DNA of 64,000 nucleotides, taken from assembly GCF_964355755.1 (NCBI RefSeq), contig NC_092671.1:9176001-9240000 (forward strand). Reading direction: 5' to 3'. The translations under genes and the position numbers were made by a program. Below, piece after piece: positions 1-64,000 of this stretch (the stretch's first letter is position 1; each line of letters starts with the position of its first letter). Below the pieces are notes generated by a model. That model searched no databases. It was not told where the DNA came from and worked only from the letters and a program-made list of their open reading frames with translations. Source of the DNA: Antedon mediterranea (taxonomy: Eukaryota > Animalia > Echinodermata).

Positions 1-1
1 T

Positions 2-2790
2 AATACATCATTTCATCAGTTGACATAAGGTCAATTTCATCAGTTGACATAAGCTCAAAGGTCAACATTTTAATATAGACTAGTCCAGATTTGATAAAAA
101 TGAAATGCTGTAGGCATTTCGTGTTAAAAGTGAATAAACATGGGTTTTAGCGTAATTTTGGGGTGCTGAATTCAAATCTGCTGTTTACCCGGCCCAATTT
201 TTAGATCTTCACCCCTAAAATGTGAAAAACAAAATGGCCGCCATTTCAAACTTATTTTGGCTTATAACTATGCGTATACGGTATTAGTTACCAAATAAAT
301 GCAAATTTTTCCAACCTATGATATCGATCATATTATTTGATCAGTAAAGTTGTTATTTCATTATAATTTTGATTGTAATTATAACACTGTAATTAATCAA
401 ATCAGACTTCAATCAGGATAGAAAGCGTTTTTGAGATATAAGGGGTCAAAGTTTAAAATTGACCAATTATAACAATTTATTATATATATCTGGATCTGGT
501 AGCTACTGTGCAAACGCCATCATATAGGCTATCTCGTACAGGTAGTATATGTATTATAACCAATCTATTGAAGTTTAATTTGGTCTTTTAATACATTTTA
601 TAAAACAAATACTTTGCAATTAAAGGTCAAATGTCAATATTGACTAATCACAAAATTTGCCTATAAAACCAAATAAAAACTTTTGAGACGAAATGTTATG
701 TTTTATCATTCACATCAATCAATCATACACGATCAAAAAAGCACATTTATTATTACAACAGTAGGTCAAAGGTCAACATTTTGACAAGTGATATACTAAT
801 TAATGCAAACTTATTCAAACTATGAGATCGATGGTCATAAATGTAAACACGTTATTTGATCAGTTATGGTATTTTTGATATTTTTTCTAGTTCACATTAT
901 TTTTAATGTATTAATACTGTAAAATAAATAATAACATTAATGTTATGACTGTTAAAATGTTATGATGTTAAAATGTTACACTGACCTTTAATAATTTGCC
1001 ACTACACAGTATATATAATATTCGTTTTTGGACAATAAATTACTATTTATCAGAATCAGAGAGAATATCAATTCATCTACATGATAGGGCATAGGCAGAT
1101 CTAGTTGGCCCAGACCACCCCATCACCCACCTTTAATTTCGACAATGCAAAAGTAGGTTAAATTCACCAATTCAATTCACAATTTCTAGGACTCCATTCA
1201 CTGATCCCCATCTATTTCTATTCAATAATCTTGGATTCGTCACTATGTGTTTGTCTTTTCATTGTCAAGTTCTGCAAATACTGTATGTTTCAAATGTTTC
1301 AATGATTACCTTTCATTGGAGACCCCCAGGATTTCTTTCCCTTTTAAGAGAATAATAATAATATTAAGAGAATATTGCCTGTTTCCTTAGTTGACGACAC
1401 ATTTATTAAGATTTATAATGTGGTCAATAATGCTTTCGATTTTTACTTTTTTGGCTAATAAAAACTGGAATGCACAACTCACTACACATATGTCTACGGA
1501 CAATTTTTATATGAGTCTCGGTATGGTTGCTAGCCACAGATAGTTTTCCTGTGCATAGTGTAGTGCAAATGAAAACCTGTTTTTAATAAGGTCTTTCCCA
1601 AGTTTGCATATATACTGTTCAAAGTTAGCAGTATGATGCCAGGAGGAAATAGCGCATCTGATTCTCTTCTTTATGCGTCTATCTAACGAACGTAAGATAT
1701 TTTCCTTTCAATTTAAGCTTATTCATAATAAAAACATTACATAGTATTTGAAAACAATAGACTATAAGATAAAATGAATGGGACATCAAAAGAGGGTCGG
1801 AGACTATTAGAACCAAGTAAATGTCAACTAATATTAAACAAGGCCAACAGCCATAAGTCGCGTGCTCTCAGAAAAAAATGAACTTTCAAAAAGTAATGTA
1901 CATCAAAACAGTTCAAAAAATACAGAAAAGCGATAAAACGCATAGTGATACCGGACCGACAGACAGACCGACAGACCGACCGACATAGTGAACTATTGAG
2001 TCGCGTCCACGCGACTAAAAAGCAATGCTTGGAATGATTGTGTTCACTGTAAATGATTATGTATCTTCCTTTTTTCGAAAGAGAAATCAGAAGTCAATCC
2101 TGGTGGTCAAATCCTGGAGGTCACATATAGAGATAATTAAAACTGTTTTGAAGAACTAGACCAAAATCTTCACAGAATAGAGTCTGGAAGTTGTGAAACC
2201 TGTGCGTTTAAAGAAAAAGTCAGAGTTAATCATCTCTTTTAGGATCATTTTAATGATTGATAGCAATGAAAGAATATGCCCGGCTAGTGTTTGGATAGTC
2301 CAAAGATTTGTTAGACGCTTTATCCACCAAAGTTCTAAACATAAAGAAGCAGAACAAATCAGATAGTTTATTGCCTCAAAATGAATATTGCAGGCCTGCA
2401 ACCATTTTCTAACCAATCTTTGCAAAATGAACTTTTAAAAGTTGTGCTTTAACCATTTATTTTAGTCAAGGTCAGCGCAACATTTTAAGTTTGATTTGAT
2501 TAATTACAGTATTATAATTATATTGATTACATAATGAAATAACATAACTTTACTGATCAAATAATTTGATTACTTGTAAAACCATCGATATCATAGTTTG
2601 GACAACTTTGCATTTATTTTGACCTTATGTCAACTGATGAAATGATGTATTCGCTCTTTTACATTGCGTATGAATGATTAACAAGATGAAAAACATCAAA
2701 TGTTTGTTAAATATTAGTTTTTATTTGGTTTTGTAGGTACGTTCTATGATTGGTAAATACTGACATTTGACCCTTAATCAAAAGGATTTA
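2..2790. mobile_element. Foldback-like element with long modular inverted arms, inside the SLC17 intron; truncated by the window start
   Basis: 2-34 is the reverse complement of about 2619-2651; about 290-410 of about 2487-2625; about 620-720 of about 2650-2775. AAGGTCAA/TTGACC subrepeats recur in the arms. Confidence 0.65.
1836..2021 (-). mobile_element. HINE/DINE-1-like non-autonomous Helentron element, family A
   Basis: Subterminal inverted repeat AGTCGCGTG/CACGCGACT, terminal hairpin AGTCGCGTCCACGCGACT, (GACC/GACA)n microsatellite, CTTGTTT end. Other copies at 5766-5895 and 25200-25813. Confidence 0.75.
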
Positions 2791-2940
2791 TTTTCATAAG
2801 GTGATTGAATAGACACCTATAATCATAAAAATGTAATAAAATACCAAATTGGTATTCCTGCCACCGGACTATCAATTATACATCCTGTGAACAGTTATAC
2901 CTTTCAAAACAGAATAATGAGTGAAACATGTACCGTATAC

Positions 2941-3845
2941 CTGTCCAAATCCATCGATTATTCTACTACTTATCAAAAGGCCAATTCCACATCTTGCAGC
3001 AAATGGCGACAACAGTGTTATCAGAGAAGATATTGCCACGCCAGATAATATAACAGGGAAGCCGCCGTATTTACCAACTAGCCATCCGCCAACCATAGGT
3101 GTAACAAAGTACCCGTAGTAAAATGCCCCTAAGATGTCTTGTTGCGTTTTCATGTTCCAGTCAAATGAGTTCTTCTGAAATATATAATCAAATACACCAC
3201 TTGCTGATTAGGTATAGTTTATATTTATATAAAAATAACGCCTAGGCCGATCATGTTCCAAAAAAAATTAAGCAAACAAATCGACATTATGTCAGGACCG
3301 TGACTCGTTTAATAACTGACAACTAACTTTTTGTACGTGTGGCGTACCATAGATAGGATGACAATACTCCAGTTTGTGCGATTGATGTAGTTTAAAGTAT
3401 TTGCAGCACAGCACATAGCCACAATGACATATCGAATATAAAATCGAGGCGGCCGTAAATCTGAAAAAAACGATAACACACAAAATTTCAGTCTACCGTA
3501 CTTGCTAAGTTAGTACACATAAGGGTAAGGCCTAATGTCGATTTGAAATGTAGTTACAGTCACATAGGCATGTAGGCCACATATTTACTCAGTTCCTGTG
3601 TTATTGTTCCAGATAGGTTTTTAAAAATAAGTCTGGAATCACGTTAAACTCGATTAGGCCTATTAGCTACCAGGAAAGAATTATTACTTACCTGACCAAT
3701 CAATTAAAATATTGGCCTATTACGGCGGGTTAGTGATTACACTCAGTTAGCATAATTGTCACGGGTATGTATCATTACATAAAGAATAACATGGCTTACC
3801 TTTTTGTAAAATTGGTTCTGCTTCCTCTTTGTGTTTTTGTGTCAT
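2941..3845 (-). CDS. SLC17-family (sialin-like) MFS anion transporter, 5' coding exons only; gene runs off the left edge
   Basis: Exons 3845-3800, 3460-3348 and 3174-2941 with AG/GT ends and matching phases give MTQKHKEEAEPILQKDLRPPRFYIRYVIVAMCCAANTLNYINRTNWSIVILSM-KNSFDWNMKTQQDILGAFYYGYFVTPMVGGWLVGKYG...SRIIDGFGQ. SLC17 motifs are present: RxNxSxxIxxM, FDW...ILGxFYYGY, GGxLxxKYG. No downstream exon was recognised in 1-2940. Confidence 0.85.
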
Positions 3846-5290
3846 ATTATTACCGGTAGCTTCCCAAATTTGTATGGTTTTATTTGAGTCTCCCTGTAGT
3901 CAAGCAACCAGCCATATATGAAGAATGAGACTTTCGAAGTCTTATATACGGTTGTACATATGGTAATACCATATACTAATTAGACTGGAATAACTCACTG
4001 CGAGACATTGCGATGATTCGTATTGTTAAAAATGCCGAATACTTTAATTCGAATCGCTTTTTTTCTAAACTAATGCATGCCCTGATTCTGACTTTTATGG
4101 ATATCCTAGCTATGAATTCTGAATAATAATCACAAGGCCGAGGGGTTAAGCCTTTGATTGTTTCATTTTGAAAAGGTGAGTTTATGTGAAACTGGTCTGA
4201 GAGGCCAATAGTTTAATACCACTATTAATACCACTTTCTATTTTGTAGAATTGTCGCACAACCCAATTTGACAGCTAATACGAAAGATAATTTTTTATGA
4301 TAGTTGCAATGCATAAATAACTCTGTAATAATAGACCAACTAACTAAAGAATTTAATACATTTTTTTTGTATAAAGTTAATTGAAATATGGTAAAATAAA
4401 TAAATATACTATCTATCGCATTGACGATGATGAACATTTCTCGCTGCCACCACCAATATATATTATTATGCCTATACCAGCACTTTCAAAATGCAACCTG
4501 GCCGCCTTATACAGATCTAGATACAAAGTAACAGACCTGTTATTAGAAACAAATTAACGTCATTTTTATATTATATAAGTGTGGATAGGAGTCATTGATT
4601 TCAGAATGGAGCTATAATTTATAGCTCCATGTTGTAAGCTCCATAATTCGTTGGTTTACTTCTTTATGGAGCTATAACATTAACAATTAGAGAGTCCACA
4701 TCCCTGTTGCTGTTGAGGATTCCTCATCTAGACAAGATTGGACAGTTTTTTCCAAGCAAACTCCAAGTTTATCACCAATTTGATTTGACACTCCATGGTC
4801 CATGTGGCATTCTTTGTTATTATCGTTTTCGTGGCTACCAAGGTTGTTCCCAGTGTGTAGGCTATAGCGAGTTTGTAGCCTATAAATTTACGTGCTTTTC
4901 TTTATTCCACCCGTAGTTATGTATGTTATAATTAAGTATCATATTTTGCCCATAATGTCTGTTATCTATTCATAATAGTTTACTAGGAAATTATAATTCT
5001 TGTAATGAAATTGTCATCGGAGTTATTACCAACATAAGAAATAATATTCATTTTGATCACTGATATTCATTCCTTCTAATTTTTGTCATTGTTAATTGTA
5101 GATTATAGCCCCTATTTATACATATCATGTGTTGTTTATAAAACATTATGAACTAGAGGGTACTCCCGAGAGTACAAACCTCCGCCTACTGTAAAATTCC
5201 CCTACATAAAATGTTCCCGGAAAATATATATATATTTTTTACATTTTTTTTTATTATAGGCTAACTGCACACTACAAAGTTGTGGATGAG

Positions 5291-5400
5291 AGTTTGGTGT
5301 AATCATGGAGAAATCATTTAGGATTCTCCATGGTGTAATGGTTATGTATCCTGCCTCTCACAGTTGAGTTCGCTGATTCAAGTCCCGCTGAGGGTTTTTT
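5291..5400 (+). mobile_element. Degenerate tRNA-derived SINE head
   Basis: A-box-like TGGTGTAATGGTT and B-box-like GATTCAAGTCCC, followed by a T-run. No intact cloverleaf. Confidence 0.4.
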
Positions 5401-5492
5401 AAAATTATTATTCTTTTATTTCTTTTTTTTTTGTAGACCTTGTTCTTTGACCCTTTAAAATTTAACCACAATTATATGATAAGTCATTGATC

Positions 5493-5750
5493 ATGGCTAA
5501 GAATCGGATACAAACTGTGGTCATAAGCAGTAAAATAGTTATTTGTTAGTTGTAACCTTGACCTATGTACAAAGTCGATGTCCGCTAAAGAATACAATGT
5601 TTTACAAAAGGGAAATAAAAATTTAATTTGGATGTGTGATGGATGTGTGGAAGCACAGATGGGCCTGGGTAGGCCTAGCCCTAGCAAAGAATCTTTGGCA
5701 ACTGGACTGGACTATCAATAATGCTCAAATTGGATAGCTTGGCTTCTGCA
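5493..5750 (+). pseudogene. Probable decayed CR1 ORF1 remnant (PHD-finger-like)
   Basis: Reads SCNLDLCTKSMSAKEYNVLQKGNKNLIWMCDGC. The WxCxxC end resembles PHD fingers of CR1 ORF1. It lies upstream of, and on the same strand as, the CR1 ORF2. Confidence 0.45.
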
Positions 5751-5765
5751 GTTGATATTATTAAT

Positions 5766-5895
5766 AAACAAGGCCAACAGCCATAAGTCGCGTGCTAAAA
5801 TGCATAGTGATACCGGACCGACAGACCGACAGACCGACCGACAGACCAACCGACCGACATAGTGAACTATAGAGTCGCGTCCACGCGACTAAAAA
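5766..5895 (-). mobile_element. HINE/DINE-like family A, internally deleted copy
   Basis: Same ends, hairpin and microsatellite as 1836-2021. Confidence 0.75.
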
Positions 5896-6129
5896 CAAGG
5901 AACAACTTCAACTCCAGTTAATAATGGCTCTCCAATCACTCCTTCTCATAAACACAGCAAATGGAGATGATAGAAACGCTTGCTTCTGCAACAGCATAAT
6001 TCAAGTTCAACGAAGAACTTACTCAATTAGAAACCATATTGTGCAAGCTATGACTAGTCATTCTCTCAAATGTGAATTGAAAGATATTTTTCTTGCTCAA
6101 GGAACTTCAGAAATAAAAAGATACTAAGA

Positions 6130-8730
6130 ACTTCTCAGTAACAGTCAGGAGCAGAACGTTTTATTTTTGGATAAGTTGAGTAATATATGCTGCACTAACT
6201 TTTCACATTTATTAATAACTGGTGATTTTAATTTCGGTAGTATTGATTGGATTAATCAAGCATCAGGATACTCTGATAGTCATGATGGAACAAATTTTAT
6301 GAATTGGGTTCAGGATCATTTTTATTTTCAACATGTAACACAAGCAACTAGATTTAGAGATGGACAGAATCCTAGTCTTTTAGACTTGGTTTTTACAAAT
6401 GAAGAGGACATGATCGATGACATTTGTTACAGTGCACCACTCGGTAAAAGCGATCACGCAGTATTAACATTTAGATTTGATTGTTACATTGACTCGCAAG
6501 ACAATATCTTGTTAAAACCAAATTATCATTACGGTGATTATGTTCAAATAAATAAAGAACTAAAAAAGATTGATTGGGAGGGGAAATTTGAAAATGGTGG
6601 AACAGAAGAGTGTTGGAATTTGTTTAGTGAAATTATTGCAGAAACTAGTGGACGGCACATTCCCAAGGGAAAAAAGGGGGACAACAGTAAAGTCAACGAG
6701 CCTCTTTGGATAAACAAGGGTATGAAGAAAATGATAAAGCTTAAAAGAAAAGCATGATTTAGGTATAACCATTGTCCAAGCAGATCTAATAAAGCAAAAT
6801 TTAAAGATGCTAGAAATAAAGTAACATCCATGAAAAGGAAGGCCATTTGGAACTTTGAAAAAATGATTGCTTCCCAAATAAAACAGAAACCCAAATCATT
6901 CCGGCGATATGTAAACTCCAAAACCAAGGTTAAAGCGAGACTACCATCCCTGAAAGATGAGAACAATGTGACACACAGTGATGATCAGTCCAAGACTGAG
7001 AAACTCTGCAGTTTTTGTAAGGGAAGATATTGATAACGTACCAGAGTTTCAAAGAAGAGTTTTTGATAGTTTGTTCTGAAGTTGAAATATCACCCCAAAT
7101 CGTTGAAAAATATTTAAAGAATTTAAATGTGACTAAGAGTCCAGGACCTGATGGTATTCACCATATGATTTTAAGAGAGTGCAGAGCTTATATTTCTGAG
7201 CCGCTAAGTAAATTTTTTTCTAATTCATTGAAAGAAGGTATTGTTCCTCGGAATTGGAAAGAAGCTCATATTGTACCTATTTTTTAAAAAGGAAGCAGGG
7301 TGGAAGTAAATAATTATCGGCCTGTTAGCTTGACTGCTGTTTGTTGTAAAGTTATGGAAAGCATCATTAGAGATTCTTTAATTAAGCATTTTGTCAACAA
7401 TAACTTATTATCAGAACATCAAGATGGCTTTAGGTCCGGTAGATCCACAACAACGCAACTATTAGAGATAGTAGAACATTGGTCTAAGCTTTTAGATGAT
7501 GGGCGTGATATTGATGTGGCATATTTGGACTTCCAAAAGGCCTTCGATTCTGTACCTCATATGAGACTGTTAAGAAAGGTTGAAGCTTATGGTATCTCCG
7601 GTAACGTCTATAATTGGATTAAAGACTTCATAAAAGGTAGAAGACAACGAGTAATGTTAAATGGGACTCTGTAGAAATGGTCGGATGTGATAAGTGGTGT
7701 TCCGCAAGGAAGTGTGCTTGGTCCGATTTTATTCTTACTCTTTATCAATGACTTGCCTGAAGTTGCATTATCAGAAGTTAAGATGTTCGCTGGTGATACT
7801 AAAGTTTATGATTATGGGGAATTCAAAGAAAAATTGCAGATCTCACTTGATAATATGTTTAATTGGTCGACCAGATGGCAACTACTTTTCAATGCCAACA
7901 AGTGCAAGATGTTGTATATGGGGAAAACAAATGAGAAGAATGAGTATTTTGTAAATGTACAAGATAAAGTTAAAATTGAAGAGACTGCTATAGAAAAGAA
8001 TCTCGGAGTATACTTTGATCATAAATTGAACTTTGATTATCATATAAATTGCTGTGTTGCTAAAGGCAAATAAAATAGTGGGTCTCATCAAAGGGACTTT
8101 TTGTTACAACGATAAGGATATGTTTCTTAGTCTATACAAATCTTTAGTCCGCCCTATCTTTAGTTTAACTGTTGTGTCTGGGCACCTCATCAAATTGGAC
8201 TGATTAAGAAAATCGAGTCGGTTCAACAAAGAGCTACCAAATCATTGTCAGAAATAAAACATTTGGCATATCCGTATAGATTGAAGTTTTTGGGTTTACC
8301 TACACTGGAGTACAGACGATTAAGAGCGGATATGATCCAAATCTTCAGAATTATAAATGGTCTTGACGTTATAGAATGCAGAAAGTTTTTTACATTTGTT
8401 GATTGTCATGGAACTAGAGGTCATGAATACAAGTTATATAAAAACAAGTTTAGGCTTAATTCCAGGCAGTTTTCCTTTAGTTGTAGAGTTGTGGACTCGT
8501 GGAATAGCTTACCATTTAATGTTGTAAAAGCTCCAAATTTAAATCTATTCAAGTCACTCCTCAATGATCATTGGAAGTCCCTTGACTGCAAGTTTACTTT
8601 TTCACATTTATAAACACTTTGGAACATTATGTGTACACCCGGAGCCCTAAGCACCTATATTTTGGTTATAAGAAGACAGGAAGGGTCATATAAGCTATAT
8701 TTAGCTTTCTAACCGACCCATAAACATCAA
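6130..8730 (+). mobile_element. CR1-group non-LTR retrotransposon (APE + RT ORF2), inactive
   Basis: APE motifs ITGDFN, LDLVFTN and GKSDH. RT motifs KSPGPDG, NYRPVSLT, YLDFQKAFDSVPH and SGVPQGSVLGP; the catalytic FADD is mutated to FAGD. CR1-type C-terminus LEYRRLRADMI...TRGH...VVDSWNSLP. Several stops and frameshifts. Confidence 0.92.
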
Positions 8731-10261
8731 ACAAGTATTACCTTTTCCCCTTCACAATCGAACTCGTCCGGGCTTTTGGGGCATAGATCATTGTGGCCAA
8801 ATTTGGTGAGAATCATATAAAAACTGTGACCTCCAGGCTGTTCACAGACACACGAACACACGCACACCCACACTGGGGTGAAAATATAACTTCCTTGGGC
8901 GGAGGTAATTGCCGGGACATTTTCCCTTCTTTTAAATTAGATTTCCATTTTGTACCTCTTGTGTGTAATCTAAATTAAATAATGATTGCATTTATTGTTT
9001 GTTGTCTAGAGTTGGAGAACACTCCCTTTGGTCATAGTTGTCTTGCTCTTGCTATGTGCTCTATTTTTACACCACTGAAAGGAATAATACATAATTAAAT
9101 GTCATCATAAATAGCATCCAATTACATTTTTAAATACCACCTACCATTTTGTATCAAACAAAGAAACACGGCAGAAGTAAATTTGGTGTTAACAAGGATA
9201 GTCCACAGTCGGTAGACTACCGATGGAGGTCATTTTCATCTCATTCAAACATGATCTTAAATAAAAAAAAAATTGTCTTTTCTGCCACAAATACCTAAAA
9301 GAAAATTAACAACAACTACTTTCATTCGTGAAATGATATTTAATTTAGAGATGCGAAGCATAAACAAATATTTATACTTATAGCATCCATGTGAATACAT
9401 TTTATTATTTCTATTTATATATATGGTAAATGAAATCAACTTTAAATTAAACTCCGTATTAATTTGTCAACGTACGTAGAAAGTTATATTCTTTGATACA
9501 AATCAATTAAATAAATGTATAGAGGGCAGCATTCAGAAAATTAACTGCACAAAAAACCCAACTGCACAAGTCTACCTTTTCTATTTTTTCGGTAATTTGC
9601 GGTCTTTTTTCTTGTAAATAGTCATTTTTTTTTGTATTTTCCGGTTTCTTCTGATATTTTTTTCCCCGGTATTTTCCGGTTTGTTTTTTTGCAACCCCAG
9701 GTCATCATCACCACATCATCATCACCTGAATGAGCCATCCAGCTCGTCGTCAATCGAATTGGTATTTATTTGTAGGTCTATATAGACGGATCCCATATAG
9801 ACTAGCCTAGGCCTATGCCTAGGCTAGGCCTAGGCCTAGGCCTAGAGGCTAGGATATGAAGGGAAATCCGATATGAATATGGAGAAAACATACTTGTTGT
9901 TAACCGACCAACAATAGAACTAGGCCTACTCATAAATTTCTCCTTGTGCCTTTCCAGTTTTGTTTGGATATTGTTGTCTACAGCTTTTACAGTAGTAAAA
10001 ATCTAATATTTTGATAAGATTAATTAAGAATCAAGATATAAGATAAGCTGATTTTAGGTCATTCATGGTTAGGTGGTCTAGGCTAGGGCCAGGTCTAACC
10101 TAATATCCAATTCTTATTTTAATTACCACATACAGTACTGTATATTACCAAAAAGGTGTAAAAAGCCTTTATTATTTATATCAGTAAATTTTATTTCGAT
10201 CGGATAATTTATATAATTTACTGGCCTACAGGTGTACTGAAATTAAGACTAAGAATAAGAG

Positions 10262-13200
10262 ATGGCAAGTGATTACAACAAGGAACCAATCAGAGCTAGT
10301 GACTTCACTATTAACCAGACTACACCATTCAATGCAGAACCCCCAGTAGCTATCTTAAGGGAGCACTTTGTAACAGCAAATGATAAATTCTACGTACGGA
10401 ACCATGCGCCAGTACCGTTGATAGATGAAGCATCATATAAGTAAGAGTTAGTTAGTTTTGCTTAGTTTTTTTTATGGCCTAGTTTGTGTACAAAACATTG
10501 TACAAACAAACACTCACAACTACAGTATCAATATAGTCTATATAGATTTTACTAGAAACAGTAGATTATTTTACATTACATTTTTCCATATAAATCTGCC
10601 TCATGCTGGCTATGGCCCTGCCTTATCTGAGAAGACTTGTTTTACTACCAGTACCATGGATTCAGTAAAATAAATAAAATACCACTTTTTGTCTTGTTAT
10701 TTTATAGATTATCAGTTGAAGGATTGATAGCTCGTCATTGCAAATTTTCAATATGGGAACTAAAGCACAGTTTTCCTCAACACACTGTTATGGCAACACT
10801 GATGGTAACTAAAAGTATTAAATGTACTATAAGTGCAATAAATAAAAACTCTCCTTGATCAATTTCAATAATATTTCATCCCAACATCTGATTGCACACT
10901 TGCTTGTGATTTTATCCATGGGAGAAACTACTTTTGCTATTCATTCATTTCCTTTATTTCGGATAATACATCCATATACAAATCATACAAAACAATAAGA
11001 GAACAAGCACGAATGTGCGATACTCCGGGTACAGCGAAAGAAGCTGTAATGACGTCATAAGACCGGATGTAACGTCACATACACATCAATAACCGGGCTA
11101 CCAAATACGGCTATATGGTACCATCTTCGAGACGTCATATGGCTGCATCCGGTTTGAAATTTAAAAATCCGGCTCTATAGATTTGAGGACATGTCCCTGT
11201 AGTATATTCATGCTCAATACTACAACTAATAAGGGAGGAGTAGTACTTTAAAAATCGCACTTTTTACTCAATAGTGTCCAGATGGAGGAGGAGAAAAGTC
11301 CTAGACTCGGGTACCCTAATTAAAAACAATTTCACCAGGTAATTAATGATAGCAACTTCGACAAAATAGTTAACTATTTAAAAAAATTAAACATTACAAC
11401 TATCATGGTTTTCTGCTCTTAAAAATTATGACCGGAGTTCCTCCAATATTCATAGAAAGTGGGAACCGTTATTCGTTACAAGCATCATGCTTGCGCTATT
11501 ATAAATATGTAATGTAACTTCAGTACGTAACCCGTTATTAAAGCAAACTCTAAATGAGTTCACAGTACCTTCACTGAATTTACTCCATTAATACATTAAC
11601 ATTTTTCTGTTTTACTGGGCTTTACTTTTAATGTATATAGCATTGTCATTTTTTCAGTAATTTGCCTTTGGATTTATATATATATATATATTTTTATATG
11701 TATTTTTTTTATAAATGTTGTATTTTTTATTGTTTATTATGTGCAAATTGGACCCCATTTGAAATGGGCTGTTTTTTTTCAGCCTAATGGGTGTTCCTGA
11801 TGCTCGTTATTTTGTCTTTATTTTTTCAAATTTTTAATGTTGAGCATCAAATAAATTCAATCAATTCAATCAATGCAATACATTTTAAAAAGCTTTATTC
11901 ACAGAAATTTCAAATTTGAAAAATGTTCTGCATAATGTATTAGCTCTGATACACAGAGCTCTTTAGTTTCCATAGTCGTACTGTTTCAATAAGGTGCTCT
12001 ATCCATCATAGTATTTTGCTATCCCAGGCTTTAAGAAGCTGGTATACAGGCATTAAACTGCAAAGGTAAAGCAGTGTACCTGTCTTAGATTTTAAACATT
12101 TGCTTGTTTAGCATTTGTGTCTATTTAACCCAACTTAAACCTACCACTTCTTCTACTTTTTAGTGTGCAGGCAACAGAAGAACAGAAATGTCTGATATCA
12201 AAGCTGTACGGGTGAGTTAGTACCTTCAACGCTTCAAAAACTTGACTGGTTCTGGCCTTATATGTCCATTTTGTAAAAAAAATCAGAATTCAGAATGTAA
12301 AACAATTTGCATTGTTCTTGGTATCTGGTACCAAGTTATCCTATTTTGATAGACTATAGGCTATTAAAACTTAAAACTTATTGTATTATCTACTTCACAG
12401 TTTGTGTGGAAGCGGGAATGTAGAATACTGTACTTAGGATAATAATTATTTGAAATTGTCACCTTTTAAATTTACATCTTCCTGGTTTTACTAAATTATC
12501 AACATCTTTTAGACCATTTGAAATAATCAATGCAATACATTGCTAAAGATCTCATATGGCTATATTTTCTATATATTTGTGTAGGGTGTTGGATGGGGAT
12601 GTGCAGCCATTAGTAATGCTGTATGGAAGGGGCCTAGACTGCGTGATGTGTTATTCATGGCTGGTATTGAGAAGGTAAGTATTCACATGCACACCATGTG
12701 ACCCACAATCATCCAATCAAATGACAGGAATTTATATAGGTGTTATATAATACTGAATACTGAAATTCTGTATTTGTCCATTAACATAATAAATAACAAT
12801 AGAAATTTAAATATTAGTACGATAAAAAACAAACAAGCAAAAATTCATATACAGAATACACACACATTATTGCACTGATAAAAAGTTGTTTAAAAAGGGC
12901 ATCATCTATCCCATTGCTTTTGCATTATTTCTTCTACTAACTTAACTCAACAACGATGATGTGTTGTAATTATATATTCACTGTATGACTAGAACATATT
13001 TGAAAGAGAATTTTTATCATGATGTTTTTTTTAATTCAGCTTGAGAGTTTGTGGGATCAGCTACATGTGGATTTTGAAGGTATTGACATATGCAAAGATA
13101 AACGAGGCTATGGGTCATCGATCCCTCTTCACAAAGCATTGTAAGTACAAAGGTTTATTTCAGGAAAAATGTACATGGTCTTACCACAAGAATGTTGTTT

Positions 13201-16200
13201 TGGAGTGGCTTTTAATTTGTCAAGAAATCTTTCTATGATTAACAAAAAAGGGTATCCAGAAAAATGTCTAAATTCATGAACTAAATCAGACCAAACATAG
13301 TAATTAATTTAATCAAGTGGCCATATACAGTCTTAAGATATAGTATCTATAATATTTTCTAGTCTTTATGATATATATAGTTTTTCTATGGGTTTTTTGT
13401 GGCAAGCTCAATATGTACTGTAGTATCATATACTGGGCATAATTATGTGTTTGGTTAAAAAGGCATCAAATTTGATTTACCATTTTGGACCTTGGTAGGT
13501 TTTTTAGGGTTTTAAACCTTGAGGGAGTTTACCATACTGTATGACTTTTTGTTCATTTTATATTTACATTTTTATTAAACAGAGAAAAACGAGGAGATGT
13601 GATTCTTGCTGTGGAGGTTAGTTAGCTATTTTGTTTTATTATAGCATTAATCTCTACTTCAAACAATGTTACTGTTTTTTAATTTTGTGCAATTATTTGT
13701 AAAAAAAATAGCATATACTCACACTGATGTTACCGTAACAAGATTTGTGAGAAAACCTGCCACAAGACGACACAGCTGGATTGAAAGAATAAGCATGCCT
13801 ACCAGCCTAAAAGGATGTTATGAATCTACACAAAATATAAGGTTTATTGTCTAATAAAGGCAGATTAGAATAAAATAAACTTAACATGAAGTTTGAATAA
13901 TTTACAGTATGGATACCATTTGGCCAGCTTAAAAAATCAATTAAATTCAAAGTGATATTTATTTAGTTAGAAAAACAGTTACCAAAATGTTGGTAACTAA
14001 TACAATGATAAAGTTGAAAAAGGCATGTTCAAAAATAGCAATATGCTTGTGGAAGACATGCCTATAGACAAAGATGATATTTAAAAAAACAGACAGATAA
14101 AAAATATAAAAAACCCCAAAAATAGCATATACATAGGTATACAGTCGTCTTCTGGTAAACATATTGAAGTTTACAATAGATAACTACTACAGTATTTGGT
14201 CTAAGTGAATTCTCTGGTACATAGATGAAATTTGTGTGTATACATTTGTTAAATATTGATCAATTTTTAAATTTCAATTTAATTTATTTCCACAATATAA
14301 TAACATACATACAGGATAAAAAATACAATTAAGTAATCATGTGGCGGGGGGGGGGGGGGGGGGAAAGGAGGAGTGTTATATAAGTCAGAAAGACTTTAAA
14401 TTTGACCCACCCCAAGATATAATATTAAATACGAATACGAAAAAAAATATATATAAATTGACTAATAATAAATAAAAGAAAACAAAGCTTCTATTCAAAC
14501 CATATTATCCGATCTTAACTGGCCTTATAAAATATATATATTTAACAACCTTTTATCTGTAAAATATTTAATACTATTATTTAAAAATAATGTTTTCATT
14601 CAATTATTTCATTCCAAAAAGATATATTTATACAATACTGTCAATTCCACTCTTTTATTTATTTTTGTTTTGTTTAAATGATAAATACATTAGCCAAAGT
14701 GCTACTTTAAAATAAGTACCAGACTGCAGACAAGTATTGCATTTACTGGTACAGAGTAAAATAAACAAGCTTTAGTAAAAAAGTATTTTCACAATATTTG
14801 TATTCCATTTCCATAGATATTTTTATTCCATTTCCCTAGATATTTGTTTATAATTTATATCTTATTGGAAGATGATTATTAATATAATATAACTAATTTT
14901 TTTTGTCCTTTATGACCCTGATCTAAATTATGTTTTTATAGATGAATGGGTCCGAGTTACCTCGAGATCATGGCTACCCGGTACGAGTGATTGTTCCTGG
15001 GTATATTGGAGCAAGGTAATAATACTGTATATTACTTCCAGACATAAATTTCTGGTTTTTCTAACAAAATTAGTAAATTGTGTGATTGCCAGTCATAACA
15101 GTACTGTAGTTATAACCAAAGATAAAAAAAACCATAAACAATGTATAAAGGATATTTAAAAATCTACATGATGGGGTTCACCAAAAAAACGAAGTATATT
15201 GGACAAGTGGCTCAAGAAAATTTAAGAAAAAATGTAAATTTTTATTTAATTTATAAACAATGAATTGGAGCCTATAAAACATATTTTTCGGTTTGTTTTT
15301 GTTTTGTATTTGAAGATTAAAATTTACTTGTTTGATTTCTGTCAGGAGTGTAAAGTGGCTGAAGACTATAAGAATCCAGATGCATGAGTCTACCAACTAT
15401 TACCAGAAGAAAGATTACAAGCTTTTCCTGCCTGAGGTACTTTACACAAATAATTGTCATGAGTTGAAAGATTGTTGAATAGCCCAGTTATCTTTCAACT
15501 CATGAAAATATTCTCTCATTCCACAAACACTTTTTACAATTTTTATGGCCGTGCCAGCTTGCCCCACCCCAACTCCTCCCCTATTTTGAAATAGCATGGC
15601 ATCCATCACTGCTCCATTTTTAAAGATATATTGTCCCCGAACAACATGAAAAATGAAGACTAATTAAATCAGATTTTGAATAAGCCATTTTGTAGTTTTA
15701 ACAAAGTTAATCACTTCCGAAGAAAAAAAACCCTGAAAAAACAATGTTTTCATTTATAAAATGACAAAATAAATGGTTAAATTCAACCAAAAACCTATTG
15801 GCTGGCAGCGAATTTGACTATTTTTTGCTTTAAATTATAGTTTTTTTCAGGTAAATAAATTTGTTTTGATCGAATTTTTGGTCAAAGTGGATAACTATTA
15901 TCCGACATTAAAATGGCATATTCAACAAACAAATGTTTAAGAATTATTTTTTCAGGGGACAATACATCTTTAAAATATGTTGTCTGTGTTGCATTATGGT
16001 TTGCGTAGGTTGACTGGGATACAGTGGATGAATTGTGGGATAAGTCACCAGCCATACAAGAACTGAATGTGCAAGCAGCAATCACGCAACCTACAGATAA
16101 TGAGAGGATCCCAAAGGGTTCAAGTTACACAGTCAAGGGCTACGCATTGTCTGGCGGTGGAAGAAAGTATGTAATAACCTTTGTAATTTAACTTATAGAG

Positions 16201-18461
16201 GTATTATTCAGATAGAGAGCTAACTAGATGACAGAGAATTGATGTGTACAGGGCAGGGACTCCTCAAAATGGTAGCCAAACTGTTAACAAATATTATTGG
16301 TGTATATTAACGTTAAAAAAAATTACGTTTTTAGAAAATTAATTATAGGGTAATTATATATATATATATATATATTTTAGATGTTTTAAAATATTTTTAT
16401 CATTGTTTTATATGTTGTTTTTAATACTGTTTTATTCATGAAACTTTTACTTGTTTTATGTGATTTTGATCAATTAAATGATCTGAATGAATGTTGTTAA
16501 TTGTCATGGATTTCCACATACAAAGATTGTTATAATAATATGGATGATTGAAGCCTGACTTCAAACTGTTGTATCTGATTTGCTTATTGGTGCAGCCATA
16601 TTTAATCCTCTTTTCATGGTGCTGATTAAGTTGTTACTCTCTAGATGATCAATTGAACAAATATGATTTTAACTGTGAGGGATAATATTAATATTCTTCA
16701 CGTACAAACCTTTACAGGACTACAAAACGTATGTTGTTCAGTGGCGTAATGGCTATGATCGCTCACTGGATAAACCCAAGGGCCCCTGGTGGCGCCTGAA
16801 CAGTGCCCAGAGGAAAAAAACAGGCATTCAAATATGCCAAAAATGCTAAAAACCTTGGAACTAGGAGGGCCACTTAGGTTTCCTAAACCAGGGGCCTCAG
16901 GCCTCTGCATTACACCACTGATGTTGTTCTTCATTTGTTGAAATATTCAGGTTTTCCCCCTCATTTTTGTTTTGCCTATTTATTCCTAAATACGTGTGGT
17001 TAATATAAAACTTAACCATGAAATCCATTGAGTTAATACAGTACAATATTAAAATAGAAATTATTCTTTACAGCTTATAACAAGCAACCAACCATGAATT
17101 GTCTACAGTATTGTTTGTATATTAGCATCCTGTTGATATTGAATGTTCGGTGTTTTCCCTATATTTCTGTTTATTTGTTGACATTTCTAAACTTTTATGT
17201 ATATATTGGTATTATTCCAAAAAGTAATGCCAGAAATGAGTATTTAATTAACCACTTGCACTACATGGCCTTTATGCTAAGAATTTTCATTTGGTTAAAG
17301 ATGTATTGTGTCCAAGAAATACAAATAAATAAAATTCAATTTTGAATAGGCCATTTTTCAGGTGGATAATATATCTTTAACAAATGTTTATCAAAAATGT
17401 TAATTGCTAATTTAATTACTAATTTATTGTAGGATAACACGTGTTGATATTTCCTTTGATGGCGGTAAGAGCTGGAAAGTTGCCAACTTGTTTACAGCCT
17501 CCCAGAATCTGCCTAAAATGGATACAAAATGGAGCTGGGATTTCTGGGAATGTAGTGTCAAGTTTATGCCATCACCCTGTCAGATTATCTGCCGGGCTTG
17601 TAAGTAAAACCATTTTATTGTTAATGTTATATAATAGTTCTTTTTAGCTAGAGATTTCAAATATTGTCCCTAACCAACGAATATTAAACCTTCATTTTTT
17701 AACGCCTCACTGTTCTAGAGTAAGATTTAATTCAATTAACCTGCTGCTTCTATCTTTAATGTGAAAGGCTATTCTAAAAAAAAGAAACCCCAAATTTTGC
17801 CTGTATGGTAGAGCAGTTACCTACACACACTGTGTCACCTGCCAGCCACATTGCACAACAATAGCAAAATTCTTACAAAAAGCATGGTGTGAAATAGTAA
17901 ACTGTTGAAAAATCTTGAATTGAAAGTTGAAGGCTGGGGCATTTACCTTAGCAGCCCACAGCACCCTGAGGCGACGTCAGAACAACAGAAACGAACCCAT
18001 AGTTTATTTTGTTGACAGTCAATATGGATACAATACAACAATACAAGAACATATTACATTCAGTGGCGTAACACAGTAGCCCAAGGCCCTTGGTTACGAA
18101 CCTTAAGTGGCCCTCCAACGCTGGAGGCCGACCTTGAACGTTTTTAGCCTTTTTCGACATATGCATGCTTTTTCCTCTGGGCACTGCTTATGGGCCCCCA
18201 TAAGCTCCAGGCCCCTGGGTTTAGCCAGTGAGCGCTCATAGCCGTTACGCACTGATTATGTTGGTCTGAACAGGCTCTTAGGTTTGTAAAAATTGATCTT
18301 ATTCAACCTTCAAATATATTTACAATTGGATATTTTTCTATCCAGGGGATGAGGGGTCAAACACTATGCCAGAAAATATTCATCAGATATGGAACTTGCG
18401 TGGTGTCATGAATAATTCATGGGTACGAGTCAATGTGGTCTCTGATGAAGCAAAGCTATAA
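10262..18461 (+). CDS. Sulfite oxidase, Moco + dimerisation domains only (heme-less), C-terminal PTS1 AKL, 384 aa
   Basis: Exons 10262-10440, 10708-10804, 12164-12211, 12585-12674, 13040-13140, 13583-13616, 14942-15015, 15346-15436, 16009-16166, 17433-17599 and 18346-18461 total 1155 nt, all GT-AG and in phase. Motifs: PFNAEPP, FYVRNH, CAGNRR, MNGxxLPRDHGYPVR, GARSVKWL, DYK, GYALSGGG, WNLRG. Confidence 0.95.
11001..11320 (-). mobile_element. Probable HINE-like repeat, family C
   Basis: AACAAG end plus hairpin GCAC-GAAT-GTGC; CGGGTAC motif near both ends; GC-richer than the surrounding intron. Confidence 0.35.
12689..12750 (+). repeat. Fragment of the palindromic element at 43330-43610
   Basis: Nearly identical to 43547-43610 (CCATGTGACCCACAATC...GGTGTTATATAATA). 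Confidence 0.7.
16739..16920 (+). mobile_element. hAT MITE
   Basis: TIR CAGTGGCGTAATG/CATTACACCACTG; perfect 8-bp TSD ATGTTGTT. Confidence 0.85.
18061..18254 (-). mobile_element. hAT MITE of the same family, opposite orientation
   Basis: TIR CAGTGGCGTAAC/GTTACGCACTG; TSD ATTACATT/ATTATGTT. Its right part is the reverse complement of the left part of 16739-16920. Confidence 0.8.
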
Positions 18462-19771
18462 GAAGTTTGAAGTTCAAAGTGCATGACATGAATGATGACC
18501 TTTGTTGTATGTGTTCAATAGATTATATTGAGAGATCATTTATGAGAATGTAAAATTGTATGATTACATTGTTATTGTGTATACATAAAAAAAGGATTCA
18601 AAAAGTGCTATACCTTCCAATATAGTAAAAAATTATATTTAAAATTAATATAAACTTGACCATTGCTAAAAATAAAATGAGTAAGAATTAAATATAACCT
18701 TAGCATTTCACTGCCCACATGTTCACAAAAAAAAAACTAAATGTGTTTGTTTTGTTTTTAAATATTCAACATTCTTTATTTTCCTGTAATTTTGGCAACA
18801 AAAAAGAAGTGATTAAAACATGTGAAAGTGTACTACAAATTTATCTTTGATTATCCTTAGATATAGTGAAATTCGCTGTTTATTATTTTGTTACCAATAA
18901 ACCTAATTCTTCCTAAATATATACTCATTTTCTCTTATTCAACATTTTCATTTTTTATCTTTAATGGAGTTTGTCTATTTTTTTTCCCATACAGCAGCCA
19001 GTCATCATTTCCTTATATTTTCTTTTGTATTTGCTGAAATTGTAATTTCCAAAACGGCTGGTTAATTTATACTTATAACTTATACTATAGTCGAGTCAAA
19101 CAAAAACAGTCAAAGGTCAATTTGCAGGTCACTGACATAGTTAATCATTTTCTTTGTAAGGAAAAAACATGCTCGATATTTGATATACTTATATACACTT
19201 TAATATCTGAATATTATTTACAATCATAACGTTGGTTATCTACCGTAACTGATTGAAGCGCCGCCTGTACATTCTATAAGTAAAATATAATGTTAATTTT
19301 AATAAGCGCTGAGATTTTTATACAATACACTTATAGCGGTATACACATACTTCTGTTATTTTGTGGGTGAATTTGATTGTCACCGTGCTGTACCGTGTAT
19401 CCGTAATATCTTAGCCTATCAATTCATATCCATATTAATGTTTCATAATAAATAGTAATTGAATAATAGTTGAAAATTCGTTGGAATTTGTGATGTTAAA
19501 ACCACAGACTAATTGTAATGCTCAATAACATATCGCACCTTTTCTGAAAAACCATGACGTCGACCGGTACCATTGTACGATGATGAGTGTGAAATGTACT
19601 TAGAAGATCACCAGATTTAAAAGTACTAAAACGGGAAATGTGTACTGTAGTCCTATATACAAAATGGTACAGTCAATTCGTTTCGTTGGTACGGGTTAAA
19701 ATAATTAGTTAGAAAGATTTAAGCAGAACTGTGCATTACATACATGGTTAGCTAAATACTCGTGCACTGTA

Positions 19772-20869
19772 TCAACAGGATGAGGTAGTTACTCCACTGC
19801 TTTGAGATGGCGAAGATGAATTTGGATGAAAGTCTCGTCTTGCTAGGCCATGTATTTTACGCCAAATCTGATGCAAGCCGTTTCGAAAATCTCTCATCTT
19901 AACACCATAGATTATTGGGTTAATACACATATTTGATGTGTACATGAGAACAGTTATTTCGTGTCCAACGATAGTACTGAATTCGAAACATTGGCAGATG
20001 ATATAAACCAGATACAGCGTAAAGTTTGGTGAGCTAGTGCAAATAAACCCAATTACCACGAAAAGCATTGTGAAAATGAGGTTTCTGTGCATGGAGATAT
20101 GAGATGTGGAATTGCGTTTTTCCAAATTCTGCTTCGACTTTTTCTGCTGGTGTGAATTTTGTTCCTTCAGTTCCGGGTTCTGTGTTTGTTGTGAGCGGTT
20201 TTGTTGTTGCTGAAGACTCTTCCGAAATATGTCGTGTTTGCGCACCGTCCATATGACCACACCATAGCAGTAAATCATTATAGATGACGGCACGAAAAAT
20301 AGTAACAAGAAAATACAAATACCGGAGACGTAGCCGACAGTACGATTTGGGTAATTATAGCGACACTCGCCTGGTGAATCTTCGTTTACTTCTGCGAGTA
20401 TTCCAAGATGGAAAAGGATCAAAGTGCCCATAATGTAAGGTATCAAGTAAAACATTATGTAAAACAATATAGATTTATTCTCCTCGCTTCTGAATCTATA
20501 CCATATTGGATGCACAACTGCTAAGTACCGTTCAATTGTGATCACTACTAGGTTATATGTGGATGTTGATGCTATGATCCAAAACAGTGTTCGAGCTTTG
20601 CAGAATATTGTTCCGTATTCACCATCTGGTGCGTCTTGGTTGTAAAAGAACAGGAACGTACAGCAACCAAATAAATCTAAAAACGACTGCTGAACGATTA
20701 AGCCATGTAATAAAGACTTCTTATACATCTTTATATAGACGAATACAACAGTGACCAGAATGTTAAGAACAATTCCAATGCATACGACGGTAAAACGTAA
20801 CGCTACCAGCCATACTGGGTCGTGGTGACGGTCTACTGGCATGGTGAAGTTGTCAGATTCGTTTGACAT
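19772..20869 (-). CDS. Orphan class A (rhodopsin-like) GPCR, intronless CDS, 365 aa
   Basis: Seven hydrophobic segments, ERY after TM3, NPIIY in TM7, N-terminal glycosylation sequons, Gln-rich ICL3. Confidence 0.92.
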   Translation of the reverse strand: MSNESDNFTMPVDRHHDPVWLVALRFTVVCIGIVLNILVTVVFVYIKMYKKSLLHGLIVQQSFLDLFGCCTFLFFYNQDAPDGEYGTIFCKARTLFWIIASTSTYNLVVITIERYLAVVHPIWYRFRSEENKSILFYIMFYLIPYIMGTLILFHLGILAEVNEDSPGECRYNYPNRTVGYVSGICIFLLLFFVPSSIMIYCYGVVIWTVRKHDIFRKSLQQQQNRSQQTQNPELKEQNSHQQKKSKQNLEKRNSTSHISMHRNLIFTMLFVVIGFICTSSPNFTLYLVYIICQCFEFSTIVGHEITVLMYTSNMCINPIIYGVKMRDFRNGLHQIWRKIHGLARRDFHPNSSSPSQSSGVTTSSC

Positions 20870-22437
20870 GATTGAATCTGTGAATTATAAATTACATCTT
20901 GTTATTAGATGGGTGAAGAAATATTTATTATAAAGCTGGGGAGAGAATGAATCTTTCGACGTATACAAGACGGTTGCGACAGTCGTGACGCAAGAAACAA
21001 ATTAACAATTTAAAGTGGAAGCATTTGGTTAGCTAAAGTTAAAGCAGACTTCCAAGTGTTCCAAGTTAACCGATATTTTGCGTGATCTCCCGCTTTTTTT
21101 TAACGTTGGGACCTGTGTTACAGGTTAGTCCAACCATAGATTAAATAATTATTCAATCCATGGTCAAACTATCTGCTTCGTTACCTCAATATGATCTGAA
21201 ATGTTACTGTTACCAAGGAAGAGGAAGATTAATCTTCTCTGCTGTTACCAATTTTTATAGAAATACAAAAGCTTGTAAAAAAAATCAATAATTACCCATT
21301 TTAGCTCAAGTTTCGTCTCAAATGTACGTGCATCTAACTCCAGTCACAATCATACACTGCTCAGTATAGAAGGGGGTAATAAATTATATTTGATTTTATG
21401 AATGCGTTTGTACAAAGAATTAAAAAGTTTCCGTTAAGTTTTGTTGTTTTTGATTGGACTGTCATGCATGTCTCGTCTAAAGTCACCGTTATTTTAAACT
21501 AGCCAGAACAAGAAGCACGGAATGTATTATGTTTGATTGTATGAATGCTTGATATAGTTTTCATCGAAAGTTATTTTATAATTGTCTTAGATTAGATTGG
21601 AATGTCACTGTTGCGGTTATGAGGCAAGGACAAACCATTATTGTATTTAATTATGAAGAAATCTTGGCACAACAGTTTGTTTTGCATTGGAATGTCATAC
21701 AAACGGTTAACAAAGACAAAGCTCAGTGAATAGATATAATAGACAGACATATTTAAAGTGCACCCTATTGCAAAAGGGGATTTCCCTTTATTTTTCCGGT
21801 TCTTTTAAATCATATACTATAATAATAACTTTACATAATACAATTAATAAAAGCACTATGGTGATTAAATCTGGAAATTTGTCATAAACTCAAATTAATT
21901 ATGAAGTTAATCCAGGGTTGCAGCGGCCTGTGACACAGTCACGAGAGGCAAGATGTGGTTGAATATTACTTGGGCCTAATTCACACATCTAGTATTTAAA
22001 TAGATGATCAGCATTGGATGTACAGTTTACTTAATAAATAAATATTAAAGTTCAATGTTATTTCTGTAAACTAAAATTCAGAACCGTGGCTGAAACTCAT
22101 GTTTTAAAAACAAAGATAGCAATACAATTGCATTTTAAAAATAACAATTTGACAATATTATTTCATGTAAATCTGCATCGTCTTTCAACGTTAAATAGTT
22201 GGCCCTATACTAAAATATTACATATAGCATTTTAATAATTATTACAGTATGTCGCATTGCTAAGCACTCTATATCCGGTATTATGACCAGTTACCGTATA
22301 GCCCTACTAGCATACGCGAGTCGAGTACCACCCAACACTCCTTTCCCCTTCCCCCAAATTTTAAAACAGGCCTACGCTGCGAAATATAGAAAATTAGTTC
22401 AGTAGCCTACAGCATCTGCATCTGCCGCGTATATTAA

Positions 22438-22616
22438 AGCGTGGTTCCCACTATCGACGCAACACAAGGACGTAACGCAACGCAAGTGAATTAACCAATC
22501 ACAAGCGATGGCTTATTCGCTTATGATTGCTAACTGTCTATAACTTCTCTTGTCATTGGTTAAAACGCTTGCGTTGCGTTTACGTCCTTGCGTTACGTTC
22601 TAGTGGGAACCAAGCT
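22438..22616. mobile_element. PIF/Harbinger-type MITE
   Basis: TIR AGC(G/T)TGGTTCCCACTA with TWA flanks. A one-end fragment lies at about 35248-35277. Confidence 0.75.
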
Positions 22617-22677
22617 TTACAGGTTACACCGTCTTCGTTTCTAGGACCAATCCATCCGCTACGGTACCATGTAAAAG

Positions 22678-23676
22678 TTAAACAGTAGAACTGATATTTT
22701 GTGACGTATCGACAACACTCGATTCACCATTTGCGTCTCGCAGTTTACGCCAAATTTCACGTACACCATTTTTGAAATCTTCCATCTTTGCTCCGTAGAT
22801 TATTGGATTAACACACATATTAAGAGTGCCTATTAGTATTGTTATCCCGTTTTTAACCATAGCGCTGAAATCAAAGCATTGACAAATAGCGTATGTTAGG
22901 TACAAAATGAAATTTGGTGCTGTAGTGATAATGAAGGCAACAACAACAATTAGCATCGTAAATACAAGATTTCTTTTCACGGATACGTATTTTTTCCTGC
23001 TAAGACCAGGAGCATGTTGTCGATTCTCTCGAGATCTTTGACGCAGGCCTATTTGAAACACGATTCGGCAATAGCAGAATATCATAAAACACACCGGGAA
23101 GAAGAACACAAACACAAAAAGAAGTATTCCGGAAAGAAGACCGAATTCTTTAGTATACATAACACATTCACTCTTCTGTTGTTTATTCACCTCAGAAAGT
23201 ACGACAAGATGGAAGGAGATTAAAACCCCGATAATGTAAGGAATCGTGTAAAAGACATTGGATCTTCCGCCAATGTTTCTGTTTCTGTACGTAATAGGAT
23301 GTACCACTGCAATATATCGCTCAAATGTAATCATCACAAGATTGTAGATGGACGCAATTACTCCAAACCAATAAAGCGCTCGACCTTTGCAGAAGCCACG
23401 TCCAGCTCTTGTTCCATCTGGTGCGTCCTGGTTGTAAAAGATCAGGAACATACAGCAAACAAATAGATCTAAAAACGACTGCTGAAATATTAAGCCATGT
23501 AGTAAAGACTTCTTGTACATCTTTATGTACAGGAAAACTACAATGACGCCAGTATTAAGCACGATTCCAATGCATACAAGTACAAAACGTAAAATTATCA
23601 GCCATCTTTCGTCATGCAGTTCTTCCGTTGCAGTGCCAGGAGTGCTGCTACTACCAGTATCATTTTCGTCCATCAT
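22678..23676 (-). CDS. Orphan class A GPCR, paralogue 2
   Basis: 7TM, ERY, NPIIY. The start is probably MMDENDT at 23676, just after a TTTTAG acceptor; the longer ORF-track start lies in the intron. Confidence 0.92.
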   Translation of the reverse strand: MMDENDTGSSSTPGTATEELHDERWLIILRFVLVCIGIVLNTGVIVVFLYIKMYKKSLLHGLIFQQSFLDLFVCCMFLIFYNQDAPDGTRAGRGFCKGRALYWFGVIASIYNLVMITFERYIAVVHPITYRNRNIGGRSNVFYTIPYIIGVLISFHLVVLSEVNKQQKSECVMYTKEFGLLSGILLFVFVFFFPVCFMIFCYCRIVFQIGLRQRSRENRQHAPGLSRKKYVSVKRNLVFTMLIVVVAFIITTAPNFILYLTYAICQCFDFSAMVKNGITILIGTLNMCVNPIIYGAKMEDFKNGVREIWRKLRDANGESSVVDTSQNISSTV

Positions 23677-24683
23677 TAAATAGTCTAAAACAACCAATAG
23701 AAATACTGTAATTTGTAATATACACATTATGACAATAGCACAAAAGACACATAAACTAAATCTTATTTAAACACATCCTTCTGCTAATTTATATTTACAC
23801 TACTTTAATATCTCATCATATTACTTACTTATGTCAATTATATTCAGTTGATCCACATTTTGTTCTAAAGCCACCGATTCTCGGTACTGTATAATTCTCC
23901 AGTAGGCCTATCATATAGGAATATTTGGTAATACAACATCACATGTTTTTTACATGTATCTCCTATATAGACCATAACCAACCCGTCAAAATACTGTAGC
24001 ATGAGGAGATACAGCACTGATAATCGTGTACTAAAGCCCCCTAACACACAACATCAACCAATATTGAACCCTAAAGCAAAGAGAGACCAACAATGTAACG
24101 GTCAAGGCAAAGTAAAACTTATATCACTTTTAAATAAACTCAAGTCTAGGCCTACTCACCCATTTTTCCAACTTAATTTTGTGAAACACCGAGAGTGTAT
24201 TGTTAACAGAAAATACAAGGAACTATTCACAGAAAGTAATTTTAAGACAAGTGTTTTGAAACTATTTACGGTTTCCCCTAATTCCCCGGATTCAGCCAAT
24301 TGACTAGCTTAATTAGAGAAGTTAGACAACTCACAAGTAACGAAGATACACACAATGAAATTAACAGTTTTGTTTCTATTGAAGTTTCAATGAATATCTG
24401 GTTCTAGTGTTCTGCGCATTCGCAATTGGTGCCAACATCCAAGATAACATTAGCTATCTTCTTCAGCCGATTCTCTTGTACGATATCATGTCTAGAGACA
24501 ATAAACTGCGAGGCTGTTTGATTTCGGGCGACGGTTAACAGGCCCATACACGAATGGCATTGTCCAGATAATAACCTAAACCTCTAAATAAATAACTAAG
24601 AAGTTCGTATTTGAAAAATTAATTTAACGTATAATAATAGTGGAATAAAGGTTGTAGTAAGGTATATATAGACATAATTGTAA

Positions 24684-24874
24684 AGGCCAATTTACACAGA
24701 CAAGCGGTAACAGTAATATAAATATAAATATAGAATCTATGTTATTCCTTAATTACCATTTACACACAACGCGGAGCGGACGGGCGGTTTCCGGCAGGAT
24801 AGATACAGATTCTACGTGGGACAAGCTACGCGGTTGTCCGCTTACCGTTACCGCTCGTCTGTGTAAATTGGCCT
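24684..24874. mobile_element. PIF/Harbinger-type MITE
   Basis: TIR AGGCCAATTTACACAGAC/GTCTGTGTAAATTGGCCT; TAA TSD on both sides. Confidence 0.8.
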
Positions 24875-24954
24875 TAATCGTGTGTCGTCTTTAGTTAGAT
24901 AAACAGCATTTTTGTCAAATTTCATTCTTGTATCAGTTTATCTAACAGTGTTTT

Positions 24955-25128
24955 ATATATAAACCCAAAGGCAAATTACTGAAAAAAATGACAATGCTGT
25001 GGGTATCAGTGGCTGGATCTCAATGGAGATACAAAAAAAAAGCGAAAAGCTAAATAAAAACGATAAAGTAAAACAGCCAGAAAAGTTAGCAGAGCTTTCG
25101 GGCAACACTAGCCCTTCATCAGTGCAAG
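24955..25128 (-). mobile_element. Penelope-like terminal-repeat fragment
   Basis: Nearly identical to 58750-58901, (TA)n flank, contains a hammerhead core. Confidence 0.6.
25086..25128 (-). ncRNA. Minimal type I hammerhead ribozyme motif
   Basis: Minus strand reads GCA-CTGATGA-AGGGC(TAGTGTT)GCCC-GAAA-GC-TC-TGC: catalytic core, stem II, palindromic minimal stem III (AGCT), CUC cleavage triplet, stem I GCA/TGC. Confidence 0.65.
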
Positions 25129-25199
25129 CTCTTTATCAGTGTTTTATATATATAAATATCTGTTATATATATAAAACTGTCAAACGAAGGTAACATGAG

Positions 25200-25813
25200 T
25201 TTTTAGTCGCGTGGACGCGACTCTATAGTTCACTATGTCGGTCGGTCGATCTGTCGGTCTGTCGGTCTGTCTGTCGGTCCGGTATCACTATGCGTTTTAT
25301 CGCTTTCTGACCTTATCTTGATATCAGTTTAATCTAGCTAAGTCAATTTTTCACAGTATATTCCTTATGGCAAGGAATCGATGTGGTTATGTTTTTACGG
25401 TGCGCAATAAAAAATTACGCGGTCTACGCACGATTTAACGAAATCACGTTTGTAATCACCATGAATCACAATTAAATAAAATTTGGTACTCATAAATTTC
25501 AGGGCATAAATCATCATATGGCAATACAATTACGTGCGTAGCGCATGTAACGCATGCGTACGCGCGCTTAAAATTTTAAAAATTTCGATGAAATAAGAGT
25601 ACGTTTCAGGCAATTTTAAGCGTTTACAAAATTGCCATGAGTGCGCAGATTTTTGCGCGCTACGCACGTGTAAATTAAAAAAATATAAATGTTTTTAAAC
25701 ATTTCAACATTTTTAAACATGTTCAGTAATTTCGGTCAGTTGGTAGGTTGGTCGGTCGGTCGGTCGGTAAACACTAATGAGCACGCGACTGCAGCCATCT
25801 ATATGGCCTTGTT
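25200..25813 (+). mobile_element. HINE/DINE-1-like family A, longest copy
   Basis: TTTTT start, subTIR/hairpin AGTCGCGTGGACGCGACT, (GTCG/GTCT)n, 3' subTIR CACGCGACT, stem-loop GCCAT-CTAT-ATGGC, CTTGTT end. Confidence 0.8.
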
Positions 25814-26169
25814 AAATCTGTTTTCAATTTGCTCCTTCATTTCTTTTTTCGAACTTACAAAAGTTAAAATACAATAATTACAAAACTGAGATACTACACG
25901 ATATTATAAACATTTTGTTTCTGTTACAGTTTCAATAATAATTCTGGTTTGTGTTCCGCCTAGGCCTATAAAGCTAGATGACCATATAAGGTATTGACAA
26001 TATTATCAAACGATGTACGACATTTGTTGTTATTTATTTCATTCATTTACCAGGATATAGATATTCAGTCAGCCCATTTCACGGTATCTTTTGTGCAATA
26101 GTTATATACTAGCTTACTGATGGACATCAAACTTGAACTAAAACAAAAGTCTGGCTAAATTGTTTATAA

Positions 26170-26394
26170 TTGTCGTATTCGATTTAGACTTTCACCGTTG
26201 AGTACAGTTTTTCCGTTGAGTACTTCTTTAACGGAGTATTTTGAGCGTTGAGATTGTTCTTAATGAAAAAGCTTTCGTTGTCAACGTTTTCTATTCGAAT
26301 GACTTTCTGTTGAGCACAAATTTACAATTCGAATACCAAAAGTACTCAACGAATCTTTACGTTGAAAACGAAAGTTCCCAATCGAATACGACAA
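26170..26394. mobile_element. Unclassified MITE
   Basis: Inverted ends TTGTCGTATTCGATT/AATCGAATACGACAA; internal CGTTGAG subrepeats. Confidence 0.5.
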
Positions 26395-26452
26395 ATGTTC
26401 AAATCAAGCTTGTTTCTATAAAGCTTCGAGTATTAATGTCAATATTGCGAAC

Positions 26453-26493
<41 letters not shown>

Positions 26494-26769
26494 ATCATAT
26501 TTCTATTTTCTTTTATTACAGCAAAACATATCGGTTATTATGTATTCTCTATGATTTAATGAATGAAAAATTATATATTATATATATAAAAGAAAATAGA
26601 AAATATGATTTTACAAGAGATTCACTTTTAGGCCAAATTGATAGTTTTATAGTTCATGCCCAATATACAGCAAAAGAAAATCGCCCTCTTATTCCTTTTA
26701 TTACAAATTGCCAGCAGTTATAGAATAAGGTAAGCGTTATTTCAAAAATTGAAAACTCATGACAACATT

Positions 26770-27874
26770 TTAGTGCCTTTTCAACAGCTCACATTCTCGA
26801 ATTCTACGCCAAATTTCACGTACGCCGTTTTTTAAATCTTCCATCTTTGCCCCGTAGATTATTGGATTAACAGACATATTACTAGTTCTAAGCAGCACGG
26901 TTATTTCGTGCGCAATAATAGTGCTATAATCAAAACACTGACAAATAGCGTATGTTATTGTACGGTATTTTATAAGTTTGGCCTTTTTGGCACCCACGAT
27001 TATAAACATGTATCATTATATCATTATATTTTATTTTATATTAATTTAAACTACTGGATTAACTACAGTTTTGATTTCAATGTTTATGTTTCTATTCGAT
27101 CAATTATTATTATAAATGTTTAACCTGTAATTTAAGGGCAGAGAGTGAACCCACATTTCGTAGGGAAGATCAATTCTCTTGTAATTTTTATTGCTTCCCT
27201 ACTTTGCGTCATTATCAAATAAAATGGCATTTGACACTAACTTTGTTTCGTATTTTTGTGAGAGCCAGTTGTCACAAATAGTGCTATAATCAAAACACTG
27301 ACAAATAGCGTATGTTAAGTACAGAATGAAATTTGGTGCTGTAGTGATAATGAAGGCAACAACAACAATAAACATCGTAAACATAAGATTTTTGTTGACG
27401 GTGACATATGGCTGTTTACCAAAACCACGAGCAGACTGCTGATTATCTGATTGTCTACGTAACTTCAACAGAATTCGACAGTAACAACAGATCATAAAAC
27501 CAGCTGGTAGGAAGAAAACAAAATGAAATATCAATATTCCGGTGGGAAGAACGGCTGCTTTGATATACATATATTCACCCTTCAGGTTTTCATTGGCATC
27601 GGCTATTATGACAACAGAAAAGCAGAGTAAGAACTGTAAAAGAACAAGAACATACAGCAACCAAATAGATCTACTACCGACTGCTGAAATATTAAACCAT
27701 GTAGTAAAGACTTCTTGTACATCTTTATGTACAGGAAAACCAAAGTAACAATGATTTAAACACAATTCCAATGCCGATGACTCCAAAACGTAACGTTATC
27801 AGCCATTTGTCATCATGCAGTTCTTTTGTTGCAGTTCCAGAGGTGGTAGCAGTATAATTTTTGTCCATCATCAT
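26770..27874 (-). pseudogene. GPCR pseudogene of the cluster
   Basis: N-terminus homologous to paralogue 2, then a frameshift, deletion of the TM3-TM4 region, and a 319-bp insert (26958-27276) splitting TM6 from TM7. Confidence 0.85.
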
Positions 27875-29123
27875 AGTCTAAAACAACCATTTTATTAAAG
27901 TCAAGTATTGTAAAAATATTATAGAGGTGGGACATCACAATGCTGCACTTTTCTTCATATACAGTGATTGCACTTATAGCTCATTTAATTTGATAAGTAG
28001 TATATTATTTGAAAATAAATAGTTGGAACCGATATTTAAACAAGATTTTATTCTACCAGTGGAAAGTAACATATTTGGGGCGGCTTCTTCTCATTCTCGA
28101 ATATTTCGTCATTTTTATAATTTCAAATTAATTAATTAATTAATATCAGTGCCTATATCATCACCGGGCGGTCTAGAATTTATTCTGTGCTTGTTTTAAA
28201 AATATATATATACAGGCCTATACTATTCAATTTACTTACCCACTTTTTTAAAAATGACCTATAATATTTAAGTGCACAAACTTAGTTTTGTTTACACGCC
28301 AGGTAGAAACGAACAGGGAATGGCTATATTCTATCAAGTGAAGGTACAGTACACTCTGGCCCGTGTTTTGAAATTACTGTTTAGTGAAACCTGTATTTTA
28401 TTAAGCCAAAGTATACTTTTAAATAACATTATTGTAACTAGACTTAGTTTTAGTCAAAATGAAGTTAGTTACAACATTAACACGATGATAGTCATTTAAG
28501 TAGTTTGGTATTTATCCTGTTTTCCACTCTAGCCGATTTATTCACACGCGAATCGAAAGCGTTGATGTGAATATTGTTTCTATTAATGTTTCAATAATTC
28601 TGGGTTGTATTCCGCTTAGGCCTATATTATAACAGCTAGGTGAACATATATTAAATAAGGTATATTCAGTACTATTATCAAACAATTACAACGACACCTG
28701 TTGTTAGCGTCTATTTATTTCAGTCATTTACCAGCAGGATAGATTGGATTTACATTCAGCTGATTCTCGGTATTTGCACAGTTATAGGCTTACTGGCCTA
28801 CTGATGGCCATCAATGTAACTATGTGATTCTACTATATAGTGAAGCTAAATTAGTTATATTGTATTTATTTCACATCAATGGACCAAAACGATAGAAACC
28901 TCTGTAAGACTTCTTCAATAATGAGTTTACGATACGATATAATAAAGAAAATGGTGAACATTGAAAACTTCGATAACTATTATGTGTTATACGGTTCATG
29001 CCTAATATACCATACAGTAAAAGAAAATCGCCCTCTTATTCCTTTTTGGTTCAAATTGCCAGCAGCTATAGAAAAAGCTAAACGTTAAAATTGAAAATTT
29101 TCCACAGCTGACAAGACCTAGGG

Positions 29124-30098
29124 CTACACGATAGAAGTCATGACATTAGTAGGCGTATGTGAAGTATCCACAGCTGTATCTCGCATTCTACGCCAAATTT
29201 CACGTACGCCGTTTTTGAAATCTTCCATCTTTGCTCCATATATTATTGGATTAACACACATATTACAAGTGGTAATCAGTACGGTTATTTCGTGCGCAAT
29301 AATAGTGCTAAAATCAAAACACTGACAAATAGCGTATGTTAAGTACAAAATGGAATTTGGTGATGTCGTGATAATGAAGGCAATAACAACAATAAACATC
29401 GTAAACATAAGACGTTTGTTCACGGTGACGTATGGCTGTTTACCACGAGCATCCTGATGAATATGTCGAGATTTTCTACGTAACTTACACAGAATTCGCC
29501 AGTAGCAAAAGATCATAAAGCCAGCCGGGATGAGGTACGCAAGAAGAAAAATAGCTATTGTTCTAGGAACAACTGCTACTTTGCTGTACACACATTCACC
29601 CTTCAACTTTGTATTAACATCAGCAATTACAGCAAGATGGAAGGAGATTAAAACCCCGATAATGTAAGGAATCATGTAAAAGAGCCTGGATCTTCCGCCA
29701 ATGTTTCTGTTTCTGTACGTAATAGGATGTACCACTGCAATATATCGCTCAAATGTAATAATCACAAGATTGTAGATGGACGCAAATGCTAGAAACCAAT
29801 AAAGTGCTCGAGCTTTGCAGAAGACACGTCCTCTTGTTCCATCTGGTGCGTCCTGGTTGTAAAAGAACAGATACGTACAGCTGGCGAGTAAATCCACAAT
29901 AGACTGCTGAACGATTAAACCGTGTAGTAAAGACTTCTTATACATCTTTATGTACAGGAAAACTACAATAACAGCACCATTAAGCACGATTCCAATGCCT
30001 ACGACAATACATCGTAATGTTATCAGCCACGATTGATCTCGTGGAGATTCTAGTACCAATAGTGAATCGTTAGTAGTTGACGAATTCGTTTCATTCAT
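29124..30098 (-). CDS. Orphan class A GPCR, paralogue 3, 324 aa
   Basis: Intact 7TM ORF with ERY and NPIIY. Confidence 0.92.
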   Translation of the reverse strand: MNETNSSTTNDSLLVLESPRDQSWLITLRCIVVGIGIVLNGAVIVVFLYIKMYKKSLLHGLIVQQSIVDLLASCTYLFFYNQDAPDGTRGRVFCKARALYWFLAFASIYNLVIITFERYIAVVHPITYRNRNIGGRSRLFYMIPYIIGVLISFHLAVIADVNTKLKGECVYSKVAVVPRTIAIFLLAYLIPAGFMIFCYWRILCKLRRKSRHIHQDARGKQPYVTVNKRLMFTMFIVVIAFIITTSPNSILYLTYAICQCFDFSTIIAHEITVLITTCNMCVNPIIYGAKMEDFKNGVREIWRRMRDTAVDTSHTPTNVMTSIV

Positions 30099-30680
30099 GA
30101 TGAAAAATTGTATACGTACTTATGCTATAATTAATAGTGTCTTGTGATGAAGCGTACTTTATCCTCCTCCTCGATGATTGATGATTAGTGTTTAATTATT
30201 CATTTTCAATTAAACTTAACTACTGTTGTTGTCAGTAGCATAAAATATTAAAACACGTGTTTTTAGCATTATAAACAAGTAGGCAATAATAGTGTCTATG
30301 AATAATTTAATGTGTAACAGTGTACTGTTGTTTACATTATGTATTTAATTAATGACATCGCAATCAAGGTATGTGGTTGCATTTGGTATCGAAAGTACTG
30401 TTGTCGATGACGTGGTAAACCTCAGCTTCTCTGCCTTGCACCACCGGAACCAGACCAAATGCAGTGACATTATGTGTAGATTGTTCTGAATGGTTGCTTT
30501 GGCAAGATAGTATATATGAAAATAGAATCTTCTCTTTTACACTTCTTTTGTAGATTAATAGATTATCATAAATTAAACTTGTTCTCTTCGTGGGTACTGT
30601 TGTTTAACATTTTCTCCTATATTCATTGTAGGCCTATTTTCTTAACCATATTTTGAACAGCTCGGAAATAATGCTGGCTT

Positions 30681-30844
30681 TCAAGACCTAGGGCTACACG
30701 AAAGAAGGCATGGCAATAGTAGGCGTATATGAAGTATCCACAGCTGTATCTCGCATTCTACGCCAAATTTCACGTACACCGTTTTTGAAATCTTCCATCT
30801 TTGCTCCGTAGATTATTGGATTAACACACATATTACAAGTGCTA
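30681..30844 (-). repeat. Tandem partial duplicate of the 3' end (TM7 and C-tail) of the adjacent GPCR
   Basis: Near copy of 30846-31008, directly abutting it. Confidence 0.85.
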
Positions 30845-30845
30845 T

Positions 30846-31808
30846 TCAAGACCTAGGGCTACACGATAGAGTCATGACATTAGTAGGCGTATATGAAGTA
30901 TCCACAGCTGTATCTCGCATTCTACGCCAAATTTCACGCACACCGTTTTTGAAATCTTCCATCTTTGCTCCGTAGATTATAGGATTAACACACATATTAC
31001 AAGTGCTAATCAGTACGGTTATTTCGTGCCCAATAATATTACTGAAATCGAAGCACCGGCAGATATTGTAAATTAGATACATAATAGTGTTTGGCGATAT
31101 TGTGATGATGAAAGCAGCAACAACTATTAGCATCGTCAACACAAGATTTGTTTTCACAGCGACTTGCGGTCGTCGTTTCCTAAAATCAGGAGCGTTGTGC
31201 TTCTTCTCCCGAGATCGTTTTCGTATCCGGAACAGGATCCGACAATAGCAGAAGATCATAAAACTAGCCGGGAAGAAGTATATTAGAATAAACATCAGTG
31301 TTCCTGAAAGAAGACTGGGTACATACATGCACTCACCCTTCAGCTCTTTGTTAACATCAGAAATTATAACAAAGTGGAAGGTAAGTAAAAACCCGATAAT
31401 GTAAGGAATCATGTAAAAGACATTGGATCTTCTGCCAATGTTTCTGTTTCTGTACGTAATAGGATGTACCACTGCAATATATCGCTCAAATGTAATAATC
31501 ACAAGATTGTAAGTTGACGTAAACGCTAGAAACCAATAAAGCGCTCGACCTTTGCAGAAGACACGCCCTCCTGTTCCGTCTGGTGCGTCCTGATTGTAAA
31601 AGAACAGGAACATACAGCAACCAAATAGATCTACTACTGACTGCTGAAATATTAAGCCATGTAGTAAAGACTTCTTGTACATCTTTATGTACAGGAAAAC
31701 CAAAGTAACCATGATATTAAACACAATTCCAATGCCTATGATTAAAAAACGTAAAGTTATCAGCCACGATTGGTCTTGTTCCCCTGTTGACAAAATCGTT
31801 TCATTCAT
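30846..31808 (-). CDS. Orphan class A GPCR, paralogue 4, 320 aa
   Basis: Intact 7TM ORF with ERY and NPIIY. Confidence 0.92.
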   Translation of the reverse strand: MNETILSTGEQDQSWLITLRFLIIGIGIVFNIMVTLVFLYIKMYKKSLLHGLIFQQSVVDLFGCCMFLFFYNQDAPDGTGGRVFCKGRALYWFLAFTSTYNLVIITFERYIAVVHPITYRNRNIGRRSNVFYMIPYIIGFLLTFHFVIISDVNKELKGECMYVPSLLSGTLMFILIYFFPASFMIFCYCRILFRIRKRSREKKHNAPDFRKRRPQVAVKTNLVLTMLIVVAAFIITISPNTIMYLIYNICRCFDFSNIIGHEITVLISTCNMCVNPIIYGAKMEDFKNGVREIWRRMRDTAVDTSYTPTNVMTLSCSPRS

Positions 31809-32994
31809 AATGGCAGTACGTTTGCTCTTGGGTTCGTCTATTGAGCAAGGTTTTGCTCTATCGTCGGAAACTTCAATAATCGAGGTTTTATAATATCTGA
31901 CGATGTTATTGGTAATTGTACATACTTCTTTAGGCTATAGTAGTTCTTGTTATTTGCAATATGTGCATTAATAGTTTGATTGCAAATAAATAAATATGCT
32001 GACAATAAACATATGTGCTTTGGAATAATGATGTTTGATTTGAATAATTTATACAGTAGTTTATGGATGATAGGCCTATGGTGTCGTGTGTTCAATTATG
32101 CTCCAGGGTATGAACTGACGCGCCGCATGGTAAGTAAGCTGTACTACGGCTGAGAAGGATGATATGATTTTTATACTATATTTAAATTGTATATTTGTTC
32201 CATATATTATTAGATAAAACATTTGTATAATCTATCTCAGTATCAAAAATGACATTCTCCGGAACATTGAAGTTATTCCATATTTTAAAAACACAATCTG
32301 CCTAACAGTATTAATATAATTAGGCCTATAGCCTACTTCGCATTATGTCATATTAATGTAGGCTATTAATTATCCGTTATGAATTTCTGAGAATTATCCG
32401 GTTTCTGAAATTGAAACAGCAGAGAATTTACAATTAAATTAGGCTAGTTAGTATCAGAACCTTTAACATTATAGAAATCAATGTTGAAATTATATAGAAA
32501 TAAGTATAGCTAAATCACTACAGTATAGAAATATCCTTTAGTAGAAGCTTTAATATTTGTAGAAATTAATACTAACCTAGGCTGAGTTACAATTGCATAT
32601 AAAATGAATTAATATTTGTTTAATAGTCGCAGAAGTATTGGGTATTATATTCACTATAATATCTCTATGAGCTGTGTAACTGATGAGAAATTATTCAGAC
32701 TGTTGTACCTGAGATTGTTTGTCACAGTTTTAGTACTATTACATTGCCATGGATAATCATATGGTTTATTAAACTAGGGTAGAGAAAAAAAATTACTCTT
32801 CCCAGTTTTAGACAATTATTGTTTTATTGTTCAATCTCAATACGTCACTCACGGCCTTGAATAATCATGCTGCTAAACTCAACGTATATATTCTGCAGTT
32901 TACATATTGCTGTGGAAAGGTATATATTTTTGTTATTAAAAACAAATTAATTAGGGTCTATAATAGCTTTTGATAAAAATGTGATACGTTTTTC

Positions 32995-33110
32995 TTATCC
33001 GATTGGGGGCAGCATATACACGCGTGCGCATCAGCAAGCTTGCAAGGCAAGGCCGAGTTTTTTAGTCGTGCGAGCTGCTTTCCTGATGAAAGAAATCGAA
33101 AATTTGGTAT
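32995..33110 (+). promoter_or_regulatory. Probable promoter and non-coding first exon of the cyclophilin gene
   Basis: Local GC/CpG-rich patch with a reverse CCAAT (GATTGG) and a possible donor at about 33107; acceptor at 34161 upstream of the ATG. Confidence 0.4.
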
Positions 33111-33662
33111 AAATTGTGCGTTTAATTTAGTTATTGCTATGTTTTTTTGTTTATATATAAGTTTAGAAATCAATAAAACGATAATAATGTGCACTCTAGG
33201 CTGAGTTTGGACCCATGAACATACTATTATAGCTCGGCTAAACTAGGCTAACTACTGTAAGCACTCCACTAAACTAAACTAGCCTAGGCCTAGAGGTAGG
33301 CCTAGCTAGCTAGTAGGCCTATACTACTACTATCTAATAGGCCTAGGCTACTATAGTACTAATACTAGCTAGCCTAGTCCTTTAGGCCTAACTACTAGGC
33401 CGGGAATCCACTAGGCCTACCCAGCTATCTATAGTAGTAGGTCTTCTATGCAAGCCTGTGTGTGTGTGTGTTTCCTTCCTTGCCTTGCATCTATGTGGCA
33501 TACCCGTTCCGTCTTTCCTTGTCCAAACTTCTAAAGCCAAGACATACTGTATTCCTGTCACTTTTTTCTAGTAGGCTAGGCCATACCTTTTATTTATCAC
33601 ATTTTAATAAATCGATCCTCTGTCCCCAAAATAAATATTCTCTATTAGTACAGAGTATTACA

Positions 33663-33995
33663 GGGTGTGTAGAAAGCGATGACCTCGAATTGGACGACCC
33701 GGGCGACCTTGAATTGGACGACCTAGAATTGGACAACCTAGAATTGGACAACCCATAACACGAAACCGACGACCCCTATAGCCTAGCCTAGGCCTAAGTG
33801 TGGTATAACATCCCGAAGCTGAACATAGCCAAAGATCTTTAAACCATACCTTATAATATATAACACTCGCAAGCAAGCAATTGCTTCGGGATGTTATACC
33901 ACACTTTAGGCTAGGCTATAGGGGTCGTCGGTTTCGTGTTATGGGTTGTCCAATTCTAGGTCATCCAATTCGAGGTCATCGCTTTCTACACACCC
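33663..33995. mobile_element. MULE/Mutator-like MITE
   Basis: Long TIRs (GGGTGTGTAGAAAGCGATGACCTCGAATTGGA...) with 15-bp subrepeats; perfect 10-bp TSD GAGTATTACA at 33653-33662 and 33996-34005. Confidence 0.85.
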
Positions 33996-34172
33996 GAGTA
34001 TTACATTATAAAGCAAGTACTTACTGTAAGCTAACCTATGCCTAGTAGTAGTAGTAGTGATGAAGAAGTAGGCCAAAAAAATAAGTAAAAAATACAATTA
34101 CAGTAGGCCTATTGCCTTATTCTTCATCAATTCATTTTCTTCTTTTATCAACTAATTACAGGCTGAAGTAAG

Positions 34173-37100
34173 ATGTCACTGGAAGAACAACACCGTCCTC
34201 GCTGTTTCCTTGACTTTTCAGTTAATGGAACAACTGGTAAGAAAGAATTTGCAATTTCTCACTGTGTACTGTATGCGTGTTGACAGAGAGTTAAAATTGG
34301 ATACATTTTGTTATTTATTTTATTACCAAATGATATACTCTAATTAAAAAGTTCAGTTAACATTATGAAAAACAATACTAGTAGTACTGTATATTATTAT
34401 GTTAAATAAGGTTATAAAAAATAGATTTAATATGTGATTTAATTTTAATCTTTTTTATTCACAGTAGGAAGAGTTGTGTTTGAACTTTTTGCTGACCTTT
34501 GCCCTATCACCTGCGAGAATTTCAGAGCCCTGTGTACAGGTGGGTGTACTTTAAAGCTCATTGTTTTTGCGAAGGTGACACTGCAGGCCCATTTGAACCT
34601 AAATGACGTGTTTGTATTGGTTTATCTGTGTAAAATCCAGAATTAATTGAATTACCATAAAATAAATAAAATCTATAAACCACAGGCCTGTTTAGATACG
34701 CAAAATCTGCTTCTAAACATTTCATTAATGTTTTTCAATTTCAAACAAGACTAATTATTATTAAATCTGAGAATTCAACAATAACAGGAGCCAAACCCCA
34801 TCACCCCCATTATCTCGCGTTCTATCTCAACCCCCCCCCCCTCCCCATTTGACCCAATTCTGCACCACGTCATGCTAGTTTGTGTTAAACAGACTCGGTC
34901 TGATAATCTAACACTAATATCTAGCAATTATTTGGAATATTCCTTTTTAATTTTAGGTGAGAAAGGAGTTGGAAAGGTTACAGGTAAACCCCTTCATTAC
35001 AAGGACACCCCTATTCATAGAATAGTCAAGGATTTTATCATCCAAAGTGGTGATTTTAGTGCAGGTAAAGTTTATTATTAATTTTAAAAGCTCTTAGATA
35101 AACTACAATAGAATACTGATAGTTTCTTTTCTATTTAAAATGTGCATGTCTGCCATACTATGTATTACAATAGTATTGATGATATTAAATGTAAAATGTG
35201 TAGTTTTTCTTGAAGTTTATTTCATTGAGTTTCTCAACCTTTGCAGTAAGCTTGGTTCCCACTAGATTCAACGCAATATAAAATAAACATTAACTACATC
35301 TATCACTTTTTTTTTTACAGGAAATGGAACTGGAGGGGAGTCAATTTATGATGGTACTTTTAAAGGTAAGATTTCATTTCATACAGTACTTTAAGTTAAG
35401 CTATGTCTACAGTACACTATCAAAAAGTATAAGGGAAATCACATAAATTTTGATAGTGTAGACAAGGCTTTAGGTATTAAACTGCAGCATGGATTGAAAT
35501 GACAGATGTTTATGATGTTGTACACAAATATGTTTGCTTTTAAACTCCTGCATTTTCCTTTTGTAAAAAGTAATTCGAAAATAGATATACTTACATAATT
35601 AATTAGTAGCAAAAATTAAAAATAAACTACATATTTTATTTGCCAATGCAGTAATGTTCTCAACATCCAGTATATCGCATCAGTTATACATCAAATTCAC
35701 TCCTCTAATTCAAATGTATTATCCTGCTGTTATTGACTGCACAATCTGTTCTCATTATGACTTAATATTTAAAAAATGTGACCACATGATATATAATTGA
35801 AGTTAAAGCAATGTAATTTCAAATTATGAATTACTTTCACCGTCATGCTCTATTTATTACCGGCTATTATTGGATAAGATAGACAGATACCTTTTTCACT
35901 CAAACTCAAATTCCGGCGAGCTCACATGTGGGTAGCTGTGAAAATAGTTACTTTGCGTCATCTTCTTAGAATATTTTTATAGATAGTTTTTGTGTGTGCT
36001 TAGAAACATTGTATTAGATGCTACATTAAAGACAACCATTATTATTTATTGTTATCACTATACTGTAAAAGCAGGGTTTTGAGTTTGTTTAGCTCTACGT
36101 TTTTAAAATGTCACAATCATGCAGGTTGAGCTATCCTCTGATGCATACTGTACCAGTTGGGTACATTTTTCAATTACAGTGTATACAGTAGTTATACACT
36201 TGGTGACAATACAATCAACCTTGAGTTTGTTTAGTTCCATGTTTTTCAAATGTCACAATCATAGAAACTGTCACAAACACTGTTGATGCTCACCTCACCT
36301 GCTGATTTACAAATAATGCTAATTTTTTTCAAACTTTTGTTTTCTCAGCTGTGCTCTTTGCTTCCAATTTATACCTTGCTGTGCCACCCAGAATCAAATC
36401 AATATCTAATCAAATATTTACACTTTTTCTCCAAACTACTGTAGTATCCCTATATAAGGTTTTTTTAATCTGTGAACAAATTAAAAAGAAGCTAATTTCA
36501 CTTGATTCTGGTAGGTATGGGTGTCAACATTTACCAAAAAAAAGTGAGCTTGGGTAAAGGGGTGTGGGACATTTTTTGAGAGTCAATTGTCAGTGACCAA
36601 AAAAACTATATTATTCTTATACTGTACAGGAACCATGCCATAAAAATAGTATTATTAGTATGATAAAACACATTTTGGTTTTGACACCTACTACTGTACA
36701 CTATATTCTAATGCACAATACCAAGATTTTGAAACGTTAGCAGGAGGATTTATTTACAGAGTAGAAGATTAATATGTGTACAGTAAGCCTAGTATCAGGG
36801 AGTTTACAACTCCCTGCTAGTATACTGTTTATTTCTTATTGGGGCTACTGTATTTTGTCTCTTTGAGTACTTGTTCATCTACCGTTCTAGAATGAAAGCT
36901 TCCTGTGATTTTTGTAGCAGTCTACTGACGTTTTCTTTTATTAGTAAAGCTGTGCCATATTTCTTGCCTATGTTTCAGTCAAATTTTGATTTTACTTGCA
37001 CGGCATATTTATAACCGTGCTGGGATGGCTACTGGTCCTGGCCAAGTTGCGTGAATGAAAGCTTGACCATTCAATAAACCTCCCTGCTGTGAACATGTCT

Positions 37101-40100
37101 CTGTTGACTCAGACCTCCTTGTTAGGATAAATTTTGGCAAATTGTGAGTTTATTTTGACAGCATGTTCGTGTTTGGTTCAAAACATCAATTGTAACACGT
37201 GGCTTCAATTTGCTGAGCATTTTGAGTTTTTTTTTTTACATTGTGTAAATTCAAACCTTGATAAAGAGATTGTCGATAAGTTTTGAACTTCAGATTTCCT
37301 CTTTTTAAATTCACACAATGTTAATCTTGTTGTTAAAAATTTAAAAATGTACTGTATGTATTGTACACAGTATGACTGATGTAAATTTACAATCCCGATA
37401 CTTTCATACTTATTTTTCATATAATAAATTTTAAGAATAAATTTGTAATTCCTTGTTTTATATAGTGTAATAACTGTATACATTTTTGATTAACTGATTA
37501 ATTTCTACTGTACATTACTGCATAAAAAAACATTAATACAAAATTGAATATTATAACTGCCACCCCTATGTACAAAATAGAACAATCTAAATTCACATCC
37601 AAAAGTTTTCGCTTTCCAGTTTACACCAAGGTCAATGCCTGTCACATTTATTACCAGGCCAGCAAGTGCTACTGTAAATCTCTGCAAACAAAACAGAATG
37701 TATCAATAGTATGTTGTTTTTAATGGAGTTATAAGCGTTTAATGTTATTTATCATTTTTTGGCGGATCTTATTGTTTTAATCATGTTCTTCAGTTATTGT
37801 AAAGGTAATGTATACTTCTTTTGATATTCTTAACATTATTTGGTTTTAATATTTACTTCGGTACAGTAGCATCATTTATTATCATCAACTTTAAATTATT
37901 ATTTTATTTTTTCTGCCATTTACAGACTGGAAATAACAAACAAGACAAAATAACATGGACAAGGTCTACAAAACCAATTACAAACAATTCTTAATTTTGC
38001 ATTTAAATAAAGATAAACAATTCATACAGTAAATCATTTTTTTTAAAGTTAGTTTTTAGCATGGTACAGTAGTTTATAGAAAGAAAAATTGAATGTATTT
38101 GGCAATGTTTATCTCTAATCGTACCAAAATTGAGGCTTGCTTGTTCACTGTATCTGATCCAGTACAGTGGCTAAAAGTGTCAGATTGTGTTCTTAGTACT
38201 GTACCTGTTGAAATTCAACTGATTATCAAAAAAGCTTTTTTTGTATTCCCTTGGTTGTAATTATTACTCTGGTCATTTTCTGAAACGTGACCAGCAGCAT
38301 ACGCAATTAAGTTAAATACTGTATATACTAATCCTTTGTAATACAACTTTCACATTGACACTTTTATCTTTGACAAGAAGCCGACATTTCAAAGTTTGCA
38401 CAGTTAAAACATTGACAGCACGCAATGGGCATAATATATAAGTTGAGTTTAGTATTTGTTAAATTGAACTGGATACATTAATGGCTTTAACATTAAATAG
38501 GACAGCAGGTTTATACATTTATACTGTAGGGGTACATCCATACATCTCGTGTTTCACCGTCTTCCCCCTAAGGCTACAGAATGACATGTTTAGTTAACTA
38601 AATGTGAAATTATGTACAAATTTATTTAGAAATACAGTATTGTATTTCATTCGGTTTCTCACGCTGCAGTGTATATTGCTACAGTACTACCTGTATCATT
38701 TTTAATCTACTGTACTGTAGTTCATCTGCAGATGCCTTTTCTAGCCAAGAAAACATTTGCTTGTATGGTATTAAAATTAACCGTTCACTATAAAGTACAT
38801 TTGTAAACTTTGTACAGTCACTACAGTACAGTAGATACCTGATGTGAACCTTCTGTGTAATATAGAGTACAATATACTTTATTAAAGATAGATCAAAATT
38901 TCCATGAAAAAGGTTTGATTTCTTTAATCAAAATACTGTATCTTAAAGTTTCTTGTACTGTAAGTTATCCAGCTTTATTGCATTGTGAATTTAGTTTCCA
39001 CAGTTAGAATGAGAATGAAAAATAAAGCTTTTTGAGTTTAAACAAAATCACAATTTATTAACATATTTCAACGTTGGCAACTTTTTCATCGAGGGTATAA
39101 CTGGCACCCCCTTTAGGTCACACTATGATCCCTTAATTGCAGCTCCCTACGTGAACTACCACCAACGTAAGCATTCTCCTGTGGTGCCTGGAGTATTTAG
39201 GTGTGAAGATATTAAGAGCCATTGTCTGTAAAAATCAAAGATTTGGTGGCAGATGTAAAAAAATGGATTTCTCTCAAATTTTTACCATGAATAGACATTT
39301 CAATAAAAAGCATATCTATAACATTCATTTTAATTTTTAGCCTCCGTTGCCATGACAACGGTCAATTATCAAAATTTTGATGTTTTTGCCATTTTTCACA
39401 GATTTTCTATAGTGAAAAAGTACAAACTTGTATACTTATTTTAACCAAAAATACTTACAGTATACAGTTTTTGTTTATAGCAGTGTAAACAACATGTATT
39501 GAGTTCCATTTAATGTAGAAAAAAAATAAATTACAAAATGGAGTTTGGTTGATACCATTATTTTAAAAAGGGGTGTTTTTTAAAAATATTTTTTTTATAA
39601 AAGTATACCTCATAAACGTACCTATAACTTCCAAAGTGGTGTTTTTAAATCAATGAGGTTTTTTTAATTTGATAGTCAATAGGTTTTTCAACAATAATCA
39701 CGAAAAAAACACTGGGGTAAATTTCGTACATAGGTTCTGTGTTGCCAGGAAAATACGAAAAATACAAAAAATGTAACAAAATATCAACAAACAAAACACA
39801 TGAAACACAATTTAAATATGGCTAATCCAATAATAAAATGTATATGTGGCTTGCCATAATGCTACTAGAGTCATACGAATAGTTTAGATAAAATAGGAGA
39901 ATGTGTTGCCAGGTTTATTTCAATTAATTGCCAGAAAAACAGTATTTTGCATTGAAATATTTAGTTGATGGAAAATAATGTTAAACTTGGAAATAATTGA
40001 GTCAATGGTTTTTATAAATTTTTAAATCTATTTTGTGTAAAGAGATACAGAAAGACCTCTTAAAATATCTGACCTTGTAAATAGGTCATTTGAGGTCAAA

Positions 40101-43100
40101 AGGGGTCAGAATGCAAAACAGGACAGGTCCCCACTTTACTACAACTATTAATTTTTGATCAAAATTTACAAGATAGTTCATAACAATTCTCAAAAATTTT
40201 CATATTTTACCTATAGTGTTACCTTAGCAACCATTTCTATGTGTAACTAAGGAAAGTAATTTAAAAAAAACGTAAAAAATGGCGTTTTTATAAATACAAA
40301 GAATTGATTGCATTTGTAATTTTTCTCAATTTTACTTCTACTGCATTCCATTAATGACAAACTTGACCTTGTAAATTCATTCATTTTGAGGTCAAAATTT
40401 TACCATAGTAACTGTTTCTATGCGAAAATTTCAAAAAAATAAGGAGTTTTTCATAAATACAAAACATTTTTTCTACATAGTTTTACATTTCTACTTTTTG
40501 CCAAATTTACTTTAAATACTGAATCCTAATAATCTCAGAAAGAAAGTCTTGACGAATCTGAATAAAGGTAAAAAAATGACCTTTAGTGTTATCTTAAACC
40601 TGTTTACGTAACTAATGATATTTAAAAAAAAAAAATTAAATATGGAGTTTTCATGAAAAAAAAAATGTTTACATATTGAGGTCAAATGACATCAACATTT
40701 TACCTATAGTGTATTGTAGCAACTGTTTCTATACGTAACTAAGTACAATATTTTTAATATGGGGTTTCATGACTACAAACAATTGATAACATAGCTTTAC
40801 TACCTTTTCCCAAATTTACTTATCTACTGAATCCCAGAAAATGTCTGACCTTGTGAAAGGGTCATTTGTTGGGTCAAGTTATGTCAAAATGTATTATTTA
40901 TGTTATGTTAGAACCTGTTTCTATGCGTAACTAAGGATAATTGTTTTTTAAATACAGTTGAACCTCCCGTAAGTGGCCACCCTTGGGACCTGGAAAAGTG
41001 GCCGCTTATAATTGTAGGCCTATTATTATTTATAATCAGGTGGTGTAGTATTTTTTAGCATTTTCAGACAAATTTTAAAAACTTTTATCATATGAAAAAT
41101 GGTCGGTCAAAATCTGTGTAGTTTTCTCATCTCTTCACAGTAATGTTTTTAAAACCTCTTCAAAATAAAGCTAATATATAAAGAAATACAATAAACATGC
41201 ACCTCTAATTCATAGGTCCATGCAATAAGTATCACATTTTTCGATTGGCCGCTTACAAAAAATCTCATTTTGTATAAAAAGGTGCCCGCAGCTGCTTACG
41301 GTAAGCACTAAATGCACTACTTAGATAGGAAGAACAAACAGGCTTTTCAAAGTGCGTCCGTTAAGGGAGGTGGCCGCTGTAAATAAAATATGGGGTTTTC
41401 ATGAATAAAAATAATCACAGAAGAAAGTGCTTACGAATATGACCTTGTGAAACGGTAATTTGAAAATGCAAATAAGGCATGCCTGCTACTAATCTACAAA
41501 TTTAAATTTGTATAAGATAAATATGCAAAATCTAAAGAATATCTCAATTTTAGTTACCATAGTAACTGTTGCTATGCATAACTAAGGGAAATTAAATAAT
41601 TATCAGATAATTATTAATTAATAATTAATACTGAATCCAACCATCACAGTAAAAAAAATATAGAATTTAAAACCAATATTTAATAATAAAGTGTGATATT
41701 TTACATGCTGACCTTAAATGAAATGAAATTTCAAATAAGGGCTTCAATATTTGTTATGTAGCATTAACATACCTGAGTATATCATTGACTTTTGATTGGT
41801 TCTATTTTGGGGAGGGGAAAGTGGTGGATCCAGGACTTTTAAATAGTTAGGGGGTTGAAGGCGAGGGTCTAAAAACTTAACTTTATGTCCTATCTTTTGC
41901 ATTGCAATTTTTAACTTGGGGTGGGTGGCGGCTTGGAGAAAGGGGGAGGGGGTGGAATGGAGGAGTTTGAATCCGTCTATTCATTGGAACGATAGTAGCG
42001 GCAGTGTGGGTGGTGCTTGAAATGCATGCATTTGACACTCTATAGTGGATGATCGACCAAAGTGTTGCAGTTTATCTTTTTGTGGTTATAGTCGTGGTGG
42101 GGGGGGGAGGGGTGGTAGTCGAAAGTGGTGGTAGATGGGCATGTGGGATCTGCTTAGGTTAGCAAATAAAAGAAGTAAACAAATGAAAGAGGAGCTTCAA
42201 AATAAGAGAGGAGTAATCTGTTGCAAAGATTAAAATTCACAACGATCTGATAATTTATTCAAATTTCCAGAGGATATAACCTATAAAATGACATTAAAAC
42301 TGGGAATTACAGAATCTATAATTAAAAATTAATTTTTTTTCTCTCAACACTACTAGAACTATATAAAACATTAAGAATTTTTCTGACCAATGAGTTTCAA
42401 ATCAAATAATCAAAGAAAATAAAATGTTTTTACTAATATACCATGTTTTTTTTTTATAAAAATGCCTATGTTTCTTGCAACACTGCTTGTAGATTTTAAA
42501 TTTACCCCAGTATTTTATTTTAGAAATCAATTATTAAACATTAGAACTACCTATTTGTAATAAATCAGCTAAAAAAATACACCACTTTGGGCGTTATGGT
42601 GAAGTAAAGTTTAGTTGCATTGAACAATTTAAAAAAAGTGAAAAACACCCCTTTTTAAATAAATGGTATCTCCCAAAGTATGAAATAAAAAAAAATAAAA
42701 AAATTTGAAACAGGTACACAATGCATTGTTATTATGCATACACTAATTATTTTGTTATAATTAAATGAACAAAACAAAAATATCGTTCATCAAAGTAGTA
42801 CCAATATCCATTTTAAAAAACCTTAAAAAAGGACAAAATTTGTCAAAAACACAAATTTGGCCGTTGCCATGGAAATATACGTGTGAAAAAAAAAATACTT
42901 CATATTTGATTTCTCTCAACACATATATAGCCATGTGCAAAATTTGAAAGAAATCCATTTTTTTGATTCTGCCACTCTTTTTGATATTTCTTTGATTCTT
43001 ACAGACAATGGCTCTTAACAGTGCTTATAAATTGTTCAGTTTTGTTCACAGTGGGTAATCAACTTGATCTGCATTTGTTGCCAAGGTTATTGCCTAATAA

Positions 43101-46100
43101 TTTTTCTGGAATTTAATTGAAATTGTTACCATATTCTGTTCATTCATTTTATCTATTATTAGTAATTACTGATATTATGTATAGTACAGTACTACTAGAA
43201 TTTTGATTTAACCTGATACTGTACATGTTGACAAACAAATTCTGTTTTCCGCAGGGTTACATAAAAAAATTACTAACGTAAATAGTCATTTGGTATGCTA
43301 CAGCAACAGACATGGGAATGCTGTAATAGTATACAAATAATGAATGTTTATGAGTGTAATGGTACAAATAATGGCACGAGGTGAATGATGAAAGGTTATA
43401 TTTCAACGAGGCGATGAGCCGAGTTTAAATATAACCTTTCATCATTCACCAAGTGCCATTGTTTGTACCATTACACGAATACAAAACATTCATTATTTGT
43501 TTTATATAACATCTAAATAAATTCTAGTTATTTGAATCAAATAATTGCACGCCATGTGACCCACAATCGTCCAATCAAATGACAGGAATTTATTTAGGTG
43601 TTATATAATAGAAGTTTTTAAATAAGAATGTGCTGTATAGATAGATAGATATAACTTTTATTGTCCTTGTAAAATAAAAGGAAATTTATCTCATGTTAAA
43701 TTTACTGACTGTACATTTAACATTTTTATATTTTACAGATGAAAATTTAGATTTAAAACATGATAAGCCATTTCTCCTCTCCATGGCCAATAGAGGCAAG
43801 GATACCAACGGATCACAGTTTTTCATGTATGTTATTTTTGTTATTTATGTGTTTTATTTTATAAATTTAGCTAATAATGTAATAGTACAGTACTCTGTAG
43901 TCAAGTTTATCTTTGTATCAAAAGATTGAAACTTTTCTGTATCTATGTTGATGTAGTTTATATGCCTAGAATTGCGTTGGGACTAAAGTGAATTAAATAC
44001 AGTAGATTTAATGCATAGATGAATCAGTTGACATTAATTTATCAATTTCAATTTTCATATTACTAAAAAAAGAATTAACATAATTTCAAATCATAAAACA
44101 GAGCTTGTCCCTTGACTAAAAATTGTCCCTTTAAACCTATGTTTACTGTAGTTTAATTTAAATCAAATCTATCATAATGATATTGATCATTTGTTGTCAT
44201 GAATATGTACAGTAATTAATTGTTTTCAAATTTTTTTCACTTTTTAAGTAAATTACAAATTATGTTTGGATTTCTAACGTAAAGTCTGTTTGAAATGATG
44301 TTGTATCTGTTTTTCTTTAGTCATTTCCCGCAAAACATTTTAGATAAACGATGTCATGTGACAATGTCACACCCATCATAATTTCTAACAAACAGAAAAT
44401 TAGGTCATAGGGTTAGTGACGATCATATGGCATGAACGGGGTGGCATCTTTTATAATATATATTATATTATTTCAATTCCCAAATCGTACAGACTGTACA
44501 CTGTTTACTGGAATGTTGATATGAACACTACCTATCCATTTAACAATTGATAACATTTGATACATATCGATAATTACAGAATACTCTAGAATTATTTTAA
44601 ATTAAGGATCTTTTCATATCAGTAAAGTTATGGTTTTGTATCACGGAGGTATACAGGTACTTCAACTAATGAAAGATTAGTGGAAGCCACCTGTTACTCC
44701 ACTGAATTGAGAAAGCTCAATCTACTTTAATACCAGATTAGCGAAATCGACACTTGCTAGCCTTTCAGACATTTACAGTAGGTGGTAAACTGCAGAGTTT
44801 ACACACTGGGGTGTCAACACCGGCGTATACACTGTAAAGTTTGCCGATGTGAAATTGGTACAGTATGCATCAAATTTAATAAATTCAAATGAAGTCAAAT
44901 TCCTACAATCAACACTAAAATGTCACCTCGCTAATGATACAAGACCATAATGATATTGGTATAAATTAGTGATACAGGAGTTTATTCACTACAGTATTTA
45001 AAGTACTACCTGTACTCTACGTAACCTGTAGACATTTTGGAGATGTAAATTGTGTGTTTCATAGATACAGTATTCGCTATCCTTAATAAATTGTTATTGT
45101 TATTTAGCTAGGTAATTGGAAAAACACAGGTAAGTGAGATAACTAATAAAAATAATAAAATGTTTTATTAATGTGTTGCTCGATCAATGACCATGTCTTT
45201 TTTGCTGTGTTGACTATTATTTACAGAAATTGGCTGCTTGCCAAGAAAAACAAGGTAACTTATTAGCATGCAGTGATTATAAGGTCAAAGGTTCAAATTT
45301 AATTAGGCATAATTAATAATAAATTTATAAATAATTATTATTAGTTAATAAAAAATGTATTCTATATTACATTTTTTTACAAGACAAATTGATTCATCTT
45401 TAATAATAGTGACATTATAAAATGGACAAATTCTGATTTATGATCACTGATGTTTTAAAATATTGTGTAATTTTTTTGGGTAAAATAATTGAAATTATAA
45501 TATCTAGGGAAATACAAACATTGGATTGTCAGTTATGACTATTATTTATTGTGATACAGTAAATTAAAAATGTTTTAATTATTGACTTTTAATTAATTTT
45601 TTCTTTTCTTTTATGTAACTCTTCATCTTTTACCAGAACGACGAAGCCAGCTCCGCATTTGGATAGGTATGTTTTTATAACAAAAAATATAGTCAACTCT
45701 AACAATCGGCACCCTTTGAGCTGGCCCAACTCTCCCAATCGGCACCCTTTGAGCTGGCCCAACTCTCCCAATCGGCACCCTTTGAGCTGGCCCAACTCTC
45801 CCAATCGGCACCCTTTGAAACTGTTGTTATTAGAGGGAAACATTCGATCTTTATTAAAAATGTCTGCTTTTGAATGTTACAAATTTACAATCAATTAGGA
45901 AATCTTTTGATACCATAGATTTCTCATTTTAATTATTTTAATCACTGATGGGAAGTAATTGCTAGAAACAAACATTGAGTGCCATTTGCAGTGTGAATCA
46001 TGTTGGATGAAATTGACATGAGGAAGTTGATCTAGACAGTACCCTTCAGTACAAAAACTCAATGTCATATGTCGCTGAAATAAATAAAATTAAAAATGAG

Positions 46101-49100
46101 AGAGACAGGCCATGAAGTATATGGATCTCAACTGAATACAGTATCCCATGCTGAGCATTTCTCAAACACAGGTGATCGGTACTATTGTTAAAAGATAAAG
46201 AAGAGAATTTAAATTACTCTTTTTGCAAAATATGGCCTATGGGTATTACCATGGAGAAATTATTTCTCCATGGTATTACGGAGTGCTTAGCCCAGCATGC
46301 AGTTGGCCATGTGCGGACATAGTCAATGTATTTGAAGATCAAGAGTTCATGAACTTCTAATCATTTTATCAGAGAACAAGGAAACGTGTTTAATTGAGAT
46401 TGAAAACAATTTTGAAGAGTAGCAGGCAATGTCTCTGTTTCACGAAATTAAAGGATATTCCACATTAAATCTTTCTAATGAATTGTAAATGTACTGTAAT
46501 AAATAAAACACCGATTTCTCCTTTAAATGGAGATCTCCCATTCAGAAAAAAGAGATATAGTTAGTACTGTATATTTGATTCAATGGTTAAACCTATTTTT
46601 ATATGGGTTCGAAATACTGTACAGGGTTAATTGACGTGTGATCCTTGAAAGATCACAAATTGAAACAATATAACTGGGAATGGGATCTGTACTACAGTAA
46701 TTGTAACATGTCAGTACACGTATGGTACTGTACATTCATATGGGGCAAAGTCACAGAATTGTATTTCTTTGTGAGAATTCCGAGTTCAGGATCTGATAGT
46801 ACCATGGCATGTTGTGTTCGTTTTTGACAAGAAGCTCAAGAACACTCCTATTGCCTGATTCTTACATTGAACTGGTTACAGTATGTGCACACAAACACTG
46901 TCACATACAAATAACATTAGCTCTATATTTTCGTATACATTTCATGGTCTTGTCTCTAAGAATATTTTGCTTTGAGTTTTTGTACATGGGTTTAAAAATT
47001 AAAATCAAATGCGGACCAGAAGTTTGTTATATTTTGTCCAGAAAGGAAAACCTTGTACGCAAACAAGGACATTTACCACAATGTGAATTAATTACAACCG
47101 ATGGAAGGGGAAGTATCAAGGGGACAAGTCTATTCATCCTATAGGGAAGAAGTTTAAAAAAATCGGCACTAATAACTAATTCCGGATGTATGTTTATTTG
47201 ATTTCCTTTTCATCTATGTGAATGATGCTAATGTGTCTTCACTAGTGCATTGGTTTTTGATAATTGAATTAATGATTTTACGTTAAAGCAAACTAGCAAC
47301 AAACCTGTAGGTTTTGTCAGTAAAATTAGTGGTGACCCAAATAAAAGAGAAATAGGGTAGACTGAAATAAATTGCAAAGGTAAAGGTCCATGGAAGTAGC
47401 TTTGGAAGAATGACTAAATTTGAAACTTTCTGGATTTTAAATGAGTATTTGACAGTTTAGTATAAGGAGATGGGCCCTGTGTGTTGTGGTTGCAACTTAA
47501 TTGCATATTAATTTTATGTTTTTTTTCACCCTTTTGACCCTGTTGTTGGGTAGTGACTCTTGAGCCTTAAATGAATCCTGCGACCGCCCCATGTTGCCAC
47601 TACTAAAAATTACTATATTCACAACTTACTTCCTTTCATCATCATTACAAATAACATAAACATGAAAGAAGTAATCAAAAACATTGAGACAAAGAAGGTA
47701 ACTTTGAAAACATAAAAACTATGTTTTACACAAGTTTAAATATTTTTATCTTAAATCTAAAATTGACTGTTTCTTTTTCAAGCTTGCATGTTGTGTTTGG
47801 ACAAGTAGTCTCTGGTGAAGATATAGTATCCAATGTAGAATCTTTAAAGACCGATTCAAATTCAAAACCAGTGGCTGATGTCAGAATCTCCAGTTGTGGA
47901 GAGTTGGTTCTGCGGGTCAAAACAAAAGGTAAACAACAGAAGATCAAATGATGGAGGAACTGGAATTTTTTTTTATATAAAAGTATAAAGTTACAGTATT
48001 AAATAAGTTATTTATGCTCTTTTTGCACAAATGAATTTTTTTATTTACTGTGGTAGAATCAAAGAAGTCGAAGAAAAAAAAGAAAGAAGCAGCTGAGAGT
48101 TCAGACTCTGATTCAGACAAATCAGCAGGAGAAGAAAAGAAACGTAAAAAACGAAAGAAGAAAGAAAAGAAAAATAAAAAGTCTAAGAAAAAGTCCAAGA
48201 AAGAAGAAGAGTAAGTGTAAATTATGGTATATAGTAAAAAAGCAATCTGTATAAAACTATAACAAATTATTGCATTGAAATTCAAGGTAAAAATTAAACA
48301 TTATGTCTAAAATACATTAGTGTTGCTGTACACCACTATTTTTAATATTTATTATTAATTATTATTTATTTATACTCTTTAATCATTTTATTATGAGTAT
48401 ACAATATTAGAATATGATTTACAGAAATGTTTCTTAATATCCCCATATTTCCCATTAAAAATGTTGATTGTAAATGTATTGCTTTAATGGAATATTACTT
48501 GTACAAGGGTTTTGTTGAGCGCTCTGTCGCATATATGTACTCTGTATAATCTACTTTCTAGTGCCATAAGATTTAATTCATTACGTTATTATGTTAAATT
48601 TTCTAGAGAACCAGTTGTAAAACAGGAGGTTGTAGAGAGTGAGTTTGTGTCATCTATTAAGGCAGCCGAGATTCCTGAAGTTCCTTCCAACAAGTTTCTC
48701 TTTCGTAGATCTCCGGAAAAGAATGAAGACAATAAATCGTAAGAAAAATATTTTTCTTTAGTGTCTTAGTATATATTATTATTTTAAAACTTTGCTTTAA
48801 AAGATTATGTTCTGTTTCTTATTTAGCACAAAATAATGAGCTTTTTTTTTTGTATGTTAAGGAATGGAGTTAAAAATGTAGCTGGTGGGAACATAAGACG
48901 CCAGTTATCGTCTGAATCACGTATGAAGATCTCGCGGTCAGGTCGTAAAATACGAGGAAGAGGCACGCTGGTAAGTCTACCCTCTTATTATCTTATTGTA
49001 CTAGTCTATCTATCTCTAATTTAGTAACAAATAAACATTATGTATTGTATTTATATGTAATTTGTTGTTTTGATACTGTAGCGTTACCGCACTCCTTCCC

Positions 49101-52100
49101 GTTCAAGATCAAGGAGTGTGACGCCACCTCATTGGCGAAAAGAGAATCAGAGACTCGAAGTTCAAAGGATGCAAAAAGCCGGTCCTAACCGATGGGCAAG
49201 AGGCAACTTTGAGGAAAGGCAATTGGGAAACCGACAACAGGTGAATAGAATATCACCTGGTAAATGGGAAACTGGGAAAATTATGGAAGATCCAGAGGAA
49301 AAGAGGTAAGGAATTGTTGACAATTTCATATATATACATAATCCAGATATTTCTTAATGAAATATATAGGGTATTAGATTTGTTAAAAATTGTTATTATT
49401 TACTGTATTGAATACTATGAATGATTTTTTGTTCAGAGAACGACAAGAAAAAAAACAACAGGAGAGAGATAGAGAACGGGAAAAAAGGGAGAAGGAACAA
49501 AAGGAGAGAAGGGATAGAAGACAAAAAGAAGAGGAGAACCGTGATCGAAGGAAGAGACAAGAAGAAGAAAGGTGAGTTTTTTTATTTATCGAAATGATAT
49601 TTGCAATATGTAGATAAAGCAGTTATTAATGTACCGTATATGTATTAGAAAGTTTAAGAGGCTTTGGTCAAATGTTTCATCAATATTTTTCAGAAATAAA
49701 AGAAAATCTAGAGATGAAGAAAAGGAAAACACAAAAGCGAAGTCACCAAGTCGACAAAAAGAAGATCATTCAAATGATAGATCTCGCAGAAAAATTTCTC
49801 CAATCAGGATGAGTGCAGCAAAGTCCCCGGTAAAATCAAGAGCAAAGTCGCAATCACAGTCACCTGATAGGCCCAGGGAAAGAAGATCTCGTATATCACC
49901 ACCTAGAGAACGTGAACGGAACAAGGCCAGAACCAACAAATCACCTATTCGGTCAAGAGATGATAATGTGAGACGTAAATCGCCCATTAAAAATAGTGCC
50001 CGTCAACGATCACCTGCTGTATCGAAAGAAAGAACAGTATTTTATAGCAATGCCACTCAAAGGTCACTGGATGGGTCAAAAGAAAGAGTTAGACGTAGAT
50101 CATCATCAAATGAAAGAACCAATCAAAGATCTCCTATCAGATCAAGAGACCGGCAAAACTCCTTCAACAGGTCAACAGATGAACGTAAAACACAACCATC
50201 AAGTCGGGAAGCCACTAATAAGGGATCTCCTTCCCCACCAAGACGCATTTCTTCGAAAAGAGAAAGATCTCCTGTGAAATCAAGAGGAATTGGTAGTAGG
50301 CAGTCGAGATCTAGCAGTAGATCCAGAGAAAGAAATAATGATAGCAGAGATAGAAGAACCAGGAGTGATAAATCACCAGGGCTCCAAAATCGAAGGTAAT
50401 TCCTTTTTGTCCTCTGCACAATAGAATAGAAAACTAAAATGAATGACTTGTACTTGTCTTTATTATTTACTACTAATTTTTTATACAGGAATGATGATCA
50501 ACGGAAGAAGTTGGAGACAAATAAATCGGATAGACGTAGATCGAGATCAAGGTAACTGTGACTGTATTTTTGTTTTATAAGTTCCTTTACTACTTCACCA
50601 AACAGACAAAAGTAGTAGTAGTTTCAAGATTTAATTATTATTTATTGTTTAGTTCCAACAGGTCCTCTGTGGAGCCTATTCAAGAGGCAAAGAAGTCTAG
50701 AAGATTCTCAAGACCTAGTCCATCTCCTGAACCTCCTGTCAGTCATATAAAAGAACAAAAGGATGTCAGAGGTCAGGGATTTATGAGTCACGACGGCCAG
50801 GATAGATCTGAATCTGATCTAGAAGCTAGAAAAGAAGAGGAAGATGACCCTTACTCCATGGAAGCTAGACGAAGGCACCAGCTAGCAAAAGAGAAGAAGT
50901 CCAACATGTCTGTGAAAGAAACATTCCAATGGAAACCTATGGATGAGGTGGAATATGAGGAGAAAAGTCCAGTTGTTAAGACCATAGAAAAAGACTCGCC
51001 TGAAGAGATACAGGAAGAAGACCTTATTGAACAAGTTGAGAAAGCAAGAGAGGAGTACAAGAAATTGGAAGAGCAAGAAATAAGGGATAAGGAGCGACAT
51101 ATAGAACTGCTGAAGGAAAGACACATAGAAGTGGTGAAAGTTGAGACACCACGTGTTGTAACACCACCACCTGTGAAAGAGCCAGAGGTTCATTCTCCAT
51201 CTTCTACAGGTATAAGAATTGTAGAGCAGGTTACTGCAGAAGTCCTCAAGTCAATTGAAAAGAAAAAGAGTGAAGTTACACCTTTACCTAAAAGTAAAAC
51301 TACACCAAAATCAAGTGAGAAGCAGAAATCATCTAGAAGGTCAAGGTAAAGTTAAAGATCATTTAGAGTCAATTTGAAATAGGATTGATGGGGGTGATTT
51401 ACTATACTACAATTTTGTACTATGCATTCAGAAAACCTGATTTTAGAGAAAACTAAATATTTTTTTTTTTTTACGTTTCCTGTTATGTGAGCATTTATTG
51501 TACTTTATTTAATTCAAAACATAAGTTAATAAACACAGCTGAATTTTCTAATCACAGAGAATCTTCCGAAAGTTCAGACTCTTCAAGAGAACGAAATCGT
51601 ACCAGACGTAAAAGAAGAAGCCCAAGTTCAAGCTCTGATGATGGAAGAAGGCGTCGGTAGGTTTTGTGTACTCTTAATTTTATATGTTGCAGACATTTTA
51701 AGAATTTGTTACGATGCACACCCGTCACACATTGTATATTTACAACTATTTAATTTGAACATTCATAGAATATCACCTAGAAGACGCAGATCACCACCAC
51801 GGCGCCGATCACCCCCTCGACGTAGAACACCACCACGTCGTAGAAGCCCTGTAAGACGAAAGTCTCCTGTGCGCAGGTCGCGAAGTCGTTCACGCAGTAG
51901 AGATCGAAAGAGGTAGGGGGACTTCATCAAATTTTTTCTTTTAGGAATTTCAAACAACAAACAATATTATATCCAATCAAAAAGTTTTGTCTATAAATAA
52001 TTTCCATAAGTGCAGTTCTAATAAACACCTTGATAACCTAACAAAAAAATGTGTGTAATTTATATCGTGAATGTTGGAGAGAGAAAAGGAAAAGTGCGAT

Positions 52101-52753
52101 TTAAAATTTTCTTTTAATAGTGAATCCTGATGATCAGATCAAAATAAATACCATAAAGGTGACAAAAATCTTATATGAAATGATATGTTTGTGTTTAAGG
52201 TCACCAAGAAGGCGATCAAGATCACCTTATAGAAGACGTTATTCTCCCTCGAATCGTCGTTCCAGGTAAATATGTTGACATTGATTGTAACAAGTAGAGT
52301 AGAAGCTTTGTAGAATAGGCAATATGGTGAATTATTAACATAAACTTTGAACCCTGCATATTTTCTGGGTCTTGAAAATTGATGTTATTCCAAATGTAGA
52401 ATGTGCCTTAACATCAATCTGACAACCTATTTTATAACTAAAAAAAAAATTATAAAATTGAATTATTAAACAAGGTTTTCAACTAATGTAAATTTTGAAA
52501 TTCCAAATTTGTAATATGTAGAAAATACAGTGGAATTGTATTTGTAGTTTTAACCATCATTTTATGATTTTTGTAAAGGAGAAGTCGTTCCCGAAGCAGA
52601 ACACCACCACGCCGAAGAAGTCCACCAAGAGGGCGTGGACGGAGACGATCAACATCTTCGTCAAGAAGCTCCTCAAGTGGTAGCTCGCGTAGTCGATCAT
52701 ACAGTAGTAGGTCACGTTCACGAAGCTCAAGCAGTGGAAGCAGCAGTGACTAG
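34173..52753 (+). CDS. PPIG: RS-domain nuclear cyclophilin (PPIG/NKTR pro-orthologue, Moca-cyp type)
   Basis: Exons 34173-34236, 34465-34539, 34957-35064, 35321-35365, 43739-43826, 45637-45666, 47783-47928, 48057-48210, 48607-48738, 48862-48970, 49082-49305, 49437-49571, 49694-50395, 50489-50551, 50662-51345, 51558-51656, 51769-51912, 52200-52265, 52579-52753. Motifs [51 protein letters not shown]; Lys-rich linker; [26 protein letters not shown]; long RS tail. Confidence 0.93.
35399..35469. mobile_element. Short Harbinger-type MITE
   Basis: TIR AGCxxTGTCTACACTATCAAA; same family as 61491-61624. Confidence 0.7.
39216..43014. mobile_element. Non-autonomous Kolobok-like DNA transposon, 3.8 kb
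   Basis: TTAA TSD; purine-initial TIR GAGCCATTGTCTGTAA(A/G)AATCAAAG; imperfect inverted arms of more than 500 bp; internal degenerate tandem modules; no transposase ORF seen. Confidence 0.8.
40955..41379. mobile_element. Tc1/mariner-type MITE nested in the Kolobok-like element
   Basis: TA-CAGTTGAACC...CTG-TA ends with GTGGCCGC subrepeats; the right TIR is partly deleted. Confidence 0.6.
43330..43610. repeat. Double-hairpin palindromic element (Crypton-like non-autonomous, tentative)
   Basis: Arms of about 80 bp (43332-43500) around a GGCGATGAGCC centre, followed by a second inverted pair TATATAACATCTAAATAAATTC/GAATTTATTTAGGTGTTATATA. Confidence 0.6.
45227..45254 (+). other. Candidate 28-nt frameshifting (poison) microexon of the cyclophilin gene
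   Basis: T-rich tract with TTGAC, TTTACAG acceptor, AAG|GTAACT donor. Inclusion puts TAG at 45664-45666 in frame. Confidence 0.55.
45703..45818. repeat. 33-bp minisatellite, about 3.5 copies
   Basis: Perfect head-to-tail copies of AATCGGCACCCTTTGAGCTGGCCCAACTCTCCC. Confidence 0.95.
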
Positions 52754-54150
52754 AACATTTGTTGCAACCCTAACTTTTGTAGATTAGGTGTAATTAAGTA
52801 TTAAACATTGTTAACAAGGTTTTCAATATCGAAGAATTAATTAATTGAAATTTTAGTTGTAAATTTCTGAGCCGTGAAGTGTTAATGAGATTTAATTAAA
52901 ACTGCATAATAAAATGTGTACTTTAAATATTGTAACTGTAAGTTGAATTGGTATAGGGTGGTGGGGTATGGGGAGGGGTATTTTGCAGGTGTAGAGAACC
53001 ATAGATCCTACAGTATTTTACTATATTTTACATTTAACTTTTTTCTACTTGAATACATTTGCCAATCAAATTTAAGTGAATTAATCTGTAAGAATAAAAT
53101 GTCCCATTTTGTGTGAATATTTGTACAGTACACATGGAAATGCCATTTATGATTATCAGTTTTTTCTGATAAAATATACTGTATTATTGCTATGATGGTG
53201 ACACCTTCCAAATGCCAAAAGTATTAGTATTAGAGAGCAAGTGGTGCATGGAATTGTTCTAGTGTTAGCCAGCAACATGTGTAAACCTTTGCCATGATAT
53301 TTTTATGACCTACCATTCTTGTATTTTAAATCTATTTTATCAATTTTAATTAGAAATAAAATGTCTGAAATTTTTCTTTAATAATGTATTTTTTGCTTTT
53401 ATGTTTGAAGGAATGTTTTTGTTTGTCCGCAGCATCAAATTGGACTGCTGCCACAACTGCTATGTATATGCATTCATATCATGATGCAAGTCCATTGGTT
53501 TCCTTAAACTTGACATGGTTTAAAGAAACTGGAACTAAGCTCACCATATTGCTGCAACATTATGCTTGCATTTCTTTGTGTGTTGGTACAATACTAAACC
53601 GTATTTCTTTTGGCAGGCACCTTATATTTAGAAAGCCAACCATTAAAATAGAATGTTGTTCTTATCTACTCGAGACAGTTTCTATTCTAGACTAGGGATT
53701 TTCTTTTGGTTTTAGGTTGTACCGTGTCATTTAGAAGAGAGGGTTCAGGTTTCTGGATTAGATTGAATTACTATGACAGTAATGTACTACTATTTCTTGA
53801 TGATGTGATTAATAGCTACTTGTACAATAAAACTCCTTACTACATTGTTTTTGTTTTCCATTTTAATATTCGTACACAAAGATTTGTCAACTTATCTTTA
53901 AGCCCATTCAGGCTTAGTTATTGGTTTCCATAGTAGTTATTAACTTTGGTTGGTGGGAACCACCTTATGCCAAGGTTTTTAAATTGTACCAATACCTGTA
54001 CCTCAATATGTTGAGCCTTTACCAAGTAAACACTCATCCGGTTATATGCGTCAGCATATCATTTAGGTTTTCTAGACTTGGTCTTTATTAAACAATTCTC
54101 CACCTTGCAAAGTTGTTGTGAATTGCGAGGAATTCCTGTCATCACACTAC

Positions 54151-55845
54151 TTATGTTAATTCTTTCTTGATAATTTTCCTTTCTGGCATCAGACCTCTTA
54201 TGCTGATATCGTACACAACTTCTTCCACTTTCTTTATGTCATATTTCAGACTATCAAACTTTTTACGCAGACTGTCATTTTTTAAATTGAGTAACCTGAA
54301 ACCTGTGTTTATTTCACCCAGGAATGATGATATCTTCAAAGGTCGTTCATAATCACCAGATGTAACACTGTTGACTGCAAGTCGTGACTGTAAATATGAA
54401 ATTAGAATAATTAACATAATACTTAATGCAAACCTGATAATTTCTACAAGGATATTTTAAATATTTACCAATTCATTAGATAACAAAAGTACGCCATGCA
54501 AGTAGTCTTCTAAATCCAGAATGAAACCACTTCCCTTTTCAACTTCAACTGTGGAGAAAAAATAAGTACTTTGGTGTAACAATTACCATCAGCATACATT
54601 ATCTAAGAACTTTAACATTCCAACAATATGTCACCTACTTCCAAACAATTTGGCTGTCTCTTCTCTGGTTATCAGTGTGTCGGATTCGATGTATGTTGTC
54701 AGTGCAGCAAGGAAGATAAGCCGTTGTGTAACAAAACGCCAATGGTCATGAAATCTATGAAAAAAAACAGGATTTTAGTTGAATGGATATTTTAATACAC
54801 ATTCTTAAGGTAGTACATTTTAAGTATTTTAATAATGTAGGATGACCTACTGGGCTAAATTACGCACAAGTGTGGACAACCATTCGTGTCTTGTATTATT
54901 TTTAAGGTGCATAGCCATGATATTGAATTGGTGATGCTGTTTTTTGCACATCAATAGGAGTTAGGACATTAGGGTTTTTTTATTGAATGGCATGAGTGAC
55001 TTTAAAGCAGGGACTACACTCTATCTAGAATGCTGTTTAAAATTGAGTACGGAATTATACCTGTAGTAATGCTGTAAAGGGAATTTTCCTGCAAGATCTG
55101 CATAAGCAGCCTTTACACTCTCAAACTTCTCTTTGCTCTTTTGGCAAATTGTTGGAACTTAACAAAAGAAAATTGTATTTATTAATATTAATAAATAATA
55201 CAGAAATAGAATAAAAATTTACTCCTCTGACCTACAAAATTGTTAAATTATATAAAAGGGTCCACCGAATTACCTAACTAAAACAATTTGTTTAAGTATT
55301 ATAATTGGATGAGAGCTGTAGGCCTACCTTGTTTTAGCCCTTCCCTTTGGTGAATAGCCTGCAGCAATGTCATAATCTCTCGAGCAGTCTGTTCCAGAAT
55401 TCGAACTGAATTTCTGATTTCCTGAAAATAAATGGAAATTTAAATACTATATTTGACTAGGCCTAGACCTGGTGGATATGTGAAAGCATCTTCTTCTGGG
55501 CAATAGTCAGTAACATATCAATCTAGCTAGGGCCTACTACGTTTAGTTATTATATGGCCTAGCTATACCGTTCCCCTATACCACTAGGCTAGGACTAGGC
55601 ATAGTCGGACTGTAGTGGCCTAGCTATAGGCTTATCACCTGACTGCTGCTGAGTAAGCCTAGCTAGTAGTAGTATAGGCCTAGGCTAAACTGTAAAGTAG
55701 TATAATAATGCTATATGCCTAGGACCTCTATTTTAGTTTTTGTGTCAGTTTTAGTAATCATTGGTTATGTGTGTACCTCGCGTATGTCTTGATCTGTTGT
55801 GAGATAATCATTAAAACTACTAAAAACTTCTTGAACAGATGACAT
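54151..55845 (-). CDS. TSN: Translin
   Basis: Exons 55845-55777, 55421-55328, 55157-55061, 54754-54639, 54548-54469 and 54387-54151. Motifs DQDIREEIR, LEQTAREI, YYRFHDHWRFVTQRL, LDLEDYL, SRLAVNSVT.GDY.RP, GFRLLNLKNDSLRKKFD.LKY...KVEEVVYDISIRGL. Confidence 0.96.
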
Positions 55846-56062
55846 TTTTACTTTTCTTTTTCATCCACACACAATAAATAAATGGCACGTGCGATTGTTT
55901 TTTTCTGTCTTAAAAAAATCCAACAGCGACCTCTCTCTCTCGTTCTTTCAATCAACTTTGAACTTCGTTGTTTTCAAACCACCTGTGTTTGTTGTTTTGA
56001 TCGGTCGTCGCTCTTGGATCCACCACCTGCTGCAGAGCGCGCGTTTACTTCAATCTTTATAA
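55846..56062. promoter_or_regulatory. Compact bidirectional promoter between TSN and RNF32
   Basis: Divergent start codons at 55845 and 56063 with 217 bp between them; CpG-containing; CACGTG E-box near 55886. Confidence 0.6.
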
Positions 56063-60840
<4,778 letters not shown>

Positions 60841-61490
60841 TTGTCAGGTAATTGAATGCTGTGTTCAACTACCAACTGTGTGTGTAATGTATTGATTTCT
60901 ATGTACCTGATTGACTTTTCAATCAGCATGATCACCATGTTGGCCTAGTTCAATGTTCCAATAAACAACAGAGTTAGGCACACAGTCGACAATGCCGATA
61001 GAAGACAAGGAATTAAGTGCATGACTGATCGTGCAGATAGCATTCGCACCAAACATTGACTGTCGGCACGCATGGTCAACTGTGCAAATAGCAAATACTG
61101 CAAAGTATAGTAACATTAAGGTGAAATAATTGAATAAAAATTCTGTCTTTATGAGAGAAAAATAATCAGGAAAGAGCAAGATTACTATAATATTAGCTCA
61201 AGCACTCTTTGATTTGCAATATTTTCCGATGGACATTTCAAACTGCGACAATAAATTAAAAACCTTTGGTATTGTGTTCTGAATGTTGAAAATAACTAAT
61301 AATAGCAATAGTAAAGCTTACTGAATTTTTATTAATAAAACAGATTCATACAAACTATTTAATGTAAATTTCAATATACAAAAGATTGGTTAAAGTAATA
61401 TATACAGTTTATTAATACTAGATAAAATCTAGCAGCAGTATGTATAGAACATTATCAGGATTAACTACAGTAATTGTTTGTAAATAATAA

Positions 61491-61624
61491 AGCTCTCTCT
61501 ACCGAACTTTATGTGACAAAAAAGTGTGATGTGCCCATATATGGACATTATGATGTCATATTACTACCATATTTGGCCACATCACACTTTTTTGTCAAAC
61601 TAGTTTGATAGTGTAGACAGAGCT
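61491..61624. mobile_element. Harbinger-type MITE
   Basis: Ends AGCTCT...AGAGCT with TAA TSD; internal inverted repeat GACAAAAAAGTGTGATGTG. Confidence 0.7.
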
Positions 61625-62003
61625 TAATACATATGATAAGCAATGTGTATGCAAAACATTGAAAATTGATTTATTTATGTTCGTTGAAAACTTTTTAACT
61701 ATAACTGTAGAACGGTCAGCTTAAAATGTTTCATAAAATGTTTCTTAAATGATAATATAACCTTGAAATGACATTGTTTAAATTTCCAAATAATATTTAT
61801 TATATTAAAAACGGTATTGTTGTATTTTACTGGTTATTGTATATGTTGCTTACTTTGATTCGAACCATACAAAGACCTCCACTGACTGCAGTCATCAAGC
61901 GCAAACTCTCTCTGGAGATGTTCTTTGATTGTGACTCAATGGTTGGTTTCTTCTCGCCTAGAGTTTTATCCTTTGTTTAATACGTCATATTTAAAGATCA
62001 TCA

Positions 62004-63726
62004 TTACTGCTCTGCATCTTCTTCCTCTATCTCTTGGTCACATTCCTCCTCCTCTTCAGTATAATCCTCATACTGTTGGAATTCAGATATTAAGTCGTTC
62101 ATGTTCGCTTCTGCTTCTGTAAATTCCATCTCATCCATACCTTCTCCACAGTAGTTATGAATGAAAGCTTTCCGTCGGAACATCGCTGAAAACTGTTCAC
62201 CAATGCGTTTAAATACCTCTTGAAGAGCGGTGTTGTTTCCAATAAAAGACGCGGCCACTTCCAAGTTTTGTGGCGGTATATCGCAGACTGCAGTTTTTAT
62301 ATTATTTGGAATCCACTCTACAAAGTAATTACTGTTTTTACTTTGAGTTTTGTACAATTCTTTCTCGACCTCTTTCATTGAAAGCCGGCCTCGGAAGACT
62401 GCTGCTGCGGTAAGATATCGTCCGTGTCTCGGATCGCATGCTGTCATCATGTTACGGGAATCAAACATCTGTTGCGTTAATTCGGCAACAGTTAGGTTGG
62501 CGTATTCTTTACTCGAGCGGCTGATCAACGGTGCAAAACCTGGCATGAAGAAATGCATCCGCGGGAATGGAACCATATTCACTGCTAGTTTTCTAAGGTC
62601 CGCGTTCAGTTGGCCAGGGAATCGAAGACTTGCCGTGATACCGCTCATAGCTTGAGATACCAACATATTCAAGTCGCCAAATGTCGGCGATGCCACTTTC
62701 AATGTCTGTGTGTTTATGTTGTACAATGCCTCATTATCAAGGCAGTACGTCATGTCAGAGTTTTCAATTAACTGGTGTATCGATAGAGTACTATTATACG
62801 GCTCTATGACTACATTTGACACTTTTGGAGATGGCACAACGCTGTAATTTGTCAGAAGCCTATCTGGAAATTCTTCGCGGATTTTCCCAAGGAGTAGAGT
62901 GCCCAGTCCTGAACCGGTTCCTCCACCGAGTGAGTGCGTTAACTGGAAACCTTGAAGACAATCACAATGTTCAGCTTCCTTCCTGACAACATCAACAATC
63001 GATTCAGCTAATTCTGCTCCTTCTGTATAGTAACCCTTTCCCCAGTTGTTGCCAGCACCAGTCTGTCCAAATATGAAGTTGTCTGGATGGAAAAGCTGAC
63101 CGTATTGTCCAGACCGTGCGGCATCCATCGTGCCAGGCTCAAGGTCAACGAGTATTGCCCGTGGAACATACTTGCCACCCGTTGCTTCGTTGTAGAAGAC
63201 GTTGATTCTCTCTAATTGAAGGTCGGAGCTGCCATTGTATGTCCCATCTGGTGCAATTCCATGTTCTTCAGAAACTACCTCCCAAAACTGTAAAAAAAAA
63301 AACCGTTACAGTTGGTTATATATTCAAACAAATGACAAACGGCACAAACGAGATTCCATTTGCAAAAAAGGTATTATTCATAAAACAACGTTTTAATGAC
63401 GGGAACCAGTCATTGTATAATAAAAGCGAAAACTGTCCCAAAAACTGCAAATGGAGTGGACAATCAACCAGTAGGCTTATTTGCTTTTACCCATAAATTC
63501 TCTGTACTACCAGGACAATTAGCTGTTCCGACACTGGAAATAGGTTAACTTATTTATTCAGAAATGTGCCTTCCTCATACAACTATACAATTATAAATCA
63601 TTGTTAGGCCTACTATGTTATTATTTTGTATTATTACCCATCCTAAATAATTACAAAATTACAGCCTACCTTGCAACCAATCTGGTTGCCGCATTGGCCT
63701 ACTTGTAAATGCACAATCTCAGGCAT
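62004..63726 (-). CDS. TUBB: Divergent beta-tubulin, 446 aa
   Basis: Exon 1 at 63726-63670 ([19 protein letters not shown]) and exon 2 at 63287-62004. Motifs [46 protein letters not shown]; acidic tail. Confidence 0.96.
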
Positions 63727-64000
63727 ATCTTTAGTATAAAGTACTGCACTGCACCTTTTCTAACTTTGCCAAAACTTGTATTGTAGATCAATAATTTTGG
63801 TGCAGCGAAGGGTTGAACACTTCCGTTACTACTACCACCACCTTAACAGTATTATATTTTTTCTCATAATTCGATTTTTATATCTTAACGTTATCGTTTT
63901 CAATGAGCTCATAGTGTTTAAATCATTGTTATTTTTAGTATTCTTCGAGTCAAACTGTAAAACGTGGAAGTCCTTTCAAACAATGAGTCATAATAATAGT

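Follow-up and report, generated by a model that had tools for sequence, protein, structure and literature searches.

A heme-less, AKL-ending molybdenum enzyme of a crinoid is probably a peroxisomal sulfite oxidase and an old paralogue of the animal mitochondrial enzyme

The crinoid Antedon mediterranea carries a gene for a heme-less molybdenum (Mo) enzyme that ends in the tripeptide AKL. Judged by its sequence, this protein is likely a peroxisomal, O2-using sulfite oxidase (SO) and an old eukaryotic paralogue of the familiar animal enzyme. Specifically, the lack of a heme domain combined with a peroxisome-targeting tail makes it likely that the enzyme detoxifies sulfite with O2 in peroxisomes, as in plants. 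Animal SO is presented as mitochondrial and heme-bearing, with the plant enzyme as the peroxisomal exception, in the sections covered of a review by Mendel and Schwarz (PMC10574614).

The gene lies on the forward strand of a 64-kb window, which is the whole stretch of DNA analyzed. Splicing of the window sequence joins 11 exons into 1155 nt encoding 384 amino acids plus TAA, with zero internal stops and GT..AG borders at all 10 introns. This product, including its AKL end, had been proposed in a sequence-only reading of the DNA, and it is letter-for-letter identical to RefSeq protein P0001, 'sulfite oxidase-like [Antedon mediterranea]'. When exon 1 alone is used as the query, P0001 is the sole match among five candidates. 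Coding exon 1 (10262..10440) spans Met1 to Tyr59 and encodes FNAEPP and FYVRNH (residue 43), the latter containing Arg46 and His48. Exon 2 (10708..10804) is followed by exon 3 (12164..12211), whose first residue is the Mo ligand Cys93 of CAGNRR (residue 93), and by exon 4 (12585..12674) with GVGW (residue 109), Trp112 and NAVW. Exons 5 (13040..13140), 6 (13583..13616) and 10 (17433..17599) are taken from the spliced model. Exon 7 (14942..15015) encodes RDHGYP and PGYIGA, exon 8 (15346..15436) encodes RSVKWL and Tyr232 of DYK (residue 231), and the dimerisation domain begins in exon 9 (16009..16166). Exon 11 (18346..18461) encodes WNLRGV (WNLRG at residue 362) with Arg365 and Val367, and includes the stop codon; the C-terminal Ala-Lys-Leu (residues 382-384), a canonical PTS1 tripeptide, occupies 18450..18458. 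Contamination was considered and rejected because of the 10 introns, the chromosome-scale RefSeq contig, the orthologues in other echinoderms and the neighboring genes, and thus the gene belongs to an animal, as had been argued. It has 7tm_1 GPCRs, tubulin and a LINE as neighbors.

Additional information on the 5′ end comes from the X1 run, a probable RNA data set whose RNA status was guessed by a tool; a splice joint supports this guess. One X1 contig joins 10440 to 10708, thereby skipping intron 1 (GT..AG), and continues into exon 3, to which its loose end is equal. An X1 contig also starts to match exactly at 18346. Ahead of the ATG, the contig with the intron-1 joint contains stop codons and carries 10058..10261 as the 5′ UTR portion of coding exon 1, behind an AG at 10056-10057. 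The sequence-only reading had placed an acceptor at 10231 and noted four in-frame stops between it and the ATG. All four stops are present (10238, 10244, 10250 and 10256, within 10238-10258), but the contig is continuous from 10056 and unspliced across 10231, so this site is not an acceptor in that transcript. Because the four stops lie 3′ of both indels in the contig, the conclusion that no upstream domain is joined in frame by way of that site still stands. For the 5′-most 44 nt of the contig, no place was found within the window, and a 30-letter portion of this leader matches the window no better than shuffled sequences do (best 24 versus 22-28). This leader may come from a remote exon or a different allele, or it may be a contig artefact or a shared spliced leader.

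As the same reading had anticipated, no cytochrome b5 exon was found nearby. A tblastn search of the 64 kb with six b5 domains gave a best E of only 0.33, and HPGG occurs zero times in the six frames of the window. Similarly, a Pfam search identifies Oxidored_molyb and Mo-co_dimer in the Antedon protein (E 9e-58 and 4.5e-39) and no Cyt-b5. The alignment with Arabidopsis SO pairs residue 3 with residue 8 of the plant protein, and orthologues begin at approximately the same residue; this alignment of starts suggests that there is no N-terminal extension for mitochondrial import.

The putative active site retains all that was claimed for it. Eight positions (R46, H48, C93, R98, W112, Y232, R365 and V367) match both chicken and plant SO. 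We take the chicken equivalents to be R138, H140, C185, R190, W204, Y322, R450 and V452, respectively. At the last three of these positions Antedon has Y/R/V, whereas nitrate reductases have N/M/M. By these residues, the Mo ligand is intact and the predicted pocket is of the sulfite type rather than the nitrate type. The predicted structure (pLDDT 80.6) superimposes on chicken SO (1sox) with Z 46.2 and an rmsd of 2.1 over 371 residues, and on Arabidopsis SO (At-SOX, 1ogp) with Z 44.4.

The enzyme had been called plant-type, a label that holds for architecture only; as a statement of descent it is unsupported. Like At-SOX, the Antedon protein consists of Moco and dimerisation domains only, lacks the heme domain, starts at an equivalent residue, ends in a PTS1, and shares the active-site residues and the VRGVGW and NAVW motifs. 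In our alignments, these two motifs and IGARSVKWL resemble Arabidopsis SO more closely than chicken SO; the original claim concerned the human enzyme, and our comparison covers chicken. A profile of the heme-less group, which includes two streptophyte algae, ranks 1ogp first (507 versus 497 bits). However, identity to At-SOX in the structural alignment is 43%, no tree joins the Antedon protein to plants, and the protein itself scores higher against chicken SO (393 bits) than against Arabidopsis SO (346). At 10 columns that distinguish plant from animal b5-bearing enzymes, it has the plant residue at two, the animal residue at four and neither at four. The catalytic core is 44-48% identical to animal mitochondrial b5-SUOX (chicken 1sox and starfish XP_038072396; Z 46), with the same Cys, Arg, Trp and Tyr in the pocket. 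Unlike these enzymes, the Antedon protein has no apparent presequence and no cytochrome b5 domain, and it carries a PTS1.

Phylogenetic trees place the protein outside its b5-bearing counterparts. In the careful tree, one clade (100/99) unites 30 b5 proteins belonging to animals, Volvox and other eukaryotes, and the heme-less proteins of echinoderms, Trichoplax and Priapulus form a group (93/90) outside it. The Antedon protein is therefore a paralogue, not an orthologue, of animal b5-SUOX; it resides in a 100/99 clade with the sea urchin protein P0274 (Spur_XP_791058). AU tests reject grouping of the echinoderm heme-less proteins with starfish b5-SUOX (p 0.0004) or with all animal b5-SUOX (p 0.00026), and thus rule against a convergent loss of heme inside the animals (p<0.001). 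Tardigrades stand apart from other animals in this tree, and the base of the heme-less grade lacks firm support, with unsettled bootstrap values. A first FastTree analysis had grouped heme-less animals, protists and plants (0.92), but we do not rely on this group because IQ-TREE did not reproduce it.

These data bear directly on whether the protein is simply an ordinary mitochondrial SUOX whose b5 domain was lost within echinoderms or whose upstream b5 exons were missed. The higher pairwise score with chicken SO would fit this explanation, as would the unmapped 5′ end of the X1 contig and an AG at 10260-10261 that could still serve as an acceptor, given that only one contig is available. Against it stand the AU results, the shared start of the orthologues, the transcript stops ahead of the ATG and the window free of b5 similarity. 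This explanation is already largely refuted, and we regard it as extremely improbable. The same enzyme in the same location would also result if early animals had acquired the gene long ago, once or repeatedly, by horizontal transfer from a plant, protist or bacterial donor. The spread among animals is patchy, soil bacteria have close heme-less homologues (43-47% identity), and AU tests do not reject joining the echinoderms to plants (p 0.33) or to bacteria (p 0.46). Yet one group takes in three echinoderm classes along with a placozoan and a priapulid, and to this group quick trees add Nuclearia and a dictyostelid, weakly (81-82), matching the prediction of vertical descent. Plants form a clade of their own with support of 100, as do bacteria, the bacterial homologues examined have no PTS1-like ends on inspection, and the Antedon gene has 10 introns. 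Such a transfer is decidedly unlikely, and ancient retention, as originally suggested, remains the simplest history. A metagenome scan recovered homologues of bacterial and plant-like kinds with identities no higher than 46%, and ESM Atlas matches were at the family level only.

The tail bears on location. A broad PTS1 pattern is present in 31 of 36 heme-less proteins and a strict pattern in 21 of 36, versus 0 of 195 b5-bearing proteins for the broad pattern, in counts that take in near-copies and so do not represent independent proteins. The expectation that orthologues keep a PTS1 is thus largely borne out for PTS1-like tails; the three tardigrade proteins lack the tail. PTS1-like tails also occur on heme-less relatives from Nuclearia, Tieghemostelium, Colponema, Coemansia and streptophytes. 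Among the named animals, the tail is canonical in the two crinoids only and elsewhere reads SKV, AKF, AKI, SRF, SKI or SKY, and Gordionus P0143 ends in ISP. These non-canonical ends would suit an enzyme that is cytosolic, or that is paired with a separate carrier such as free cytochrome b5, its tail being weak or vestigial. In the portion covered of one study (PMC8919083), human ACOT1 is cytosolic despite sharing its exact C-terminus with ACOT2, which ends in SKV. Tardigrades, reported in the part covered of PMC6652013 to lack PEX13 and PEX14, with Hypsibius also lacking PEX5, retain the enzyme without a tail, which implies that the enzyme can serve a purpose outside peroxisomes. Nevertheless, AKL is canonical, the tail is conserved across phyla while the residues preceding it vary, and none of the 195 b5 proteins has such an end. 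We consider a cytosolic or carrier-paired enzyme unlikely.

If the peroxisomal assignment is correct, a Moco-loaded dimer would form and be imported into peroxisomes by PEX5 via AKL. Sulfite would be converted to sulfate through Mo(VI)/Mo(IV) turnover, and Mo would be re-oxidised by O2 to give superoxide or H2O2, with catalase as a scavenger. O2 is used by plant SO and likewise by heme-deleted mouse or human SO (PMC10574614, sections covered).

Orthologues of 377-410 amino acids without PF00173, 51-76% identical to the Antedon protein, are present in Anneissia, Apostichopus, Holothuria, Lytechinus, Diadema, Strongylocentrotus, Trichoplax, Priapulus, Paramacrobiotus, Hypsibius and Ramazzottius. 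The starfish b5-SUOX is only 44% identical, and among echinoderms only starfish yielded b5 matches in our searches. A b5-less eukaryotic class that includes sea urchin and Trichoplax members is already in print: a 2019 supplement (PMC6400420) lists Spur_XP_791058 and Tadh_XP_002110304 (P0007), orthologues of the Antedon protein, together with Dictyostelium, Nuclearia, Capsaspora, fungi and plants. The parts covered treat this class only as a source of nitrate reductase, and make no remark on its animal members, PTS1 or either-or retention. On the point that no such animal enzyme was known to have been described, our literature search, with most subscription journals outside its coverage, brought up no report of an animal SO that is heme-less and peroxisomal; the class itself had been published. 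In the proteome alignment of that supplement, as far as covered, Strongylocentrotus and Trichoplax have only the heme-less form. This, combined with the starfish-only b5 matches, suggests replacement rather than the second route for sulfite oxidation that had been envisaged, which is now doubtful; the heme-less enzyme may have replaced the mitochondrial one in sea urchins and Trichoplax. Neither Strongylocentrotus nor Trichoplax has a match in the molybdoproteome table of PMC6147048.

We hypothesize that heme-less and b5-fused SOs are old eukaryotic paralogues that were both present in the animal ancestor, and that most lineages kept one. Vertebrates, arthropods, molluscs, cnidarians, hemichordates and starfish would have kept the b5 form, and crinoids, sea urchins, sea cucumbers, Trichoplax, Priapulus and tardigrades the heme-less form. 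In its strongest version, to which we give an even chance, crinoids, sea urchins, sea cucumbers, Trichoplax, priapulids and tardigrades have wholly lost mitochondrial heme SUOX, so that their cysteine and sulfide catabolism ends with a peroxisomal, O2-consuming, H2O2-producing SO; starfish and hemichordates would, conversely, have retained the other paralogue. The textbook split between animals and plants would then have arisen because different lineages lost different members of an ancient pair of paralogues.

A natural animal enzyme of plant design would break the division between animal and plant SO. It would also provide a test case for what makes a Mo centre reactive with O2, a question that bears on the idea of treating SO deficiency with heme-deleted SO. 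Starfish and sea urchins offer a naturally close pair to compare. Should the b5 form truly be gone, sulfite disposal would be uncoupled from respiration in model animals such as sea urchins.

The sulfite oxidase (SO) gene comprises 11 exons on the plus strand (10262-18461), spliced to 1155 nt that encode 384 residues and a stop codon, with GT..AG boundaries at 10/10 introns. The product is identical to P0001, the RefSeq 'sulfite oxidase-like' protein of Antedon mediterranea, and splicing confirms the gene model, with all of the motifs named in the sequence-only reading in their places. As that reading had also noted for the upstream side, no cytochrome b5 domain lies nearby: in Pfam the protein has a molybdopterin and a dimerisation domain but no Cyt-b5, a search of the entire 64-kb window with six b5 domains gave no match below E 0.33, and HPGG is absent from every reading frame of the window. 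Eight active-site positions are the same as in chicken SO and plant SO, and the three of them that set specificity differ from nitrate reductase. An AlphaFold model (pLDDT 80.6) matches chicken SO with Z 46.2 and plant SO with Z 44.4. The RefSeq model from Anneissia (P0002) carries an unrelated insert where CAGNRR belongs and is misaligned at exon 3 in the active-site comparison; a 48-nt exon 3 was likely missed in that model.

A 1052-nt contig from X1, a sequencing run presumed to be RNA, aligns over 10056-10440, joins exon 1 to exon 2 precisely across intron 1 and runs on into exon 3, and the fit of a second X1 contig begins at the exon 11 acceptor. Stops following an acceptor at 10231 had been thought to keep any upstream domain from being spliced on in frame through it. 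The 1052-nt contig does not use this acceptor, but the four stops (10238-10258) hold and lie downstream of both of its indels, and thus nothing upstream is in frame in the X1 transcript. Transcript support for the 5′ end is this one contig from one study, and its first 44 letters, before 10056, fit nowhere in the 64-kb window; they could come from an exon far upstream, from a leader or from a structural allele, or be an artefact. Two adjacent differences at 10289-10290 (codon 10) and the two small indels, both in the 5′ leader, indicate that X1 derives from another allele or individual.

Around the SO gene lie part of a LINE, rhodopsin-type GPCRs in tandem and a tubulin. Upstream are minus-strand exons of a divergent transporter gene (2872-3207 and about 3790-3890), which by a motif looks SLC17/sialin-like, and a broken plus-strand LINE (5900-8600) with endonuclease (PF14529) and reverse-transcriptase-like parts. 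The GPCR array (19772-31934, minus strand) holds at least five single-ORF genes plus fragments (7tm_1 E about 1e-33 for the two tested), and partial repeats occur near 30700-31000. Also on the minus strand, at 62004-63305, is an open frame that resembles a divergent beta-tubulin and is uninterrupted by introns throughout its 433 aa.

Among the best 120 of 3803 matches to the window protein, the top 27 are 376-416 aa long and all lack PF00173. These 27 include proteins from Anneissia (76% identity), Diadema (67%), Trichoplax (60%), Priapulus (58%), Apostichopus, Lytechinus, two tardigrades, Colponema and ENA, Logan and JGI records; cluster members add Strongylocentrotus, Holothuria, Ramazzottius, Gordionus, Tieghemostelium, Mesostigma and Coemansia. 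Starfish b5-SUOX, the heme-bearing animal enzyme, is only 44% identical. Among the ENA, Logan and JGI proteins P0009-P0025, two groups with SKL, AKL or ARL tails stand beside the animal heme-less clade (90/88), and some of their genes reside on 0.6-2 Mb contigs, indicating that more lineages carry heme-less SO. Soil and water bacteria encode heme-less homologues of 350-390 aa (L003-L080; 40-46% identical) that are nearer to the window protein than SorA or SorT are; one, L066, has an extension bearing HPGG.

An origin apart from animal b5-SUOX is upheld by a PMSF tree of 78 rows chosen by hand (374 alignment columns from the catalytic part, nitrate reductases as outgroup, most fish, insect and unnamed-record rows excluded), whose bootstrap is not fully settled. 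The thirty proteins with a b5 domain, drawn from animals (starfish and hemichordates among them), Volvox and other eukaryotes, form one clade (100/99). The window protein falls outside it, within an echinoderm clade (100/99) that joins Trichoplax and Priapulus (93/90), also outside the b5 clade. Plants form a separate clade weakly adjoining the b5 clade (84/77), and tardigrades and protists lack a resolved placement. AU tests on an LG+G4 quick tree reject grouping the echinoderm heme-less proteins with starfish b5 (p 0.0004) or with all animal b5 proteins (p 0.00026), which excludes heme loss within animal SUOX. Groupings with plants (p 0.33) or bacteria (p 0.46) are not rejected. On these results the heme-less proteins most plausibly make up an ancient grade, and the b5 fusion would have come either out of it or alongside it.

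The label 'plant-type' fits the design of the enzyme, and the sequence comparisons do not support it as a statement of descent: the window protein scores 393 bits against chicken SO versus 346 bits against Arabidopsis SO, and has the plant residue at 2/10 diagnostic columns. Plant SO is reported to be peroxisomal via a PTS1 and to pass electrons to O2 rather than cytochrome c, yielding superoxide and H2O2, and mouse and human SO without the heme domain likewise pass electrons to O2 (PMC10574614). An SO that lacks heme, ends in AKL and keeps its pocket intact would most likely act as plant SO does; for the window protein, we infer import, cofactor loading and O2 use alike.

Tails were compared between 36 heme-less proteins (P0001-P0027 plus nine chosen relatives) and 195 b5-bearing proteins (every HPGG- or HPAG-bearing row of both homology listings plus a few added). 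A broad PTS1 pattern, as given in PMC8919083, fits 31/36 versus 0/195, and a strict pattern 21/36 versus 0/195, with near-copies inflating both sets. Retention of a PTS1 in orthologues, a check that the sequence-only reading had proposed, holds broadly; the five misses under the broad pattern are Priapulus (SKY), the heme-less protein P0012 and three tardigrades, and Gordionus, which is outside the count, ends in ISP. According to PMC6652013, tardigrades have no PEX13 or PEX14, with PEX5 also missing from Hypsibius; peroxisomal gene loss is likewise described in PMC5034306. In this single lineage, therefore, the tail is missing where the import machinery is missing. Animal heme-less tails other than those of crinoids are non-canonical and may target weakly.

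Does this enzyme provide a second route, as originally proposed, or a replacement for b5-SUOX? A search with Ptychodera b5-SUOX scored 7992 candidates, and among the best 120 of 2583 matches the only named echinoderms are Patiria and Asterias, to which clustering adds Acanthaster and A. rubens; no row from an unnamed record among these 120 grouped with the starfish ones. The heme-less matches (best 120 of 3803) contained no starfish or hemichordate. The SUOX alignment from a proteome-wide search in supplement 3 of PMC6400420, at places 1-27 and 55-108 of 112, includes Strongylocentrotus, Trichoplax and Dictyostelium once each, all without b5, and Saccoglossus once and Nematostella four times, all with b5. 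A further Strongylocentrotus entry, XP_785186, appears in that paper's mixed candidate tree without an assigned identity. That both sets of matches are the best 120 of longer lists, and that XP_785186 is unassigned, weighs against replacement, and the chance that heme-less SO would have replaced b5-SUOX in Antedon itself is about even.

That some eukaryotic SUOX proteins carry Cyt-b5 and others lack it has already been published as a division of the family (PMC6400420); sea urchin and Trichoplax orthologues are present in its supplement, and the portions of its text consulted are silent on them. In the paper listings and opening lines of abstracts covered, a literature search found no account of an animal SO that is both heme-less and peroxisomal. 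The heme-less SO is real and belongs to the known b5-less class, and the animal set is unexpected. New here are the formal rejection of convergent heme loss, the use of tardigrades as a control for the tail and, within echinoderms, an either-or pattern.
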